Notes under the pieces: generated by a model | What the model was told of the DNA's origin: nothing | Database searches by the model: none | The model's input: the letters and a program-made list of their open reading frames with translations, nothing else | Shown here: positions 1 through 64,000 of the stretch, one piece after another | Layout of the letters: every line of letters starts with the position of its first letter | Position numbering within the stretch: the stretch's first letter is position 1 | Source: an uncultured Planctomycetales bacterium | GTDB lineage: Bacteria; Omnitrophota; Gorgyraeia; Zapsychrales; Aceulaceae | Length of the DNA: 64,000 nucleotides | Assembly: GCA_964648665.1 (NCBI GenBank) | Contig: CAZYOA010000005.1 | Coordinates: forward strand, 22,822-86,821 | Direction of reading: 5' to 3' | Made by a program: the position numbers and the translations under genes

Positions 1-1
1 T

Positions 2-1270
2 CTTGGTGTGTATCATGAACTTGGAACCATGCTTGATACGCTGGGACGTTATCCTGAGGCGATTAAGGCGTATCAACAATATCTCGATTTAAGACCTAAT
101 CAGCCAAGAATTTTATATAATTTGGGCAGCACCTACAGACATCATGGTGACCTAAAGAAAGCTATTCTTTTTTTGAAAAAGGCAATTGAGATTAATCCCG
201 AATATTCAGCAGCTTTTCAAAATATGGGACTTAGTTATCAATCTTTAGGAGAATATGATGAGGCTATAAAATGTTTTGAAGAGGCCATTGATCTGTGGCC
301 TTACTTTTGGGGTTCCTATCAAGGTCTTTCTTTTTGTTATCTTGAGAAAGGCATGGACAGGAAAGCTATCGACATAATGAATGAGGCCGTTAAAGCCGAT
401 CCGCGTAGTTATAAGCCATATATGGGATTCGGAGTTTTGTATAAAAAAATGGGGCGTAAGGATAAAGCTATAGAGAAATATTCTAAGGCGTTATCTTTTA
501 GCCCTGGGAATCCAGACATTTTGTTTAATTTAGCTTTGGTGCAGGAATCTGACCCTCAAGCAAAAATTAAAACATTGAAAAAAGTTATTGAGATTCAGCC
601 AAATGCAAAGCATTATGCAGCTTTAGGAAGGGCTTATGTGGATTTAGAGCAATGGGATCAAGCTCTTATTTTTCTTAAAAAAGCGTATGATTTAGATCAG
701 AATTATCTCGATATTAGCAATGATATTGGCATCGTATATGAAGAGAAGGGCATGATTGATGATGCTATTTCTGAATATCAAAAAGAAATAAGTAAGTATC
801 CGGACAATCCAAAGCCTTGGTATAATCTCGGATTCTTATATCGACGAGAAAAAAGATATGAAAAATCTATTGAAAGTTATCAGAAGGCTGTTGCTGTGGA
901 TCCTGGATATGCGTCAGCTTTTTATAATATTGCAAATATTTATTTTGAGGACAAAAAAGATTATGAAACAGCTATTTATTATTATAAAGAAGCCATTGCT
1001 GCAGATCCTAGTCACAGCAGTGCTTATTACAATATGGGAAATGTTTATTTTCACAAAAAAGATTATCAAGAATCGATTAAATTGTATTTAAAAGCAGTTG
1101 AGATTAAGCCTGAATTTGCTAATGGTTATTATGGATTAGCTTTGGCGTATTCAGAGATTGGTAAAAGGAAATTAGCTGTTCAGTATTGTGACGAAGCCGT
1201 AAAGCTTGGGGCAGATGTTCGGGAAAGTTTTTTAAAAAGAGTTGAAGAGTATCGAAAGAATCAATTTTAA
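2..1270 (+). CDS. Tetratricopeptide (TPR) repeat protein, probably 5'-truncated by the window edge
   Basis: About ten 34-aa repeats with the TPR signature (e.g. AIKAYQQYLDLRPNQPRILYNLG, AIEINPEYSAAFQNMG, AVAVDPGYASAFYNIA). The frame stays open back to nt 2; the GTG at nt 8 is an alternative start. Confidence 0.85.
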   Translation, partial: LGVYHELGTMLDTLGRYPEAIKAYQQYLDLRPNQPRILYNLGSTYRHHGDLKKAILFLKKAIEINPEYSAAFQNMGLSYQSLGEYDEAIKCFEEAIDLWPYFWGSYQGLSFCYLEKGMDRKAIDIMNEAVKADPRSYKPYMGFGVLYKKMGRKDKAIEKYSKALSFSPGNPDILFNLALVQESDPQAKIKTLKKVIEIQPNAKHYAALGRAYVDLEQWDQALIFLKKAYDLDQNYLDISNDIGIVYEEKGMIDDAISEYQKEISKYPDNPKPWYNLGFLYRREKRYEKSIESYQKAVAVDPGYASAFYNIANIYFEDKKDYETAIYYYKEAIAADPSHSSAYYNMGNVYFHKKDYQESIKLYLKAVEIKPEFANGYYGLALAYSEIGKRKLAVQYCDEAVKLGADVRESFLKRVEEYRKNQF

Positions 1271-1342
1271 GCAAATGAGTTAATTTATAAATAGATTTTT
1301 CCTATTCAGGGAAAACATTTTGATTATATTTAAGGAGTATTT

Positions 1343-2107
1343 TTGAATCTAATTGATACCCATGCACATTTAAATGATATTGAAGATATTGATTCTGCTT
1401 TAAAGAGAGCCAAAGAGGCAGGGGTTACAAGAATTATTGCACAAGGTGTTGATCTGTCATCAAATAAAAAGAATTTGGCTATTAAACAAAAATTTCCTGA
1501 TATAGATATTCGCTTGGCTTTTGGTATCCATCCTGGTAATATTGTTGTCGATCAGATCGATGAAACTTTTGATTTTATTCGTTCGCATAAGGAAAATATT
1601 GTTGCTATTGGTGAAACAGGTTTAGATTTTTGGTATCGCTGGGTTCGCAAGGATGATGACAAGAAAAATCAGCAAAGGGAAGTTTTTCAAAAGCAAATTG
1701 ATTTGGCTAAAGAATTTGATTTGCCTATTGTTATTCATAGCCGAGGGGCTTGGTCTGATTGTTTCTCTATGGCCAAGGAAAATAATATTAAGAAGTCTGT
1801 ATTCCATTGGTATAGTGGGCCGCAGGATGTTTTAAGGAATATTTTAGATGAAGGTTATTATATCTCGGCAACGCCGGCGCTGAGTTATAGCAAGGAGCTT
1901 CAGGATGCTATTAAATTTGCTCCTATCGATAAAATTTTGATTGAAACAGATACCCCTGTTTTTTATAGAATGGGAGAGTCGGGTTTTCAATCTGAGCCAA
2001 GGGATGTATTCAAAACATTGGATTTTCTTGCAAAAATTAAAAATATTGATTTAGATAAAGCAGCTTACGCTTTAAATGAAAACGCTAAGAAAATTTTTGG
2101 AAAATAA
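1343..2107 (+). CDS. TatD-family metal-dependent hydrolase/DNase
   Basis: N-terminal LIDTHAHL motif, GETGLD, IHSR and ETDTP motifs typical of TatD. TTG start preceded by AAGGAG. Confidence 0.85.
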   Translation: MNLIDTHAHLNDIEDIDSALKRAKEAGVTRIIAQGVDLSSNKKNLAIKQKFPDIDIRLAFGIHPGNIVVDQIDETFDFIRSHKENIVAIGETGLDFWYRWVRKDDDKKNQQREVFQKQIDLAKEFDLPIVIHSRGAWSDCFSMAKENNIKKSVFHWYSGPQDVLRNILDEGYYISATPALSYSKELQDAIKFAPIDKILIETDTPVFYRMGESGFQSEPRDVFKTLDFLAKIKNIDLDKAAYALNENAKKIFGK

Positions 2108-2110
2108 ATT

Positions 2111-2896
2111 ATGTATGAAATTATAAGTAAACAAGTTATTGGCAATGATCTCAGACGTATTGAAATTTACGCGCCTGTTATTTGTTCAAAAGCAAAGCCA
2201 GGACAATTTGTTGTTGTCATGCCAGATGAAAAATCTTTTCGTATTGCTTTAGCTATTGCTGAAATAAATGCAACTAAAGAAACGATCACTTTAATTTTTA
2301 AAGAAGATAGCATTTCAGCAAAGAAATTAGGCAATTTATGGATTGGAGATTCTGCGCTGGCTGTTTTGGGACCTCTTGGCGTGCCATCTGAAATTGATGA
2401 ATTTGGCAATGTTCTTTGCATCGGACATGAGATTGGGGTTGTCTCGCTTCTGCCTGTTTGCCGAGCTCTTCACAAAGTTGGCAATAAAGTTATTAGTGTT
2501 CTTGGTACAGAAACAAAAAGAAACTTATGTTTAGAGCCGCAGATCCATCTTTGTTCTCAGAAGTCTTATGTCATGTCTGAAGACGGATCAACTGGAAAAA
2601 GAGGATATATTAGCGATGCTCTTAGTAAGATTTTTGAAGAGCAAGAAATTAATCGTATTTATATTTCTGGACCGTTGGCTGTGATTCAAGAAGTATTAAC
2701 TATTATACGAGATCAAAATGTAATGACTCGAGTTTTGATCAATCCTTTGACGATTGATGGTTTTGGTATCTGTGGATCGGATATGATTAAAATTGACGAT
2801 CAATATAAGTTTGTTTCTGTGGATGGTCCAGAATTTGATGCTAGCCAGATTGATTTTAAATTCTTAGAAAAAAGAGAAAAAAGTTTTAAGAAATAA
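2111..2896 (+). CDS. PyrK/NfnA-like FAD/NAD(P)-binding oxidoreductase subunit (sulfide dehydrogenase beta-like)
   Basis: Ferredoxin-NADP reductase-like fold motifs (KPGQFVVV, FRIALAIAE, C-terminal VDGPEFDA). Sits 2 nt upstream of a GltD/NfnB-like gene, which is the usual pairing. Confidence 0.7.
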   Translation: MYEIISKQVIGNDLRRIEIYAPVICSKAKPGQFVVVMPDEKSFRIALAIAEINATKETITLIFKEDSISAKKLGNLWIGDSALAVLGPLGVPSEIDEFGNVLCIGHEIGVVSLLPVCRALHKVGNKVISVLGTETKRNLCLEPQIHLCSQKSYVMSEDGSTGKRGYISDALSKIFEEQEINRIYISGPLAVIQEVLTIIRDQNVMTRVLINPLTIDGFGICGSDMIKIDDQYKFVSVDGPEFDASQIDFKFLEKREKSFKK

Positions 2897-2898
2897 TT

Positions 2899-4302
2899 AT
2901 GAAACATATTTTTGAAAATATTCAACCACTCACCAAAAGAATTAAAAGTTTTTGTGAAGCTTTTCTTGGACTTAAGAAGAATCAGGCTGTTTTAGAGGCG
3001 CAGCGTTGCCCTCAGTGTTCTCAGCCAACATGCATTGAAGGATGTCCGCTTGGAGTTGATGTTCCTGGTTTTGTTCGCGCTTTACGAGAAAAAGAAAATT
3101 TAAAAGCATTGCATCGCATAAGAGAGCAAAATAGTTTGGCTGGAATTTGTGGGCGTATTTGCTCTGCTCCATGTCAAAAGGCGTGTATTTTAAATAATGA
3201 GAAAAATGGTGAGCCGATTAATATTAAGATGCTTGAGCGTTTTGCTTTTGATCATGGTCGATCGAGAATAAGACAGCTTTTTAATGCTGAAAGCTCAAAT
3301 CGAAATAATCATAAAGTTGCTATTGTTGGTTCGGGTCCATCGGGATTAATGGCTGCATCTGTTTTAGTTGAGCTTGGATATAAGGTAAAGATTTTTGAAG
3401 CTTTTTATTTGCCTGGTGGAATTTTGCGCTATGGAATTCCAGAGTTTAAGCTTCCTAAAAAAGTTTTAGATGAAGAAATTGCATATATTGAATCTCTTGG
3501 CGTTGAAATTGAAACGAATTGTCTTGTTGGCAAAACACAAACAATTTTAGATTTGAGAAATAGAGGTTATGAGGTTATTTTACTTGCGATGGGATCTTCA
3601 GCAGCAAAAACTTTAGATATTAAAGGATCAGATTTAAAGCGAGTTTATTTTGCTCAAGAGTTTTTGATGCGTTTAAATTTAACAAATGATTCGCAATCAA
3701 TTGCGATCCAGCCTTCTGGTTTTCTTGGGGATAAGATTATAATTATCGGGTCTAATGCGATGGCAGTTGATTGTGCTCGTGCTGCTATTCGTTTTAATAA
3801 AAAGGTAGTTGTTGTTTATCCGCAGACAGAGGCGGATATGGATGTTTCGAATGTTGAGCTTAAATGTGCTAGAGAAGAAGGTGTGCAGTTTGAGGTTTTA
3901 GTTAATCCTGTTGAAATGTTATCTGATGAAGATGATAGTGTGAAAGCTGTGCGTTGCGTTCGGATGGATTTCGCTGATAAGGATGGCAAAGGATCTTGGA
4001 AAGTTGTTCCAGTAAAGAATTCAGAATTCTTAATAGAAGCTGATACTGTTATTTTATCGGATAAAGTTATTTCGAATTCATTGATCGCTAAAGATATTGA
4101 AGGGCTTAAAATAAATCGAGACAGCTCCGTTTGGGTGAAAAAAGATCAATACGCGACATCTGTTGATGATATTTTCGCAGTTGGTGGAGTTGTTGATGCT
4201 TCGTCTAGTTTTATTGAAGTTCTTTCCCAGGGAAAAAAGGCCGCAGAGAAAATTGATTCTTATATTCAAGAGAAAAGTAAAAATGACAAAGCAGACATAT
4301 AA
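2899..4302 (+). CDS. NfnB / glutamate synthase small-subunit-like NAD(P)H-dependent oxidoreductase
   Basis: N-terminal Fe-S motifs CPQCSQPTCIEGCP and CGRICSAPCQKAC. Dinucleotide-binding VAIVGSGPSGLMAA. C-terminal FAVGGVV. Confidence 0.8.
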   Translation: MKHIFENIQPLTKRIKSFCEAFLGLKKNQAVLEAQRCPQCSQPTCIEGCPLGVDVPGFVRALREKENLKALHRIREQNSLAGICGRICSAPCQKACILNNEKNGEPINIKMLERFAFDHGRSRIRQLFNAESSNRNNHKVAIVGSGPSGLMAASVLVELGYKVKIFEAFYLPGGILRYGIPEFKLPKKVLDEEIAYIESLGVEIETNCLVGKTQTILDLRNRGYEVILLAMGSSAAKTLDIKGSDLKRVYFAQEFLMRLNLTNDSQSIAIQPSGFLGDKIIIIGSNAMAVDCARAAIRFNKKVVVVYPQTEADMDVSNVELKCAREEGVQFEVLVNPVEMLSDEDDSVKAVRCVRMDFADKDGKGSWKVVPVKNSEFLIEADTVILSDKVISNSLIAKDIEGLKINRDSSVWVKKDQYATSVDDIFAVGGVVDASSSFIEVLSQGKKAAEKIDSYIQEKSKNDKADI

Positions 4303-5128
4303 AAATATTTTAAGTAAAAAAAAGATAGATGAAAAGATTACAATGCTTACGGCTTATGATTATCCGATGGCTAAGATTATTGATGAAGTTGGAATTGATA
4401 TAATTTTAGTTGGAGATTCTGTAGCTAATGTTGTTTTGGGTCTTGAATCAACAAAAGATATGACTGTTGATCAGATGATCTATCATGCGAGTGCTGTTTC
4501 TCGAGGAACTCAGAACGCATTGATTGTTGCTGATATGCCCTTTGAATCATATCAGATTAATCCTTCTGATGCTATTTCTAACGCAAAACGTTTTATTGGT
4601 GAAGCTGGGTGCGATGCTGTAAAAATAGAATGGTTTGATCAATGTCTAGAAGTGGTTAATGGAATTATAAAATCTAAAATTCCTGTTATGGGACATATTG
4701 GCTTGACTCCTCAAACAGCTGATCGATTAGGTGGATTTAAAGTTCAAGGCAAAGATGCCGAATCGGCGAAACGTTTAATTGATCAAGCAAAAAGTTTAGA
4801 GGAGGCAGGCTGTTTTAGTCTTGTTTTAGAATGCATTCCTGATCGAATTGCCGAAATGATTACAGTGCAATTATCAATTCCGACTATTGGTATTGGCGCA
4901 GGGCCTCATTGCGATGGACAGGTTTTAGTGACGCATGATATTTTAGGTCTTTTTGATCGCTTTAAGCCAAAGTTCTCTAAGCAATATTTTAATTTAAGTG
5001 AAATGATAAAAAATGCAGTAAGTCTTTATCGTAATGAAGTTTTGTCAAACCAATTTCCAGGTAAAGAGCATAGTTTTATTGTCTCAGAAGATGTTATAAG
5101 TAAGCTTAAAGATAAACAGGAGCGATGA
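4283..5128 (+). CDS. panB: 3-methyl-2-oxobutanoate hydroxymethyltransferase
   Basis: [40 protein letters not shown] and ECIP motifs. ATG at 4283 chosen over the ORF-track start at 4163, which would add about 40 non-homologous residues overlapping the upstream gene. Confidence 0.9.
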
Positions 5129-5448
5129 TGAAGAAATGTCCGTTTTGCGCAGAAGAAATTCAAGAAGAAGCAATTAAATGTCGGTATTGTGGTGAGATTT
5201 TTGGTAAAGCAAAGAATCAAAAATGGTATTTAAATCCATCGATTTTAGTTCTTAGTCTTTTGACAGTCGGGCCACTTGCGTTGCCTTTACTTTGGATTAA
5301 TCCAAAGTATGATAAAAAAAAGAAATTTATTTTAACCGCAATTATTCTTCTTGTTACATATTTTATTTCAAAAATAATGGTGCATGCAGTTCAGCAAATT
5401 CAAGATCATTATAAGCTTATTTTTGATGCAATTGGATATATGAATTAA
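5125..5448 (+). CDS. Zinc-ribbon membrane protein (hypothetical)
   Basis: CPFC...CRYCG zinc-ribbon at the N-terminus followed by two hydrophobic helices. Start overlaps the panB stop (ATGA). Confidence 0.6.
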
Positions 5449-5594
5449 TGCGAGAAAGTCCAAAAGTTAAGGGTCTTTTTCTTATTTTTTTTGTTATTTT
5501 TTGTGTAGGATGCATTTCATCTCAGCCAAGACCATTAGGTTTTCTTCCGTCTTATGAATTAATGCGAGAAAGCCCAAAAGTTAAAGGTCTTTTT
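5439..5594. repeat. 42-nt direct repeat (5439-5480 and 5553-5594, 2 mismatches) flanking the signal-peptide-coding segment
   Basis: tatgaattaatgcgagaaagtccaaaagttaagggtcttttt versus tatgaattaatgcgagaaagcccaaaagttaaaggtcttttt, spaced 114 nt apart. This gives [11 protein letters not shown] twice in the protein. Confidence 0.9.
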
Positions 5595-6065
5595 TTCTCC
5601 AAAGATCCCTCTGTTAAAATAAAGAAATATCGTCAAATTATTGTTGAGCCGGTTTTTGTTTCTGGAAAAAATATTGATTTAGATAAGTATGAAACGCAGT
5701 ATATTGCAGATTATTTTAAAGATGAGCTTCAAGAAGCTTTTTATCGTAGCTATATTGTTTCTGATAACCTTGAATCGAAAGATGTTCTATATGTTCGCTC
5801 TGCCGTTGAGGTTTGGCCTAGTGAGCCAATTTTGAATATTCATTTTAGTACGTCTTTGCCTGCAATTGGAATTGGAGGGGCTTCGATTGAGGTAGAATTT
5901 TTTGATGCAGAGGCAGATCAATCTATTTTATCTTTTATGGCTAGTGAAAAAGGGGACCGTTTTAATAAAATTGATGGATTTAGTCGTTGGGCCCATACAG
6001 AAAAAGTTTTAAAGAAGTGGGCGAATGAAATCAAGAGTATCGTTGATGGATTTCAAGGGAAATAG
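5448..6065 (+). CDS. Lipoprotein, DUF3313-like
   Basis: Signal peptide with lipobox (FCVGC), then GFLPSYELM...YRQIIVEPV, which resembles the DUF3313 lipoprotein family from memory. TAATG overlap with the upstream gene. Confidence 0.55.
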   Translation: MRESPKVKGLFLIFFVIFCVGCISSQPRPLGFLPSYELMRESPKVKGLFFSKDPSVKIKKYRQIIVEPVFVSGKNIDLDKYETQYIADYFKDELQEAFYRSYIVSDNLESKDVLYVRSAVEVWPSEPILNIHFSTSLPAIGIGGASIEVEFFDAEADQSILSFMASEKGDRFNKIDGFSRWAHTEKVLKKWANEIKSIVDGFQGK

Positions 6066-6119
6066 GGGTTTTTGTTTTATTTGATTTTATTGGTGCTTTG
6101 ATCTTTTAAACGTCTTATA

Positions 6120-6557
6120 ATGAAAAGACTTATGGAAAATGAACCTTTGGGAAATAAGGATCAAGAATCTAAAAAGGCTTTAAATCAAAATGAAGCTAAA
6201 GGTGAATCTTCGTTAAAAAAAGATTTTACTATTGTTGGTTTTGGAATCGTTTTTATTATTTTGATGTTTTTTTTGTACAGAGCATTTACTGGCTTAGGCC
6301 TTGAAGTCGCGTTTCCGCGAGAATCTAGGAAAGTTGTTGATATTCACGGAAAAGCTATCACTGCTTCTTATACAAAGATTTCCGATCGTGAAGCGAGAGG
6401 GTATTTTCAATTTGCTTTTGTTGCAGGATTGTTAACGATTTTTGTTTTTATTTTTTCATTTATTGTTATTAAATGGATTAAAGATAAGAGAAAAATACCA
6501 TTTCAGCCGAAGATGATGGACCGTGATCGGGATGAATTTGGTTCATTAGATCAGTAA
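6120..6557 (+). CDS. Hypothetical membrane protein
   Basis: 145-aa ORF with two hydrophobic helices (FTIVGFGIVFIILMFFLY; FAFVAGLLTIFVFIFSFIVI). No recognisable family. Confidence 0.5.
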   Translation: MKRLMENEPLGNKDQESKKALNQNEAKGESSLKKDFTIVGFGIVFIILMFFLYRAFTGLGLEVAFPRESRKVVDIHGKAITASYTKISDREARGYFQFAFVAGLLTIFVFIFSFIVIKWIKDKRKIPFQPKMMDRDRDEFGSLDQ

Positions 6558-6617
6558 AAGACTTATGATATATTTAAAATAAGGAGATGTTTTCTGCGAT
6601 AGCAGTGGCGTATTATC

Positions 6618-6866
6618 ATGGAATCTCAAACATTACCGACAACATTAGTTTGGTTTTTTTTAGTTGGAGGCCTTGTGCTCTTAACGATTGTTATTTGGGC
6701 GACACAGGCGACTTTAATTTCTAAGAAAAATAGAGAGAAATATAAAAGTAAGAAGATTGTTGATAATTATTATGAGGGAGACGGAAAATCAGTTAAAACT
6801 TCTGCAGTTGATGCTCAGATCTTAAAAAGATGGAAGAGAAATTTAAGTGATGTTGATGATTTCTAG
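6618..6866 (+). CDS. Hypothetical small membrane protein
   Basis: 82-aa ORF with one N-terminal TM helix (LVWFFLVGGLVLLTIVIW). No family recognised. Confidence 0.4.
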   Translation: MESQTLPTTLVWFFLVGGLVLLTIVIWATQATLISKKNREKYKSKKIVDNYYEGDGKSVKTSAVDAQILKRWKRNLSDVDDF

Positions 6867-6916
6867 AATCTTTGTAATTTTTACCTTGCATTAAATATTC
6901 TTAGAGGAGAAACGAA

Positions 6917-7360
6917 GTGAATCAAGATCAAGGGCGCATTGTTGCTTTATGCTTAAGTAAAGATAAACATGTTGCTAAAAAATCAAAAGAAAAAGTTTTC
7001 TTGAAAAAAGATTTTGGTATTGTTGGCGATGCTCATGGGGGATCAGAAAAGCGACAAGTTAGCTTGTTATCAAAAATATCGATTGAAAAAATGAAGGAAG
7101 ATGGTGCTGATGTGACTCATGGTGCGTTTGCTGAAAACATGATTGTTGAGGGAATTGATTTTAAGAATATTTTTGTTGGTAGTCGACTTCGTATTGGAAG
7201 AACAGGATTAATCGAAGTTACACAAATTGGAAAAAAGTGTCATAATCCGTGTTCAATCTATGATGCCGTGGGATATTGCATTATGCCTAAAGAGGGAGTT
7301 TTTGCTAAAGTTTTAGAATCGGGAGAAGTTGAAGTTTTCGATTCTATTTGTTTTGCATAA
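6917..7360 (+). CDS. MOSC domain-containing protein
   Basis: GIVGDAHGG...RQVSLLS...GAFAENMIVEG...IGKKCH pattern typical of small MOSC proteins. GTG start with a GAGGAG RBS. Confidence 0.7.
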   Translation: MNQDQGRIVALCLSKDKHVAKKSKEKVFLKKDFGIVGDAHGGSEKRQVSLLSKISIEKMKEDGADVTHGAFAENMIVEGIDFKNIFVGSRLRIGRTGLIEVTQIGKKCHNPCSIYDAVGYCIMPKEGVFAKVLESGEVEVFDSICFA

Positions 7361-7400
7361 TTGATTTTGATATAAAAATAAATGGGCATATTTGCTTGAG

Positions 7401-7431
7401 ACGCAAAACCTTTAAGTTTTGCGTTTATTTT
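7401..7431 (+). terminator. Rho-independent terminator after the MOSC gene
   Basis: 9-bp stem acgcaaaac / gttttgcgt with a 6-nt loop, followed by ttatttt. Confidence 0.7.
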
Positions 7432-7459
7432 AATATATTAATTATATAAGCGAAAATGC

Positions 7460-7488
7460 TTGATTTTTAGATAACTTTTAGATAAAAT
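7460..7488 (+). promoter_or_regulatory. Putative sigma-70 promoter for glyQS (TTGATT-17 nt-TAAAAT)
   Basis: Hexamers read directly with a 17-nt spacer. The -10 ends only 9 nt before the ATG at 7498 and there is no SD, so the mRNA could be leaderless or nearly so. Confidence 0.4.
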
Positions 7489-7497
7489 AGTCGCTCA

Positions 7498-8805
7498 ATG
7501 TCTCAAAATAATTTAATGGAAAAAATAGTATCTTTATGTAAGCGCAGGGGATTTGTTTTTCAATCCTCCGAGATTTATGGCGGCTTAAGCAGTGTTTGGG
7601 ATTATGGCCCTTTAGGGGCTGAGCTCAAACGAAATGTGAAAAATGCCTGGTGGAAATCTGTTGTGCATGTTCGAGATGATGTCGTAGGGATTGATTGCGG
7701 TATTTTAATGCATCCGCAAGCCTGGAAGGCTTCTGGTCATGTTGATGGATTTTCAGATGTTTTAGTTGATTGCAAGTCTTGCAAGAAGCGTTTTCGAAAA
7801 GATCATGTTGGTGATAAGTGTCCAGAGTGCGGAGCGAGTGATTTTACTGAGGGACGCGCATTTAATTTGATGATGAAAACATATTTAGGTGCCGTTGAAG
7901 ATCAAAATAATGTTTCTTATCTTCGACCAGAAACGGCTCAAGGTATTTTTGTTAATTTTTCTAATGTGGTTGATACAACACGCAAGCGTTTACCGTTTGG
8001 TATTGCTCAGGTTGGAAAATCTTTTCGCAATGAAATTACCCCAGGAAATTTTATTTTTAGAACACGAGAATTTGAACAAATGGAAATTGAATATTTCACA
8101 AAACCAGAGCAAGCTGATGAGGTTCATCAAAAATGGATCGAAGATCGTTTTGCTTGGTATGTTGATTTAGGTATAAAAAAAGATTCGCTTCGTCTTAGAA
8201 AGCACCCGTCAGATGAATTAGCACATTACGCCAAAGGGTGTACGGACATTGAATATCAATTTCCATTTGGCTGGTCTGAGCTTGAAGGCATTGCCAATCG
8301 AGGAGACTTTGATTTAAAACAACATTCTCAATCTTCAGGAAAAGATCTGCGGTATCAAGATAATCTCACCAATACAAGATTCTTTCCATATATTATTGAA
8401 CCTTCCGGAGGCGTTGATCGTGCAACGCTGGCATTTTTAGCGGATGCATATTGCGAAGAAGAAGTAAAAGGTTCGACACGGGTTGTTTTAAAGTTTAGTC
8501 CAGAGTTGGCGCCTATTAAGGTTGCAGTATTGCCACTTTTAAAGAAAAATTCAGATATTGTTTTAACAGCAAAAGCGATTAAAAAAGATTTATCCAAATG
8601 TTTTATGACCGTATATGATGATACAGCTTCAATCGGAAAGCTTTATAGACGGCAGGATGAGATTGGAACATCTTTTTGCGTGACAGTTGATGTGGATTCT
8701 TTAAGCGATAAGAAAGTAACGGTGCGGGACCGAGATACGATGGCACAAGAGCGTATTTCCGTGGATAGTTTGAAAGAATATTTATCAAATAAACTCATTA
8801 GTTAA
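7498..8805 (+). CDS. glyQS: Glycine--tRNA ligase (dimeric class II type)
   Basis: RRGFVFQSSEIYGG, YLRPETAQGIF, FRNEITPGNFIFRTREFEQMEIE and GGVDR motifs. C-terminal anticodon-binding domain. Confidence 0.92.
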   Translation: MSQNNLMEKIVSLCKRRGFVFQSSEIYGGLSSVWDYGPLGAELKRNVKNAWWKSVVHVRDDVVGIDCGILMHPQAWKASGHVDGFSDVLVDCKSCKKRFRKDHVGDKCPECGASDFTEGRAFNLMMKTYLGAVEDQNNVSYLRPETAQGIFVNFSNVVDTTRKRLPFGIAQVGKSFRNEITPGNFIFRTREFEQMEIEYFTKPEQADEVHQKWIEDRFAWYVDLGIKKDSLRLRKHPSDELAHYAKGCTDIEYQFPFGWSELEGIANRGDFDLKQHSQSSGKDLRYQDNLTNTRFFPYIIEPSGGVDRATLAFLADAYCEEEVKGSTRVVLKFSPELAPIKVAVLPLLKKNSDIVLTAKAIKKDLSKCFMTVYDDTASIGKLYRRQDEIGTSFCVTVDVDSLSDKKVTVRDRDTMAQERISVDSLKEYLSNKLIS

Positions 8806-8827
8806 AAGAAGGGTAGGTTTGTTGAAG

Positions 8828-11539
8828 ATGGCAGGTAAATCAAGCAAGTATGTTTATTTTTTCGGTGGAGGAAAAGCAGAAGGTAAAGCTTCGATGAAAG
8901 AGCTTTTAGGTGGTAAAGGTGCTAATTTAGCAGAAATGTCTAGCATTGGTGTTCCTGTGCCAGCAGGTTTTACAATCACAACAGAAGTTTGTGCATATTA
9001 TGATAAGAACAAAAATAAAAAGCCAGCAGGGTTAGATAAAGAAATCGATGCGAATATTGCTAAGATTGAAAAAGTTATGGGTGCAAAATTTGGTGATAGA
9101 GATAATCCTCTTTTAGTTTCTGTTCGAAGTGGCGCTGCGGTTTCTATGCCTGGTATGATGAATACTGTTTTGAATCTTGGTATCAATGATGATGTTGTTG
9201 TCGGTTTGGCTAAGAAAACAAAAAATGAACGCATGGCTTGGGATTCTTATAGACGTTTTATTAATATGTTTGGCGATGTTTGCATGGGTGTTGATCATGA
9301 GCATTTTGAGCATGAGTTAACACGTATTAAGAAAAAATATAAAAGAAAACTTGATACAGATTTGACAACTGAAGAATTAAAAGAGGTTGTTGAAGCTTAT
9401 AAAGCAGTATACAGAAAGAGCGTTGGAAAAAATTTTCCGACGAGTGCGCGAGAGCAGCTTGCTTATGCGATTGATGCGGTTTTAGAATCATGGAATATTC
9501 CGAGAGCTATTATGTATCGAAAGATCAACAAGCTTTTTGGACTTAAAGGAACAGCGGTTAATGTTCAGTCTATGGTTTATGGCAATATGGGTGATAATTC
9601 TGGAACAGGTGTTGCATTTACGCGTAATCCTGCAGACGGAACAGATGAATTTTTTGGCGAGTATCTTATTAATGCTCAGGGTGAAGATGTTGTAGCAGGT
9701 ATTCGTACACCTGATCCAATTTCAACATTGAAAAAGAAGATGCCAAAGATCTATAAAGAACTTAACGATATTCGCTTGAAGCTTGAGCGACATTATCATG
9801 ATATGCAAGATGTTGAATTTACCATTCAAGAAGGCAAGCTGTACATGCTTCAGACGAGAACTGGAAAGAGAACTGGTTTAGCTGCGGTTAAGATTGCTGT
9901 TGATATGGTTAAAGAAAAATTAATTAAGGAACAAGAAGGGCTGATGAGAATTGAAGGCGATCATTTGAATCAACTTCTTTTTCCAATCCTTGATCCTAAG
10001 GCAAAAATAGCAGCTATTGTTGCAAAGCGTGTTTTAGCAAAAGGTTTGCCAGCAGGTCCAGGCGCTGCCAACGGACAAATTGTTTTTACAGCTGAAGAAG
10101 CTGTAAAATGGGCAGATAAAGGTAAAAAAGTTATTTTAGCTCGAAAGGAAACTTCTCCAGAAGATGTTTCTGGCATGTGGGCTGCTCAAGCAATTTTGAC
10201 TTCAACAGGCGGAATGACTTCTCATGCTGCTGTTGTTGCTCGAGGCTGGGGTAAGTGCTGCGTTGTTGGTTGTGCGGCTCTCGACATTGATTATAAGACA
10301 AAAACAATCAAGGTTGCTGGAAAAGTTTTAAAAGAAGGCGCTGAAGTTTCTATTGATGGTTCAACAGGAGAAATTGTTTTAGGTCATGTTGAGACATCGT
10401 CTTCACCAGTTGTTTCTGGTATTATTGATAAAAACAAAAAAGCTCTAAAGCATCCTGTTTGTCAGATCTTTTTAGAAGTCATGAAATGGGCTGATAAAGC
10501 ACGACAAATTAATGTTCGTACAAATGCAGATTCTCCAAAAGATGCACAAAATGCACGTGCGTTTGGCGCAGAAGGTATTGGCCTTTGTCGAACAGAACAT
10601 ATGTTTTTCGAAGGAGATCGTATTTGGGCAATTCGAGAGATGATCTTGGCTGATGATTTAGCTGGTCGAGAAAAAGCGTTAAAGAAGCTTCTTCCTTATC
10701 AAAGAAAAGATTTTGAAGGTATCTTTAAGGCTATGGATGGATTACCTGTAACGGTTCGTCTTTTAGATCCACCTTTGCATGAGTTTTTGCCACATGATTC
10801 AAAGGGTCAGGCGGAGATGGCAAAACGTCTAAAGATAACACCAGCGGTTGTTAAAGCTAAAGTTGATTCTCTTCATGAGATGAACCCTATGCTTGGACAT
10901 CGCGGATGTCGACTATCTATTACATATCCTGAAATTTGCAAAATGCAAGTTACAGCGATTATGGAAGCGGCATGTAATATGGCTAAGAAAAATATTAAAG
11001 TTCTTCCAGAGATCATGATTCCGCTTATTGGAACAAAAGCAGAATATGATATTTTAGAAGAGATTTCTCGTAAGACGGCTGAAGATGTTATTAAGGCAAA
11101 AGGTAAAAAAGTTGGTTATCTTGTTGGAACAATGATGGAAATTCCTCGAGCTACACTTGTTGCAGACAAGGTTGCTGAAAAGGCTGAGTTCTATTCATTC
11201 GGAACAAATGACCTTACTCAAATGACCTTTGGATATAGCCGTGATGACGTTGCAACTTTCTTGCCTGAATATATTGACAAGAAAATTCTTAGAGATGATC
11301 CGTTTGCTTCTATCGATCAAGAAGGTGTAGGAGAACTTGTTAAGATAGCTGTTAAACGTGGTCGATCTACACGAAAGAATTTAAAGTGTGGTGTTTGTGG
11401 TGAGCATGGTGGTGATCCAGAGAGCGTTAAGTTCTTTGTGAGAGCAGGCTTAAATTATGTAAGCTGTTCACCATATCGTGTTCCAATTGCTCGATTGGCT
11501 GCAGGCCAAGCGGCACTTGAAGCCAAAAATAAAAAATAA
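8828..11539 (+). CDS. ppdK: Pyruvate, phosphate dikinase
   Basis: Full-length match to the PPDK architecture. Motifs include LLGGKGANLAEM, the phosphohistidine region GGMTSHAAVVARG, GLCRTEHMF and CGEHGGDP. ATG at 8828 preferred to the TTG at 8819. Confidence 0.93.
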   Translation: MAGKSSKYVYFFGGGKAEGKASMKELLGGKGANLAEMSSIGVPVPAGFTITTEVCAYYDKNKNKKPAGLDKEIDANIAKIEKVMGAKFGDRDNPLLVSVRSGAAVSMPGMMNTVLNLGINDDVVVGLAKKTKNERMAWDSYRRFINMFGDVCMGVDHEHFEHELTRIKKKYKRKLDTDLTTEELKEVVEAYKAVYRKSVGKNFPTSAREQLAYAIDAVLESWNIPRAIMYRKINKLFGLKGTAVNVQSMVYGNMGDNSGTGVAFTRNPADGTDEFFGEYLINAQGEDVVAGIRTPDPISTLKKKMPKIYKELNDIRLKLERHYHDMQDVEFTIQEGKLYMLQTRTGKRTGLAAVKIAVDMVKEKLIKEQEGLMRIEGDHLNQLLFPILDPKAKIAAIVAKRVLAKGLPAGPGAANGQIVFTAEEAVKWADKGKKVILARKETSPEDVSGMWAAQAILTSTGGMTSHAAVVARGWGKCCVVGCAALDIDYKTKTIKVAGKVLKEGAEVSIDGSTGEIVLGHVETSSSPVVSGIIDKNKKALKHPVCQIFLEVMKWADKARQINVRTNADSPKDAQNARAFGAEGIGLCRTEHMFFEGDRIWAIREMILADDLAGREKALKKLLPYQRKDFEGIFKAMDGLPVTVRLLDPPLHEFLPHDSKGQAEMAKRLKITPAVVKAKVDSLHEMNPMLGHRGCRLSITYPEICKMQVTAIMEAACNMAKKNIKVLPEIMIPLIGTKAEYDILEEISRKTAEDVIKAKGKKVGYLVGTMMEIPRATLVADKVAEKAEFYSFGTNDLTQMTFGYSRDDVATFLPEYIDKKILRDDPFASIDQEGVGELVKIAVKRGRSTRKNLKCGVCGEHGGDPESVKFFVRAGLNYVSCSPYRVPIARLAAGQAALEAKNKK

Positions 11540-11553
11540 ACAAAGGATATATA

Positions 11554-12381
11554 TTGGATCCTATACGCGCATATTTTAAAGATGTTCGACAGATTCCTCT
11601 TCTGACGCCAGAAGAAGAAATTAGTTTGGCACGAAAAATTCAGGGAGGAGATCGTCCGGCTAGAGACCAGATGATTACGTCGAACTTGCGCCTTGTTATT
11701 AGTATCGCCAAGCGATACATGAATCTTGGAATCCCTTTAAGTGATTTAATTGAAGAAGGCAACATCGGTTTGATGCGTGCCGTCGATAAATTTGATCCTG
11801 AAAGGGGATTCCGCTTTTCAACGTATGCGGCATGGTGGATTAAGCAAAGTGTTTCTCGCTCTATCGTTGATCAAGGTAAAATGATTCGTATTCCTGTTTA
11901 CATGAACGAAGAACTTGCTAAGTATAAGAAGGCGATAGAAAAATTAACGCATAAGCTTAAGCGTAAACCACGCGTAGCTGAAATCGCAAAAAAGATGCAA
12001 GTGGGTGTAGGCAGAATCCGAGAATTGAGTCAATGTGTAACTAAGATGTCTAGCTTAGATGCACCTATTGGCCAAGAAGGTGAAGGACAATTTAAAGATA
12101 TTGTTGAAGACACAACGCTTGAAGCTCCGCATGAAGAGTTAGAAAGCTTTTTTAATAAGGAACGCACGCTTGATCTTTTAAGTATGATGTCAGATCGCGA
12201 ACGTGAGGTTTTAGATTTACGTTATGGTATTACTGACGGAGAAAAGCGTACTTTAGCGGAGATTGCAAAAAAAATTGGCGTTTCAAAAGAGTGTATTCGT
12301 CAGGTTGAAGTTGGAGCAATAAAGAAGTTGCGAGAAATTTTTCATAAGCAAGAAAAAGGACTTTCTGGAGACGACGAATAG
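11554..12381 (+). CDS. Sigma-70 family RNA polymerase sigma factor (RpoD/RpoS-like, regions 1.2-4)
   Basis: YFKDVRQIPLLTPEEE (region 1.2), NLRLVISIAKRY, EGNIGLMRAVDKFD, FSTYAAWWIKQ (region 2) and LAEIAKKIGVSKECIRQVE (region 4.2). TTG start. Confidence 0.88.
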   Translation: MDPIRAYFKDVRQIPLLTPEEEISLARKIQGGDRPARDQMITSNLRLVISIAKRYMNLGIPLSDLIEEGNIGLMRAVDKFDPERGFRFSTYAAWWIKQSVSRSIVDQGKMIRIPVYMNEELAKYKKAIEKLTHKLKRKPRVAEIAKKMQVGVGRIRELSQCVTKMSSLDAPIGQEGEGQFKDIVEDTTLEAPHEELESFFNKERTLDLLSMMSDREREVLDLRYGITDGEKRTLAEIAKKIGVSKECIRQVEVGAIKKLREIFHKQEKGLSGDDE

Positions 12382-13232
12382 TGAGCGGAACATCTTTAAA
12401 AACATTCGCATTAATTATTCCAAGATTTGAAGATTTGGATCATTCTTTTTATGCTGAAGAAATTGTTAAGGGTGTTGGTCTTAGCGCAAGTCGCTTAAGA
12501 GTTGATATTTTAATGCACATTACTGAACGTTATGATCATCAAGATTGGTTAAGCGAGAAAATGACTAATCGAAAACAGCTTGATGGTATTATTTTTGCTG
12601 ATATTGATAAGGATACTGAAACGCTTGAGAAAGTTATTGCAACAGGCATTCCGTATGTTGTTTTAAATAATATCTTTAAAGAGCCAATTAACAGCATTGC
12701 TGTCGATAATCAAAAAGCTGCTTTTGATGCTGTGGAATATCTTATTGAGAATGGACACAAAGAGATTGCTATTGTTTGCGGAGACTTAAGAACACAAGCA
12801 GGACGCCTTCGTCTTGATGGATACAAGGAAGCTCTTGATAAACATGGCCTTGATTTTAAAGATGAATTTATTAAGTACGGTGAGTTTTTAAGAACATCGT
12901 CGAGAAAAGCTGCAAAAGATTTATTTGATGCTGAGAATTCTCCAACTGCTATTTTTGCATGTTCTGATGTCATGGCTTTAGAAATTATGTATGAAGCAAA
13001 AACGAGGGGCATGAAAGTTCCACAAGATATTTCTGTAATTGGTTTTGATGACAACCCTATTAATGTTCACAGCTCTGTTAAGCTATCAACAGTTGCCCAG
13101 CCTTTAAAGGAAATGGGTCGTTTAGGTCTTGAAAAATTGAATCAAATTTGTGAAGGTGAAATCGGCATTCCAACACAAACGCTTTTGCCAACAAAATTTA
13201 TTGCGCGAGCAAGTGTTTTTAAGTTAGCGTAA
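12381..13232 (+). CDS. LacI/PurR-type periplasmic-binding-fold sensor domain protein lacking the N-terminal HTH
   Basis: Matches the ligand-binding core of LacI-family repressors (GIIFAD, VVLNN, GHKEIAIV, RLDGYKEAL, AIFACSDVMALE, PQDISVIGFDD). Starts directly at the core with no DNA-binding helix-turn-helix. GTG start overlaps the sigma-gene stop (TAGTG). Confidence 0.7.
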   Translation: MSGTSLKTFALIIPRFEDLDHSFYAEEIVKGVGLSASRLRVDILMHITERYDHQDWLSEKMTNRKQLDGIIFADIDKDTETLEKVIATGIPYVVLNNIFKEPINSIAVDNQKAAFDAVEYLIENGHKEIAIVCGDLRTQAGRLRLDGYKEALDKHGLDFKDEFIKYGEFLRTSSRKAAKDLFDAENSPTAIFACSDVMALEIMYEAKTRGMKVPQDISVIGFDDNPINVHSSVKLSTVAQPLKEMGRLGLEKLNQICEGEIGIPTQTLLPTKFIARASVFKLA

Positions 13233-13254
13233 CCTTTAATCGAAAAAGGATATC

Positions 13255-13773
13255 ATGAGTAAAAAATTGCAAGATTATATTCGAGACATTCCAGATTTTC
13301 CAAAGAAGGGAATCCTTTTCAAGGATATTACAACGCTTTTAAATGATAAAGATGCGTTTAAGCGATCAGTCGATATGCTTGCAAAAAAGTTTAAAGGTAA
13401 AAAAATTGATTATATTGTTTCAATCGAAGCTAGAGGTTTTATTTTTGGAGCAGTTCTTGCATATAAGCTTGGAGCTGGATTTGTTCCTGTCCGGAAGAAA
13501 GGCAAACTTCCTTCAAAAACGCGAAGCGTAACATATGATTTAGAATACGGAACAGATACTTTAGAGATTCATAGTGACGCGATTGAAAAGAATTCTAAAG
13601 TTCTAGTTGTTGATGATTTGTTAGCAACGGGAGGAACAGTTAAAGCCGTTACTCAATTGCTTAAAGGATTTAATGTTTCGATCGTTGCTCTTGCTTTTTT
13701 AGTCGAGCTTAAATTTTTAAAGGGTCGCGACAAGCTAAAGAAGTTTCCTATTTCTGCCTTAATTGAGTATTAA
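13255..13773 (+). CDS. apt: Adenine phosphoribosyltransferase
   Basis: [23 protein letters not shown] and the PRPP motif [13 protein letters not shown]. Confidence 0.92.
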
Positions 13774-14061
13774 CTAGATTTTCTCTTCCCAGCTTTAATC
13801 TTAAGTGTATTTTTATAATATTTAATTTATTCTAGAATATTGATTACTTTAATTGTAGTATAGCGGCATAATCTTTCTCATAAATCTTTATCAAGTAATG
13901 AATCTTCTCGACGCAAATGCCGCAGAATTAATTTGATCAAGCAGTTTAGCGTTTCGTTAAGATTAATGTACGCTGTGGTTTTATTTACGTGTCCGCACTT
14001 TTGATTATTTTGAATATGACATAGCGACATAAATTTTTCAAATAAAGATATTAATGTATTT

Positions 14062-14135
14062 GCGCCCGTAGCTCAGATGGATAGAGCGCGGCTCTCCTAA
14101 GGCCGGCGTGGGGGGTTCGAGTCCTCCCGGGCGCA
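14062..14135 (+). tRNA. tRNA-Arg (anticodon CCU), CCA not encoded
   Basis: Manual cloverleaf fold. Acceptor gcgcccg/cgggcgc, D-arm gctc-agatggat-agagc, and anticodon stem cggct/ggccg with loop cuCCUaa. Also a 5-nt variable loop, T-arm ggggg-ttcgagt-cctcc and discriminator A. Confidence 0.9.
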
Positions 14136-14371
14136 TTTTTTTATTCGCCAACTTTAAGAGGTTTTAAGAGAGGCGAATAGACAACCCTCAGCAGAGGATA
14201 AATATTTTTTCAATTCTAAGAAAGATGGATGGAGAGATTTTGCAGAGGGATAAACTTCTTGGTATTTATGATATTTTTGTGAATTTTGCACTTTTGTTAA
14301 TTTATTCTAATTTCTTTATTTTCAATGAGATATCAATTTTATTAATAGAATAAAAAGAATTTTAAAAAAAC

Positions 14372-14400
14372 TTGACACTGCATCTTATCTGTGGAAAAAT
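14372..14400 (+). promoter_or_regulatory. Putative promoter of the OMP gene (TTGACA-17 nt-AAAAAT with upstream TG)
   Basis: Consensus -35 TTGACA at 14372-14377 and an A/T-rich -10 at 14395-14400 preceded by tgtgg. Implies a leader of about 175 nt. Confidence 0.4.
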
Positions 14401-14581
14401 AAACTTACACTGAACCCAGAGATGACTCTACTTATAACAAGGAAGGAGGTGAAGAAAAAAGGCTGTTACGGCTCATCGCTACCTGGGAAATTTTCGCGTA
14501 TCCCTAGACGTTTTTACAACGACTAGAAATTATATACATGGCTGGTTTAATTTAAAAAATTTATTTCAAGGAGGATTACCA

Positions 14582-15955
14582 ATGAAAAAAGGTATTCTAT
14601 TGGCAGTGTTGATTGTAGCTTTATTAGCTATGCCTGCATTTGCTAGCGTACAAAATATTAAAGTTAGCGGTGACCTAGAAAATTCATGGGTTTCTCGTGG
14701 TGGTTTTGATTTTGGTGTAGGTACTTCAGATATGACGCAGAATGATGTTCTTACTCAACTTCGCTTAAGAGTCGATGCAGATCTTACAGATAACGTTTCT
14801 GTAGTTGTTCGTTTACTTAACGAAAGAACTTGGGGAAGTGATGTTTCAACAGACGGTGGCATTGATGTTGATCTTGCTTATATTGAAATGAGAGAAATGC
14901 TTTATTCTCCATTGACTGTAACAATTGGTCGTCAGGTTCTTTATTATGGTAATGGTTTGATTCTTGGTGATGGACCAAACAATGAAACAACTAGTTCATT
15001 GTCAAGTGTTGCTCCAGATCTTTCTAAGGTTTCTGGCGTTGATGCGATCAAGGCAGTTTTGGATTATGATCCTTTAACAATTGACATTTTTGCTGCAGTT
15101 GTTGATGATCAAGATAAGCAAGACAAAAGTGATGATGTTAATCTTTATGGTATTAATGCAAATTATGCCTTTAACGATTCAAAAGGTAGTGTTGCCGAAG
15201 CCTATTTCTTTGCAAAAGTTGATTCTTCTGTAACAGATTCAGGTTCTGGAAATTCAAACGCGGATACAGTTTTTAATCCTGGCATTCGTTTAAGTTCAAA
15301 CGTTCTAGACGGTTTGTTCTTGTCTGGTGAAATTGCTTATCAGTTTGGTAAGGCAACAAGCACAACTTTGCCAAATACTCCTCTTTCAATAGATAGAAAT
15401 GCTTTAGCTGTTCAGTTAATTTCAAGCTATGCACTTCCTTTTGAAAAGACAAAGAAATATAGTCCTACTCTAGTTGGATCATATACTTATTTGTCTGGAG
15501 ATAGTGATAATTTGGGAGTAAACGGTACTAAAGAAAACAAATATACTGCATGGGATCCTATGTATGAAGGACAAAGCGGTGGAAAGATTTACAATGCTTT
15601 GTTTGATTTAACCAATTGTCATATTTATTCAGTTGCACTTTCTGCTGAAGTTGTTGAAGATGTTATGGCTAAAGCAACATGGTCTGGTCTTTGGTTGGAC
15701 AAGAAAATGAGTACTTCTCCTTGGAGACCAGAAAACGTTTATGCTGCCGGAACTATTACTACAGTAGCTGCTTACAATGTTGATCAAGACAAAAAAGCTC
15801 TTGGAAATGAATTTGATCTAGAGCTTACTTATGATTATACAGAAGATGTTGTTATTGGTTTGAATACTGGTATCTATTTACCAGGTTCTGTGTTTACAGA
15901 AGCTAATGATAACGCAGCAACACAGGCTATTTTATCTGTGCTTGTTAACTTCTAA
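14582..15955 (+). CDS. Outer-membrane beta-barrel protein (porin-like, possibly alginate-export family)
   Basis: Sec signal peptide (LLAMPAFA|SV), alternating amphipathic beta-strand pattern, aromatic C-terminus (VLVNF). Strong AGGAGG RBS. Confidence 0.75.
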   Translation: MKKGILLAVLIVALLAMPAFASVQNIKVSGDLENSWVSRGGFDFGVGTSDMTQNDVLTQLRLRVDADLTDNVSVVVRLLNERTWGSDVSTDGGIDVDLAYIEMREMLYSPLTVTIGRQVLYYGNGLILGDGPNNETTSSLSSVAPDLSKVSGVDAIKAVLDYDPLTIDIFAAVVDDQDKQDKSDDVNLYGINANYAFNDSKGSVAEAYFFAKVDSSVTDSGSGNSNADTVFNPGIRLSSNVLDGLFLSGEIAYQFGKATSTTLPNTPLSIDRNALAVQLISSYALPFEKTKKYSPTLVGSYTYLSGDSDNLGVNGTKENKYTAWDPMYEGQSGGKIYNALFDLTNCHIYSVALSAEVVEDVMAKATWSGLWLDKKMSTSPWRPENVYAAGTITTVAAYNVDQDKKALGNEFDLELTYDYTEDVVIGLNTGIYLPGSVFTEANDNAATQAILSVLVNF

Positions 15956-15980
15956 TTATTGTTAAAAAAGAAGTTTTAAA

Positions 15981-16015
15981 AGTGCCCCGCCGATTTTCGG
16001 CGGGGCACTTTTTTG
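15981..16015 (+). terminator. Rho-independent terminator after the OMP gene
   Basis: Perfect 11-bp GC-rich stem gtgccccgccg / cggcggggcac with a 5-nt loop, then tttttt. Confidence 0.9.
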
Positions 16016-16196
16016 TATGAGCACAATTTTTCTTTAAGAAATATTAAGATTGGTCTTTTGCATTGAACGACGATAAAGAATTTAGTTAAAAAAACTTAAG
16101 AATGTTCTTTTAAATGCATATATATTTGTTAAGATAAACATACTAAGTTAATTTTAACAATGTTTGTTAATCCTTTTAATGGATTTATTGATAGCT

Positions 16197-16772
16197 ATGA
16201 CTAAAGAAGAAATTTATGAGCATTTAGCTCAAGTGTATTTAGGTAAAAAGACAAAAGATACTCCTGTAAAGAAAAATAAATTTAACGTTTCCCCACTTAC
16301 AAAAACTACGTTAACACTTATCATTTTAGCCGTTGCTTTTTATAGTTTGACTGCGTTTTTATCTCGACGACACGATGCCCTTAAAACGAATATTATTTTT
16401 GCTTTAAACAATTCTCCAATTCGAATTAAATATAACTTAAACAATCCTTATCCTCAAATTAAAGATTTTTCTATTAGTATTCCTAAAACGGATATCGCTA
16501 AATATAAAAATTTAAATTTCTCAATACGAGGTCTTGAAGAAGGATATCCAGATGTTGTTAAGGTGGTTTTAACCAACAAGCGAAACGAAGAAGCCTTTGT
16601 TCTTATTTCTGGTGTTAAATTAAAGTGGAATGATTATAGTTTACCTTTAGAAGGCTTTGTTAACATTACAGATTGGATGAGCGTTGATAAAGTTTCTTTT
16701 GTTTTAGAGGGATGGAATGTTGCAAAGAAAAAAGGAATTATTCTAATTGATGAAGTATGTTTTTCAAAGTAG
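16197..16772 (+). CDS. Hypothetical membrane-anchored protein
   Basis: ATG at 16197 (MTKEEIYEHL) and one TM helix (TLTLIILAVAFYSLTAFL). The C-terminal half looks beta-rich. No family assigned. Confidence 0.5.
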   Translation: MTKEEIYEHLAQVYLGKKTKDTPVKKNKFNVSPLTKTTLTLIILAVAFYSLTAFLSRRHDALKTNIIFALNNSPIRIKYNLNNPYPQIKDFSISIPKTDIAKYKNLNFSIRGLEEGYPDVVKVVLTNKRNEEAFVLISGVKLKWNDYSLPLEGFVNITDWMSVDKVSFVLEGWNVAKKKGIILIDEVCFSK

Positions 16773-16891
16773 ATTTAATTAAAAATTGAAATCCCAGCAC
16801 ACTTTGTGTGTGGGATAAATTTGCGCAGATAATTTACGTTTTTTTTTAGTTGTATAAATTATGCACTTATTTATAAAAGGAGGATCATTTT

Positions 16892-17983
16892 ATGAGGATT
16901 ATTGCTGTTGCTAACCAAAAAGGGGGCTGCGGAAAAACAACGACTTCGATTAACTTAACGGCTGCATTGGCAGCGAATGGTAAACGTGTGCTGCTTCTTG
17001 ATTTGGATCCTCAGTCTCATGCTTCGCTTGGACTTGATATCGATTCTCAAAACAGTATTTATAATGTGATTTCTAAGATTACGCCACGAAAACTTTCTAT
17101 TGATCAGATTATTCAGAGCATTGATAAGAAATTTGATCTTGTTCCGTCGAATGTTTTGGTTGGAACGCTTGAGCAAGAATTGGCTGATGAAATAGGACGA
17201 GAGGTTAAGCTTTCAACAATTTTAGATAGCTTAAAGGGTCGATATGATTATATTATTATCGATTGTCCTCCTAATCTTGGATTCTTAACTATTAATGCAC
17301 TTCGTGCATGTAGTGAGGTTATTATTCCTGTTGAAACAAGTCGGTTTTCTCTTCAGGGTGTTGATCGACTTTTAGAAATTATCAAGCTTGTTAAAGATAG
17401 GCTTGATCATCATATTACGAGTAGAGTTTTAGTAACAATGTTTGATTCTAGGTTGCGTCATTCTTTTGCAATGTTGGATAAGATTAAAGCGCAATTTTCT
17501 GATAATCTTATTGGAACGATTGTTCATCTTAATGTTAAGCTTAAAGAATCTGCTGTTATGGGGAAAAGTGTTATGGATTATGATAAATATTGTCGTGGTA
17601 GCAAAGATTATTATAGCTTAGCTAAAGAGCTTATTTGCTATGAAAAGGTTTCTGCAGAATCGGTGTTTAAGCCGATATCTTCTAAGATGAAGAAAGAAGT
17701 TAAGGATAGAGTAAAAGATTTTAAAGATACTATTGCTTTTAGTCTAAAGGCTCCTGAAGCAAAATCTGTTTACATTGCAGGTGATTTTAATAATTGGTAT
17801 GTTGATGAATCTTGCCGGATGCAGAAGAGGGATGGAATCTGGACGGCTAGCTTAAAGCTTAACCCGGGTAAGCATCAATATCGTTTTATTGTAGATGGTC
17901 GATGGCAAGAAGATCCAGGTAATCCAAAACGAGAAGAAAATTCTTTCGGTGATGCTAATTCGGTTGTTGAGATTGCACAGTAA
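16892..17983 (+). CDS. ParA/Soj-family ATPase fused to a C-terminal CBM48 (AMPK-beta-type glycogen-binding) domain
   Basis: Deviant Walker A NQKGGCGKTT, LLLDLDPQ and IIIDCPP motifs of ParA. The C-terminal roughly 85 aa (KSVYIAGDFNNWY...GIWTASLKLNPGKHQYRFIVDGRWQEDPGNP...NSVVEI) matches the AMPK1_CBM/CBM48 signature. Confidence 0.8.
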   Translation: MRIIAVANQKGGCGKTTTSINLTAALAANGKRVLLLDLDPQSHASLGLDIDSQNSIYNVISKITPRKLSIDQIIQSIDKKFDLVPSNVLVGTLEQELADEIGREVKLSTILDSLKGRYDYIIIDCPPNLGFLTINALRACSEVIIPVETSRFSLQGVDRLLEIIKLVKDRLDHHITSRVLVTMFDSRLRHSFAMLDKIKAQFSDNLIGTIVHLNVKLKESAVMGKSVMDYDKYCRGSKDYYSLAKELICYEKVSAESVFKPISSKMKKEVKDRVKDFKDTIAFSLKAPEAKSVYIAGDFNNWYVDESCRMQKRDGIWTASLKLNPGKHQYRFIVDGRWQEDPGNPKREENSFGDANSVVEIAQ

Positions 17984-18288
17984 TGAAAAAAAAGAACGAT
18001 GCAGAAGATAAGATTTTTGCAATTATGGCGTATCTTTCGATCTTGTGCATTGTTCCGCTTGTTTTTAAGAAAGATAATAAATTTGTCCTTTCCCACAGTA
18101 AGCAAGGCCTTGTGATATTTGTTGGATTTGTTTGCATTTTTGTTGTTAGCATTTTATTTGATTGGATCTTGCGTCCAGGACTCTTTTTGTTAGGCCTTGC
18201 ATCGATCTATGGCATTATTGAATCGATTAGAGGCAAATACATAAAGATTCCTTTGATTCATCAGATTGCAGACAAAATCACTCTTTAA
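17983..18288 (+). CDS. Small membrane protein, DUF4870-like
   Basis: AIMAYLSILCIVPLVFKKDNKFVLSHSKQGLVIF pattern plus further TM helices. Start overlaps the ParA stop (TAATG). Confidence 0.55.
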   Translation: MKKKNDAEDKIFAIMAYLSILCIVPLVFKKDNKFVLSHSKQGLVIFVGFVCIFVVSILFDWILRPGLFLLGLASIYGIIESIRGKYIKIPLIHQIADKITL

Positions 18289-18313
18289 TTTTAAATTTGT
18301 GCCTAAGGTGCTT

Positions 18314-18853
18314 ATGTCATTTTTTCGAACTAAAAAATATGTTGATGTCACAAACCTTCCATCTTATTCAAATCGAAAGAATAGAGATTTTGCAATAAAG
18401 AAGGTAAAGCCGGTTGTTTTAATAAAAAGAGCTAAATCTGTTGTTTTGCCTAAGAAGGTAAAGCAAGAAAGAAGCTCACCGACTTTTTCTAAGAAGATTC
18501 AAGGCTTGTTTTCTAGATTAGAAAGCTTAAAAAAAGTAAAACAACCTAAAATTAAGCCAAGAATGCAGAAGCCGGTCAGGATTGCTAAACAAAATCAGCC
18601 CGTGGCTTTAAGTCAACAGCTTGTTGGTGAGATAACTCATTTCTTTACAAAGATTAGTGTTTGCGTTATTAAGCTTAAGAAAGATGTTAGTGTTGGAGAC
18701 AAAATTTATTTTAAAGGTTCTGGTTGCGATTTCTCTCAAAAGATTGTTTCTATGCAGGTCGATCACAAGAATGTTGATCGAGCCGTGAAGGGCCAAGAGG
18801 TCGGTCTTAAGGTGATCAGAGATGTTTCGGTTGGATGTGATGTTTTTAGATAA
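18314..18853 (+). CDS. Hypothetical basic protein with C-terminal EF-Tu-domain-2-like beta-barrel
   Basis: K-rich N-terminal half. The C-terminal roughly 75 aa (GEITHFFTKISVCVIKL...GDKIYFKG...VDRAVKGQEVGLKV) resembles the translation-factor beta-barrel domain. ATG at 18314 preferred to the ORF-track start. Confidence 0.5.
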   Translation: MSFFRTKKYVDVTNLPSYSNRKNRDFAIKKVKPVVLIKRAKSVVLPKKVKQERSSPTFSKKIQGLFSRLESLKKVKQPKIKPRMQKPVRIAKQNQPVALSQQLVGEITHFFTKISVCVIKLKKDVSVGDKIYFKGSGCDFSQKIVSMQVDHKNVDRAVKGQEVGLKVIRDVSVGCDVFR

Positions 18854-18919
18854 ATAGATTTTCTTTATGACTATGTTATAATGAAGACCAAACTGAAAAT
18901 TACAAAAATGGAGAGAAGC

Positions 18920-19330
18920 ATGGTGAAGTTTAAAAAAGATGCCCAAAGTACTATTGAATATATCTTGCTTTTTACTGCAGCTATTGCATTGTTGATTGTT
19001 TTTTTGTCCCCTAATGGAAATTTTCGCGATATCATTTCAGGCAGCATTACTGGTTCTGTCCAGCAAATTCAGACGATGACAGATGGAACAGATTTCTCAA
19101 CTGGAGAATACGCTCTTCCGCCAGCTTGTAATAATAATGGTACATGTGATTCTGGTGAAAATTGTGAAAATTGTTCTTCAGACTGCTCTACAGGCTGTGC
19201 TCCTAAGTTAAGCATAGAGTGTGGTGTTACGTATTATGACAATTGTAATAATACTTGCGGGATGGGGAGGGAGTGTCCTGATGCTACAATGAAGTGTACT
19301 GGAATGGAGTGCGAAACAATAGTTCCGTAG
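18920..19330 (+). CDS. Pilin-like protein with class III/Flp-type signal peptide and a 12-Cys C-terminal domain
   Basis: KKDAQSTIEYILLFTAAIALLIVFL matches the prepilin-type (Q-x-[ST]-x-EY plus hydrophobic helix) leader. The C-terminal 70 aa contain 12 Cys (NGTCDSGENCENCSSDC...). GGAGAG RBS before the ATG at 18920; earlier ATGs at 18881 and 18908 are possible. Confidence 0.55.
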   Translation: MVKFKKDAQSTIEYILLFTAAIALLIVFLSPNGNFRDIISGSITGSVQQIQTMTDGTDFSTGEYALPPACNNNGTCDSGENCENCSSDCSTGCAPKLSIECGVTYYDNCNNTCGMGRECPDATMKCTGMECETIVP

Positions 19331-19348
19331 TTTTTTGAAAGTATTTTT

Positions 19349-19744
19349 ATGAAAAAGAATAGTAATTTAATATTTCGATATCTTCTTTGGTGTTACAAGA
19401 CAACTAAAGAGCAACTGGATTGGATTGACCGAAAGTTTACTCAAATTGAAGTTGATCGATATGTTTTAAAGCATCTTCAAAAAAATAAAGATTTAGAATC
19501 TAATTTAAAAGTTAATGAATTTACGGCTTATATCGAGGCTAAAGAAAAAAGAGGGTTAAAAGAGAAATTCTCAGATGCTAAGGCAACAAAAATTAAGTCG
19601 GAGTATTTATATCTAGAGAATCGTCTGCAGGCAACTGAAAAGGCTATTATTCATTTCTGTGGGGAAAAAACTTTAAAAGAGATACGCGCCTCTTATGAGC
19701 AGGAAATGACCAATCGCATTCTTTCCGCGCGGGATCATACTTAA
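19349..19744 (+). CDS. Hypothetical protein
   Basis: 131-aa ORF with no recognised family. Confidence 0.45.
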   Translation: MKKNSNLIFRYLLWCYKTTKEQLDWIDRKFTQIEVDRYVLKHLQKNKDLESNLKVNEFTAYIEAKEKRGLKEKFSDAKATKIKSEYLYLENRLQATEKAIIHFCGEKTLKEIRASYEQEMTNRILSARDHT

Positions 19745-19750
19745 AATAAT

Positions 19751-20059
19751 TTATCGACCAATTTGATTTTGACGTTTCATGTCTTCCATTTTTCGTTTTT
19801 GGTCTTCCATGAAACGTCTTTGTGCATCTTGAGAAGAAGAGGCTGATGAGGCTTGTTTGTTTCGATACTCTTGAGCCTGGCGCTTATAGTTATCCATCAT
19901 TTCTTTTCGTTCTGCTTCAATTTTAGAAGGAGAAAAATCGCCATAATCTGGAGAAACAGAAAAAGCTCTAGATTGAGCTTTCTGAACGAAATGAACAGCA
20001 GCTCCTAACCCCCAAATGAGTAGAAAAACAAATAGAAATAGTTTAATTAAACTTTTCAT
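19751..20059 (-). CDS. Hypothetical secreted or membrane-anchored charged protein (only convincing minus-strand gene)
   Basis: N-terminal hydrophobic segment (LFLFVFLLIWGLGAAVHF) then a K/E/R/Q-rich tail. Occupies its own space between + strand genes. Confidence 0.55.
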   Translation of the reverse strand: MKSLIKLFLFVFLLIWGLGAAVHFVQKAQSRAFSVSPDYGDFSPSKIEAERKEMMDNYKRQAQEYRNKQASSASSSQDAQRRFMEDQKRKMEDMKRQNQIGR

Positions 20060-20213
20060 ATTATAAGTATAGATAAAATTTTCAATAAGTGCAATAAAAG
20101 AAAAAATAGTTTTTAGAATAAAAGGGTGCTTGAAGATAAAATTAGAGTTGAATTTGCTTATAAACTATGAAATACTAAATAAATGATTGTTTAATTTATA
20201 TCAAGGAGGATGT

Positions 20214-20540
20214 ATGGCAAAGAAGAAGATAAAGAGTTTTGAGGATAATTTAGCGGAAATTAAGAAGAAATTTTCAAAGTTTAGTAAAGAGGCTGTGGTT
20301 CTTGCAAAAAAAGGTGAAAAAGAATTTGTGCGTCTTTCGAAAGAAGGAAAACTGCATGTTGATTCTGCAACCGTTGGAATAAAAAAGGAACATCTTTTGT
20401 ATCTTGTTGGTAAGGAGTATGTTCGTTTAGGTTGTCCTGGAGCAAAAAGTGCAAAGTTGAAGAAGTTTATGAAAGAGCTAGAAGATTTAAAGAAAAAAGA
20501 CCTTGCTTTGAAACGAACACTTAAAAAAGTTAAGAAATAA
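20214..20540 (+). CDS. Hypothetical lysine-rich protein
   Basis: ATG at 20214 preceded by AGGAGG. 108 aa, K-rich, no family recognised. Confidence 0.5.
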   Translation: MAKKKIKSFEDNLAEIKKKFSKFSKEAVVLAKKGEKEFVRLSKEGKLHVDSATVGIKKEHLLYLVGKEYVRLGCPGAKSAKLKKFMKELEDLKKKDLALKRTLKKVKK

Positions 20541-20567
20541 TTTTCTAAAAGTATTTTAAAAGGGTTG

Positions 20568-20609
20568 TTTTTAGGCTTGCCTAGGAGCAACCCTTTTTAT
20601 TCAAGAAAC
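20568..20609. terminator. Hairpin terminator between the 20214 gene and the GT2 gene
   Basis: aaagggttg ... caacccttt stem enclosing a second small hairpin (tagg-cttg-ccta), followed by ttttt. Confidence 0.6.
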
Positions 20610-20617
20610 TTTTAATT

Positions 20618-21703
20618 ATGAATGAATCTTTAAATAAAGTAACTTGTGATATTGTTGTTCCTCTTTGGAATAAGGTTGAATATACAAAGAATTTTGTCAA
20701 GACTCTCGTCGAGTCTACGCATATTCCGATTAGAGTTATTTTTGTTGATAACAATAGTACGGATGAAACACGACAGTATTTGAAAGATCTAGAGCCTACG
20801 GATAATTGTTTTTTTGAAATTATAACAAATGATACAAATTTAGGATTTATTAAAGGCGTTAATAAAGGCTTGGAAATAGCCGATGCAGAGTATGTCTGTA
20901 TCGCAAATAATGATTTAGAATTTTCAAAGAATTGGCTTGAAGAAATTATTAATGTTTTTAAGTTCAATCCGTCTATTGGTTTGGTGAATCCTAATAGTAA
21001 TAATCTCGGCGTTAGAATTCAAAAAAGTATTGGTCTTGATGAAATAGCTAAGCTGCTTAAGGATAAAGAAGATTTTATGTTTAAGGAGCTAAACTTTTGC
21101 ATTGGATTTTGCATGATAACAACTCAAAAAGTTTTCTCTGAGGTTGGATTTCTGTCTGAAGAGTTTTTGCCTATGTTTTTTGAAGATACTGATTATTCTC
21201 TTCGCGTTCAACAAAAGGGGTATATGGTTGGTGTTGCGAAAAGATCTTATGTTTGGCACGCTGAGCATGCTTCAATGGGTCAATTGGGTAAAGAAAAAGA
21301 AAAGATTTTTAGATCTAGCAAGAAAATCTTTGAAAAGAAATGGGGAAGAATATTACGAATTGCTATCGTTTGCAAAGATAAGCGTGAGGTATCAGAGGTT
21401 TTAAAAGATGGTCTTGATCTTGGGAAATTTGGGAATTATGTAACTTTCTTTGTAAAAGATGACTTTTCAGACGAGGAAAAGATTTTTAAAGATCAAGGTT
21501 TGAAGGAATTTTCAAACTTTTCTAAAAAACGATTTTTAAATATATTCTTTTTAGCATGGCACTTTATTCTAAAGAAGAAAAAGTATGATATTGTTATTTC
21601 AAGAAGTCGCTTCTTAGCATTTATTTTGAAGTTTATGAAATGTCGAGCATGCGAAAGAATCGATTTTGCACAAATCCAGGAAATTAAGTCTCAAGGAGTT
21701 TGA
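20618..21703 (+). CDS. Family 2 glycosyltransferase
   Basis: CDIVVPLWN, VIFVDNNSTDET, GFIKGVNKG, ANNDLEF and FFEDTDYS (DxD-type) motifs. Confidence 0.8.
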   Translation: MNESLNKVTCDIVVPLWNKVEYTKNFVKTLVESTHIPIRVIFVDNNSTDETRQYLKDLEPTDNCFFEIITNDTNLGFIKGVNKGLEIADAEYVCIANNDLEFSKNWLEEIINVFKFNPSIGLVNPNSNNLGVRIQKSIGLDEIAKLLKDKEDFMFKELNFCIGFCMITTQKVFSEVGFLSEEFLPMFFEDTDYSLRVQQKGYMVGVAKRSYVWHAEHASMGQLGKEKEKIFRSSKKIFEKKWGRILRIAIVCKDKREVSEVLKDGLDLGKFGNYVTFFVKDDFSDEEKIFKDQGLKEFSNFSKKRFLNIFFLAWHFILKKKKYDIVISRSRFLAFILKFMKCRACERIDFAQIQEIKSQGV

Positions 21704-22575
21704 TGGTTTTAGAATTAAAAAATAAGCTTTTTGAAGTTTTTTCTATCATAAGAGTAAAAGATGAAGGGCAGATAGATTTGATTGTCGAAGTTTTTTTATC
21801 TTTGGGTGTAAAACTTCAAGATATTACTATTTTAACTAAGAATAATTTTGTTCGGATTTCTGTTTATTTTAAGAATGAAAAAAAGGCTTTGGTTTTTAAG
21901 AAGAAGATAAAAGATCTTAAATTGAAAGGCGTTGTTTTTCGATTGCGTTATCTCAAAATTGAGAATTGGAAAGAGAAATGGGCAAAGAGTTTTTCTGCTT
22001 TTCAGTTAACTGAGAATATTGATGTTGTGCCAACTTGGAGAAAACGAAGTTATAAAAAAACAAAAAGAGTTCCTATTTATTTGTCGTCGATTAATGCCTT
22101 TGGCACAGGTTTACATGAAACGACAAGTTTCATGGCTCAGCTTATTGAGCGATATGCTGGAAAATTTTCTAATTTTCTTGATATTGGTACAGGGACAGGA
22201 ATTTTAAGTCTTGTTGCTTTGCATAGCGGTGCTAAGGATGTTACAGCTATTGATTTTGATAGTGATTGTGTAAGATCTGCAAAGGAAAATTTTTATGTAA
22301 ATAATAAAAATGCTTATATCGAGAAGTTTGATATTGCAAAGTTTCAAGCAAAGAAAAAGTTTGATTTTGTTGCTGCAAACTTAATTACGCATGATTTGAT
22401 TCGAGTGAGAAAGAAACTTGTTTCTCTTGTTTCTCCCGGTGGGTTTCTGGCCATTTCTGGGATATCTCTTGAAAATTTACCCCAAATTAAGAGTGTTTTT
22501 AAAAATCTTCCCTTGCGATGTCTTAAGATAAAGACCGGAAAACAATGGGTTGCTTTAATTTATAAGAAAGTTTGA
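21700..22575 (+). CDS. prmA: Ribosomal protein L11 methyltransferase
   Basis: WKEKWAKSF, AFGTGLHETT and the SAM motif FLDIGTGTGILS...AIDFD. Confidence 0.8.
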   Translation: MMVLELKNKLFEVFSIIRVKDEGQIDLIVEVFLSLGVKLQDITILTKNNFVRISVYFKNEKKALVFKKKIKDLKLKGVVFRLRYLKIENWKEKWAKSFSAFQLTENIDVVPTWRKRSYKKTKRVPIYLSSINAFGTGLHETTSFMAQLIERYAGKFSNFLDIGTGTGILSLVALHSGAKDVTAIDFDSDCVRSAKENFYVNNKNAYIEKFDIAKFQAKKKFDFVAANLITHDLIRVRKKLVSLVSPGGFLAISGISLENLPQIKSVFKNLPLRCLKIKTGKQWVALIYKKV

Positions 22576-22576
22576 A

Positions 22577-23008
22577 ATGATTAATGTTTTCAGTGTTACT
22601 GAAGAAAAAGAGCAGCAGTTAAGGCGGCGCATGATAAGTTTGGGCGTTGATGAAAAAGATCTTAAAGAATCTTTTGTGCGTTCTTCGGGTTCTGGTGGAC
22701 AAAATGTTAATAAAGTTTCGACTTGTGTTTTTCTTGTGCATTCTAAAATGGGATTGTCTGTTAAATGTCAAAAGTCTCGATCTCAAGGGTTAAATCGATT
22801 TTATGCTCGACGACTTTTACTTGATAAAATAGAAAAACAACAAAAAGGTTTTGTTTCGCAAGAGCGAAAACGTATAGAAAAGATTAAGCGACAAAAGCGA
22901 AAGCGGTCTAAAAGAGCTAAAGAAAAAGTGTTGGAATCAAAAAAACAACAGTCTGAGAAAAAGAAAAGCCGACAACGAATTAATCTTTCAAATTCTAGCG
23001 TCGATTAA
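22577..23008 (+). CDS. RF-1-domain GGQ protein (ArfB-like peptidyl-tRNA hydrolase / ribosome rescue factor)
   Basis: SSGSGGQNVNKVST GGQ motif followed by a very basic K/R-rich C-terminal tail. Size (143 aa) fits ArfB-type factors. Confidence 0.7.
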   Translation: MINVFSVTEEKEQQLRRRMISLGVDEKDLKESFVRSSGSGGQNVNKVSTCVFLVHSKMGLSVKCQKSRSQGLNRFYARRLLLDKIEKQQKGFVSQERKRIEKIKRQKRKRSKRAKEKVLESKKQQSEKKKSRQRINLSNSSVD

Positions 23009-23012
23009 GAAA

Positions 23013-24215
23013 ATGATCTCTGTCCTAAAAGCTAAACAAATAATTTTAAAGAATACAAAAATTTTACTCGAGGAGCGCAAGAGTTCTGCAGAAGCGTTAA
23101 ATTGTATATTAGCTGAGAATATTTGTGCTAGTCAGGATTGGCCACCTTTTTGTCGTTCAACAATGGATGGCTTTGCTGTGAGAAGCAAGGATATTGTAAA
23201 AGCAGCATTAGAGGGTGGAGTTTCTTTAAAGATTGTTGATACTTCATTCGCTGGGTTTCCTGCGAAAAAAACTTTAAAAGAAAACCAAGCTATTCGAATT
23301 ATGACTGGAGCTATTGTTCCAAGCGGTGCAGATTGCGTGGTTATGCAAGAAGACACGAAAAGGGATTCTCAAAATGTTGAGATTTTTCGAGGTGTTAAAA
23401 GAGGATCTAATCTAAGGCTTAAAGGGGCTGATTCTAAAAAGGGAGATTTGATTATCTCTAAGGGATCAAAGATTACTCCTGGCATCATTGGATTGTTTGC
23501 AAGTTTTGGGAAAGAATATGTTAAGGTTTCCAAGACTCCAAAAGTTGGAATTCTTGTTACTGGAGACGAGCTTGTTTTGTCTGACCGCAAGCCAAAAGCA
23601 GGGCAGATTCGAAGCGCCAACGAGCATGCTCTTTGCGCACAATTAAGAGAGATTGGTGTTGAATCAGAGTTTTTAGGAATCGCTCGAGATAATCAAAAAG
23701 ATTTAGAAAAAAAAATACGCAAGGGACTTAGAAAAGATATTCTATTAATTTCTGGCGGTGTTTCTGTTGGAGATCGTGATATTGTTCAAGAAGTTTTAAA
23801 GAAAGTTTCTGCTAAGATATTATTTTGGAAGGTTGCAATAAAACCGGGAAAACCTCTTATTTTTGCAAAAAAGAATCAATGTCATATTTTTGGACTTCCA
23901 GGAAACACAGTATCGGGCATGGTTTCTTTGAAAAAATTTGTGATGCCGTGTATTTCAAAGATGCGTGGACAAAAGCGTGAATTATTGAAAACAGCTGAAG
24001 CTATTTTAGATCATAATATTAAAGTTGAGCCTAGACGTCAAAAATTAATGAGAGGCATTGTGAGTCAAAAGAAAAATAAATTATTTGTGCGTTTAAGTGC
24101 GCATCAAGTTTCAGAAAATATAATGTCTATAGCTAAAGCAAATTGTTTTTTTAAAATTGAAGAAGGAGTGGCTTCGCTGAAAAAAGGACAAGTGATTATT
24201 GTTGAATATTTGTAA
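23013..24215 (+). CDS. moeA: Molybdopterin molybdenumtransferase
   Basis: MDGFAV, RIMTGAIVP, VGILVTGDEL, ISGGVSVGDRD, KPGKPL and GLPGN motifs. Confidence 0.88.
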   Translation: MISVLKAKQIILKNTKILLEERKSSAEALNCILAENICASQDWPPFCRSTMDGFAVRSKDIVKAALEGGVSLKIVDTSFAGFPAKKTLKENQAIRIMTGAIVPSGADCVVMQEDTKRDSQNVEIFRGVKRGSNLRLKGADSKKGDLIISKGSKITPGIIGLFASFGKEYVKVSKTPKVGILVTGDELVLSDRKPKAGQIRSANEHALCAQLREIGVESEFLGIARDNQKDLEKKIRKGLRKDILLISGGVSVGDRDIVQEVLKKVSAKILFWKVAIKPGKPLIFAKKNQCHIFGLPGNTVSGMVSLKKFVMPCISKMRGQKRELLKTAEAILDHNIKVEPRRQKLMRGIVSQKKNKLFVRLSAHQVSENIMSIAKANCFFKIEEGVASLKKGQVIIVEYL

Positions 24216-24230
24216 TTTTATTTGAGGAGA

Positions 24231-24692
24231 ATGATGATGGTAAAACAAAAAGTATCTGGAATGATTGATGTAAGTCAAAAGAAAATAACTCGGCGAATTG
24301 CACGAGCTGAATGTGCTATCGAAATGAATAAGAAAACATTTGATTGCGTTTTAAAGGGAGATTCTCCAAAAGGAGATATTTTCCAGACAGCACGTGTTGC
24401 GGGTGTTATGGCCGCTAAGAAAACGCCAGAAATTATTCCGATGTGTCACTCGTTGTCATTAAATACAGTAAAGATTGATTTTAAATTTAATGCTAAAAAG
24501 TGCCAGATTGTTGTTTTATCTGAAGTTGTTTGTCGCGGACGTACTGGTGTAGAAATGGAGGCTTTAACGGCAGTTTCTGTTTCTGCTTTAACGATTTACG
24601 ATATGATGAAATGGTCTGATCGGCGCATGCGTATTTTAGATGTGAAGTTGACATATAAGTCTGGCGGAAAAAGTGGAATTTTTAAAGCATAA
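24231..24692 (+). CDS. moaC: Cyclic pyranopterin monophosphate synthase
   Basis: KGD...TARVAGVMAAKKT..IPMCHSL...GVEMEALTAVSVSALTIYDM motifs. First ATG after the GAGGAG RBS taken as the start. Confidence 0.88.
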   Translation: MMMVKQKVSGMIDVSQKKITRRIARAECAIEMNKKTFDCVLKGDSPKGDIFQTARVAGVMAAKKTPEIIPMCHSLSLNTVKIDFKFNAKKCQIVVLSEVVCRGRTGVEMEALTAVSVSALTIYDMMKWSDRRMRILDVKLTYKSGGKSGIFKA

Positions 24693-25710
24693 TCATACAA
24701 AATTTTTTTTAATTATATTTTTTATATTTTTTGCTGGTTATTTATTTATTCAAAACTTTAATTTTAGAATAACTGAGGAAAAATTAAGTCTTGGCACAAT
24801 TGTGCAAGTTGATGTGTGCACTTCTCTAGGTGGGATTAAAAAAGCGCGTCATGCGATTCAAAAAGTTTGGCAAAGAATTGATGAGATTAATTTGCGCATG
24901 AATGTTTATAGCGAAGAGAGTGATGTTGCTAAAATTAATAAATCTTATCCTAGCCCTATTAAGATTCATCAGGATACCTATTTACTTTTAGATGACGCAA
25001 AGAAATATTCAGTTCTTACAGGCGGTGCTTTTGATATAACGGTTGGACCATTGGTTTTATTATGGAAAAAGGCTTCTAGAGTAGAGATTATGCCATCTGA
25101 GATGGAGATTCAAGAGGCTAAGGAAAAGATCGGTTCTCATCGTTTTGAGCTTTTAGATAAAAATACTGTTGTAATGCTTCATCCTGGAACTCGTATTGAT
25201 TTAAGTGCAGTTGCTAAAGGTTATGCGGTTGACCAGGCTGCAGAAATTTTAAGAAATAATGGGATAAATAATTTTCTCATTAATGCGGGAGGAAATATTT
25301 TTGCGCAAGGAAAAAATTGTCAAAAAAAGTTATGGTCTGTAGGTGTTCAAAATCCTATTGAGAGTAAAATGTTGGTTGATAGAATTGATTTAGAGAATTT
25401 AGGAGTTGCTACGTCTGGTGATTATCAACAGCATTTTGTTATTGAAGATGAGCAGTATTCGCATGTCATTGATCCTCGAAGCGGATATCCTGTGCGCTTA
25501 GTAACAAGTGCTACGGTTGTTGCTAAAACGGCTCAGGAGGCCGATGCCTTTTCAACGGCGCTATGTGTTATGGGGTCGGATAGAGGTATTTATTGGGCTG
25601 ATCATTTGCAGGGTGATATTTCCGCAATGATTATTGAGCGCAAGAAAAATGGGGAAATTGTTCAGCATATAAGTGAAAAATATAAAGATTTACATAAAGC
25701 AAGTCATTGA
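24673..25710 (+). CDS. apbE: FAD:protein FMN transferase (ApbE family)
   Basis: N-terminal anchor, GGAFDITVGPL, DLSAVAKGYAVD, INAGGN, GVATSGDY, HVIDPRSG and ADAFSTAL motifs. GTG start overlapping moaC. Confidence 0.82.
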   Translation: MEFLKHNHTKFFLIIFFIFFAGYLFIQNFNFRITEEKLSLGTIVQVDVCTSLGGIKKARHAIQKVWQRIDEINLRMNVYSEESDVAKINKSYPSPIKIHQDTYLLLDDAKKYSVLTGGAFDITVGPLVLLWKKASRVEIMPSEMEIQEAKEKIGSHRFELLDKNTVVMLHPGTRIDLSAVAKGYAVDQAAEILRNNGINNFLINAGGNIFAQGKNCQKKLWSVGVQNPIESKMLVDRIDLENLGVATSGDYQQHFVIEDEQYSHVIDPRSGYPVRLVTSATVVAKTAQEADAFSTALCVMGSDRGIYWADHLQGDISAMIIERKKNGEIVQHISEKYKDLHKASH

Positions 25711-25834
25711 CATGGGTTTTTCTCCTATATTTTTAATTTTGAAAAGGTCAATATTAACGTTTTCAATAAAAGATTTTTTGTTATAATAAGTAACTTAAAT
25801 AAACTATTTTAATCTATTGTACTTTGAGGTAATC

Positions 25835-27868
25835 ATGCCCTTCCAAGCAAGTAAGAAAAGTTTTTCATATACCGATTTGGCAAATTCAATTGAAGGTTTT
25901 CAAGAGAATTATTCTGATGATATTAGCAAGAGCGAATATTTTGGATTTCCTTTAGAATCAATTCTAAAAGCCGAACAAAATCTTTATAATCCTAAAACAT
26001 CTTCGATTGCATACTTTTCTATGGAGTATGGTATTGCACCAAGTATTTATAATACATTTCAGCAAAAAGCTGTATTAAGTGAGGACAATAAATTTTATAC
26101 TCATGAAGTGTTTTCTAATAATTGGCTTTGCGATTATATTTTTAAGGTTGAAATTGATAAGCTTTTAGATATTCCTATTTATGGAGGGGGCTTAGGTGTT
26201 CTGGCGGGAGACACAATGAAAAGTGTTGCTGATCACGGCTTTTCATTAGCTGGCATAGGAATTCTGTGGAACAAAGGTTATTTTAAGCAAAACTTCTGGT
26301 ATAAGCATGGACAGGTTCCTGAGGAGCTTCAATGGGATCCGCATAGCTATCCTGGATTAATTCCTCTAAAGAATATCATTACGCTTAATACAAAAGAAGG
26401 ACCGATTCATCTTCGTTTATGGAAATATTATATTTATAGTTTTGATAAGAAAAATGTTGTTCCTATTATCTTGTTGGATTCGAATCTTCAAACGAATAAA
26501 GAATACTTTAGAAAGCTTACGGATCAGCTTTATCGTAGTGATAATGTTTGGTGGAAAATTATCCAAAGAACAATTTTAGGTGTCGGCGGGATGAAGGCTC
26601 TTGAAAGTTTAGGTTATGCAACAGATCGTTACCATTTAAACGAAGGGCATGCCGCGTTTGCATTGGTTGAAAAGTATATGAGCCTTAAGGATAAATCAAA
26701 ATTTGATGAAGTTAAAAGTCATTTTCTTTTTACGTGTCATACTCCAGTTGCTGCAGGTCATGATAAGTTTGAAATTCGTGATGTTGCTAATGTTTTGGAG
26801 CCTGAATATGTAAAAGCAGCAGAAATGCTTGGAAAAGAAAACTCGTCATCTTCTCAAATTAGCTTAACTCATATTGCTCTTAGTAATTGTTCAAGAGTTA
26901 ATGCTGTTGCGCAAAAACATGGAGAGGTTATGCGTTCTCAGTTTCCAGATTTTGCTAAGAAAATTCAGGCTATTACAAACGGTATTCATGGGTATACTTG
27001 GCTTTCGCCAAGTTTTCATAATCTTTTTGGAAAATATAAAAAGAAAATTGGTCCGTGGGACAAAGACTTTAAAGCTGTAGCCTCTGTAACGGAATTGGCT
27101 GATGATCAAAATTTCAGAAAAGATTTATTTGAAGCGCATCAAGAAAATAAAAGAAACATGATCAGCATTATTAAGCATTGGCAACTTAAAGAAGATGTAT
27201 TTACGATTTCTTGGGCTCGACGTATTGCAAGCTATAAGCGACCGGCTTTAATTTTGCATAAAATTGAACGGTTAATCAAAATTGCAGAAAACATCGGACC
27301 GATTCAAATTATATTAGCTGGAAAGGCGCATCCGAATGATAATATCGGAGGTGCACATATCGACGAAATTTTAGATCAGATTGATAAATTGAATGAACAT
27401 AAGAAATTGATCAAAGTTCTTATTCTAGAGAACTACGATACATATTTTGGAAAACTCTTAACAAGTTCAGTCGATGTCTGGCTTAATAATCCGCTTCCAC
27501 CATTTGAAGCATCAGGAACAAGTGGCATGAAAGCTATTGCTAATGGTGTTTTGCAGCTGACAACTCTCGATGGATGGGTTGTAGAGGCTGCTAACGATAA
27601 CATTGGTTGGGTTTTTGGATATCAGCATGAAGAAGGAACAGCAATCGGAAATGAAGCAAATTTACGTTTAGATGAGGATTCAGATGCGCTTTATGATGCG
27701 CTTGAGCAAGTTGTCAATTTATATTATAAAACTGTTAAGGATGGTAAAGTAAATCTTAATAGTCCATGGATTGACAAAATGATTCAGTGTGTTCATCGTA
27801 GTGCGTTCTTTAATACTCATCGCATGGTCGAAGAGTATAACCAGCAAATGTGGCAAATAAAAAAGTAA
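25835..27868 (+). CDS. glgP: Alpha-glucan (glycogen/maltodextrin) phosphorylase, GT35
   Basis: [36 protein letters not shown] and the PLP-lysine motif [13 protein letters not shown] at 25835 after a GAGG RBS. Confidence 0.88.
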
Positions 27869-27872
27869 AACA

Positions 27873-28688
27873 ATGAAACAGTATCTTGATTTAATTAAAG
27901 ATGTGTTGGAAAACGGTGAAAAGAAAGAGGATCGTACAGGAACAGGAACAATATCTGTTTTTGGATGCCAAAAGAAATACGATCTTCGAGAGGGATTTCC
28001 GCTGTTAACAACTAAAAAAGTTTTGTTTAGCGCTGTTGTTCGTGAGCTTTTATGGTTTTTAAAAGGGGCAACGAATGTTAATGATGATCTTGCTGAACAT
28101 ACGCCGATTTGGAATGCTTGGGCTGATGAAAATGGAGAGTTAGGGCCTGTGTATGGATATCAATGGCGAAAATGGGAACAATTTTCTATTGATCAAAAAA
28201 ATAATAGCTATCAAAAGAAATATATTGATCAAATTGAAAATGCTATTGAGATGATTAAGAATAATCCGAATTCACGACGAATTATTGTTAGCGCCTGGAA
28301 TGTTTCTGATATTGATCGCATGGCTTTGCCACCTTGTCATATGATGTTTCAATTCTATGTTGTTAATGGCAGGCTTGATTGTCAGCTTTATCAACGTTCA
28401 GCAGATCTTGCCTTGGGGGTTCCTTTTAATATTGCAAGTTATGCGCTTCTGATGATGATGGTTGCTCAGGAATGCAATTTAACTCCAGGTATTTTTACGC
28501 ACACTTTAGGTGATGCGCATATTTACTTGAATCATGTTGATGGATTAAAAATACAGCTACAAAGAACTCCTAAATCTCTGCCTGAAGTGCGGATTGCCTC
28601 AAAGAAAGTTTTGGATATTTCTTTTGAAGATATCGAACTTTTAAATTATCAACATGATCCTTTTATTAAATTTTCAATCGCGGTTTAA
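27873..28688 (+). CDS. thyA: Thymidylate synthase
   Basis: [26 protein letters not shown], the catalytic PPCH, and the [13 protein letters not shown] motif. Confidence 0.95.
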
Positions 28689-28693
28689 AATTT

Positions 28694-29239
28694 ATGAATT
28701 CTAAGTTAAAACCTTTTGATATCATTGTTGCTGTTGACCAAAAAAACGGTATCGGGAAAAATGGCGGGTTGCCGTGGTCATTGTCTGAAGATATGCAGCA
28801 TTTCAAAAAGGTCACTACGCAAACGCAAGATTCTTTAAAAAAGAATGCTGTGGTTATGGGTAGAAAAACGTGGGAATCAATACCAGATAAATTTAGACCT
28901 TTGCCGGATAGAGTAAATGTTGTGTTAACTCGAAATAGTGAGTTTTTGTTGCCTGAAGGCGTTATTCGAGCAGATAGTCTTGAATCAGCTTGTAATCAGT
29001 TAAAAGATGATCGAATTGAAAAGATTTTTGTTGTTGGAGGTGCAAGTATTTATGCTCAAGCTCTTGAATCAGAAATGTGTGAATCTATCTATTTGACGCG
29101 TATTTTCAAAGATTTTGAATGTGATACTTTTTTCCCTTCGATTGAGATTCAGTTTAAAGAAATTGAATCTTCTGAAGAGAAATCTCAGGATGATCTGACG
29201 TATTGCTTTTCATCTTATAAAAATAATAAGTTTTTATAA
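28694..29239 (+). CDS. folA: Dihydrofolate reductase
   Basis: IGKNGGLPW, VVMGRKTWESIP, NVVLTR and VVGGASIY motifs. Immediately downstream of thyA. Confidence 0.9.
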   Translation: MNSKLKPFDIIVAVDQKNGIGKNGGLPWSLSEDMQHFKKVTTQTQDSLKKNAVVMGRKTWESIPDKFRPLPDRVNVVLTRNSEFLLPEGVIRADSLESACNQLKDDRIEKIFVVGGASIYAQALESEMCESIYLTRIFKDFECDTFFPSIEIQFKEIESSEEKSQDDLTYCFSSYKNNKFL

Positions 29240-29328
29240 TATTATTTTTAAAATAATCCTTTTCTAGATTTTTCAAATATATCATTTATAATATTAGTAT
29301 AGTATTCAACTTAAGTGAAAGGGTTTAA

Positions 29329-30480
29329 ATGAATGGAAAAAAGAGGGTTTTAGTTGTTGATGACGAAGAAAGCATTAGTAAAACTCTGAAGCTTCTTCTT
29401 GAGACTCGCGGATATGATGTTGATGTTGCCGAAACAGGTCATGAAGCTCTGGAGAAGGCTTTAAAAAAGCCTGATATTATTCTTTTAGATTTAATGTTGC
29501 CTGATATTACGGGGTTTGATGTTTGTCGAAAGCTACGTGAAGATAAGGCTACGCATTTTATTCCAATTATTATTCTTTCTGTTCGATATTTGTATGAAGA
29601 TAAGGTTGAGGGGCTTTATTTGGGCGCTGATGATTATGTGACAAAGCCATTTGAATACGAAGAGCTTTTTGCGCGGATGGAAGCTGTGATGAGACGACGA
29701 AGTATGTTTGATGATGAAACAAAAGAAAATAGTCCGATTGTCACTGAGCTGAGACAGATTATTGACAACAAGCTAATCACTCCGTTTTTTCAGCCGATTT
29801 ATTTCTTGAGACCTTTTACGCTCTGTGGTCTTGAGGCTTTAAGTCGTCCTCCAGTTAAAAGTATTTTGTCTAATCCTGAGATGTTGTTTGAAGCTGCGCT
29901 TCGTTTAGGTTTTTATGAAGAATTAGAAATGATGTGTTGGAAAAGAGCTTTTGAGACAATTTTAGAAAAGAAATATACGGATCGAATTTTCTTAAATTGT
30001 AATCCTTATTTAGTTGAAAGTTCAGAATTCTTAAAAATTAAATCAGTTATGGAGGATTACAATATTTCAACTAAGAATATTGTTTTGGAAATCACGGAAC
30101 GTTCAGCCATTACGGATTATCAGATGTTTTTTGATCGATTGCGTGAATATCAAAAAGATGGTTTAAATGTTGCCATTGACGATATTGGAGGTGGATATGC
30201 GTCTATCGAGTCGATTGTTGAGATTAAGCCAAAGCTTGTGAAGATCGATATAAGTATTATTCGAGATTTAGATAAAAATGCTTTAAAACAAAGCGTTGTA
30301 AAGTTTATTATTTCGTTCTGTAAGGAAAACAATATTACGTCTGTAGCTGAGGGCATTGAGAGAAAAGAGGAGTTGGATGTCCTTTTAGATCTTGGAGTTG
30401 ATGCTGGTCAGGGTTATTTCTTAGGGGCGCCTTCTCCGGAGATTAATATTGATGAATTACGGCAGAAGAAAATATCATAA
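29329..30480 (+). CDS. Response regulator receiver domain fused to an EAL c-di-GMP phosphodiesterase domain
   Basis: REC: VLVVDDE...ILLDLMLPD...K-P. EAL domain: FQPIY, LEALSR, EITER, DDIGGGYAS, KIDISI, AEGIE and GQGYFLG. Confidence 0.88.
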   Translation: MNGKKRVLVVDDEESISKTLKLLLETRGYDVDVAETGHEALEKALKKPDIILLDLMLPDITGFDVCRKLREDKATHFIPIIILSVRYLYEDKVEGLYLGADDYVTKPFEYEELFARMEAVMRRRSMFDDETKENSPIVTELRQIIDNKLITPFFQPIYFLRPFTLCGLEALSRPPVKSILSNPEMLFEAALRLGFYEELEMMCWKRAFETILEKKYTDRIFLNCNPYLVESSEFLKIKSVMEDYNISTKNIVLEITERSAITDYQMFFDRLREYQKDGLNVAIDDIGGGYASIESIVEIKPKLVKIDISIIRDLDKNALKQSVVKFIISFCKENNITSVAEGIERKEELDVLLDLGVDAGQGYFLGAPSPEINIDELRQKKIS

Positions 30481-30554
30481 GTGCGTATTTTAAAATCTTC
30501 TATTCAACTTAATTTAAGAGATCCTATAAGATTCCAAAAGGAGTTTGCTAAAGC

Positions 30555-31538
30555 ATGCTAACATTAATAGTATTGTTTGTTGGCGTTATTGTAGCTTCGG
30601 GTTTTTGTTCGATGGCTGAAGCGGCAATTTTAAGTCTTCCGTTTGTTAGAGCTAGAATGCTTGTTGACGAGGGTAAAAAAAATTCTAAAGATTTATTGAT
30701 TTTAAAAGAAAATATGGATGTTACGCTTGCGGCAATTGTTATTCTAAATAATGCCGTTAACATTATTGGAGCGATCTTTGTTGGTCAAAAAGTAACAAGT
30801 TTGTTTGGAAATAATTGGCTCGGGCTAGCTTCAACAGTTATTACTTTTGCGATCATTGTTCTTTCAGAGATTATTCCAAAAACGATTGGAGAAAAGTACA
30901 AATCTAAATTATCGCTTCTTGTTGCGCCTTCAGTCCGCGTTTTAGTTTTTATTATGAGACCGCTTATCAATGTTATTATTTTTTTGGCACGCCCATTTTT
31001 TTCTGGACGGAAACTTCCTAGGGTTACAGAAGCCGAAATTAAGATGATGCTCAAACTTGGTCGTGATGCGGGTACTGTTGAGATGGATGAAGAGGTTTTG
31101 TGTAATCGAGTTTTTAAGCTTAACGATCTAAAGGCTCATCAAATGATGAAGCCGATGAATCGCATTTATGCACTTCCGGCTAGAAAAACATTAAGAGAGA
31201 TGAGAGATGCAATTATCAATTCTCGTTATAGCCGAATTGCGGTTTACGATAAAGATCCTTTAGATTTTGTTGGTATTGTTCAGCATCGTATTTTACTTCG
31301 AGAAATTGCTAAAGATAATTACGATGTTCTTGTTCGAAATTTTATGACACCTCCAATTTTTGTTGATCACATGACAAAGGCTGATGCACTTTTAGAAAAG
31401 TTTCAGACATATCGTCAGCATCTCTTCATCGTTCAGGACGAAAAAGGAAAAGATGTTGGCTTGATTACCATGGAAGATGTTTTAGAAGAGTTGTTTGGTG
31501 AAATATATGATGAGAAGGATTTAAAGCTGACAATTTAA
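30555..31538 (+). CDS. CNNM/CorC-HlyC family transporter-like protein (DUF21 plus CBS pair)
   Basis: Four N-terminal TM helices with SMAEAAILS and SEIIPKT motifs, then tandem CBS domains (YSRIAVYD, LFIVQDEKGKDVGLITMEDVLEE). Confidence 0.8.
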   Translation: MLTLIVLFVGVIVASGFCSMAEAAILSLPFVRARMLVDEGKKNSKDLLILKENMDVTLAAIVILNNAVNIIGAIFVGQKVTSLFGNNWLGLASTVITFAIIVLSEIIPKTIGEKYKSKLSLLVAPSVRVLVFIMRPLINVIIFLARPFFSGRKLPRVTEAEIKMMLKLGRDAGTVEMDEEVLCNRVFKLNDLKAHQMMKPMNRIYALPARKTLREMRDAIINSRYSRIAVYDKDPLDFVGIVQHRILLREIAKDNYDVLVRNFMTPPIFVDHMTKADALLEKFQTYRQHLFIVQDEKGKDVGLITMEDVLEELFGEIYDEKDLKLTI

Positions 31539-31600
31539 GGATAAAAGTTCAGCTAAATTGTATTGTGGGTCTTAGTGGTCTATGTCAGAATTTTTATAAA

Positions 31601-32149
31601 ATGAAAAAAATATTAAACCTTATTGTATTGATATCGCTTTGTTGTTCATTGCCTGCTTGTTCTTTTTTTAAGAAAAGCAAGGTTGTTGAAAAGAATGATC
31701 AGCGAGTTCTTAATTTTGATGGTAAAGTTTTAGATTTTCAAGTGCTTTTGCAAAGTAAAAATCTTTTAATTGTGACTTTTAAACCAGGGCCAGGGGTTGC
31801 TGCAACCGATGAAACTAAAAGACTTTCTATCAGAATGGTTAGTTCTATTTCTGATGATTTTAAGAAATATCAGAGAAAATTTAATATTTTAACGGCAAGT
31901 CAAGCCGAAAATGCAGATCTTGTTTTAAAAGGATATATTACACGTATCGAAAATCCAGCTGGGTTATTAAATAAGTTGCGTAAGAAAAAAATGATTCTTG
32001 AAGTTCGAGGAAAGATCTTAGATGCCAAGAGTGGAAGAATTGTTGTTGATTTTGTATCGAGCTTAAGTTCTCAAAACAAATGGGATTTAAGCGATTTGGC
32101 TAATCAGACAGGTAAGGCGATTGCCAATTTTATATTTGAAAATATTTAA
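31601..32149 (+). CDS. Hypothetical lipoprotein
   Basis: MKKILNLIVLISLCCSLPAC lipobox signal peptide. ATG at 31601 preferred over the GTG at 31565. Confidence 0.6.
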   Translation: MKKILNLIVLISLCCSLPACSFFKKSKVVEKNDQRVLNFDGKVLDFQVLLQSKNLLIVTFKPGPGVAATDETKRLSIRMVSSISDDFKKYQRKFNILTASQAENADLVLKGYITRIENPAGLLNKLRKKKMILEVRGKILDAKSGRIVVDFVSSLSSQNKWDLSDLANQTGKAIANFIFENI

Positions 32150-32157
32150 GGATAAAA

Positions 32158-33123
32158 ATGATTATTGTTACAGGTGCTGCAGGATTTATTGGAAGTTGTT
32201 TTTTAGCTCGTCTTAATCAGTTGGGGCGAAAGGATATTATTGTTGTTGATCATCTCGACAATGATCTTAAGCCTAAAAATTTGAGAAATAAGAAGTTTGT
32301 TGATTATTTTGATAAAAAAGATTTCTTAGAGCTTATTAAAACAAATCAATTATCTGATGATGTGGAGTGTGTTATTCATATGGGTGCATGTAGCTCGACG
32401 ATGCTTACCGATGAAAAATATTATGATGAGAATAATTTTGAATACACAAAAACTCTTGCTCTTTGGGCACTGAAGAAGAATGCTCGTTTTATTTATGCAA
32501 GTTCTGCTGCGACCTATGGAAATGGATCTAAAGGTTATAGCGATGATCATGATTTGATTAAGGATTGTGAGCCTCTTAATTTTTATGGTCAATCAAAGCA
32601 GAAATTTGATCAGTGGGCTTTGGATCAAGGTGTTCTAGATAAAATGGTTGGATTAAAGTTTTTTAATGTTTTTGGACCAAATGAATACCATAAAGGAGCG
32701 ATGAGAAGTCTTGTTTTAAAGGCTTATAAAAAAGTAAGCGAAGAGGGCAAGATGCTTCTTTTTAAATCATACAAAAAAGAATATAAGCATGGTGAACAAA
32801 AACGCGATTTTATTTATATTAAAGATGCAATTGACGTAGCGATGTATTTCTTTGAGAATCCAAATCTTTCTGGAATTTATAACGTTGGTACAGGGCGAGC
32901 GCAAACTTGGAATGAGCTAGCAGCTGCATTGTTTAAGGCTGTTGATAAAAAGCCATGCATCGAATATATTGAAATGTCGCCTGAGCTTCGGGATCAGTAT
33001 CAATATTTTACACAAGCTGATGTGTCGAAGTTACATGAGACAGGTTATGCAGGATCTTTTATGTCGATTGAAGAGGGTGTTGCTGATTATGCAAAATATT
33101 TATTACGCAAGGATTACATCTAA
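32158..33123 (+). CDS. hldD: ADP-L-glycero-D-manno-heptose 6-epimerase
   Basis: MIIVTGAAGFIGS, HMGACSST, YASSAATYG, LNFYGQSK, GLKFFNVFGPNEYHKG and RDFIYIKD motifs. An LPS core heptose pathway marker. Confidence 0.88.
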   Translation: MIIVTGAAGFIGSCFLARLNQLGRKDIIVVDHLDNDLKPKNLRNKKFVDYFDKKDFLELIKTNQLSDDVECVIHMGACSSTMLTDEKYYDENNFEYTKTLALWALKKNARFIYASSAATYGNGSKGYSDDHDLIKDCEPLNFYGQSKQKFDQWALDQGVLDKMVGLKFFNVFGPNEYHKGAMRSLVLKAYKKVSEEGKMLLFKSYKKEYKHGEQKRDFIYIKDAIDVAMYFFENPNLSGIYNVGTGRAQTWNELAAALFKAVDKKPCIEYIEMSPELRDQYQYFTQADVSKLHETGYAGSFMSIEEGVADYAKYLLRKDYI

Positions 33124-33141
33124 TAAAATTAGGAGATTGTT

Positions 33142-34209
33142 ATGGAGATTATGATTTTAGTTTTAGTATCCATTGTGTGCCTTGTTGTGGGTATTTCATT
33201 TGTGTTTAAAGGATTTTTGTCTGTTCCGGATAAGAATCAAATTGTGGATCGAAAGTCTTTTGAAGAAAAAGAAAAACAGCTTCGCCTCACTCAAGAGTCA
33301 GAACAAAAGATAAAAAAGGAACTTGAAACATTTAAAGTTGAAATTGAAGTGTCTAAAGAAAGTCTGGAGCTTACTAAGAGCCAAACTGAGAAAATACAGA
33401 AAGATCTTGAGCTTGCAAAGGCTTCAGCTCAGCAGATTGAGAATGAATCTGAGGGAAAGCTGGAAAGCTATCAAAGTCAAATTGAGTCTTTGAAAAAAGA
33501 AAGCGCTGAACTTAAAGAAAAGGCTGTTGAGGCACCTGAAAAGATTTCTGAGCTTGAAAAAGAGATGACAACAATTATTGAGAAAACAAATCAACAAGCT
33601 GACGGCGCTCTCGAGCTGATTAATTCGCTTCAATCTGAGCTTGAATCTTCAAAGCAAAAAGAGCAAGATTATCAGAGCAAGATGCAGTCTCTAGAAGAAA
33701 AAGCTTCAAGCTCTGAGGAAAGCCAAAAGGTTGTTGAGGAGTTAAATCAAGAAAATCAGCGATTAAAGCAAGAAAATGAATCTGTAGAATCTAAATATAA
33801 GCAAGAAATAGAAGATCTTAAGAAGACTCAAGATAGTGCAATGTCTCTTGAGGGTGAGAACCAAATGCTTCAGCAAAAGGTTCAAGAGCAGCAGACAAAG
33901 ACTCAAGAGCTAGAAGAGCAGTCGCTTTGCTTAAAGCAAGAGAATGAAGCTTATTCGAGTCAAATAACAGAAAAAATTTCTGAGCTTGAAAAAGAAAAAA
34001 TGATGCTTCAGCAAAAAATGGCTAATGTTGAACCTCAAGATTCTGATCAGCTTGATGAGCTTAAGAAGGAAAATCAAGATCTCGAGGAACAAAATCAATT
34101 GGCTCAATCTGAATTTCTTAAGGCTAAGACACGCGCTCAAGGGCTGGAGAAGATTTGCGCTGATTATAAAATACAATTAGAGCAATCGTTTAAGAATATT
34201 AATACTTAG
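33142..34209 (+). CDS. Membrane-anchored coiled-coil protein (E/Q/K-rich)
   Basis: One N-terminal TM helix (ILVLVSIVCLVVGISFVF) followed by about 320 aa of heptad-like E/K/Q/L-rich sequence. The last roughly 95 aa are duplicated in ORF 42475-43029. Confidence 0.7.
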   Translation: MEIMILVLVSIVCLVVGISFVFKGFLSVPDKNQIVDRKSFEEKEKQLRLTQESEQKIKKELETFKVEIEVSKESLELTKSQTEKIQKDLELAKASAQQIENESEGKLESYQSQIESLKKESAELKEKAVEAPEKISELEKEMTTIIEKTNQQADGALELINSLQSELESSKQKEQDYQSKMQSLEEKASSSEESQKVVEELNQENQRLKQENESVESKYKQEIEDLKKTQDSAMSLEGENQMLQQKVQEQQTKTQELEEQSLCLKQENEAYSSQITEKISELEKEKMMLQQKMANVEPQDSDQLDELKKENQDLEEQNQLAQSEFLKAKTRAQGLEKICADYKIQLEQSFKNINT

Positions 34210-34216
34210 AGATTTT

Positions 34217-34630
34217 ATGACCGGTAATTATTTACAGATACTGAGAGTGGGCCACCAGGCTGTTGTTTGTGCAATTGATCAAACGCAGCTTTTTTTAAGA
34301 TCTTATAAGCAAGCAAAGCCGAGAATTAGAGGTTTAGAAGAACAGCTTCTTACGTTCTTTGCTCAACAAGATAAAGCGATGTTTGATACGCTTTATGATT
34401 TTTATGAAGGTGATCGAGAGTCAGCAAAGATGATTGATTTTATTTTCCATGATCTTAAAGATATCAAGGTAAAATATTTAATGTTTTTTGATAAGCATAC
34501 CGGAGAAGCTTATGATACGTCTGCAGCATCGTTTCCGAAAGATTTTATGGATTTTTCAGGGCAGATTCTTTCAAGGCTTAGAATCGAAGAGGAGTATCTT
34601 TTTCCGCTTCTTAAGAAAATGAACTCTTAA
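34217..34630 (+). CDS. Hypothetical 137-aa protein, cassette component (weak hemerythrin-like resemblance)
   Basis: Paralog of 43042-43455, about 70% identical by eye. The C-terminal IEEEYLFPLL recalls the HxxxEE..LFP motif of hemerythrin-like domains, but the expected His is absent, so the assignment is weak. Confidence 0.55.
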   Translation: MTGNYLQILRVGHQAVVCAIDQTQLFLRSYKQAKPRIRGLEEQLLTFFAQQDKAMFDTLYDFYEGDRESAKMIDFIFHDLKDIKVKYLMFFDKHTGEAYDTSAASFPKDFMDFSGQILSRLRIEEEYLFPLLKKMNS

Positions 34631-34675
34631 AATCGCAAAAGTTGCATTGATTTGGGTTTTTGCTATAATACGCAT

Positions 34676-35080
34676 ATGAAAAATAAATTTTTATTTCTTA
34701 TTTTATGTTTTAGTTTAATTGGATGTTCTCATGTTATGGAGATTCCAAAAACAATTTGGGGTTCTTCTACAAGAGCGCTTGAAAATTATCGTCACACAGC
34801 AACAGTTAAAGGGTATCCTTTGACTTTAGAAGAGTGCTTTGATTCTATCTTGTTGATTGCGGCTGAATCTGAGCTTGATATCTTTATTCAAGATCGAAAA
34901 CGTAACATCATTGTCTTGATGGGATTTGAAGGTGTGACAGACACAACTGAGGTTGGTATATTTTTAACCGCTATTTCTATTAATGAAACAAAATTTGAAA
35001 TTGTTTCCTTAAGCTCCATTGCTCAAGCTACAGCAGCAGATCTTATTTTCTTACAACTCAACGAAGAAATTCTGGAATAA
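34676..35080 (+). CDS. Lipoprotein, cassette component
   Basis: MKNKFLFLILCFSLIGC lipobox signal. Paralog of 43499-43912. ATG at 34676 preferred to the ORF-track TTG at 34652. Confidence 0.65.
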   Translation: MKNKFLFLILCFSLIGCSHVMEIPKTIWGSSTRALENYRHTATVKGYPLTLEECFDSILLIAAESELDIFIQDRKRNIIVLMGFEGVTDTTEVGIFLTAISINETKFEIVSLSSIAQATAADLIFLQLNEEILE

Positions 35081-35084
35081 ATAA

Positions 35085-35600
35085 ATGGTAGAACACGAGC
35101 TTCTTTTCTTGGGACTTCTTATGAAGGGCCCAAAGCATGGCTATGAAATTAAACGTCAGTTAGAAGAAGAGCTGTTTCCTTTCTTAGGGCTAAAGGTTAA
35201 ATCTATTTATTATCCTTTAAAGAAAATGGAAAAGCTTGGTCTTTTAAAGAAAGACATTGGCAGAGAAGGCAAGTTTCCAGAAAAGTTTATTTATAAGATT
35301 ACAGATAAAGGAAAGAAGATTTTTGATCATCTCTTGACCGAGAACTTTCTTTCTATTGAAAGGCCATATTTCAATGTTGATCTTTCACTGTATTTCCTGC
35401 CTTATGTGGATAAAAAAATCGCAAAAAGACGCCTGCGTGCTCGCGTTATTTTCTTAAAACGTATCAAGAGAGATCTTGAATCCATCAAGGAAAATCTTAA
35501 AAGAACCTCAAAACACCTTATCATCATTCTTAATCATGACCTTGATCTCGTCGAGGCTGAAATTAAATCTATCTCAAGCCTGATTGAAACAATTCAATAA
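35085..35600 (+). CDS. PadR-family transcriptional regulator (copy 1)
   Basis: N-terminal winged HTH typical of PadR (LLFLGLLMKGPKHGYEIKRQLEE...YYPLKKMEKLGLL...YKITDKGKKIF) plus a C-terminal helical dimerisation region. About 88% identical (hand count) to 43914-44432. Confidence 0.8.
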   Translation: MVEHELLFLGLLMKGPKHGYEIKRQLEEELFPFLGLKVKSIYYPLKKMEKLGLLKKDIGREGKFPEKFIYKITDKGKKIFDHLLTENFLSIERPYFNVDLSLYFLPYVDKKIAKRRLRARVIFLKRIKRDLESIKENLKRTSKHLIIILNHDLDLVEAEIKSISSLIETIQ

Positions 35601-35658
35601 AATCTTTTTTTTATCATAAATTCTTTTATTTTAAGAGTTATGATCTTTTGTTTTAAGC

Positions 35659-35716
35659 AAGCGCTTCCTCGAAAGTCGCGTTTTGGGGATGTTTTTTAAT
35701 ATTTAGATGCTATATT
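35659..35716 (+). promoter_or_regulatory. Degenerate palindrome (AAGCGCTT) plus extended -10 (TGcTATATT) upstream of giant gene 1
   Basis: Homologous to the 44511-44574 and 61123-61186 regions. The palindrome centre is about 48 nt upstream of the -10 hexamer in all three. Confidence 0.4.
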
Positions 35717-35831
35717 TAATTTAGCGATGTGTCTTTAATCAAAAACGAAAATAATCCACTGTTGTTATAGAAACGGATTTTTAAATAAAGTAGAGTTTCT
35801 TTTACGCACAAAAATAAAGAAAGGTACATTC

Positions 35832-38800
35832 ATGTTTTTCTTGCCACGGAGAAAAATACTGTACAGTGCTAAAAAAGGTGTCTCGGTTTTCGTTGCCATA
35901 TGTTTTTTATCGATGACACTTCTTCCTAGTATTGCTCTCGCCCAAAGTGTTGCAGGTCTACCTATCCCAGGAACATTGCTCGCCACGACATCAAGCTTTA
36001 CGCCTTTGATGCTTCGCGGTATTCAAATTAATCCAGAAAATCCTTTTGAATTTAACTTCCTTTTAGATACAGGGTCAGATTCTCTTAATCAAGATGAAAT
36101 CAAAAGTCAATCTGAAACAATTGCAAAATATTTCTTATCCACTCTAACGATTCCAGAAGAAGATCTTTGGGTAAACCTTTCTCCTCATGAAGAAAATCGC
36201 ATTGCTCCTGACGCTTTATCTCAAACAGATATGGGCCGAGATCTCCTAGCACAAGATTATATCTTAAAGCAACTGACGGCTTCTTTAATCCATCCAGATG
36301 ACGAAACAGGTAAAGTGTTCTGGAAAAAGGTTTATAAGAAAGCCTATGAAGAATATGGCACTACCCAGATTCCAGTCGATACCTTTAATAAGGTATGGAT
36401 TGTTCCTAATAAAGCAACAATCTACCAAGAAGGCAACAGAGCCTTTGTAGCTGAAAGTTATATGAAGGTTATGCTAGAGACTGATTATCTCGCGCTTGAA
36501 AAGAGTGCAGAGTCCCAAGGGGCGAGGGATGCAGAATCTAAAGCCGATAATGCACTAGCTTCCCAAGTTGTTCGAGAAGTCTTGATCCCCTTATTAGAAA
36601 AGGAAGTCAACGAAGGCAAACTATTCTCTAAGCTTCGACAAATGTACCATTCTATGATTTTAGCCACCTGGTATAAGCAAAATCTAAAAAGTTCTATTAT
36701 TAATAAAATTTATTCTGATCAAAGCAAAGTGAAAGGTGTTGAAACCCCTGACCCAGAGATTGTGAATAAAATCTATGATCAGTATTTAGAAGCCTTTGAT
36801 AAAGGGGTTTGTGATTTAATAAAGAAAGAAAAGGATCCGGTTACCGATAAGGTGTTCTTTAGAAAGTATTTCTCAGGCGGCTTTGATGCCAAGGCGATTT
36901 CATCCAATATTAAGGTTAAAAGTTCTCCAAGATTTAGGAGTGTTGTGGTTAGAAATATTGTTGGTATGGTTTTTTCGGCGGTGTTTATGCTTATGAGCCC
37001 TACACATTTATTGGCTCAATCTCAAGCCAGTCCAGCCTCTGAAACTTCAGTAAATCTGGATGATGATATTTTTAAGATGAATGACTACTTTTTTTATGAG
37101 ACTGAGGCTGAAATAATATATGGTCGAGGTAGCGGACAAGGTCTTGCGGATCCAGAACACCTTGAAGATGTTGCTGTTGATAGTGATGGCAATATTTGGC
37201 TTGTTGACTATGAAGGTGATCAGGTCATTGTGATTGATAAAAAGACAGGAAAACCAAAGATTGTTGATCGAAAATTCGAATCGCCCGCTGGCCTTAGAAT
37301 TGATGAGGAAGACAACATTTGGATTGCGGAATTTTATGATGGCAAGATTGTGATGCTTGATAGAAAAACAGGGGAGTGGATTTTCAAGGGAACATTTAAT
37401 CATCCTAGCGACATTGAATTTGATGATAAGGGCAATGTTTGGGTTTCGGAGTGGGGTTCTGAATATATTTGGATGATGAATAAAGAAACAGGAAAAAAAG
37501 AGATTGTCGAAGAAGGTTTTGAGATGGTTAATGATATTGCCTTTGATCAGGATGGTAATCTATGGATTACTGATTTTAAGAAAGGCTGTGTTTTTATGAG
37601 AGATAAAACAGGAAAGCTGGATGTTGTTAAGCGAAACTTAAACAGTCCTAGAGATGTTGCAATTGACAATGAAGGTAATGTTTGGATTGCTGAAGAAGAA
37701 GCTGATCGTATTTGGGTACGACTTAAAAACACAGGCGAGTGGAAAATTTTTCCAATGGAATTTAGCCGTCCTTATGGAATTGCTTTTGATAATCAAGGAA
37801 ATCTTTTAGTTTCAGAAACCAGCGGTAAGTGTCTTAATCGTATAAAGAAGACTTTTTTGCCTTTGCCTAACATTAGCATTCAAGGAATAAACATACCTAA
37901 AAGCAATCTCGATTTTTCTGCAGCAACAATTACGAGTACTATCGAGTTAGATGACATTGTTCGCGTTGTTGGTCAACCAACAAATATTAAGAATACGATT
38001 TATTTTGATTATCACTCAGGCTACGAAAGAGGAGAAAACGGAAGAACAAAAGTCAGAGCTGTTGGCCGATGGAATCGTGATTATCCTGATCGACCAGAAC
38101 GTAATCCTCGCGGGTGGCTTAAGAAAGTGACTCCTAAGGATTATGTTGTTGATGAAAATGGAGAAATTCAGATTACGAAGCCGTTATTTAAAGAGATTGA
38201 GATTAGAGAGCTCATGAAAGAAGATTTCGCTTTTATTCAAGATCGCTACGATCAAGCATTTAATGTTATGGACAGCGATGTCTTAACGGCTAAAAATCAC
38301 CTGAATCAAGCTCGAGTACGTCTCGAGCAGCTTATTAAAAAGTTATCAGCAGAAACATCTATGGATAATCGCGAGCTAGTGTTTGAGTCATTAGATAAGA
38401 CAGTGGATGTTATCCGCGGTGATTTGGAAGCTGTTGAGAATTTTGAAAAACACGGACAAATTATTGTTAGTGTTCATGAAAAAATTAATAATTTTAATAT
38501 TATTTTAAAAGAAGGTACTAGTAGTGAAGCAAGAAAAAGGGAGGCAGAAAAATCTTTAAATGGCCTACTTAACTCCTTAACACAAAATCAAGATATTCTT
38601 AAAGACTATGGCTATGATACAAAACATGCTATTGATTTTTTGAATAAAATTGCAAAAGGATTTGATATTAATAATTTTACATCAACATCTTCTAAGAGTG
38701 ATGCGCAATCATTGAATCAATTTGAGCAATCAACCAACTCTGAGATTCTAAAATCTATTGCCGAGGGTGATGTTTTTGGCATTGAAGATAAAAATGGTTT

Positions 38801-41800
38801 TACAGCTTTTGAAACCAATACGCCTGAACAGAAACATCTTGCGCGAGAAGTTATCACGAATGCCTCAAATACTCATCAGGATTTATCGGTCTGGGTCAAG
38901 AATCCAGAATCTAAAAAAGGTGAGCTTATTGCTATGAATCCGAATTCCACAAGAACAGCTGCATCTTCTTCCATAGCGTCATCCGCTTTAAAAGCTTTAA
39001 AAAAGACAGCTAAAATTGCTGTGATGATTTCTGTTTTTGCCTTATCTTTTTTGGTTCAGAGCTGCGCCCAAGAATCTAATAAACAGGTTCAAAAAAATGT
39101 TCATGATCTTTTAGACTTGCCAGGAACGGAAACCCCATCTGTTAATACCTCGATACAGGAACTTGCTAAAGACTATCTTTGGAAGGCTCCTGCAATAGAT
39201 TCATTGGACGCCTTTGTTGCGCGTTGGCCTTATAGCCTAGATGGTCGTAACGCTCAAGAGAAGGTCGAAGTTTTATCTCATTATATTAAGAATGAATTGG
39301 GCGTTTTGTCTTTAGGCAACGACGATTCTGATTTGACACAAAAAGGTGAAGATTTTCAGCCCAGGAAAGGTCGAGACTTAACATATGTTGCACAAAGTAA
39401 AGCCGCTGTATGCACAGGCTTTGCTCGATTAGGGTTTTTCTTAGGTAATTATTTAGGTATTCCTAATCAAACATTTCGAGCTTCTGATCAAAAGCAGGGT
39501 GATTTTGATCATGAAATTAATATCGTTTTTTCTGACGGGAAGGCAATTATATGGGATATGTCGACAGGTGTTGAGCAAAGCATTGTTAGCAAGCCTTTTG
39601 ATTTTGATGAATATTATCAAAAAATTGAGCTAGGCGATGGAGAATTCGAATATGTTCTTCGCCCTGGAAAAACATTTGATTTCTTAATTGAAAAGCAGTA
39701 TGAATATCCTGGAAATTTAAGTGATATTTATACTCGGATAGCTCCATGGTTTGCTCATGATGTTAATCAATTAACAGATTTGATTAAGAAATATGAAAAT
39801 GAAATTCAGGAGTTATATTCTAACGCGATTGACGTGTATAATTCAGGAGATTATGAATCCGCACAAAAACTTTTTTCTGAAATTCATCTTCAAGCCGAAA
39901 CTCTTTTTACTGTTAATTTCAAGAATTCGGCTGTCAGAGAAGTTATCACAGACTCTGATGAATCGGTAAAAAAGTATTATATTTTATTGTCGGAATCAAA
40001 ATCTTTAGATTTAGCCATTGGTGATTATCTCAAAGGAAATCGAGATCAGGCAAGTATGCCGCCGATAGAAAAGAATCAATTTGGAGTTTGGTATTTTTCA
40101 GAACAAACCAGAAATATTCAAAACTCTATGCAAAGAAGCGCCGAGTTGTTTGAGCAACAGAAATTTGAACAGGCCAAAGAAGAAATAGAGAATTATCAGA
40201 AGATTGCTCTAAAATTAAAAACTGATATTTCCGATAGAGGGCTTTCAAGAATTTTAGTTGATCCGGCTCCTGTCCTTCAGGAGATTGATGGCATCATTGG
40301 TGCAAGTTATCAGAATATTAAAGCTTGTGAAATGGAAATCGAGAGGCAAAAAGACAGAACGTATTATTGGGATGGAAAATCTGATGCAAAAGATAATAAG
40401 AATGCAAAGGTTTCAAGTAGTTCGCTAACGGTAGCTTTAAAAGGTTTTAAAATAGCTATGGCTACATCTATGGCAGCTGGATTTTTATCATTTTTACCAC
40501 TTCAATTCTTTGGGCAAGATAAAAATAATGAGAATCTTGTTGTTGATGGAAACTTTAATGTTTCTTGGCCTTCTGCTTTTGGAACGCCAGACTTTAAACG
40601 TGGGAAAATGTTGATGATTTCGTATTACGTTGGAGGAAAGGGGAAAAAGGGTGAAGGTGTTTATAGTAAAATAAAAGCCAATCAAGGCGTTTATCATATT
40701 AGCTTTGATTATATTGTTAAGCCAGCGCATAGAACATATTCTGAGCGTAATAATATTAATATTTGTCTTTTTAATAAAGTTTCACATCAACCAAATGGTC
40801 GTGTGCAAGAAGTTGTTCCTAAATATCTAACGAAAGAGGGAGGCGCGTATATAATTTATAGTGAAGAAAATATTGAAGCAGATGGAAAGTCGCGACATTT
40901 TGAGGGATATTTCTGTATACCTGCGAATCAATCGTATCAATATGTGGGTATTTATCCGACTGTTGATAAAACTCCAGGAGTAAGCAAGTCGATTGTAGGT
41001 ACAGTTTTTGATGATTTGACTATTACTCCTTTTTCAATTGATAAGATTCCTGAACATAAAATAGATATACCTAAAAGTGATCTTGATTTTTCTGCAGCAA
41101 CAATTACGAGTACTATCGAGCTAGACGATATTGCTCGCGTTGTTGGCAAGCCAACAGCTATCAAAAATACGATTTATTTTGATTATCACTCAGGTCATGA
41201 AAGAGGAGAAGATGGAAGGACAAAGGTTAGAGCTGTTGGTGTATGGAACCGTGACTATCCTGATCGACCAGAGAGGACTCCTCGTGGGTGGCTTAAGAAA
41301 GTAACTCCTAAGGATTATGTTGTTGATGAAAATGGAGAGATTCATATTACAAAGCCGTTATTTAATGAAATTAATATCAAAGAGCTCATGAAAGAAGATT
41401 TTGCTTTTATTCAAGATCAGTATGATCAAGCATTTGATATTTTAAATAAGAATGTTGTAGCATCTAAGAATCATTTAAATCAAGCGCAGATACGTCTGGA
41501 TCAAGTTGTTAGAAAGTTATTAGCAGAAAAAGATGTTGATAATATTGAGGCAGTGTTTGAGGCGCTAGATAAAATATCTGATGTTATTAGTGGCGATTTA
41601 GAAGCCATTGAGAATTTTCGAATACAAGGGGAGACTCTTGCCGATATGCAAATGAAGGTCAATGAAGTTAATGCTGCTTTAGAAGAAGTCACTGCTGCTT
41701 TAGAATCTGATATTGATACTGATTCTCAAAAAAGTCGAGCAGCAAAGGCTTTTAATGATGCCATTGCTGTTATATCTGAAAATAGCTTATTATTAGAGAA

Positions 41801-42455
41801 GTTAGATTATGATGCTCAGAAAGCTGTTGTTGTTATAGAGAATATTTTACGAAGATTAGGTATTGAGAATTTTTCATCAAAACCTTCTAACAATGATGCA
41901 CAATCAATGAATCAATTTGAGCAATCACCTGATTTTGAGATTCTAGAATCTATTGCTCAGGGTGAGGTTTTTGGCATTGAAGGCAATAGCGGTTTTACAT
42001 CGCTTGAAACTAAAACCCTTGAACAGCAACATCTTGCACGAGAAGTTATTTTGAATGCCTCAAATATTCATCAGGATTTATCGGTCTGGGTAGATAATCC
42101 TGAGAAAAACACGCTTGAGCTTATTTCTATTAATTCGAATGCGTATGAGAGCGGGAAGACGCGTACAACCGCCTCATCAAATGTTGGTGGAATTGATCTT
42201 AATGCTCAATATTTGGATCTTAAAACTCAAGGCATAGATATGGATTTTGAACTGCCTTTAGAATGGCAAGGAGTGGATCTTAGTAATGTTCCTGGCCTTA
42301 TTCCTGTATTTATTCAAATTACACCTGTTATCAACTTTCCTGCTTTTGTTGCAGGAGAAGAAGACATTGAAAATAACAATGCTGCATTAGCATTTCATCA
42401 ACCTTTAATTGAACAAAAGAAGGATTTTATAGTAAAAAAAGAATTTAATATTTAA
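35832..42455 (+). CDS. Giant family protein 1 (2207 aa), composed of several distinct modules
   Basis: Uninterrupted 6.6-kb ORF with an AGAAAGG RBS. In order it contains the family N-module, a six-bladed propeller and repeat unit R1. These are followed by a lipobox-like TM, a transglutaminase-like core, another TM, a beta-rich region, repeat unit R2 and the family C-module. N- and C-termini are shared with the 44726 and 54534 genes. Confidence 0.9.
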   Translation: MFFLPRRKILYSAKKGVSVFVAICFLSMTLLPSIALAQSVAGLPIPGTLLATTSSFTPLMLRGIQINPENPFEFNFLLDTGSDSLNQDEIKSQSETIAKYFLSTLTIPEEDLWVNLSPHEENRIAPDALSQTDMGRDLLAQDYILKQLTASLIHPDDETGKVFWKKVYKKAYEEYGTTQIPVDTFNKVWIVPNKATIYQEGNRAFVAESYMKVMLETDYLALEKSAESQGARDAESKADNALASQVVREVLIPLLEKEVNEGKLFSKLRQMYHSMILATWYKQNLKSSIINKIYSDQSKVKGVETPDPEIVNKIYDQYLEAFDKGVCDLIKKEKDPVTDKVFFRKYFSGGFDAKAISSNIKVKSSPRFRSVVVRNIVGMVFSAVFMLMSPTHLLAQSQASPASETSVNLDDDIFKMNDYFFYETEAEIIYGRGSGQGLADPEHLEDVAVDSDGNIWLVDYEGDQVIVIDKKTGKPKIVDRKFESPAGLRIDEEDNIWIAEFYDGKIVMLDRKTGEWIFKGTFNHPSDIEFDDKGNVWVSEWGSEYIWMMNKETGKKEIVEEGFEMVNDIAFDQDGNLWITDFKKGCVFMRDKTGKLDVVKRNLNSPRDVAIDNEGNVWIAEEEADRIWVRLKNTGEWKIFPMEFSRPYGIAFDNQGNLLVSETSGKCLNRIKKTFLPLPNISIQGINIPKSNLDFSAATITSTIELDDIVRVVGQPTNIKNTIYFDYHSGYERGENGRTKVRAVGRWNRDYPDRPERNPRGWLKKVTPKDYVVDENGEIQITKPLFKEIEIRELMKEDFAFIQDRYDQAFNVMDSDVLTAKNHLNQARVRLEQLIKKLSAETSMDNRELVFESLDKTVDVIRGDLEAVENFEKHGQIIVSVHEKINNFNIILKEGTSSEARKREAEKSLNGLLNSLTQNQDILKDYGYDTKHAIDFLNKIAKGFDINNFTSTSSKSDAQSLNQFEQSTNSEILKSIAEGDVFGIEDKNGFTAFETNTPEQKHLAREVITNASNTHQDLSVWVKNPESKKGELIAMNPNSTRTAASSSIASSALKALKKTAKIAVMISVFALSFLVQSCAQESNKQVQKNVHDLLDLPGTETPSVNTSIQELAKDYLWKAPAIDSLDAFVARWPYSLDGRNAQEKVEVLSHYIKNELGVLSLGNDDSDLTQKGEDFQPRKGRDLTYVAQSKAAVCTGFARLGFFLGNYLGIPNQTFRASDQKQGDFDHEINIVFSDGKAIIWDMSTGVEQSIVSKPFDFDEYYQKIELGDGEFEYVLRPGKTFDFLIEKQYEYPGNLSDIYTRIAPWFAHDVNQLTDLIKKYENEIQELYSNAIDVYNSGDYESAQKLFSEIHLQAETLFTVNFKNSAVREVITDSDESVKKYYILLSESKSLDLAIGDYLKGNRDQASMPPIEKNQFGVWYFSEQTRNIQNSMQRSAELFEQQKFEQAKEEIENYQKIALKLKTDISDRGLSRILVDPAPVLQEIDGIIGASYQNIKACEMEIERQKDRTYYWDGKSDAKDNKNAKVSSSSLTVALKGFKIAMATSMAAGFLSFLPLQFFGQDKNNENLVVDGNFNVSWPSAFGTPDFKRGKMLMISYYVGGKGKKGEGVYSKIKANQGVYHISFDYIVKPAHRTYSERNNINICLFNKVSHQPNGRVQEVVPKYLTKEGGAYIIYSEENIEADGKSRHFEGYFCIPANQSYQYVGIYPTVDKTPGVSKSIVGTVFDDLTITPFSIDKIPEHKIDIPKSDLDFSAATITSTIELDDIARVVGKPTAIKNTIYFDYHSGHERGEDGRTKVRAVGVWNRDYPDRPERTPRGWLKKVTPKDYVVDENGEIHITKPLFNEINIKELMKEDFAFIQDQYDQAFDILNKNVVASKNHLNQAQIRLDQVVRKLLAEKDVDNIEAVFEALDKISDVISGDLEAIENFRIQGETLADMQMKVNEVNAALEEVTAALESDIDTDSQKSRAAKAFNDAIAVISENSLLLEKLDYDAQKAVVVIENILRRLGIENFSSKPSNNDAQSMNQFEQSPDFEILESIAQGEVFGIEGNSGFTSLETKTLEQQHLAREVILNASNIHQDLSVWVDNPEKNTLELISINSNAYESGKTRTTASSNVGGIDLNAQYLDLKTQGIDMDFELPLEWQGVDLSNVPGLIPVFIQITPVINFPAFVAGEEDIENNNAALAFHQPLIEQKKDFIVKKEFNI
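37893..38960 (+). repeat. Intragenic repeat unit R1 (about 1.06 kb) of giant gene 1
   Basis: IPKSNLDFSAATITSTIELDD...RAVGRWNRDYPDRPERNPRGWLKKVTPKDYVVDENGEI...GDVFGIEDKNGF...HQDLSVWVKNPE is repeated 3174 nt (1058 codons) downstream. Confidence 0.9.
41067..42180 (+). repeat. Intragenic repeat unit R2 of giant gene 1
   Basis: IPKSDLDFSAATITSTIELDD...RAVGVWNRDYPDRPERTPRGWLKKVTPKDYVVDENGEI...GEVFGIEGNSGF...HQDLSVWVDNPE. The first roughly 130 codons are near-identical to R1; the rest is more diverged. Confidence 0.9.
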
Positions 42456-42474
42456 ACAACAGAAAGGTGCATTT

Positions 42475-43029
42475 ATGTTTTTCTTGCCACGGGGAAAAAT
42501 GTTGTACAGTGTTAAAAAAGGTGTCTCAGTCTTTGTTGTCATATGCTTTTTATGGATGACGCTTTTTCCTAGCATTGCTCTCGCTCAAAGCGTTGTCGGC
42601 CTGCCTGTTCCAGGGGCCATCTTGAACATAACATCAAGCTTTACGCCTTTGATGCTTCGTGGTATTCAAATTAATCCTAAAAATCCTTTTGAATTCAACT
42701 TTCTTTTAGATACAGGTTCTGATTCTCTCGATCAAGATGAATCATTCCGCTTAAGGCAAGAGAATGAAGATTATGCCAAGCAAATCAAAGAAAAGATTTC
42801 TGGTTTAGAGAAGGAAAAAGTTTTGCTGGAACAAAGGATGAGCACTGTTAATCCGCAAGATTCTGTGCAGCTTGATGAGCTAAAGAATCGCAATGCGCAG
42901 CTTCAGGATCAAAATAAGTTTGCTCAGTCTGAATTGATTAAGACAAAAGCTCGTGCGCAGGGCTTGGAAAAGATTTGTGCGGATTATCAAACACAGTTAG
43001 AAGAAACTTTTCGCAATATAAAAACTTAA
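42475..43029 (+). CDS. Chimeric ORF: giant-family N-terminus (about 88 aa) fused to a paralog of the coiled-coil protein C-terminus (about 96 aa)
   Basis: Residues 1-88 align with giant 1 residues 1-88 (MFFLPRGK...LLDTGSDSLDQDE). Residues 89-184 align with the end of ORF 33142-34209 (...RAQGLEKICADYQTQLEE). The junction is near nt 42740. May be expressed or a recombination relic. Confidence 0.6.
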   Translation: MFFLPRGKMLYSVKKGVSVFVVICFLWMTLFPSIALAQSVVGLPVPGAILNITSSFTPLMLRGIQINPKNPFEFNFLLDTGSDSLDQDESFRLRQENEDYAKQIKEKISGLEKEKVLLEQRMSTVNPQDSVQLDELKNRNAQLQDQNKFAQSELIKTKARAQGLEKICADYQTQLEETFRNIKT

Positions 43030-43041
43030 ATTTTATTCTTT

Positions 43042-43455
43042 ATGACTTTTAATTATTTGCAGATATTAAAGGTTGGACATCAAGGCATTGTTGTTGCCAT
43101 TGATCAAACACAGCCGTTTCTTCGATCATATAGGGAAGCTCGATCAAGAATTATTAGCTTAAAAGAACAGCTTTTAGTTTTTCTTAGCCGTCAAGATAAG
43201 CGTATGTTTGATGAACTTTACGCATTTCATAAAGGAGATAGGCAGTCGACAAAGATGGTTGACTTTATTCTTCATGATTTAAAAGATATTAAGGTAAAAT
43301 ATTTAATCTTTTTTGATAAACATTCTGGAGAAGTTTTTGATACAAGTGCAGCGTCTTTTCCGAGAGATTTTTCGGATTTCTCGGCACAAATAATAGGAAG
43401 ATTAAAGATTGAAGAAGAATATTTGTTTCCACTTCTTAAAGAAATGAACAGATAG
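43042..43455 (+). CDS. Hypothetical 137-aa protein, cassette component (paralog of 34217-34630)
   Basis: Same length and collinear similarity (MT.NYLQIL.VGHQ...DLKDIKVKYL.FFDKH...IEEEYLFPLLK). Confidence 0.55.
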   Translation: MTFNYLQILKVGHQGIVVAIDQTQPFLRSYREARSRIISLKEQLLVFLSRQDKRMFDELYAFHKGDRQSTKMVDFILHDLKDIKVKYLIFFDKHSGEVFDTSAASFPRDFSDFSAQIIGRLKIEEEYLFPLLKEMNR

Positions 43456-43498
43456 GTAGGGAGTTGCAACCAGAAAGGATTTTGCTATAATAGCGATT

Positions 43499-43912
43499 AT
43501 GAAAAATAAAATTTTGTTTGTTATTCTTTGTTTTAGTTTCATTGGATGTGCCCGGTTGATGGAGATTCCAAAATCAATTTGGGGGTCTTCAACCAAAGCT
43601 TTGGAAGAGTATCGTTCTACGGCAATGGTTAAAGATTATCCGTGTGCGCTGGATAGTTGTTTTGACGATATTCTTAATATTGCTAGCGAATTTGAGCTCG
43701 ACATTTTTATCAAAGAGAGAAGGCGTAAGCTTATTGTTTTAATGGGATTTGAGGGAGTGACAAATACCACAGAAGTTGGTATTTTCTTAACGCCGATAAC
43801 AGATGTTCAAACAAAACTCGAAGTTGTTTCGCTAAGTTCTTCGGCTCAGCGAATCGCAACAGAGCTTATCTTTTCACAATTAGACGATAAATTCTTAGAA
43901 GAAGAGCAGTAA
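43499..43912 (+). CDS. Lipoprotein, cassette component (paralog of 34676-35080)
   Basis: MKNKILFVILCFSFIGC lipobox. Shared IWGSST.ALE.YR, LDIFI and IVLMGFEGVT.TTEVGIFLT blocks. Confidence 0.65.
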   Translation: MKNKILFVILCFSFIGCARLMEIPKSIWGSSTKALEEYRSTAMVKDYPCALDSCFDDILNIASEFELDIFIKERRRKLIVLMGFEGVTNTTEVGIFLTPITDVQTKLEVVSLSSSAQRIATELIFSQLDDKFLEEEQ

Positions 43913-43913
43913 T

Positions 43914-44432
43914 ATGATTGAGCATGAATTGCTTTTTTTAGGACTCTTAATGGAGGGCCCAAAGCATGGCTATGAAATTAAACGTCAGCTAGAAGAAGAA
44001 TTGTTCCCTTTTTTAGGCTTAAAGGTCAAATCTATTTATTATCCTTTAAGAAAGATGGAAAAGCTTGGCCTCGTTGAAAAAGATGTTGACCGCGAAGGAA
44101 AATTTCCTGAGAAGTTTGTTTATAAGATTACCTCAAAAGGTAAAAAGATCTTTGATCATCTTTTGACTGAGAATTTTCTTTCCATTGAGCGACCGTATTT
44201 TAATGTCGATCTCTCGTTATATTTCTTGCCTTATGTGGATCAAAAAATTGCTAAGAGGCGTCTGCGCGCGCGGGTTATTTTTCTTAAGCGTATCAAGCGC
44301 GATCTTGAATCCATAAAGAAGAATATTAAAAAAGCTTCCAAACACCATATTATTATTTTAAACCACGACCTTGACCTTGTTGAGGCTGAAATTAAGTCTA
44401 TCGAGCAACTCATCGAAACATTTACTTCATAA
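43914..44432 (+). CDS. PadR-family transcriptional regulator (copy 2)
   Basis: About 88% identical to copy 1, with the same winged-HTH motifs. Confidence 0.8.
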   Translation: MIEHELLFLGLLMEGPKHGYEIKRQLEEELFPFLGLKVKSIYYPLRKMEKLGLVEKDVDREGKFPEKFVYKITSKGKKIFDHLLTENFLSIERPYFNVDLSLYFLPYVDQKIAKRRLRARVIFLKRIKRDLESIKKNIKKASKHHIIILNHDLDLVEAEIKSIEQLIETFTS

Positions 44433-44510
44433 TATCCTTTAAATCTTAAATTTCTTATCTTCCTTGGAATTAATTATTTTTTATTTTTCATTATTTTCCG
44501 TTTCTCTCGT

Positions 44511-44574
44511 CTGAGAAAGCGCTTTCTTAGAATACCTGGTTTTCTGTTGTTTTGGTGATTTATCATGCTATACT
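44511..44574 (+). promoter_or_regulatory. Near-perfect 20-bp palindrome CTGAGAAAGC|GCTTTCTTAG plus extended -10 (TGcTATACT) upstream of giant gene 2
   Basis: The 14-bp core AGAAAGCGCTTTCT (44514-44527) is a perfect inverted repeat. The 24-nt string tctcgtctgagaaagcgctttctt is identical at 61117-61140. TATACT lies at 44569-44574. Confidence 0.5.
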
Positions 44575-44725
44575 TTATATAATTCACAAGCAGGCATATT
44601 TATAGAAATTTGGCCCTTCCAAAGAATTAGCTCTCTGTCGGGGTAGGTAGCACAATTTTTTTAAATCGAATGGGAGTGCACAAGTAGATGCACTAACAAA
44701 TCTTTATCATAAGAAAGGTACACTC

Positions 44726-47700
44726 ATGTTTCTCTTACCACGGGGAAAAACACTGTATAATATTAAAAAGTTTGTTTCATTTGTTGTTTTTGTATGTTTT
44801 TTATGGATGACACTTTTTCCAAGCGCTGTACTCGCTCAAAGCGTTGCAGGTCTTCCGATTCCAGGAACACTGCTAGCATCCACACCCAGTTTTACTCCTT
44901 TAATGCTTCGTGGTATTCAAATTAACCCTAAAAATCCTTTTGAATTTAACTTTCTTCTAGACACAGGAACAAGACACCTTTCTCAAGATGAAATCAAAAC
45001 CCAATCTGAAACCATCGCGAAATATTTTTTATCAACAGTCACGATTCCAGAGGAAGATCTATGGGTCAATCTTTCTCCTTATGAGAAAGACCGAATCGTT
45101 CCTGAGGCTTTATCTCAAACGGATATGGGCCGTGATCTTTTAGCTCAGGATTATATATTAAAGCAGCTAACTGCTTCTTTAATTCATCCAGATGATGAGA
45201 CAGGCAAAGTGTTTTGGGAAAAAGTTTACAAAAAAGCTTATCAAGAATATGGAACAACGAACATTCCAGTTAATACTTTTAATAAGGTGTGGATTGTCCC
45301 TGATAAAGCCACAGTTTACCAAGAAGGCAATAGGGCCTTTGTAGCTGAGAGCTATATGAAGGTGATGGTGGAGGAAGACTTCTTGGCTAGACAAGTGAAT
45401 AGCGAAAAGTCGTTAGTGAATAGTAAGAAACAGCAGATGCAGAATGTCGATGGTCATTTACAAGATGCTATTGCTCAAGACATTGTCCGTGAAGTTCTAA
45501 TTCCCTTATTAGAAAAGGAAGTCAATGAGGGCAAGCTTTTCTCTCAACTTCGACAAATGTATCATTCCATGATCTTAGCTACCTGGTATAAGCAGAATCT
45601 CAAAGGTTCCATTATTAATAAAATCTATGCGGATCAAAGCAAGGTTAAGGGGGTTGAAACTCCTGATCCAAAGACTGTTAATAAGATCTACGACCAATAC
45701 CTAGAAGCCTTTGAAAAAGGGGTTTGCGATATCGTTAAAGTTGAGTATGATCCTAATACTCAAAAGAATGTACCAAGAAAATATTTTTCAGGTGGATTTG
45801 CTGCGAGTGCAATCTTATCTAGATTTAAGGTTAGCCGCTCTTCAAGAAGATTTCGTAAAACAGTTGTTAATTCGGTTGTTGGCTTTGTTTTTATGGCTAT
45901 ATTTGCGCTGTCTTCGGCCGATAGTCTTCAAGCGCAGATAGTGGATCGATCCTCACAAAATCCGATTGAAAAAACATCAACCAAGCCCAACGAGGTGAAA
46001 CCGAGTCCTTTTGGCAAACCGGTGCCTGCGTTGCCAGAAATAACTCAGAGTGAAATTGATCAAATTATGGGTCGTTTTAAGTTTGAATATCCTAAAAAAT
46101 TGAGCTCGTCAGATCAGCCGCCAGAATTTCCTGTTAAGGTAACTCCAAACTTTGGATCAATTCCTTTGCCTAAGATGATACCGCTTAAGCTAGGTGCGAC
46201 TGAGAAATTAATATTAATCGACACCTTAAGCATACCGCGCATTAATGTTTCTGATTCTACAAAAGAGATTAATATCGACCCGCTTATTAAGAAATTTGGG
46301 CTTCATTGGTATTCAGTTGAGGAAAAACCAAAAGAAGGCGTAATTGTAAAAGAGAAGGTTTCAGAAATTACAGAAAAAATAAACGATAAGTATATTTTTG
46401 GATCAAAATCGGGCAATAAAATAGCGGATATTTTTATCCGCGTGCATACTTCTAAGGGTGTGTTTAATTTGCCAGGTATAGAAAATCCTAAGATGAAGCT
46501 TCTTCCGACTTCACTAGGGACAGACGAAGAATGGTTTAAAGCGCAGATTACCAAACAAGAAGGGGTAGACAATCTAACTTTTAAGAAATTTTCATTACTT
46601 AGAAACACAAATTTTATAGTAGAGAAAGACACAAACTTTTTAGATCTTCATATCGATGACTTAGCCAAATCTTATGATAAGGATGTTAAGGCTATATTAG
46701 TTGTTGCGTTAGATAATTTTAATAACGCATTTAATATAGACAGTCTTTTATATACCTTTGAGCTACTCGATCAAATACCTCAGGTGGACATACCTGGACC
46801 ATCAGAAGAAAATATTGAGAGACTGTTAGAGCTTCGGGATTCATTTTCTGAAACAGGGGAGTTAGAAGTAGGTACTGTTACGATGAAATTTGAAAAATAT
46901 GATCTTTCTCAAAAGATGCCTTCACCGATTGATGTTTCTACTGAAAGGGGAGAAGGATTTATTTCCGCAAAAGGAGCTTTTTCAGAGCTATCTTTTTTGC
47001 CAAAGAGTTCTTTGTTGAATGATCTTTCTGGACCATTAGGTGATTTTTCGCAAAAGAAGAAGAATGTGGATCAACTAAAAACTTTGCCTTCAATTACTTC
47101 TCAATTTATCCCTCAAAAGGATATTCTTAAGGAAGATTTGCCTGACATCCCGTTGTTATCTAATTTGTCTTCGCCTGAGAATCCTAATATAGGCAATGAA
47201 AAGGAGTTATTACTTCCCATGCTAATTCCAGATTTAGTTCTTCCAGAGCTAAATATTGATGAGATCAAGGATTTTCCTGAGGGAGATTTTGAATCTCAAA
47301 AACCATTGATTCCAGACTTTGGTGAGCAAAAAGAAATTTATTTTCATATTGTTGATTCGGTTTCGGAAAATGCTTTTTTTCAAAAAGCCCCTGAGAACGA
47401 AAATTTGTTACCGGAAGATACAGAGTTTATTCGTACGCACTATACAGAAGCTGTAAAGAACATGAAGAATAAGCAACATGAATTGTCGAAACAAAATCTT
47501 GTTGAGGCAAAAAATAGCATCTTTGATTTACTTGAACGTTTGAAAAATGCTGATGCCAGCGATTCGCAAGCATCAAAAGATTGGCTAAGCAATGCTTTAT
47601 TAGCACTTACCGAAGTATCGCTAAAAAATGAAGAATTTCTTATTTTAGAGGAACTGAAGGTGGCTTTTGACACTCTAGGTGCTGGCAATGTTGTGGAGGC

Positions 47701-50700
47701 TCTGCAACATTACGAAAATGCAAAGCAAAAGCTAGATGATGTAATCAAGTTCCTTAAAGATAATCCCATTGATTTAGAGGGTGCCGATCAGCAACGCCAA
47801 CGTTTTGAAACAGTTCAAAGCGATGTCCAGAAGAAAATAGATGCATTAGGCAAATATCAAGGTGACTCTAAGACACGCGTGCAGCAAAACCAAGAATTTG
47901 AACGTATAAAAGAAAAATGGTCTCAGGAAGTTTTTTCTTTAGATTCTTTGCAGAAGCAATATTCAGATTCATTGAAGAATTCTCAACCAGAAATATATGA
48001 AGAAAGTTTGAAAAGAATCCTATCGAAACTTGATTCGCTCACAACTCTTGTTCAGCGCAATAAAAAAAGAATTGCAAATGAAAAGACGACACAAGATTCT
48101 TTATCGAAACTCTCAACCGCTGCTGAGAATATAATTCAAAAAATTCATAACTATAAAAAAGCTTTAAAATTTTATGATGAAGGACAGAAAAAAGTTAATT
48201 TATTAAATGCCCAGCTACTCAAAGACATAGAAGAAATAAGATCAAAGTATTCTGTAGCATTTTCTTCTGCTCAGCAAAGAGAGTATCAAGGCGCTTCCGA
48301 CAGTATTTCCGCGGCTAAGGAGATTCGAGCGTTGACTTCTGCCGCTTTAGACTCTGCGGAAAAATTTGGCCTAACTATTCCAAATTCAACACTAGATTCT
48401 CTCGAAGAAATTAGGGATATTTTGCAAAGAAAATACGAAGAAGCCAGATCCCTTCAAAATCAAAAGACTAACCATGATACACAACTTTCTGATTTTGATT
48501 CTTCTGTTAAGAAGCGATTTAATCGTTGCAAATACTCGTATAAGCTTGCTGCTGAAGATATTGAACTGGCGATTGAAAAAGATACTGCAAATTATGTAAA
48601 ACATTTTAAGAATGCTAAGCAGAACATTGTCGATGCTCAAGATTCGATAGCCAGCCTTAGAGCAGATCTAGTTCAATTTATCGATATGGATGGAACTAAG
48701 GATATTCTTAAGGTTGCAGATGAACTTCTTGACCTGGTGGATAATGCTGCCATCAGCATTCCATTGTTGGAAAATAAATATAAGCATTATCGAAATGTTC
48801 AGATAGAAATTGCACATTTGAACGAAATGATTGCGACTCGTTCTGCGGTTGTAAAAGCTGCAGATAGTTTGGCTAATCAGAAGATTAATCAAAACAAGGA
48901 AATATATATAAAGGAAGACTATTCGGTGGCTGAGGCTGCTATTCAAGAGGCCAAGAATTATTCTGATTCTATCGTTGCTAGTTTGTCAGCGGCTAAATAT
49001 GCCAGCATCCCTAATGCTATGATGACGTTTTATAAAGATCGTCAAACATATTTTAGTGAATTGCTTGAAGTTTTTCAGGATTATCGAATAAAAAAAGACG
49101 AAGAACAGGAAGTTGTGGACGCATATAATTTTTTGTTGGAAAGTGACAAAGCGAAAATTGTAGATTTTAACAAATTAGCTTTTGCAGAGCTTGATAAAGC
49201 GAGTGAAGGCAAGTCGGTCAATTATTCTCAGGTTTTTAAGCTTTTTTCTACTGCCGAAAAGAATTTTATTAATTTGATAGAACGAACAAAGCAACTAAAA
49301 GAACAAAGTGATCGCCCAGACGTTATTCAGAAGATTATTGAATCTCAAGAAAAAACTTTGAGTGATTTTAGAAAAATGCAACAGGTTATCAAAGGTGAGG
49401 AAGGAACAGATCTCTCAGACGTTAATAAAAGAATTCAGAATGCTAAAGTAAATTTTATAAAAGGCTGCGAGTTTAGTCTTAATAATGGTATTAAAAATCT
49501 CAAAACTGGAAAACGCACGAGGGCTGATGATTCTTTTAAATTAATAGATCAACAAATAGTAGAGCTTAAAAGATTTGCTAAAGAAACAAGATCTACGGAA
49601 ATTTTTGACTCATTAATAAAGGTGTCAGATCAAAAAAGCATTCAATTAGCTAAGATTCTTAAAGATATAGAGGATGAGCGCAACGCGTTTGTATATGCGC
49701 CTAGAACTGTTTTGCTTAGGAAGCTAGGGCCTGTGATATATGGAGGTCGTTATAAACGAGGTGGGATCAAAGCAAATAAAAGCTCTGCAGATAAGTATAT
49801 TTCTTATGGCGCTTGGAAAGCCGCTTTGCAAGAGCTTGGTAATGTTAGGAAGCTTATAGAAAGGGCAAATATAATTTTAGAGGAGGATCAATATAAAGAT
49901 GTTGAGGATATCGATACGTTTAAAAATATTTTTTCTTCTGTTGAAAATATCAGAAATAATTTATCTTCAAAATTAGAAGAATTTGATCAATTCTATTCTG
50001 TCTCATTTAGCCCAAAAATATCAAAAATTCGTGAACATTTCAAAAAGGAGAAAGAATTTCGTTATAATGGACAATTTTCTGAATCACAAAAAGAACTTAT
50101 CGCAGCAAAAGACATGATTCAATCTTTGATTGATGAATCATCTAAAAACCAGAAGGTAAAATTATCCGAGGCCTTTAAATCATTATTATTTCTTGATTTG
50201 CAAGCCATCGATGCTCTTTACAAGAAAATAGAAGATTTAGAAACGCTTGATGAAGAAATGAAGGTGCTGCAGGATTCGACACAGAATGCAGGAGATGGTT
50301 ATCGGAATTTAATCCTTATTTTAAACAGAGATCAAGATGTTAGACGTGCGATGATGAATTTTAATATTTTAGTTTCGCGTCTCGAAAAAGTAAACCAACA
50401 GATTAAAAGTGGCAAGATGAGCTTTTCAAAGCCGGTTGAATATAATTTTGAGATGTCGTTCAAGAATCTCAAAGCCATGCGTTCTCATCTTTTTGAAACA
50501 GATTTGGTTTATCATATTTCTTCTGATTTTAATGAAAATGTTGTTTTGCGCAATACAGAATTAGATCTATTGCAAGAGAAAATTTTAAATTATGACAACA
50601 TTGTAACTGGTTTGCGTAAACGTTATCAAGGCGTCCAGGATGCTGCTTGGAATTTTAAAGAACGCGTTAAAGAAAATTCTTCGGAGAAACAAGAACCCGC

Positions 50701-53700
50701 TGATTGGCTTGAAAGCAGATTGGCATTTTTAAAGCGTACATTAGAGCCAAATGCTTATGCGAATGTTGTCAAAAGATTACTTCGAAGGACAGATGTTGTT
50801 GAAACTTTTAATGATGTTCCGGAAACTAATTCTGAATTGAACAACGAGTATGAATTATACATAGAAAATCTTATGGGTTACAAATGGCGTGCTGCTGGTT
50901 TATCTAAAAGTGATTTTGCACAAAAAACGAGTCAAGAAGAGAAGCAGGGTGGGGTCAGCGCGGATACGTTAGTCAACAATCTTCTTGAGCAGGTCCGTGG
51001 GCGCAATACGGCTAATCGTACAATAATTGGTCAATATTTTAGTGAGCTTAAACGACTCAATTCTCAATTTTCAATGGCTGTTTCAGAGCAAGAAGAAACC
51101 TGGTTTTGGAATTTTGTAAATACGCAATTTAACTCGATTCCTTCTAAGCTGTTTTCTGTAAAAAAAGAGAATTTTAATATCGATGAAATACTTTACCGCC
51201 ATGGTTATTTTGGTTTGGGAACAGTTATTCCTTCTGGGATGAATAAAATACAGCGCCAAAAAATAGATGTTTTTGATATTATAGAAGACACTGCCTGGGT
51301 AAAGAACGGGCTTGATAAGCCTTATTTCCTTAATAGACGCAGCATAGAAGTAGGAGAATATCTTGACGAAATGGAAAAGGACATGGTGACTATGGGTTCT
51401 CGTCTGCTCGAACTCGTAAAGAAAGAAGGATATTCGCCAACCATCAGAAGGGATAGCTCTTATTTTACTACAGAGAGATATCGCAACTTAACTGCTATTC
51501 CTATTGATCCTGAAAGAGGTTTTCGTAATCCTTTTCATCGGATGAAATATGATGCCGATTCTATTCTTCCTGCTCTCCCAAATGTGCAAAAAATACGTGA
51601 TCAGAGGCTCCAGGCCTTAGAAAAAACTTTGCAAGACAATATTCAAACCGTTAAAAAACTTCGCGAGGCGAGGAAAGATTTTTATTTGAAAAACAAAGAA
51701 ATGCAGGAAAAGCCTACCGAGAAAGAGATAGAAGATCTTTCGGTTAAAGATCCTGCCAAGAAGAGCGCTAATCAGATGCTTGATGAAATTTCAGAAAAAT
51801 TACAAAATTTTGAAAAGGAATTACAGCGATCATTTAAAACGGCCCAGAAGACTGTTAAAAATAATGACCTTATTATCGGTCGAGATGACTTTAGAAATCT
51901 TATCAAGAAAGGAGAGGCAATGATTTCTATCTTAAATAACTGCTCAGGCATTGACAACCTTGATGAAATTATTGACTCTATCAGGAAGTTTCAGAATGCT
52001 GCGAGAGAACAATTGATTTTTTGCGATGAATATGAGCAATCTCAATCTTCTAATAAAGCACTATCAGATTTTAAGAATAATTTTAAGGCTAAATTAAATG
52101 CGGCTCAACAAGAATTTCGCTCGATTATTGCCAATAGTTCAACAGAAGTTCCTGATTTTACTATTTCTGATTTTGGTGAAATTAAAAAAGGCTTAGAGTT
52201 TTACCGCGCGGCTATTTCAAAGAGTCAATCGATTACAAATAAAGACGCGGTTATCAAGCCTTTAGATAAAATTATCTCCGATTTAGACACAATTATCAAT
52301 ACTCTTCCGCAATTTTCAAATTATTGGGATGAGTATCATTTCAAGAGCAATATAAAGGACAATTTTTCATTTCATGCAAAAATGAAACTGTCGGAATCAA
52401 AATCTTTTTATATCAGAGCTTCAGATGAATTGCGTGTCGCTAAGCAAGAAAAAAGAAATCCTGATTCAAAAAAAGTCGAGGAAAATTTAAAGATGTCTGT
52501 TTCTATTCTTGATTCTTTATTTGCTCAAAGCAAGAATTTGCAAACACAAGATTCAGCCAGCATTGTTAGTTTCTTTAGTGAACTTGAAAAGAATTTTACA
52601 GACCTTATTAACGTGGTCATGACTCTTGATGCGTCAATTAGTGCAAGGAACTCTGCACAGAAAGAGATTGCTCTTACAAACAAAGTGATTGACTTTGTTA
52701 ACCTTAACGAAAAAGAATTGAAACGTATTGCTCCCTTGCTTGAGGGAAACAAGGACGCTGAGGCAATAGCTAGTCTTGAAAAAGTTAAAGAGAAATTATC
52801 AGATTTAGCTGGATTCTATGCCGAGAATGAAACAAGCAATGACAGTAAGTTTATTGTTGCTTTAACGGATACAATAAGAAAAATCGATTCTTTATTGAAA
52901 AAAGCGATTCATGAAAAAGTTAAGTCAGAGCTGTTTGCTGTTCCGGAGAACAATATTGCGAACATCAAAGTCTTACTTAAGACTTTGGAAGAGAATTTCG
53001 ATGTTTCATATCGCAGTATTTTGAACTCCATAAAAGAAAATCATCTTGACCTAGCAAAAGACGAAATCTCAAGATTTCAGCAATATATTGAGGCTTCTTT
53101 TTCTTCTATGCAGAAAGATACAGATACTGATTTTCTTAATCGGATCACACAAGCGTTTGAAACTGTTATGAATGATAGTGTTCCGATTTCTGAAGAGCAA
53201 AAAACGATATTGGAAGAATCGTATCAAGAGATTGCGAAGTTTAATGCATCAATTATTCAGACTCCTGTCTTGTACGGAAATGTTCTCGATTCAATAAACA
53301 GTAATGTTTCTTTAGCATCTGTTACAAAAACTTGTAGCAAAGATTATAAGAAAACAAAGAAAGCCATTCAATCTTTTATTGCAAACTTGACAAATATCGA
53401 GAGAATTCTCAACGACATAAAACCATCGCTCGATGAGCTTAAGAGTGCAGTAAATTCTGTGAATGCAATTTCCGTAAAAGAGACAAAAACAAAGATTCAA
53501 AAAGCTGTTGATATTTTAGATGTAAACAAAGATATACTAAGAAATCATATCCCAGACATTGAAAATATTATAAAAGATCTTAAGAATTTTTCTTCTGGAT
53601 TTGAAGAGTTTAAAGCTTCTCTGTACATCGAAAAATCAACCAACCAGATCAACTCTATTCGCGAATCCTTTGCCGAGATAGACAATCCTTATCATTCGCA

Positions 53701-54514
53701 GGTAACTTATGCCAATATGAAATATAAGCTCGCGGTTGCCTTTATGGGTAATCCAAATGTGCAAAAATTTATTGATGAGGCCACAAGACGATTAGACGAT
53801 CTGCCCTATCTGGAAAGAGAGCCAGAATTGTTAGGAGAGAATTCTGAAAAGATTATTCAAAGAATACTAAAAAAAGGGGGTTTAGAATCAATTTATCAGG
53901 CCTTAGCGGATATCCCTGATGGAGGAAATAATAATATTTCTATTGATCCATTTATTGCTGATTCTATCAGTCGAGGAGAGGTTTTTGGTTTTAAAGGAAA
54001 AGATGGAAAGTTTATCGAATTTATAGCCAAGACTGACCTTGAGAAAGAACGCGTAAGACAGATTGTATTAGCAGGATTAAGACAGCATGATGATCAATTA
54101 TTTGTTTTGTTAGGAAATCCGGGTAGTGCCAAAAGCTATTCTATATCTGGAAAGGCTGTGCCCTCTGATTCGAACTTAGCTTCCTCAAGCGTAACTTCAG
54201 ATGTGGCGGCGGCAGAGCAAGGAAGCCTCAACAAAAGCGATGTCGGTGGTATTGATCTTAATGCTCAATATCTTGATCTTAAAACAGAGGGCATAGATAT
54301 GGATTTTGAGCTGCCTTTAGAATGGCAAGGCATAGATCTCAATAATGTTCCGGGACTTGTTCCTGTGTTTATTCAAATCATGCCTGTGATGAATTTTCCT
54401 GCATTTGTTGCAGGAGAAGAAGACATTGAAAATGATAATGCTTCATTGGCATTCCATCAACCTTTAATTGAACAAAAACAGGATTTCATGTTTGAAAAAG
54501 AATTTGATATCTAA
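44726..54514 (+). CDS. Giant family protein 2 (3262 aa)
   Basis: Uninterrupted 9.8-kb ORF. Contains the family N-module, a TM segment, a Pro-rich stretch, about 2700 aa of K/E/Q/N/S-rich predicted helical sequence, and the family C-module (GGIDLNAQYLDLKTEGIDMDFELPLEWQG...). Confidence 0.9.
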   Translation: MFLLPRGKTLYNIKKFVSFVVFVCFLWMTLFPSAVLAQSVAGLPIPGTLLASTPSFTPLMLRGIQINPKNPFEFNFLLDTGTRHLSQDEIKTQSETIAKYFLSTVTIPEEDLWVNLSPYEKDRIVPEALSQTDMGRDLLAQDYILKQLTASLIHPDDETGKVFWEKVYKKAYQEYGTTNIPVNTFNKVWIVPDKATVYQEGNRAFVAESYMKVMVEEDFLARQVNSEKSLVNSKKQQMQNVDGHLQDAIAQDIVREVLIPLLEKEVNEGKLFSQLRQMYHSMILATWYKQNLKGSIINKIYADQSKVKGVETPDPKTVNKIYDQYLEAFEKGVCDIVKVEYDPNTQKNVPRKYFSGGFAASAILSRFKVSRSSRRFRKTVVNSVVGFVFMAIFALSSADSLQAQIVDRSSQNPIEKTSTKPNEVKPSPFGKPVPALPEITQSEIDQIMGRFKFEYPKKLSSSDQPPEFPVKVTPNFGSIPLPKMIPLKLGATEKLILIDTLSIPRINVSDSTKEINIDPLIKKFGLHWYSVEEKPKEGVIVKEKVSEITEKINDKYIFGSKSGNKIADIFIRVHTSKGVFNLPGIENPKMKLLPTSLGTDEEWFKAQITKQEGVDNLTFKKFSLLRNTNFIVEKDTNFLDLHIDDLAKSYDKDVKAILVVALDNFNNAFNIDSLLYTFELLDQIPQVDIPGPSEENIERLLELRDSFSETGELEVGTVTMKFEKYDLSQKMPSPIDVSTERGEGFISAKGAFSELSFLPKSSLLNDLSGPLGDFSQKKKNVDQLKTLPSITSQFIPQKDILKEDLPDIPLLSNLSSPENPNIGNEKELLLPMLIPDLVLPELNIDEIKDFPEGDFESQKPLIPDFGEQKEIYFHIVDSVSENAFFQKAPENENLLPEDTEFIRTHYTEAVKNMKNKQHELSKQNLVEAKNSIFDLLERLKNADASDSQASKDWLSNALLALTEVSLKNEEFLILEELKVAFDTLGAGNVVEALQHYENAKQKLDDVIKFLKDNPIDLEGADQQRQRFETVQSDVQKKIDALGKYQGDSKTRVQQNQEFERIKEKWSQEVFSLDSLQKQYSDSLKNSQPEIYEESLKRILSKLDSLTTLVQRNKKRIANEKTTQDSLSKLSTAAENIIQKIHNYKKALKFYDEGQKKVNLLNAQLLKDIEEIRSKYSVAFSSAQQREYQGASDSISAAKEIRALTSAALDSAEKFGLTIPNSTLDSLEEIRDILQRKYEEARSLQNQKTNHDTQLSDFDSSVKKRFNRCKYSYKLAAEDIELAIEKDTANYVKHFKNAKQNIVDAQDSIASLRADLVQFIDMDGTKDILKVADELLDLVDNAAISIPLLENKYKHYRNVQIEIAHLNEMIATRSAVVKAADSLANQKINQNKEIYIKEDYSVAEAAIQEAKNYSDSIVASLSAAKYASIPNAMMTFYKDRQTYFSELLEVFQDYRIKKDEEQEVVDAYNFLLESDKAKIVDFNKLAFAELDKASEGKSVNYSQVFKLFSTAEKNFINLIERTKQLKEQSDRPDVIQKIIESQEKTLSDFRKMQQVIKGEEGTDLSDVNKRIQNAKVNFIKGCEFSLNNGIKNLKTGKRTRADDSFKLIDQQIVELKRFAKETRSTEIFDSLIKVSDQKSIQLAKILKDIEDERNAFVYAPRTVLLRKLGPVIYGGRYKRGGIKANKSSADKYISYGAWKAALQELGNVRKLIERANIILEEDQYKDVEDIDTFKNIFSSVENIRNNLSSKLEEFDQFYSVSFSPKISKIREHFKKEKEFRYNGQFSESQKELIAAKDMIQSLIDESSKNQKVKLSEAFKSLLFLDLQAIDALYKKIEDLETLDEEMKVLQDSTQNAGDGYRNLILILNRDQDVRRAMMNFNILVSRLEKVNQQIKSGKMSFSKPVEYNFEMSFKNLKAMRSHLFETDLVYHISSDFNENVVLRNTELDLLQEKILNYDNIVTGLRKRYQGVQDAAWNFKERVKENSSEKQEPADWLESRLAFLKRTLEPNAYANVVKRLLRRTDVVETFNDVPETNSELNNEYELYIENLMGYKWRAAGLSKSDFAQKTSQEEKQGGVSADTLVNNLLEQVRGRNTANRTIIGQYFSELKRLNSQFSMAVSEQEETWFWNFVNTQFNSIPSKLFSVKKENFNIDEILYRHGYFGLGTVIPSGMNKIQRQKIDVFDIIEDTAWVKNGLDKPYFLNRRSIEVGEYLDEMEKDMVTMGSRLLELVKKEGYSPTIRRDSSYFTTERYRNLTAIPIDPERGFRNPFHRMKYDADSILPALPNVQKIRDQRLQALEKTLQDNIQTVKKLREARKDFYLKNKEMQEKPTEKEIEDLSVKDPAKKSANQMLDEISEKLQNFEKELQRSFKTAQKTVKNNDLIIGRDDFRNLIKKGEAMISILNNCSGIDNLDEIIDSIRKFQNAAREQLIFCDEYEQSQSSNKALSDFKNNFKAKLNAAQQEFRSIIANSSTEVPDFTISDFGEIKKGLEFYRAAISKSQSITNKDAVIKPLDKIISDLDTIINTLPQFSNYWDEYHFKSNIKDNFSFHAKMKLSESKSFYIRASDELRVAKQEKRNPDSKKVEENLKMSVSILDSLFAQSKNLQTQDSASIVSFFSELEKNFTDLINVVMTLDASISARNSAQKEIALTNKVIDFVNLNEKELKRIAPLLEGNKDAEAIASLEKVKEKLSDLAGFYAENETSNDSKFIVALTDTIRKIDSLLKKAIHEKVKSELFAVPENNIANIKVLLKTLEENFDVSYRSILNSIKENHLDLAKDEISRFQQYIEASFSSMQKDTDTDFLNRITQAFETVMNDSVPISEEQKTILEESYQEIAKFNASIIQTPVLYGNVLDSINSNVSLASVTKTCSKDYKKTKKAIQSFIANLTNIERILNDIKPSLDELKSAVNSVNAISVKETKTKIQKAVDILDVNKDILRNHIPDIENIIKDLKNFSSGFEEFKASLYIEKSTNQINSIRESFAEIDNPYHSQVTYANMKYKLAVAFMGNPNVQKFIDEATRRLDDLPYLEREPELLGENSEKIIQRILKKGGLESIYQALADIPDGGNNNISIDPFIADSISRGEVFGFKGKDGKFIEFIAKTDLEKERVRQIVLAGLRQHDDQLFVLLGNPGSAKSYSISGKAVPSDSNLASSSVTSDVAAAEQGSLNKSDVGGIDLNAQYLDLKTEGIDMDFELPLEWQGIDLNNVPGLVPVFIQIMPVMNFPAFVAGEEDIENDNASLAFHQPLIEQKQDFMFEKEFDI

Positions 54515-54533
54515 ATAACAGAAAGGTACGATA

Positions 54534-55079
54534 ATGTTTCTCTTGCCACGGGGAAAAACATCGAGAATTTCTAGGAAAACAATATCTATTATTATAACGG
54601 TTTGTTTCTTTGCAACAACCGTTGTCCCTTCTCAAGCCATGGCCCAAGGACTGTTAGGGCTTCCTGCGGCTGGCACTATGGTGTCTTTAAGCCCAGTATT
54701 CACACCTACCATTCTTCGTGGAATAAGAGTCTATCCTAACAATTCTCTTAAATTCGACTTTATAGTCGATTCTGGTGATACTGGGCTTAAAGGCATTGCA
54801 TTAAAGAACGAATCTGAACGTCTCATAAAATACTTCCTAGCAGTTTTAACTATTCCTGAAGACAACCTATGGGTTAACTTATCTCCCCATGAAGAAGATA
54901 GAATCATTCCTGATTCTTTAGCTCTTACAGATATGGGCACTGACATGTTGGCCCAAGACTATCTCTTAAAACAAATCACTGCATCTCTAATCTATCCAGA
55001 AGATGAGCTAGGTAAGCAGTTCTGGCAAAAGATCTACAAAAAGCCTATGAAGAATATGGCACTACCAATATTCCAGTAG
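54534..55079 (+). CDS. Giant family protein 3, N-terminal fragment (frameshifted; pseudogene, sequencing error or slippage site)
   Basis: Family N-module up to ...FWQKIYKK, then out-of-frame residues and a stop. Paralogs read KKAYEEYGTT at this point. Confidence 0.7.
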   Translation: MFLLPRGKTSRISRKTISIIITVCFFATTVVPSQAMAQGLLGLPAAGTMVSLSPVFTPTILRGIRVYPNNSLKFDFIVDSGDTGLKGIALKNESERLIKYFLAVLTIPEDNLWVNLSPHEEDRIIPDSLALTDMGTDMLAQDYLLKQITASLIYPEDELGKQFWQKIYKKPMKNMALPIFQ

Positions 55080-55102
55080 ATACCTTTAATAAAGTCTGGA
55101 TT

Positions 55103-58100
55103 ATGCCTAAACATGCTGAAGTCTATGTTAAAGAAGACAGGGCCTTTGTTGTTGACTCAAAACTGAAGGTTATGCTGGAGGAGGATTACCTTGCACTCGA
55201 AAAGAGCGCAGAGTCCCGAGGAGCGAGGGATGTAGAATCTAAAGTTGGTCATACACTCGCCTCCGATATTGTTCGTGAAATTGTTATCCCAGCCCTTGAA
55301 AAAGAAGTCAACACTGGCAAGAATTTCGCCCAATTAAGACAAATCTATAATTCTTTAATCCTAGCCTATTGGTTTAAGAATAACTTAAAGGAATCTATTA
55401 TTAATCAGGTCTATTCTAATCAAGAGAAGATCAAAGGTGTGGATACTAAAGATGTTTCGAAAGATATTTACAATCAATATCTTAAATCGTTTAAAAAAGG
55501 CGTTTGTGACTATGTCAAGATTGAGTATGACGATTATGCCCGCAAACATATTCCTCGAAAGTATTTCTCTGGCGGGGTAGTTTTTGGAAAGAGTGTTAGT
55601 AGCTCAATCGTTATGACAGCGGATCCTTATGAGATGATGAAAGAATTTGAAGAGAACGCGGACACAACTTATATGGCAACAACAGATTTCTCTTTATTTA
55701 ACGGCCTGGATACAAAGACTCGTTTAGCGGAAGACCGAGAGAGCGATGTTGCAGAAGAAATATTTGATACCAGAGAACTTCTGGCTACGCCTACTAATTC
55801 TGTCAATGTTCAGGGTTTTGAGGATGTCGGCAACGTACAATTAATTCTTGGTTTGGAAGAATTGGAAAATAGGTATGCACAGCAATTTTCTGTTTTGCGG
55901 GATATCGATGAAATGGATTCAAGTGATATTCAAGTTCTTCTTGAGAGTTTAAGCAAAACTTTTAACATTATTTTTGAGCAGATAGATAAGGGGCAAAGTA
56001 ATAATTCTTTAAATTTGTACAAAGAAGAAACTGTGCAGCTCCATCAGGAAAATGTAGATTTGTTGAATTTGCACTTATTTAGTTTATATGTTCAAGAAAA
56101 TAGAAAAACAAAAAAGAAGTTTAGTCTAGAAGTGAATAGAGCGATTTCACGACTAAAACAGAATGAAATATTGAATATTAATTCTTCAAGAGATGTTTGG
56201 GATACTTTAAGTTACGATTTAGAAGAAAAAAGAAAATTGTTTAAAGAAATTACAGAAGAAAGGAATTTATCTCGATTAGCTTCATATTTAAAGTTTCTTT
56301 CAAATGCAAAGCTAGGAAATAGTTTCAACAAGCGTCTTCCAATTTTTCAAATAACTAATATTATCGAAGAATCCCTTGTTGTCCCTCTTAAAAGTAGAGC
56401 TTATATTAGAGGATTTGTTAAATCTGTTCTTGACGGATACACTCCTCTGTCTATAAGCGAAATGCCAGAAAGTCCTTCTTTTGATAGCCAAGAGAGAGCT
56501 GCGCTAAGCTTAGCATCATCTTGTTTGAAGTCAATTGAAGAGCACGAAAACGCGTATCAGGATGTTTTAGATAATTTATTTAAAGAAAATGATGATTTGA
56601 GTTTTGAAAAGGTTTATCAGGCGCGCTTAGATTTAGAGGATCAATTTGAAAGTTTAAATAAAAGCATTCAATCCTATTTAAATAAAGATATTAAAAAGAC
56701 TAACTTGGGTCTCATCTTAAAGAAGTACGAGGAAGATGTGATCTCTATGTTCAATATCCAAAGAGACTTTTTGTTGGTTTATTCTTCACTTTTATGGCCC
56801 AGAGATATTGTTAGCGGTGAGCAAATGAAGTCTGGAAAGAAAAGGAATGCCAAGCTTGTGCAGGCCGCATGGGATCGTCTTGAAAGAAGAATAAGCAAAT
56901 TTTCAGCCATGAGCGCCGAAGAGATTAGGGTTAAGGCCAAATCTTTATCTTTTGATGAGAGGATGGCTCTAAGGAATATTCATCATTTGCTTAGTCTCAA
57001 GTCTCTCAAAGAGGTTACACAAGATTTAAGAGAAAAAGAGTATCAAACTTTGAGGACTAAGAAAAAGAGTGCCATTGATTTTGCTTTAGAGGCTATTAAA
57101 AATAAAGAAACAAAGTCTAATGCTTTTAATGGGGCGATGTCACAAAAAAGAAAGCTAGAAAATCAGATAGAAAGTATTACTAATGGTAAAGATAAATTTT
57201 TAAAAGTCATTCGAGATGTAAGTTTGCAAATGAGAAATGTTTGTCGCAAGGAGATACTCTCTCAATCGGAAAGCCGTATAGATGGAAAAATGAAGGATAA
57301 GTTTAAAATAAGCATTTATTTATCACTTCTTTCAGAGAAGTCTGATGTTGCTTCTAGTCTTAAGCAGGAGCTGGGAATTAAAGGTGAAGAAAATATCGCT
57401 ATTTTAAAAGATTTAATTAGAAAGTATACGCCTGATTCTTTGGAAGGTATGCAAGAAAATATTGATGATGCTGTTAATGAATATTTGGCTGATGGACTTT
57501 TAAGGGCAGAAAAAAGAATTAAAGATTCAGAAAAGACTACCACGAGAAGGAGAGTCATTGTAGGCCGAGCTGTTGTTGCTTTGAGCTTTGTTGTTGTAAT
57601 GGCGCTAAGCATTTTTCATGGAATAGAGATGTCCAATGAAGATTTTGGAATCATGTTGCCTGACACAACATTGGCCCCGACCCCTGATTTACCACAAGAC
57701 ACTCTTAAGAATTATTTAAAAGAAAATCAGAGTAAATCAGAGAAGAAAGAGCCGAAATCTTCACAGAAAAAAGATGGTCCAGGTGAATATGGTCAGGATG
57801 AAGGTGGTCAAGGCGAAAATGGCCAGAGCGAAAATGGCCAGAGTGATAATTCAGGTAAAAATCAAGATCAGTCAGTTGAAAAAGAAACTAATGCTCAGAC
57901 GAAAGAGGGTAGACCTAATGAAGGTTCTCCAGAGGAAGGACTGGTTGAAAAACAGGGTGAGGCAGATGGCAGCCAGGATTCGGCCGATGGAAATCAGCCA
58001 GCAGGGGGAGAGGGGAGCTCTAGAGGTCAGCAAAATAATCCTGATTGGGGCGAAGATACAATTCCTTCATCGTCCAAACTTTCCAATCAGGCGAATAAAA

Positions 58101-61048
58101 ATAACGATTTTCGAGAAAAATATATAACTCCTTTTGGGAAATTTAAGAATTCTCTATTGGTGGAGAAGTTCTTTCCTGATTTGAGAATTTTAAAAGATAT
58201 GGGGTGGGATGTAGACTATTCTTCAGGTACTTGGAGAAAAGTAAATCTCGAAGGTTATCAGCCAGCTCCAGGTGATTCTGTTGATTATATTCTGCTTACT
58301 CCTGTTTTAAAAGGAGCTTTTAATGTGCCCGTTCCTGATGGATATGAAATCAAGGGTATTCAGGTAGAAAATTTAAAGAATTGGGCACTGTACCGCAACG
58401 ACAAAAACTTCTCTTATGTATTGAAGTGTGAAAAGAATCCTAAAGAGGTTAAGGTGTTCTATCGAGAATTAGAAAATTATAATAAGACTGAGGATAGCAC
58501 AAAAATTATCCGCTTTGTAGATAAGAGCGGCAATCAAATTCTAGAAGAAAAAGCAAGAGATACTATTTCCACTTATTTATCAGAAAATCTTGGAAGTGTT
58601 ATGTCGTTTATTTTATCAAGGTCTAAGAATGAGCAGATTTATTATCTTTCAGAAATTTATAAGCGAGGACATTTTGAGGATTCTATTTCTGGATTTAAAG
58701 ATAATTTTGAAGAGAAATTTGCAGAGGCAGTAAAGGAAGGTTTTGGCACTGTTACAAAAAAAGATATTGAGGAAGAGGGTTTTGATTGGGATTCTTTCAC
58801 TGAGGATCTGTTGCTGCCGAATGGTTGGGGTGAGCAAGTGAATGATTCTACAGTCCGATTCACTAAGGAGCTAGGCGAACAGCTAGATATGGCGATTATC
58901 GCTGTTAATCTTAAATATAGATATGATTCTGATGCTGCTGCTAAATTTAAGCGTATTTTGAATCGCCATTATGTTGATATATCTGGAAATATAGATTTAT
59001 TCGACATGTTAGCATATATGCACTATTATTTTGATATTCCGCAAGTTTTAACCTCGGCTTCTCATGGAAATGGTGATTTGTTTTATCTTATTTTTCGTGC
59101 TTCAGTAGAAAGTCATCAAAATAGTTTTCCTTTTGATTTCGAAATTCCTGAAGAATTAAAGGAGGATGAATTTTTTCAGTTTGCCCAATATTTTCATAAA
59201 CTTAATTGGAGGTGGAAGGTTTCTGCTCTTTCAGAGCGTGAGAAAATCGAGAAATGGAAAGAAAGGAATCAAGATTTAAATAATTTAGGGGTCAAAGTAG
59301 AGCCGAGGACGGATATTAATTCAATTAAGCTTGCTTTAGAGCAATTGGTAGATAATTGGGGATTTTGGTATGTGATATCTATTTTCCTCAGCTTATTAAG
59401 TTCTGGTGCTCATTCTACGGTGAAAAGAAGTGGAATATTAATTAAGAAGAAAAAGAATCCAAAGAAAATGATTCTTGAAATTCTTGCTAAGAATGAATTG
59501 CTTGACGCTGCGGGTCAGGGGGATGAGCCGGGTGTAGGAGAAATTTTTAATCGGATTCTTCGGATGGGTAAAAGTCTTTCTAAGAAGAAACAAAAAGAGC
59601 TTAAGCAGCTAAGAGAAAGCTTGAGTCCAGAAGAAGAGGCTGTGTTAGATATTATGTTATTAGTGGCTTTAGATGTTCCCCAGGATAAACTTTGGGAGCG
59701 CGCTGTTTCAGCTCTCCTTCCAGTGTTTGGACCATTAATCTTTCTAAAAAGGAGGAAAAGAAGGGTTAGGGATTGGAAGAATATGAACACAGAATTGAAA
59801 GAATACATTTTAAGTGTATCACCCGGTGTTAAATTATCTGAATTTTATCAAAACATAAAAGATATTCTCGATAAATATGGAAAAGTTAAGGAGGGCAAAA
59901 AAAAGGTTGTCAAAGGTAATGGCAAAAATAGAATAAAATTAGAGGCCATAAGAGAGCTGATTGATAAATCTTTAGATGAAACAGTTGTTATACGGCCTGA
60001 TAAGGTTTTTTATTCTGACACAACAAGTGATTTAACTGTTTTAAAGGAAGGGAGTTCGGCGGATTATCTTAGTTCTCGTCCTGCAGGAGCAGATGAGTGG
60101 GTAGATGCTGGAGCAATAGATCATAAGGTTTCTGCTAGAATGACTAAAGTTTATGTGAAAAGAAGAGAAAGAAATTCCTCTATTCCAAGTGCTATTCTTG
60201 TAGATTTAAGAGGAATCAAAGAAAGAGGTTTAGAAAAATGGGTAGAGGAATTTGCAAGATCTATCAATGTTATATATCCCGAAAGTAGCAAAGGTAACCA
60301 GAGAGGAAAAACATATCAAATAAAGAATGTATTTTTTATTGATGGCAACGGAGAAATTGATTCTATGTGGAAGACAAAGAAAGTTTTGGAAATTAAAAGA
60401 TATAAATTAGAAAGAATGATTAAGGAAAAACTTTTAGAGTATTTGAATAATGAGCAGATCCAACAATCTCAAGGAAAAGAAAATGTAGTTGAGAGCTTAA
60501 GTTTTTATAAAAAAGGAAAGATGAAGAAATATAGAAAAAGAGCAGAAGGAGCCTTAAAAGATCCTAAGATGTTAGAAGCGCTTGAGGGCTGGAGAAAAAG
60601 TTTGGATCAGATTGCAGGTTTGTCTGCGATGGGCAATATCTTTTGCGTTGGTTTTGGGGAAAGAATCTATGAGGTTAAAAATAAAATTGGAAAAACCAAG
60701 GTTTTTTCTCTTGAAGAAGTTAAAACAAAGGAAATTTTATCAGGTAGGATTTCTTCCAGATCTTCTTCGCAGATTGAAGAGAAACAGAGCAAGAAAAGTC
60801 AGCTTGAGGCACAGCCAGCAAGTGCTACCGGTGGTATTGATTTCAACGCTGAAAATATGAATGTCACAACTAGAGGCGATGAAATTAATTTTAATATTCC
60901 CATAGATATGCAGAATATTGATTTTATTAATTTTCAGGGTTTCGTTCCGATTGTTGTTGACATTGTTCCGGTGACAAATTTTATAGGACTTTTAGGGCTT
61001 GATGATCAGGAAGTAAGCGAGAATCCAATTAGCGTAGCAAAACTCTAG
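55103..61048 (+). CDS. Giant family protein 3, main fragment (1981 aa as tracked; homology continues upstream of 55103 in this frame)
   Basis: Continues the family N-module (EDRAFVVDSKLKVMLEEDYLALEKSAE...PRKYFSGG). Ends with a diverged family C-module (GGIDFNAENMNVTTRGDEINFNIPIDMQ...). Contains TM segments, a G/Q/E/N low-complexity tract and a DUF58-like motif. Confidence 0.85.
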   Translation: MPKHAEVYVKEDRAFVVDSKLKVMLEEDYLALEKSAESRGARDVESKVGHTLASDIVREIVIPALEKEVNTGKNFAQLRQIYNSLILAYWFKNNLKESIINQVYSNQEKIKGVDTKDVSKDIYNQYLKSFKKGVCDYVKIEYDDYARKHIPRKYFSGGVVFGKSVSSSIVMTADPYEMMKEFEENADTTYMATTDFSLFNGLDTKTRLAEDRESDVAEEIFDTRELLATPTNSVNVQGFEDVGNVQLILGLEELENRYAQQFSVLRDIDEMDSSDIQVLLESLSKTFNIIFEQIDKGQSNNSLNLYKEETVQLHQENVDLLNLHLFSLYVQENRKTKKKFSLEVNRAISRLKQNEILNINSSRDVWDTLSYDLEEKRKLFKEITEERNLSRLASYLKFLSNAKLGNSFNKRLPIFQITNIIEESLVVPLKSRAYIRGFVKSVLDGYTPLSISEMPESPSFDSQERAALSLASSCLKSIEEHENAYQDVLDNLFKENDDLSFEKVYQARLDLEDQFESLNKSIQSYLNKDIKKTNLGLILKKYEEDVISMFNIQRDFLLVYSSLLWPRDIVSGEQMKSGKKRNAKLVQAAWDRLERRISKFSAMSAEEIRVKAKSLSFDERMALRNIHHLLSLKSLKEVTQDLREKEYQTLRTKKKSAIDFALEAIKNKETKSNAFNGAMSQKRKLENQIESITNGKDKFLKVIRDVSLQMRNVCRKEILSQSESRIDGKMKDKFKISIYLSLLSEKSDVASSLKQELGIKGEENIAILKDLIRKYTPDSLEGMQENIDDAVNEYLADGLLRAEKRIKDSEKTTTRRRVIVGRAVVALSFVVVMALSIFHGIEMSNEDFGIMLPDTTLAPTPDLPQDTLKNYLKENQSKSEKKEPKSSQKKDGPGEYGQDEGGQGENGQSENGQSDNSGKNQDQSVEKETNAQTKEGRPNEGSPEEGLVEKQGEADGSQDSADGNQPAGGEGSSRGQQNNPDWGEDTIPSSSKLSNQANKNNDFREKYITPFGKFKNSLLVEKFFPDLRILKDMGWDVDYSSGTWRKVNLEGYQPAPGDSVDYILLTPVLKGAFNVPVPDGYEIKGIQVENLKNWALYRNDKNFSYVLKCEKNPKEVKVFYRELENYNKTEDSTKIIRFVDKSGNQILEEKARDTISTYLSENLGSVMSFILSRSKNEQIYYLSEIYKRGHFEDSISGFKDNFEEKFAEAVKEGFGTVTKKDIEEEGFDWDSFTEDLLLPNGWGEQVNDSTVRFTKELGEQLDMAIIAVNLKYRYDSDAAAKFKRILNRHYVDISGNIDLFDMLAYMHYYFDIPQVLTSASHGNGDLFYLIFRASVESHQNSFPFDFEIPEELKEDEFFQFAQYFHKLNWRWKVSALSEREKIEKWKERNQDLNNLGVKVEPRTDINSIKLALEQLVDNWGFWYVISIFLSLLSSGAHSTVKRSGILIKKKKNPKKMILEILAKNELLDAAGQGDEPGVGEIFNRILRMGKSLSKKKQKELKQLRESLSPEEEAVLDIMLLVALDVPQDKLWERAVSALLPVFGPLIFLKRRKRRVRDWKNMNTELKEYILSVSPGVKLSEFYQNIKDILDKYGKVKEGKKKVVKGNGKNRIKLEAIRELIDKSLDETVVIRPDKVFYSDTTSDLTVLKEGSSADYLSSRPAGADEWVDAGAIDHKVSARMTKVYVKRRERNSSIPSAILVDLRGIKERGLEKWVEEFARSINVIYPESSKGNQRGKTYQIKNVFFIDGNGEIDSMWKTKKVLEIKRYKLERMIKEKLLEYLNNEQIQQSQGKENVVESLSFYKKGKMKKYRKRAEGALKDPKMLEALEGWRKSLDQIAGLSAMGNIFCVGFGERIYEVKNKIGKTKVFSLEEVKTKEILSGRISSRSSSQIEEKQSKKSQLEAQPASATGGIDFNAENMNVTTRGDEINFNIPIDMQNIDFINFQGFVPIVVDIVPVTNFIGLLGLDDQEVSENPISVAKL

Positions 61049-61122
61049 GGTAAGTTTTAGGAAGTTTTTAGTTCTTTGGAATTATTTTTTTACTATTTTT
61101 AGTTATTTTTAGAAGTTCTCGT

Positions 61123-61186
61123 CTGAGAAAGCGCTTTCTTGAATCGTCGGTATTGGGGTTTATTTTTATTATTTCTCAGGTATACT
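61123..61186 (+). promoter_or_regulatory. Palindrome CTGAGAAAGC|GCTTTCTTGA plus -10 TATACT upstream of giant gene 4
   Basis: Same 14-bp perfect inverted repeat (61126-61139) and the same spacing of about 48 nt to the -10 (61181-61186) as upstream of giant gene 2. Confidence 0.45.
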
Positions 61187-61276
61187 TACAGTAAGATTTC
61201 CGTAAGTTGTTTATATATGTTTTACCAACACACGAATTTTCTCCCCTAGCCACGGGGAACATCAAAGGAGGAAAAA

Positions 61277-64000
61277 ATGTGTGATTTAAAAAGGTGCGGC
61301 AAGAAGTCTTTCTTGTCAAAAATTGTTTCTGTTGTTGTTCTATTAAGTTTTCTTTTCTTCAGTGTTATTCCTCCCGGATATGCACAAAATATTCAACTTC
61401 CTTCTGTAGGTTCCTTGGTTCCCTTAAGTCCAGTTTTTCAACCAGCTGTTTTACGTGGCATTCAGGTAGATCCTTTTAAGCATCTTGAGCTTAGCTTTAT
61501 TGTAGATGCTGGAGAGAGTGGTCTGACTGGTGATAAACTTCAAGATCAGACAAATGAGTTGATTCATTATTTCTTAGCTTCATTGGCAATCCCCGAAGAA
61601 GATTTATGGGTAAACCTTTCTCCTTATGAGAATGATCGCGTTGTTCCAGATGCGCTTGGAAAGACTGAAATGGGCAGGGATTTGTTAGCTCAGGATTATA
61701 TTTTAAAACAAGTCACGGCTTCGCTTCTTTATCCTGATGACGAGCTAGGTAAGCAATTTTGGCAAAGGGTTTATAAAAAAGCTTATGAGCAATATGGCAC
61801 AACAAACATCCCGGTTAATACTTTTAATAAGGTTTGGATTTTGCCTGGAAAAGTAAAAATTTATGAGGAAAATGACAGAGCTATTATTACTGAAGCCAAT
61901 ATGAAAGTTATGCTTGAGGAGGATTATTTATCTAAGGAAAATAACTTAGAGGTTGATGCTCAAGCTGAGGCTAATGAAACTGCAAAGTTATCATCTGAAA
62001 TTATTCGAGAGATTGTTATTCCAGAGATTGAAAAAGAAATTAATGAAGGAAAGAATTTTGCCAAGGTTCGACAAATTTATTATTCGCTTGTGTTAGCGCA
62101 TTGGTTTAAGACAAAACTTAAGAATGTTTTGTTAAATAAAATCTTTGCAGATCTTTCCAAAACAAAAGGCTTTGAATCAAAAAATCCAGAGGTTATTGAT
62201 AAGATTTATGATCAGTACGTGGAATCTTTTAAAAAAGGTGTCTGCAATATTTTGCGTATTGATTTTGATGAAAATGAAAAAAAGTATATTCCGAGAAAGT
62301 ATTTTTCTGGTGGAGCTTCCTTGATAATACCAGAAGATTCTATTGAGCCTGCTACAGCAGGGAGCGCTATTAAAGTATTAAGAACAGCGGCAAAGTTAGG
62401 AACTCTTCTTTTGGCAGGTGTTTTGCTTTCTTTTGCCACATTAACTGGAAAAGCAGCAACGGCAAATAATTCGAATGATGATCATAATCTTAAAATAGAA
62501 GCAACAACAGCATTTGGAGACAATGTTTATGATGCGAATGCAGAATTCACCGATACTGGGCTTGAAGGTCCACCTTTAGATGGAGATGGTGCTTCAGCGG
62601 ATGATTTCGATATTCCACTTGGAAAAGTTGTATTAAGCGCAGATACGCTCCAGCAAGCATTTCAGACAGAAACACCTTTTGAAGTAGGGGATGTTTTAAA
62701 ATCTGCACGAGGGAATGCTGAATTAAAAGTTGGGAAAGTTGTCCCAGTGACGATCAAGAATGGAAAGAATCATATTCCAGTGGATGTTGTCTGGGGTGTT
62801 GTGAAAGAAAACGGGAGGACTTATGAAGTTTTCTTTGTGCAACTTCAAAATCCAAGTCCGGATTTTCATCGAGGACACATGACGTATTCACATTCTTTGC
62901 ATGGCCTTATTAATGCAGCAATTGCAGATCCAGCATTTGAAGCAACGCTTTTAGAAGCTTCTGGAAAGACAATCCAGGATTTTAAGAATGAACTTCAAGA
63001 CATCCTATCTGGAAAGCAAGCAACTGTTATTCAAAATCACAGCTATATGAATCCGAGCGGTATAGAGAATCCTTATCAAATGAGCATCGGTGCTTTGTGT
63101 TTTATTGACAAATCTTTGGTTATTCTTCCACCTATTTCAAAGCTTGATCCTTTGCCTTTTCTTGGTTGGGAGGTTGGTTACAAAGCGGTTATGGAGAAAA
63201 ATGAAGATGTAGAACAAGTCGTGGTCATCAACAAAAATACTTTTGATGTTAAGGTTTCTGGTGAATGGAGATTGGTTTCAACGGCGCAAGGACAAGACGC
63301 TAGAGACTTAAACAATGTACTTAATTTAATTAAAGGTTTTGCTGGAGACGCTTCGAAAGGAAGCTTGAGCGATTGGACAGCTTCAGGTGAGAATTTTTTT
63401 GATCAATTTCAAAAGATCGATGAACTGGCAGATCAGGCATCTGAAGCAGGTCAGCAAATTGTAGGAGATTCTCAAAATTCACTTGAGACTTTAGCGCAAA
63501 AAGATAGCGTGCTTTTTAATATCTTAAATCTTGTTGTTCCAAATTTCTTACAACAAGTAGAAAAGAATGCCAATGATTTAAGCGGCACAATGACATCTAA
63601 TGTTGAAAATGCTAGAGGGGACGCGCAGAGCGCTTTGGATGAAGCCCAGCGTGGCATGAGTCAGGATCAGTTAGCCTATCTTGGATTTATTTCTCAGCTT
63701 TTAGATAATCCTTATGTGCAAAAGAAAGCAGATAGTTTCATCAATCAGTTAGTCGAAAATAGCTATGCTCAAGCAGCTGGCGGTTCTTTGAGCGCAGGAA
63801 CAAACGCAGAAATTAGTGATGTTGCTACACAGATTGCAGGGACGAAGATGGAATATTCGGCTACCGATAAAGATGGAAAAATACAATCTTATTCCTTTAC
63901 TATGCGCCAGATTACGTCTTTAAGGTATTTGCTTTCACTTGATATAAATTTGTTAGCGCAAGGAAATGCCGGATTTGATGAGAGAACAGAAAGTCTTCTC
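61277..64000 (+). CDS. Giant family protein 4 (3'-partial; more than 908 aa, runs off the window). Not in the supplied ORF track
   Basis: Hand translation from the ATG at 61277 (AAAGGAGG RBS) gives MCDLKRCGKKSFLSKIV...LRGIQVDPFKHLELSFIVDAG...EDLWVNLSPYENDRVVP...LAQDYILKQVTASLLYPDDELGKQFWQRVYKKAYEQYGTTNIPVNTFNKVWI...PRKYFSGG. That is the family N-module. I found no stop codon in this frame through nt 64000. Confidence 0.85.
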   Translation, partial: MCDLKRCGKKSFLSKIVSVVVLLSFLFFSVIPPGYAQNIQLPSVGSLVPLSPVFQPAVLRGIQVDPFKHLELSFIVDAGESGLTGDKLQDQTNELIHYFLASLAIPEEDLWVNLSPYENDRVVPDALGKTEMGRDLLAQDYILKQVTASLLYPDDELGKQFWQRVYKKAYEQYGTTNIPVNTFNKVWILPGKVKIYEENDRAIITEANMKVMLEEDYLSKENNLEVDAQAEANETAKLSSEIIREIVIPEIEKEINEGKNFAKVRQIYYSLVLAHWFKTKLKNVLLNKIFADLSKTKGFESKNPEVIDKIYDQYVESFKKGVCNILRIDFDENEKKYIPRKYFSGGASLIIPEDSIEPATAGSAIKVLRTAAKLGTLLLAGVLLSFATLTGKAATANNSNDDHNLKIEATTAFGDNVYDANAEFTDTGLEGPPLDGDGASADDFDIPLGKVVLSADTLQQAFQTETPFEVGDVLKSARGNAELKVGKVVPVTIKNGKNHIPVDVVWGVVKENGRTYEVFFVQLQNPSPDFHRGHMTYSHSLHGLINAAIADPAFEATLLEASGKTIQDFKNELQDILSGKQATVIQNHSYMNPSGIENPYQMSIGALCFIDKSLVILPPISKLDPLPFLGWEVGYKAVMEKNEDVEQVVVINKNTFDVKVSGEWRLVSTAQGQDARDLNNVLNLIKGFAGDASKGSLSDWTASGENFFDQFQKIDELADQASEAGQQIVGDSQNSLETLAQKDSVLFNILNLVVPNFLQQVEKNANDLSGTMTSNVENARGDAQSALDEAQRGMSQDQLAYLGFISQLLDNPYVQKKADSFINQLVENSYAQAAGGSLSAGTNAEISDVATQIAGTKMEYSATDKDGKIQSYSFTMRQITSLRYLLSLDINLLAQGNAGFDERTESLL

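Follow-up and report, generated by a model that had tools for sequence, protein, structure and literature searches.

How a genome comes to hold a second, truncated copy of a conserved four-gene block among a row of very large surface-protein genes is the question raised by a locus in the 64,000-nucleotide stretch of DNA analysed here (the window), whose source genome belongs to the Omnitrophota, close to Candidatus Aceula. Alignment of the window with itself (blastn) matched two segments collinearly at 72.4% nucleotide identity over 3193 columns (E=0). An initial annotation had placed this repeat at 33931-36890 and 42751-45805, and both ends prove to lie slightly further out:

33914-36991, forward strand: copy A of the repeat, comprising the 3' end of a coiled-coil gene (cc), genes for a 137-aa protein, a lipoprotein and a PadR regulator, a promoter region and a large-gene N-module (blastn)
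42734-45909, forward strand: copy B of the repeat, 5'-truncated inside cc and of sister-clade affinity (blastn, phylogeny, ratio tests, sliding-window identity)

Four ordinary coding regions lie within the similarity and evolve under purifying selection (dN/dS 0.03-0.14 between A and B, with dS of at least 1.6 for the cassette genes), so the match is not one of low complexity, a possibility that had been raised. The amino acid identities that had been counted by hand are near the computed values of 88.9% for PadR, 72.3% for the 137-aa protein and 67.9% for the lipoprotein. The sister clade to the window includes Ca. A. lacicola (lac) and the MAG GCA_028693815 (PHY), which serve as the reference in the following list of block genes:

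33142-34209, forward strand: cc, full-length coiled-coil gene, 355 aa, with an N-terminal hydrophobic helix followed by the coiled coil (ORF translation)
34217-34630, forward strand: 137-aa protein, copy A, a helical bundle
34676-35080, forward strand: lipoprotein, copy A, 134 aa from its ATG, lipobox LIGC (translation; 134-aa gene call in contig L001)
35085-35600, forward strand: PadR-family regulator, copy A, 171 aa (Pfam PF03551, E=2.4e-12, 47.1 bits against a cut-off of 27)
43042-43455, forward strand: 137-aa protein, copy B, 80.3% identical in amino acids to the PHY orthologue versus 72.3% to copy A
43499-43912, forward strand: lipoprotein, copy B, 137 aa, lipobox FIGC, 81.6% identical in amino acids to the PHY orthologue versus 67.9% to copy A
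43914-44432, forward strand: PadR-family regulator, copy B, 172 aa, winged helix intact

The cc gene, whose database matches are only weak and of coiled-coil type, is the first gene of a conserved core block and has an orthologue of 337-381 aa at the same place in relatives. An AlphaFold2 model of the copy A 137-aa protein (pLDDT 91) has five helices and no significant match among solved structures; a weak hemerythrin-like signal appears in its homologues only. Like other members of the PadR family (PF03551), both PadR copies have an N-terminal winged-helix PadR domain and a C-terminal helical extension, and both adjoin genes that they may control; unlike in that family, the classical ATGT-N(6-10)-ACAT dyad is missing from all ten intergenic regions tested. 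PadR is the best-conserved member of the block, as had been noted, and either constraint or homogenisation had been offered as the cause. Only the first stands: at a dN/dS of 0.033 with saturated synonymous sites (pS 0.72), the higher identity is, from these sequence comparisons, explained by constraint. Homogenisation is not supported, given that saturation and an A-B identity no higher than the 85-91% found between species.

Elsewhere the block occurs once. All the relatives examined, comprising 19 reference genomes and several metagenome contigs, have the order epimerase, coiled-coil, 137-aa protein, lipoprotein, PadR in a single syntenic copy, and in 14 of the 19 reference loci an AMP-binding gene, without a large gene, directly follows PadR. 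Since PadR is usually followed by this gene and not by large genes, the four genes from coiled-coil to PadR are a core block fixed after the epimerase gene rather than, as initially proposed, an accessory cassette travelling with giant genes; the large-gene N-module family comprises at least 1211 clusters versus 26 for the 137-aa protein. The gap 3' of PadR is, in some lineages, an insertion site for large secreted proteins that share an N-module of about 385 aa, and in two relatives, PHY and L011, a large gene of the G4 type described below lies directly 3' of PadR. In Ca. A. meridiana, a 3' fragment of PadR (L007:17837-18190) separates the two large genes; it is 94% identical in amino acids to PadR-B and has the same C-terminal tail, SIEQLIETFTS. 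In addition, G4-type N-modules conflict with the species tree. Together these two findings indicate that the site exchanges DNA between species. In the window it holds four large genes, G1-G4:

35601-35831, forward strand: promoter-bearing intergenic region 5' of G1, with a degenerate palindrome AGCAAGCGCTTCCT at 35656-35669 and a TGCTATAT -10-like box
35832-42455, forward strand: G1, 2207 aa, with signal peptide, N-module of about 385 aa, NHL-repeat beta-propeller region, internal repeat and C-terminal module
44433-44725, forward strand: promoter-bearing intergenic region 5' of G2, with a perfect palindrome AGAAAGCGCTTTCT at 44514-44527 and a TGCTATACT -10-like box
44726-54514, forward strand: G2, 3262 aa, N-module 73% identical in amino acids to that of G1
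54534-61048, forward strand: G3, in two ORFs (54534-55079 and 55103-61048) with a 1-nt frameshift at the A5 run 55038-55042
61049-61276, forward strand: third promoter-bearing intergenic region, with the perfect palindrome at 61126-61139
61277-64000, forward strand: G4, 1718 aa in the source contig and continuing beyond the window, of the conserved 'MCDLK' type

The N-module is also found in G3, from 54534, and in G4, from 61277. G3 starts 19 nt past the G2 stop and, with one A added, reads as a single frame of 2171 aa. The last 92 codons of G2 are near those of G1 (dS 0.62), its middle is unalignable with G1 and a search of G2 for Pfam domains found none. The intergenic region 5' of G2 contains an AT-rich block of the type seen upstream of G4-type genes. 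The palindrome AGAAAGCGCTTTCT is conserved upstream of large genes, including in L032, in whose 15.7-kb locus no PadR was found.

The left edge of copy B is marked by a hybrid of two genes:

42454-42741, forward strand: relic of a G1-type large gene, its RBS plus the opening 88 codons, making up the left half of the hybrid ORF, 84.4% identical in nucleotides to 35812-36098
42475-43029, forward strand: hybrid ORF, 184 aa, a large-gene signal peptide plus 50 residues in frame with the last 96 residues of a coiled-coil protein
42733-42741, forward strand: junction, CAAGATGAA (Q-D-E), identical in the large-gene N-terminus at codons 86-88 (codon-level comparison)

Both the duplicated RBS with its 88 codons (288 nt by blastn) and the in-frame hybrid had been described in the initial annotation, and both are there. 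Residues 1-88 of the hybrid align locally to the G1 N-terminus at 76% amino acid identity and residues 87-184 align without gaps to the last 98 residues of the coiled-coil protein at 62%; the identical protein occurs on five contigs. The relic codons differ from those of G1 by a dS of 0.54 (dN/dS 0.17). A side observation concerns 42181-42499 (G1 3' end, 19-nt spacer, fragment start), which matches 54240-54558 (G2 3' end, spacer, G3 start) at 86% without gaps. The first eight nucleotides of CAAGATGAA, CAAGATGA, are also present in the PHY-type cc allele, which reads CTC CAA GAT GAG TCG at this site, and have no counterpart in the window's own cc (GAA GAG CAG TCG) or in that of lac (AAG GGT GAG TCG).

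The junction is very unlikely to be a local assembly error, because 42733-42741 is covered by three contigs that come from other samples or runs: L017 (ENA ERZ27316756; 99.98% over 39923-44532), L018 (Logan SRR8862237; 100% over 41309-43983) and L039 (Logan SRR8862235; 100% over 42648-43983). Because the hybrid ORF that borders copy B on its left is real, the region is, as had been claimed, a footprint of recombination. The hybrid ORF itself is probably a by-product, and any function that it might have would be conjectural.

On a larger scale, the source contig could fuse two co-occurring Aceula populations, one contributing unit A and the 5' part of G1 and the other the junction, unit B and G2-G4. 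The contigs examined do break inside G1 (L001 ends at 37823, L002 at 37532, and L017 starts at 39923), only the 207,702-bp source contig among them bridges 37.8-39.9 kb and so links copy A to copy B, and the two units differ in phylogenetic affinity. However, the junction, with 8-9 nt shared, cannot be an assembler join and recurs at 99.98-100% in the three other assemblies. Any genome that bears it has a truncated block 3' of a G1-type gene and, because the full block is universal in the group, most likely also a complete one. Two contigs, sized 50-200 kb and 0.2-1 Mb, are indexed for PadR-A and likewise for the hybrid ORF, which agrees with a second long assembly carrying both, and the G1 internal repeats, just 75% identical, are too diverged for a false join. 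We consider such a fusion decidedly improbable.

The phylogenetic position of the two copies, for which all trees were built by neighbour-joining, speaks to their origin. Five flanking housekeeping genes (1820 aa), all from the upstream side and giving the position of the resident unit from that side, group lac with PHY at 100% bootstrap with the window outside. The concatenated cassette (533 aa), by contrast with any simple duplication in place as first envisaged, clusters copy B with its sister-clade orthologues and not with copy A: B+lac+PHY receives 95.6% and A+B 0.2%, and the cassette nucleotide tree gives 99-100% and 0-0.1%. Support for lac+PHY without B is 2-13%, and branching within the trio is weakly supported (B+PHY 59-89%). 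Scaled to the distance between lac and PHY, the distance of copy A to these species is 1.40 (1.17-1.68), versus 1.41 (1.28-1.57) for the flanking genes and 0.92 (0.79-1.08) for copy B, with R_B at or above R_W in 0 of 2000 bootstraps. From the 3' end of cc up to and including the lipoprotein gene, every 200-nt window shows copy B nearer to PHY and lac than to copy A, and strict synapomorphies, in small counts, number seven for (B, lac, PHY), three for (A, B) and two for (A, lac, PHY). By these sequence criteria the two copies are not sisters, copy B nesting inside the lac/PHY clade, and copy A would be the resident block because its ratio equals that of the housekeeping genes beside it. The nearest relative of copy B reaches only some 80% identity at both the protein and the nucleotide level, no donor-like genome being among those sampled, and the 137-aa protein of copy B has no cluster within 90% except itself.

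Could copy B merely look closer to the sister clade, copy A having been duplicated in place in this lineage and then having evolved in an accelerated or relaxed manner? This would be the simplest event, and A does carry more unique changes than B (23 versus 10 autapomorphies; relative-rate count 37:23). Yet the excess is modest and not significant (chi-square 3.3), the count for B versus PHY is 16:16 and root-to-tip lengths are clock-like (0.094 for both A and B). Four-point and neighbour-joining methods do not assume equal rates and recover A+B in at most 0.2% of replicates; the stem that joins B with lac and PHY is significantly positive (0.038, 0.021-0.056); and A lies just 5-10% farther from the outgroups than B, lac and PHY do, its ratio matching the flank ratio exactly. 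We regard this reading as highly improbable.

An older event has more in its favor, and we rate it as unlikely. In this scenario a unit that began within cc and extended to codon 88 of the large gene that followed was tandemly duplicated in the common ancestor of the window lineage and the lac/PHY clade, and both copies were kept only here, the lac/PHY array having collapsed by recombination between copies to leave a B-type block in the ancestral position. The layout is as expected, with one new junction joining unit end to unit start and a second homologous succession of large-gene end, 19-nt spacer and next start at 54240-54558; the saturated synonymous sites imply an old split; deletions between direct repeats are easy; and the 3' end of the A cc is, in a small sample and on the lac-PHY scale, somewhat more diverged from lac and PHY than the 5' part. 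But the scenario predicts copy B outside lac+PHY at a ratio of about 1.41, which the observed ratio and the low support for lac+PHY excluding B contradict, and copy A behaves as a plain orthologue would. Only the PHY-type allele, moreover, provides the junction match. Since identical tandem copies are unstable, persistence to a dS above 1.6 without collapse or conversion would require special pleading.

We favor, at roughly even chances, a model of additive recombination with congener DNA, in which copy B, a xenologous allele of this locus, came from a lineage within the lac/PHY clade. Both the direction of transfer and the mechanism are what we infer from the arrangement. We envision that incoming DNA recombined with resident DNA such that the segment from the cc 3' end through the 137-aa protein, lipoprotein, PadR and promoter to the G2 N-module was added rather than swapped in. 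At the upstream end, the incoming cc would have been fused illegitimately, through the 8-nt CAAGATGA, with a resident G1-type gene at its codon 88. This gene would have lain 19 nt after G1, its RBS and 88 codons being left as the front of the hybrid ORF; the downstream end would have been resolved via homology in or past the large-gene N-module. Already about 25% diverged, the incoming copy could have been stable against collapse by homologous recombination, and a second intact PadR and a second promoter would make G2-G3 a transcription unit of its own.

The junction match with PHY-type cc, absent from window and lac cc, supports this model of addition. The dS of 1.5 between G1 and G2 over N-module codons 89-385 and that of the cassette fit a donor-type origin, and the relic and the last 92 codons of G2, young with respect to G1, fit a resident paralogue broken by the insertion. 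The homologous downstream crossover was not located, A-B similarity ending together with the conserved N-module. As counterpoints, PadR in PHY is followed by a G4-type and not a G1-type gene, which makes a donor order of PadR then G1-type gene hypothetical, and G2 is nearer to G1 over its first 88 codons (dS 0.81) than over the remainder of its N-module, a pattern that does not follow from the simple model.

The proposed anatomy is reminiscent of homology-facilitated illegitimate recombination (HFIR), described in Streptococcus pneumoniae, Acinetobacter baylyi and Pseudomonas stutzeri, in which one end of a foreign linear DNA integrates through homologous exchange and the other is joined illegitimately (PMC3240628). 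Here the illegitimate join would be the 8-nt match and the candidate homologous anchor the large-gene N-module. The present case differs in being read from sequence with the crossover unplaced, in an N-module identity (about 78% in nucleotides today) that is low for an anchor, and in its product, a net addition of several kb that also duplicates 88 5' codons, whereas HFIR yields a short insertion with a deletion. Tandem segmental duplications with a chimeric ORF likewise combine collinear direct copies with a hybrid ORF and a single new junction that is in frame, but the copies here are not each other's closest relatives and their synonymous sites are saturated.

The orphan immunity-gene arrays of the Vibrio cholerae T6SS and the C-terminal displacement of Rhs/CDI loci (PMC5361080 and references in it) similarly involve growth by successive horizontal additions at a conserved anchor, each leaving truncated remnants, and members whose closest relatives belong to other strains or species and not to the genes beside them. 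What remains in those systems is 3' toxin tips and immunity genes, located downstream of an invariant 5' region, whereas the remnant here is a 5' end (RBS and 88 codons), the addition includes the upstream regulatory block in truncated form (from the cc 3' end to PadR, and the promoter), and a toxin or immunity function is not evident in the array.

How the very long proteins of Omnitrophota evolve has been flagged as an open question (bioRxiv 10.1101/2023.11.21.568195); neither that text nor a second one on such proteins (10.64898/2026.06.07.730766) contains the term 'PadR'. A truncated second copy seemingly imported from a sister species, not copied in place, suggests one way in which rows of large genes grow. 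G1-G4 resemble the very long proteins (both studies) in coming from the same phylum and in having a signal peptide, multiple modules and N-terminal regions without known domains, and differ in length, at 1.7-3.3 kaa versus classes of at least 10 kaa and at least 80 kaa (10.64898/2026.06.07.730766).

The initial annotation described a four-gene accessory cassette that had undergone segmental duplication and that travels with giant genes. Comparison of the window with itself bears out the repeat, at nearly the coordinates first read: 33914-36991 (copy A) and 42734-45909 (copy B) form one long collinear match, on the same strand and in the same gene order, with 72.4% identity over 3193 columns. 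Each copy runs from the 3' end of a coiled-coil gene (cc) through genes for a 137-aa protein, a lipoprotein and a PadR regulator to a promoter region and the ~385-aa N-terminal module (N-module) of a large gene, and the two are direct copies, as in a tandem segmental duplication. A separate blastn match of the window against itself (35812-36098 with 42454-42741; 84.4% identity over 288 nt) is a relic of the ribosome-binding site and first 88 codons of a large gene, and it adjoins copy B on the left.

Reading frames and large genes of the locus
33142-34209, + strand, ORF, cc
34217-34630, + strand, ORF, 137-aa protein gene, copy A
34676-35080, + strand, ORF, lipoprotein gene, copy A
35085-35600, + strand, ORF, PadR gene, copy A
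35832-42455, + strand, ORF, large gene G1
42475-43029, + strand, ORF, hybrid
43042-43455, + strand, ORF, 137-aa protein gene, copy B
43499-43912, + strand, ORF, lipoprotein gene, copy B
43914-44432, + strand, ORF, PadR gene, copy B
44726-54514, + strand, ORF, large gene G2
54534-61048, + strand, large gene G3, interrupted by a 1-nt frameshift within an A5 run (55038-55042)
from 61277, + strand, large gene G4, 1718 aa in the source contig

The hybrid ORF at the left edge of copy B is real, and the ORFs match their first description. Its residues 1-88 match the G1 N-terminus and its residues 87-184 match, without gaps, the last 98 residues of cc; the junction at 42733-42741 thus joins a large-gene 5' end to a cc 3' end, in keeping with the earlier view of the locus as a recombination footprint. 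Contigs of three other samples or runs (L017, L018 and L039) span the junction at 99.98-100% identity, which rules out a local assembly error.

Duplication in place fared less well. The genes upstream of the block are housekeeping genes, and five of them (1820 aa, all from this upstream flank) unite Candidatus Aceula lacicola and the metagenome-assembled genome GCA_028693815 (hereafter PHY) with 100% bootstrap, the window genome lying outside (distances: window-A. lacicola 0.198, window-PHY 0.185, A. lacicola-PHY 0.136); all trees here are distance-based (neighbour-joining). Across the concatenated cassette (533 aa; the cc 3' end plus the 137-aa protein, lipoprotein and PadR), copy A is as far from copy B (0.301) as from A. 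lacicola (0.304) and PHY (0.301), while copy B lies 0.187 from PHY and 0.214 from A. lacicola, which are themselves 0.216 apart. Copy B groups with A. lacicola and PHY in 95.6% of protein bootstraps (with PHY alone in 88.7%) and in 99-100% of nucleotide bootstraps, on a stem of 0.038 [0.021-0.056], and the two copies group together in 0.2% and 0-0.1%, respectively. Copy B thus nests in the sister clade at 96-100%, and the copies are not each other's closest relatives, as a tandem duplication would have them. The tree of all homologues of the 137-aa protein places copy B in the same position, and in every 200-nt sliding window from the cc 3' end to the lipoprotein gene copy B is nearer to PHY and A. 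lacicola than to copy A; in PadR itself, the identities of all pairs come together at around 80%.

From these comparisons our best reading, held with about even confidence, is that copy B came in as an additional allele, from a sister species, at a conserved insertion site and is not a self-duplication. An old duplication followed by collapse to one copy in both A. lacicola and PHY would expect copy B to lie at species distance. Scaled to the A. lacicola-PHY distance, copy A does so (1.40 [1.17-1.68], on a par with the flank's 1.41 [1.28-1.57]), but copy B does not (0.92 [0.79-1.08]), reaching the flank value in 0 bootstrap pairs; this model is therefore rejected under rate constancy, and we regard it as unlikely. 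Duplication in place with a later acceleration of copy A is very improbable: copy A is mildly raised in relative-rate counts (37:23, not significant; copy B against PHY gives 16:16), but with equal root-to-tip lengths (0.094 for each copy) any such acceleration is too weak for the pattern.

The junction itself points in the same direction as the trees. The hybrid reads ...CTC GAT CAA GAT GAA / TCA TTC CGC TTA AGG..., with the slash marking the join, and codons 86-88 of G1 and G2 are CAA GAT GAA. The corresponding position in the PHY cc allele has CTC CAA GAT GAG TCG ATT CGC TTA AAG, compared with GAA GAG CAG TCG in the cc of the window itself and AAG GGT GAG TCG in that of A. lacicola. An 8-nt stretch, CAAGATGA, is therefore common to large-gene codons 86-88 and PHY-type cc, and it occurs in neither of the other two alleles. 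The crossover is thus placed within a match that only the sister-type cc allele offers, in agreement with the trees and with joining by microhomology.

A chimera of two populations in the source contig (ENA ERZ27317826, contig k141_802883, 207,702 bp) cannot account for this junction, and we consider it decidedly improbable. It keeps some weight for the linkage of copies A and B because the assemblies from other samples, among those readable, break inside G1; exact-sequence look-ups of G1 and the long G3 frame found no independent contig on record linking A to B. The source contig itself ends inside the array, at ~69.8 kb in window positions. We also considered a tandem duplication of the whole unit as the sole event, in which the relic would be a copy of the start of G3. 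A second homologous arrangement of large-gene 3' end, spacer and next start is indeed present at 54240-54558 (the G2 end, spacer and G3 start), matching 42181-42499 (the last 275 nt of G1 and, after a 19-nt spacer, the beginning of the relic) at 86% without gaps. However, the relic is only 55% identical to the G3 start in nucleotides and 38% in amino acids where that model expects a match, against 84% nucleotide identity to G1 (288 nt), and the model was rejected.

For the sister-species allele we envision a scenario in which a resident array of cc, 137-aa, lipoprotein and PadR genes followed by G1, Gx and further large genes met DNA of an unsampled relative from within the A. lacicola/PHY clade that bore the same locus. 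The incoming cc would have joined at the 8-nt match to codon 88 of resident Gx, and homologous exchange, in the N-module or past it, would have resolved the other end. Copies that are ~25% diverged are too dissimilar for ready collapse; an import already ~25% diverged on arrival could thus have persisted. This scenario would explain why both the relic and the 3' end of G2 resemble young resident paralogues of G1, and why the cassette and G2 N-module look old and sister-like. Synonymous divergence (dS) is 0.54 between the relic and G1 and 0.62 between the last 92 codons of G1 and G2, and it is at least 1.6 between the cassette copies and 1.5 between the G1 and G2 N-modules (codons 89-385). The difference inside G2 (1.5 in the N-module, 0.62 at the 3' end) would fit a homologous crossover within the gene; no breakpoint could be placed. 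We infer that this anatomy is that of homology-facilitated illegitimate recombination (PMC3240628), here proposed from sequence alone: the inserted DNA appears foreign, with copy B in the sister clade and copy A and the upstream flank on the neighbour-joining species tree, and the illegitimate junction lies at a short microhomology, CAAGATGA.

All pairs compared are under purifying selection (dN/dS 0.03-0.17). The higher identity of PadR had been ascribed to either stronger constraint or homogenisation, and the first explanation stands (dN/dS 0.033, pS 0.72). Gene conversion between the PadR copies was rejected: synonymous sites are saturated and identity between the copies is not above that between species, so the high identity reflects constraint. 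The hybrid ORF has no sign of relaxation (dN/dS 0.14-0.17), although this is no proof of function since its divergence could mostly predate the fusion.

Synteny places the insertion in a wider context. Homologues of the 137-aa protein come from Omnitrophota, including A. lacicola (74% identity), Candidatus Aceula meridiana (62%) and PHY (77%); Ace Lake, Antarctica, is the site from which the genus was described (PMC8542988). The order epimerase, cc, 137-aa protein, lipoprotein, PadR is single-copy and kept across the relatives examined. PadR is followed by an AMP-binding gene and methionine-salvage-like genes in A. lacicola (L003-L006), L013/L014 and L015, and in 14 of 19 loci of GTDB species representatives; in the window, A. 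meridiana, PHY, L011/L012, L029 and L032, the block is followed by large genes with the N-module (no PadR was found in the 15.7-kb L032 locus). The N-module family numbers at least 1211 clusters in Omnitrophota, compared with 26 for the 137-aa protein. The block is thus a core neighbourhood and the large genes a variable insert, and not, as first proposed, a mobile cassette in which small protein, lipoprotein, PadR and giant gene recur as a unit. In several more distant Omnitrophota genomes, 1-7 kb of other genes interrupt the block between the cc, 137-aa, lipoprotein and PadR genes, so this neighbourhood is open to insertion at multiple points.

Interruptions of the block in distant Omnitrophota
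L024, 10400-12200
L026, 3900-7600
L030, 740-8240
L031, 7200-10000 and 10940-12090
L036, 4300-10000 and 10400-15560

The conserved insertion site lies between PadR and the AMP-binding gene, and the upstream block has been partially re-copied there at least twice, independently. Judged by sequence, the second is in A. meridiana (L007:17837-18190), where an open PadR 3' fragment (codons ~56-172, without the winged helix) lies between G1-type and G4-type genes, downstream of the promoter and palindrome normally found 5' of the AMP-binding gene. The fragment is 94% identical in amino acids to window PadR-B, as against 90.5% to the PadR of A. meridiana itself. Among N-modules of the conserved G4-type ("MCDLK") large gene (window 61277-62431; L009 from 11674; L007 from 18598; L011 from 10747), identities conflict with the species tree: 82.6% between G4 and its A. 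meridiana counterpart and 87.6% between PHY and L011, compared with 79.8% between G4 and PHY. This grouping suggests interspecies exchange of large-gene alleles and, together with the PadR fragment, that the site repeatedly exchanges DNA between species.

The N-module (35832-36986 in G1) consists of a signal peptide, a conserved domain and a hydrophobic segment, and it is present again in G3 and G4. No Pfam family covers it. The sources named for its clusters (E<=1e-10) are nearly all Omnitrophota, and in a few homologues other parts of the protein carry diverse Pfam domains (NUDIX, HEAT, receiver). The module appears to be an unnamed, phylum-wide leader or anchor. G1 and G2 are 73% identical in amino acids here (~78% in nucleotides) and 43% over a C-terminal module of ~290 aa, with unalignable middles. 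G1 carries NHL-type propeller repeats; no Pfam domains were found in G2, the long G3 frame, G4 or the PHY and A. meridiana large genes PHYa and mera. At 2207 (G1), 3262 (G2), ~2171 (G3) and 1718 aa (G4), these proteins are large but below the class of Omnitrophota "giant" proteins of at least 10,000 aa (10.64898/2026.06.07.730766). G1 also contains an internal repeat of ~1.06 kb (37886-38945 with 41060-42140; 75.5% nt). G3 is read as 181-aa and 1981-aa ORFs, its A5 run (TACAAAAAGCC) being one base short; an added A gives a single 2171-aa frame. The 181-aa product is on record solely in the source contig, so sequencing error, a pseudogene or slippage could each be the cause.

PadR-A belongs to its family by an N-terminal winged-helix domain matching Pfam PF03551 (47.1 bits, gathering cut-off 27; E=2.4e-12), and PadR-B is full length and 88.9% identical to it, compared with 72.3% for the 137-aa proteins and 67.9% for the lipoproteins. 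The classical PadR dyad ATGT-N6-10-ACAT is absent from the ten intergenic regions searched, and between 33.0 and 45.2 kb a generic scan for promoters and terminators did not rise above shuffled expectation. By contrast with the 0.63 expected by chance, AGAAAGCGCTTTCT occurs at three sites in the window at up to two mismatches, all upstream of large genes. The palindrome, AGAAAGCG(C/T)TTTCT, lies ~45 nt upstream of a TGnTATACT box; in relatives it precedes most of the N-module genes with an upstream region of their own, including that of L032, and L029 has no exact match.

Palindrome sites
35656-35669, window, 5' of G1
44514-44527, window, 5' of G2
61126-61139, window, 5' of G4
11445 and 18451, L007 (A. 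meridiana)
11526, L009
10600, L011
11152, L032

We consider it a candidate operator. As a conserved mark of promoter-bearing N-module genes in this group, it is directly testable. Only 19 nt separate the start of G3, and likewise that of the hybrid ORF, from the preceding stop, without a palindrome-bearing upstream region, so copy B supplies the promoter of G2-G3 as well as a second PadR. In genomes without large genes, a TTGACA-N17-TATTAA promoter and then a different palindrome, ACTAGTAAAATTTTACTAGT, precede the AMP-binding gene (L003 11386-11508; L013 11538-11711; L015 7285-7441), and the same element lies directly 3' of the first large gene of A. meridiana (L007 ~17760-17810).

This locus adds a new case to a process of a known kind, resembling the horizontally built orphan arrays of T6SS/Rhs systems (PMC5361080). 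It also preserves a concrete footprint, one that can be dated, of the way in which large surface-protein genes come to stand in rows in Omnitrophota, where the origin and evolution of very long proteins were left open (preprint 10.1101/2023.11.21.568195). An apparent paralogue pair is here better read as resident and import, which matters for inference based on duplication, such as dN/dS of "paralogues" and dating. It is conceivable, if improbable, that the block and its PadR-proximal promoter serve as a dedicated landing pad and regulatory cassette for N-module surface-protein genes swapped between related Omnitrophota species, with PadR acting both as a homologous exchange anchor and, through AGAAAGCGCTTTCT, as a regulator of any large gene that arrives; this would make the locus a system for surface variation, with a logic comparable to Rhs or T6SS effector arrays.

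The remaining block proteins are less distinctive. Translations of both lipoprotein genes, as read by eye, show a signal peptide that ends in a lipobox with the invariant cysteine (MKNKFLFLILCFSLIGC in copy A, MKNKILFVILCFSFIGC in copy B). The 137-aa window protein has no match in Pfam or NCBIfam at E<=0.01, and a profile search of solved structures and Foldseek returned generic helical bundles alone, none at E<=0.001; its model is a five-helix bundle (pLDDT 91), and some homologues have weak or faint precomputed matches to PF01814 (hemerythrin, HHE). Elsewhere in the window, the first ORF (8-1270) contains a weak direct repeat (720-998 with 822-1100; 64% nt, offset 102 nt).

Follow-up and report, generated by a model that had tools for sequence, protein, structure and literature searches.

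A 16-bp dyad conserved upstream of Omnitrophota giant genes is a candidate operator, probably of a regulator other than the neighboring PadR

LacI-family operators are even palindromes of 16 to 22 nt, and 1,173 of 1,303 LacI-family motifs are even palindromes with a central CG (PMC4052901). The high-affinity consensus of the cre sites is TGAAAGCGCTTTCA, and CcpA, which reads these sites, activates or represses transcription according to where the site lies (PMC3463425). For IolQ of Bacillus subtilis, two footprinted sites imply the ideal palindrome AGAAAGCGCTTTCT (PMC5504672). The canonical PadR operator is built differently and reads ATGT-N8-10-ACAT, as described for both PadR subfamilies (PMC3506622). 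Here we analyze a dyad that lies upstream of giant genes in the uncultured phylum Omnitrophota. Its sequence resembles LacI-family operators and its position resembles that of class I activator sites, yet the regulator genes that adjoin it in the DNA studied here encode PadR proteins.

Giant or otherwise large surface proteins are a signature feature of Omnitrophota and are thought to serve attachment to, or predation on, other cells. Promoters and regulators of the giant genes are not mentioned in the main papers on them. The stretch analyzed here, 64 kb in its entirety and referred to as the window, is from a Candidatus Omnitrophota member closest to Ca. Aceula and carries four giant genes and two padR paralogs (Table 1). 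Features shared by the giant proteins are a signal peptide of the Sec type and two conserved regions, one N-terminal (∼350 aa) and one C-terminal (∼60 aa). Their middles are variable, with recognizable repeats in gene 1 only, and searches for domains and solved structures returned the NHL repeats of gene 1 and no PDB hit. Both PadRs match Pfam PF03551 (E about 1e-12), and they share 90% identity. From 34.2 kb on, the window contains a tandem duplication of a cassette that consists of two small open reading frames (ORFs), padR, the dyad and a giant gene (34217-42455 versus 43042-54514).

An earlier note on this DNA had described 19-nt gaps ahead of two ORFs without a dyad of their own, a chimeric ORF starting at 42475 and giant gene 3 starting at 54534. 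Both gaps are correct. Giant gene 3 spans a frameshift near 55040-55080; from 55040 onward the downstream frame is already open and shows homology to gene 2. The 181-aa ORF at 54534-55079 and the segment 55103-61048 are one giant gene, broken by this frameshift. The chimeric ORF (42475-43029) would be cotranscribed with giant gene 1, which it follows; its first ∼100 aa correspond to a giant protein (signal peptide and start of the N-terminal domain) and continue into an unrelated coiled-coil tail. We also observed that the word GCCACGG(R)GA is ∼10-fold enriched beside giant-gene starts (window 61240-61279, 35853-35862 and 44747-44756; L002:17650-17660; L005, L081, L099 and L157). Within genes 1 and 2 the word codes for LPRG. 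At gene 4 and in several other loci it is noncoding, lies ∼22 nt before the ATG and follows an in-frame TAG; it would be the decayed remnant of an ancestral start or else a conserved element of the 5' leader.

Table 1. Giant genes, padR paralogs, dyads and promoter boxes of the window (boxes are consensus calls)
Feature	Position	Strand	Remarks
Giant gene 1	35832..42455	+	2207 aa; Sec-type signal peptide, NHL repeats
Giant gene 2	44726..54514	+	3262 aa; without Pfam domain
Giant gene 3	54534..61048	+	Split by frameshift (54534-55079 + 55103-61048); without own dyad; starts 19 nt after gene 2
Giant gene 4	61277..64000	+	Continues past the window end
padR paralog 1	35085..35600	+	Pfam PF03551; adjoins dyad, probably not its binder
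padR paralog 2	43914..44432	+	Pfam PF03551; adjoins dyad, probably not its binder
Degenerate dyad AAGCAAGCGCTTCCTC, gene 1	35655..35670	.	Centre 35662/35663; matrix score 24.1
Dyad (motif B) GAGAAAGCGCTTTCTT, gene 2	44513..44528	.	Centre 44520/44521; matrix score 28.0; class I register, d = 48
Dyad GAGAAAGCGCTTTCTT, gene 4	61125..61140	.	Centre 61132/61133; matrix score 28.8
Weak -35-like TTGTTT, gene 2	44547..44552	+	16-nt spacer to -10; 3 of 6 versus TTGACA
Extended -10 TGcTATATT, gene 1	35708..35716	+	Hexamer TATATT at 35711-35716; 48 nt after dyad centre
Extended -10 TGcTATACT, gene 2	44566..44574	+	Consensus call; hexamer TATACT at 44569-44574; 48 nt after dyad centre
-10 TATACT, gene 4	61181..61186	+	Without TG extension; 48 nt after dyad centre

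The identical 24-mer tctcgtctgagaaagcgctttctt occurs at 44505-44528 and 61117-61140, and the 14-bp palindrome AGAAAGCGCTTTCT is present in exact form only at 44514-44527 and 61126-61139 of the window. Ahead of giant gene 1, a copy with two mismatches, AGCAAGCGCTTCCT (35656-35669), contains AAGCGCTT (35659-35666). All three elements had been reported in the earlier note and were found where it had placed them, and our recount of the palindrome at gene 2 again gave 9 of 10 arm pairs, or 10 of 11 if one more is counted (arms tctGagaaagc and gctttctTaga). With up to two mismatches allowed, the 14-mer has three matches in the window against 0.63 expected, and 2 of 100 shuffles reached three. The distance from the palindrome centre to the TATA(C/T)T hexamer, given previously as about 48 nt, is exactly 48 nt to the first -10 base in all three cases. 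Two of the -10 boxes had been credited with a TG extension, which we located at genes 1 and 2 and found to be missing at gene 4. The absence of any good -35 hexamer was nearly right as a description, the best hexamers (ATGTTT, TTGTTT and TTTATT) still matching TTGACA at 2 to 3 of 6 positions.

The Pfam scan bore out the presence of a padR gene directly ahead of two of the three sites. In the alignment of the three upstream regions, which the earlier note had proposed, the flanks were alignable. The window copies are thus paralogs that belong to the duplicated padR-giant gene cassette, so their recurrence inside the window is not independent evidence, and the real test is a cross-species comparison. 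At gene 1, the right edge of the dyad is overlapped by a terminator-like hairpin of 9 pairs, G-U pairs counted, that carries a T-run (35666-35689) and sits between the dyad and the -35 region; nothing comparable precedes genes 2 and 4.

For the cross-species comparison we used two sets of 80 loci. The first (L001-L080) surrounds PadR orthologs in species-representative genomes, the second homologs of the giant-protein N terminus in metagenomes. In an unbiased count of 7-mers in 93 dereplicated giant-gene upstream regions versus 5,768 background windows, the -10 box TATACTT ranked first (20-fold enriched) and CGCTTTC second (13-fold). Iterative refinement of the dyad weight matrix yielded the 16-bp dyad AAGaAAnCGnTTTCTT. 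At its centre, C is present in 100% and G in 97% of the sites, position -1 is variable (A 40%, G 42%, C 18%), and conservation is symmetric over positions -7 to -2 and +3 to +8. The dyad was found in 40 of the 93 upstream regions, which represent fewer than 40 independent events because part of the metagenome loci are orthologous (e.g., L108, L138 and L141). All 40 sites score at least 15.8, the next best scoring 7.0, and the other 53 regions are without the dyad. It occurs in both orientations (27 and 13 sites), as expected for the site of a symmetric dimer.

Counting all matches with a score of at least 14 over the 1.84 Mb of loci, we obtained 71, and the shuffled control gave 18 in all. Forty of the 71 fall within the ∼1.5% of the sequence that lies just upstream of giant-gene starts. 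Between giant gene 4 of the window and its ortholog in L002 (dyad at L002:17533-17548), the dyad and the -10 box are invariant, and the 40 nt separating them have diverged in sequence but kept their length. The dyad is also retained in loci whose giant-protein N termini are 41 to 58% identical and whose flanks cannot be aligned. Judged from this comparison, it is a phylum-wide cis-regulatory element of which the window copies are a local instance. The genes upstream of the giant genes are not conserved among 80 loci: their largest cluster comprises 7 loci and encodes a membrane protein, and no recurrent regulator family was found among these neighbors. A restriction or methylation site could be ruled out, given that the neighbors of the central CG vary and that the sites are confined to promoters.

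Two strong dyads were observed outside the giant-gene family, both in L047 (4448-4470 and 5625-5646). One of them lies upstream of a subtilisin-like gene; the other covers codons 2 to 6 (MKKAFPQ) of a gene whose product has a signal peptide, and is immediately preceded by a TTGACA-17-TATACT promoter. Since these are other genes for secreted proteins, the regulon seems to be wider than the giant genes.

Relative to the -10 box, the dyad occupies two fixed registers. At 26 sites, including all three of the window, its centre lies 47 to 49 nt (mostly 48 nt) before the first -10 base, and TAnnnT is found 14 times at an offset of 48 against a mean of 1.6 per offset. At another 12 sites the centre lies 17 to 21 nt after the first -10 base, and two further sites, in L094 and L030, have the dyad within the spacer between -35 and -10. 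With a transcription start 7 nt past the -10 box, the two registers would correspond to about -60.5 and about +6.5, positions that depend on -10 and -35 boxes called by consensus and on start sites placed from the -10 box.

The quality of the core promoter correlates with the register. Promoters with the dyad at about -60.5 (26 sites) have on average 2.6 of 6 matches to the -35 consensus and a TGn extension in 38% of cases. The corresponding values are 5.4 of 6 (with a perfect TTGACA in 8 of 12) and 92% for the 12 sites at about +6.5, and 3.5 of 6 and 41% for 17 promoters without the dyad. The number of -35 matches differs between the upstream class and the start-site class, the latter being largely one protein subfamily (MFKKxLSLxVI...), with a Mann-Whitney p of 4.5e-6, and it is also poorer in the upstream class than at promoters without the dyad (p = 0.007). 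Two registers with opposite -35 quality are what a dual regulator acting in trans would be expected to produce.

Class I activator sites, such as that of CRP at -61.5 of lac, offer a close parallel to the upstream register, sharing with it a dimer site centred ∼60 nt upstream of the start, a weak -35 box and a fixed helical register. Provided that transcription starts 7 nt after the -10 box, the 26 upstream sites keep to a constant position of about -60.5, close to -61.5 and on one face of the helix, and their core elements are poor, as the mean of 2.6 of 6 indicates. In sequence, however, the dyad is unlike CRP or FNR boxes. The proposal of the earlier note that it is a promoter-proximal site near -60 is supported, and considerably reinforced, by the conservation in 40 of 93 regions, the rigid 48-nt spacing and the poor -35 boxes.

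We consider it probable that a dimeric transcription factor other than PadR uses the dyad as its operator and would coordinate the expression of giant secreted proteins throughout Omnitrophota. The dimeric factor would bind the 16-bp dyad AAGaAAnCGnTTTCTT in trans. In the window it would sit at about -60.5, on promoters that have a TGnTATACTTTA-like -10 box and almost no -35 box, and from there it would most likely contact RNA polymerase from the upstream side and activate transcription in the manner of class I. In other genomes, where the dyad lies across the presumed start site of very strong promoters, the same factor would repress by occlusion. By its architecture, the dyad suggests a member of the LacI family, similar to CcpA or IolQ, as the candidate factor.

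The PadR proteins appear to have a palindrome of their own. In 55 of the 80 PadR-ortholog genomes, a different and perfect 20-bp palindrome, ACTAGTAAAATTTTACTAGT, is found downstream of padR, and the count rises to 64 of 80 if it is sought anywhere in the locus. It usually lies 13 to 250 nt past the padR stop codon (e.g., L047:10560-10590 and L002:16830-16885), reads TAGT-N8-ACTA, and comes 3 nt after a strong promoter, TTGACA-16-TAAAAT, so that it overlaps the start site. This promoter usually drives an acyl-CoA-ligase-like gene. The PadRs of the window, which are related to B. subtilis PadR, for which a DNA complex has been solved, possess the same helix-turn-helix and the same recognition helix, KSIYYPLKKMEKLGL, as the orthologs beside ACTAGTAAAATTTTACTAGT. 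Within the 64-kb window, no palindrome of the ACTAGTAAAATTTTACTAGT type was detected, nor did a weight matrix with a low threshold reveal one. We take ACTAGTAAAATTTTACTAGT to be the likely PadR operator. In L002 and L031, a palindrome of this type lies just after the giant gene, so that the adjacency of padR and giant gene looks like the result of an insertion, in which a giant-gene cassette separated padR from the promoter that it targets. The palindrome of L002 is directly followed by a 5'-truncated second padR copy (16930-17273).

The earlier note had assigned the dyad to the adjacent PadR paralogs, which would thereby control the giant genes. The position of padR ahead of two of the three window sites speaks for this assignment, and the same arrangement recurs in L002, L005, L031 and L087. 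Furthermore, PadRs are dimeric winged-helix regulators, and a PadR of the window type is nearly universal in the phylum and could therefore act in trans. We nevertheless regard control by PadR as quite improbable. The same recognition helix adjoins ACTAGTAAAATTTTACTAGT in 55 of 80 genomes, with the canonical PadR spacing (PMC3506622), and ACTAGTAAAATTTTACTAGT and the dyad have no similarity. What the dyad shares with the canonical operators of PadR and LmrR is dyad symmetry and promoter proximity; their half-sites, however, are of the ATGT/ACAT type and parted by an unconserved spacer of 8 to 10 nt, whereas those of the dyad abut a conserved nCGn centre with an invariant CG, exactly where PadR operators are not conserved. 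Moreover, only 1 of 80 giant-gene loci (L087), taken from metagenomes regardless of padR, has a padR within 4 kb upstream, and the palindromes after the giant genes of L002 and L031 suggest an inserted cassette. Binding of PadR to the dyad in trans is likewise unlikely.

Among the other explanations, the one that deserves most weight, though we hold it to be unlikely, is a genuine operator of a factor that only represses and that at -60 would block alpha-subunit or UP-element contacts or form a loop with a second site. Repression from -60 is indeed feasible, 14 other promoters hold the dyad in classical repressor positions (across +1 or in the spacer), and most LacI-family proteins are repressors (PMC4052901). 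On the other hand, that divergent genomes keep the 48-nt register exactly hints at a stereospecific contact with RNA polymerase, poor -35 boxes are a systematic feature of the -60 promoters alone, and within 300 nt there is no second dyad fit for looping. Far less credible is an RNA hairpin or intrinsic terminator of the padR operon, even if the dyad follows the padR stop codon by 70 to 80 nt in two cases and the hairpin with a T-run at 35666-35689 lies beside the gene 1 site. The palindrome is outside the minimum-energy fold, with folding z-scores near 0, and conservation follows the sequence itself and not the base pairing, many copies being imperfect palindromes. The dyad also occurs at giant genes without padR, its spacing being fixed to the downstream -10 box. 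The terminator scan raised no flag at the dyad, and the Rfam scan of the window returned a single tRNA and nothing at this position. An intrinsic terminator consists of a stable GC-rich hairpin and a direct U-tract, and the dyad shows neither such a structure nor a T-run after it. We attach equally little weight to a nonfunctional repeat carried along by a recent duplication of the giant-gene cassette. Such hitchhiking would fit the alignable flanks of the three window sites and the 90% identity of the padR genes, but not the retention of the dyad where giant-protein N termini are only 41 to 58% identical and the flanks unalignable, nor its invariance in orthologs whose neighboring bases diverge.

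Returning to the preferred reading, an operator of a dimeric factor acting in trans, the 16-bp dyad has the even length of LacI-family operators and, like them, a central CG with variable neighbors. The ideal palindrome of the B. subtilis IolQ/DegA operator is identical to window positions 44514-44527 and 61126-61139. IolQ is a local repressor of an inositol dehydrogenase gene. We take the identity over 14 nt as a lead rather than as proof that a protein of this family reads the dyad. The cre consensus TGAAAGCGCTTTCA differs from the window 14-mer in the two outermost bases only. With the cre/CcpA system of the Firmicutes, the dyad shares an even pseudopalindrome of 14 to 16 bp, an invariant central CG and variable flanking positions, and it may also share the rule that an upstream position goes with activation and a position at or after the start site with repression. 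The two systems differ in phylum and in targets, which are catabolic operons there and secreted giant proteins here. Unlike cre, the dyad also keeps to rigid registers (-60.5 and +6.5), and the likeness concerns the site, not a CcpA/HPr system.

A tblastn search for LacI, CcpA or CRP homologs in the 1.84 Mb of loci retrieved only the copy of the window (12381-13232), its sole LacI-family gene, whose product has no helix-turn-helix or other DNA-binding domain. The other regulators revealed by a Pfam scan of all ORFs in the window were two PadRs and one sigma factor. The sigma gene (RpoS/RpoD-like, 275 aa) and the LacI-like gene form a pair at 11554-13232, in which the stop of the former overlaps the GTG start of the latter, an effector-domain protein. 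This pair and its synteny are kept in the relatives L161 and L162 at 60% identity, and the LacI-like protein without helix-turn-helix has more than 100 orthologs of 280 to 295 aa; it may be a ligand-sensing partner of the sigma factor.

Full-length LacI-family regulators (334 to 343 aa) do occur in other Omnitrophota. Their genes are embedded in type II secretion operons, an unusual location for a LacI regulator, between gspF and the major pseudopilin gene (L165:2923-12024, L166:3077-12937 and L167:3042-12149; also L164:6001-7693). About three-quarters of local LacI regulators have a site beside their own gene. In the intergenic regions beside four full-length Omnitrophota LacI genes, no dyad with a score of at least 14 was present, and there is thus no sign of autoregulation. 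Just ahead of the full-length LacI gene of L164 lies the palindrome ACAGACGTTTAC-N6-GTAAACGTCTGT, preceded by a TATACT promoter (L164:5935-5975); the palindrome could be a hairpin or the operator of that regulator.

In a rough split based on our analysis, the factor reading the dyad could well be of the LacI type, with somewhat less than an even chance; a PadR appears improbable, and another family would account for the rest. More specifically, it is conceivable, although doubtful, that the dyad is read by the LacI regulator of the secretion operon (gspE-gspF-lacI-gspG...), acting as a CcpA-like dual switch that responds to a sugar or another metabolite and controls the giant proteins, which are secreted or adhesin-like. 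If so, expression of the secretion substrates would be tied to the secretion machinery and to a signal derived from host or prey.

As an operator of a transcription factor, the dyad is an ordinary kind of element; what is extraordinary is its occurrence in the giant-gene family of an uncultured phylum. Its assignment to PadR, which was based on adjacency, is corrected here, and a likely true PadR operator is supplied instead. The dyad defines a regulon that can be scanned for in any metagenome-assembled genome, predicts which giant genes are coregulated, and supplies probes for finding the regulator without cultivation. A phylum-wide operator with two rigid registers would thus offer a concrete handle on the regulation of giant genes.
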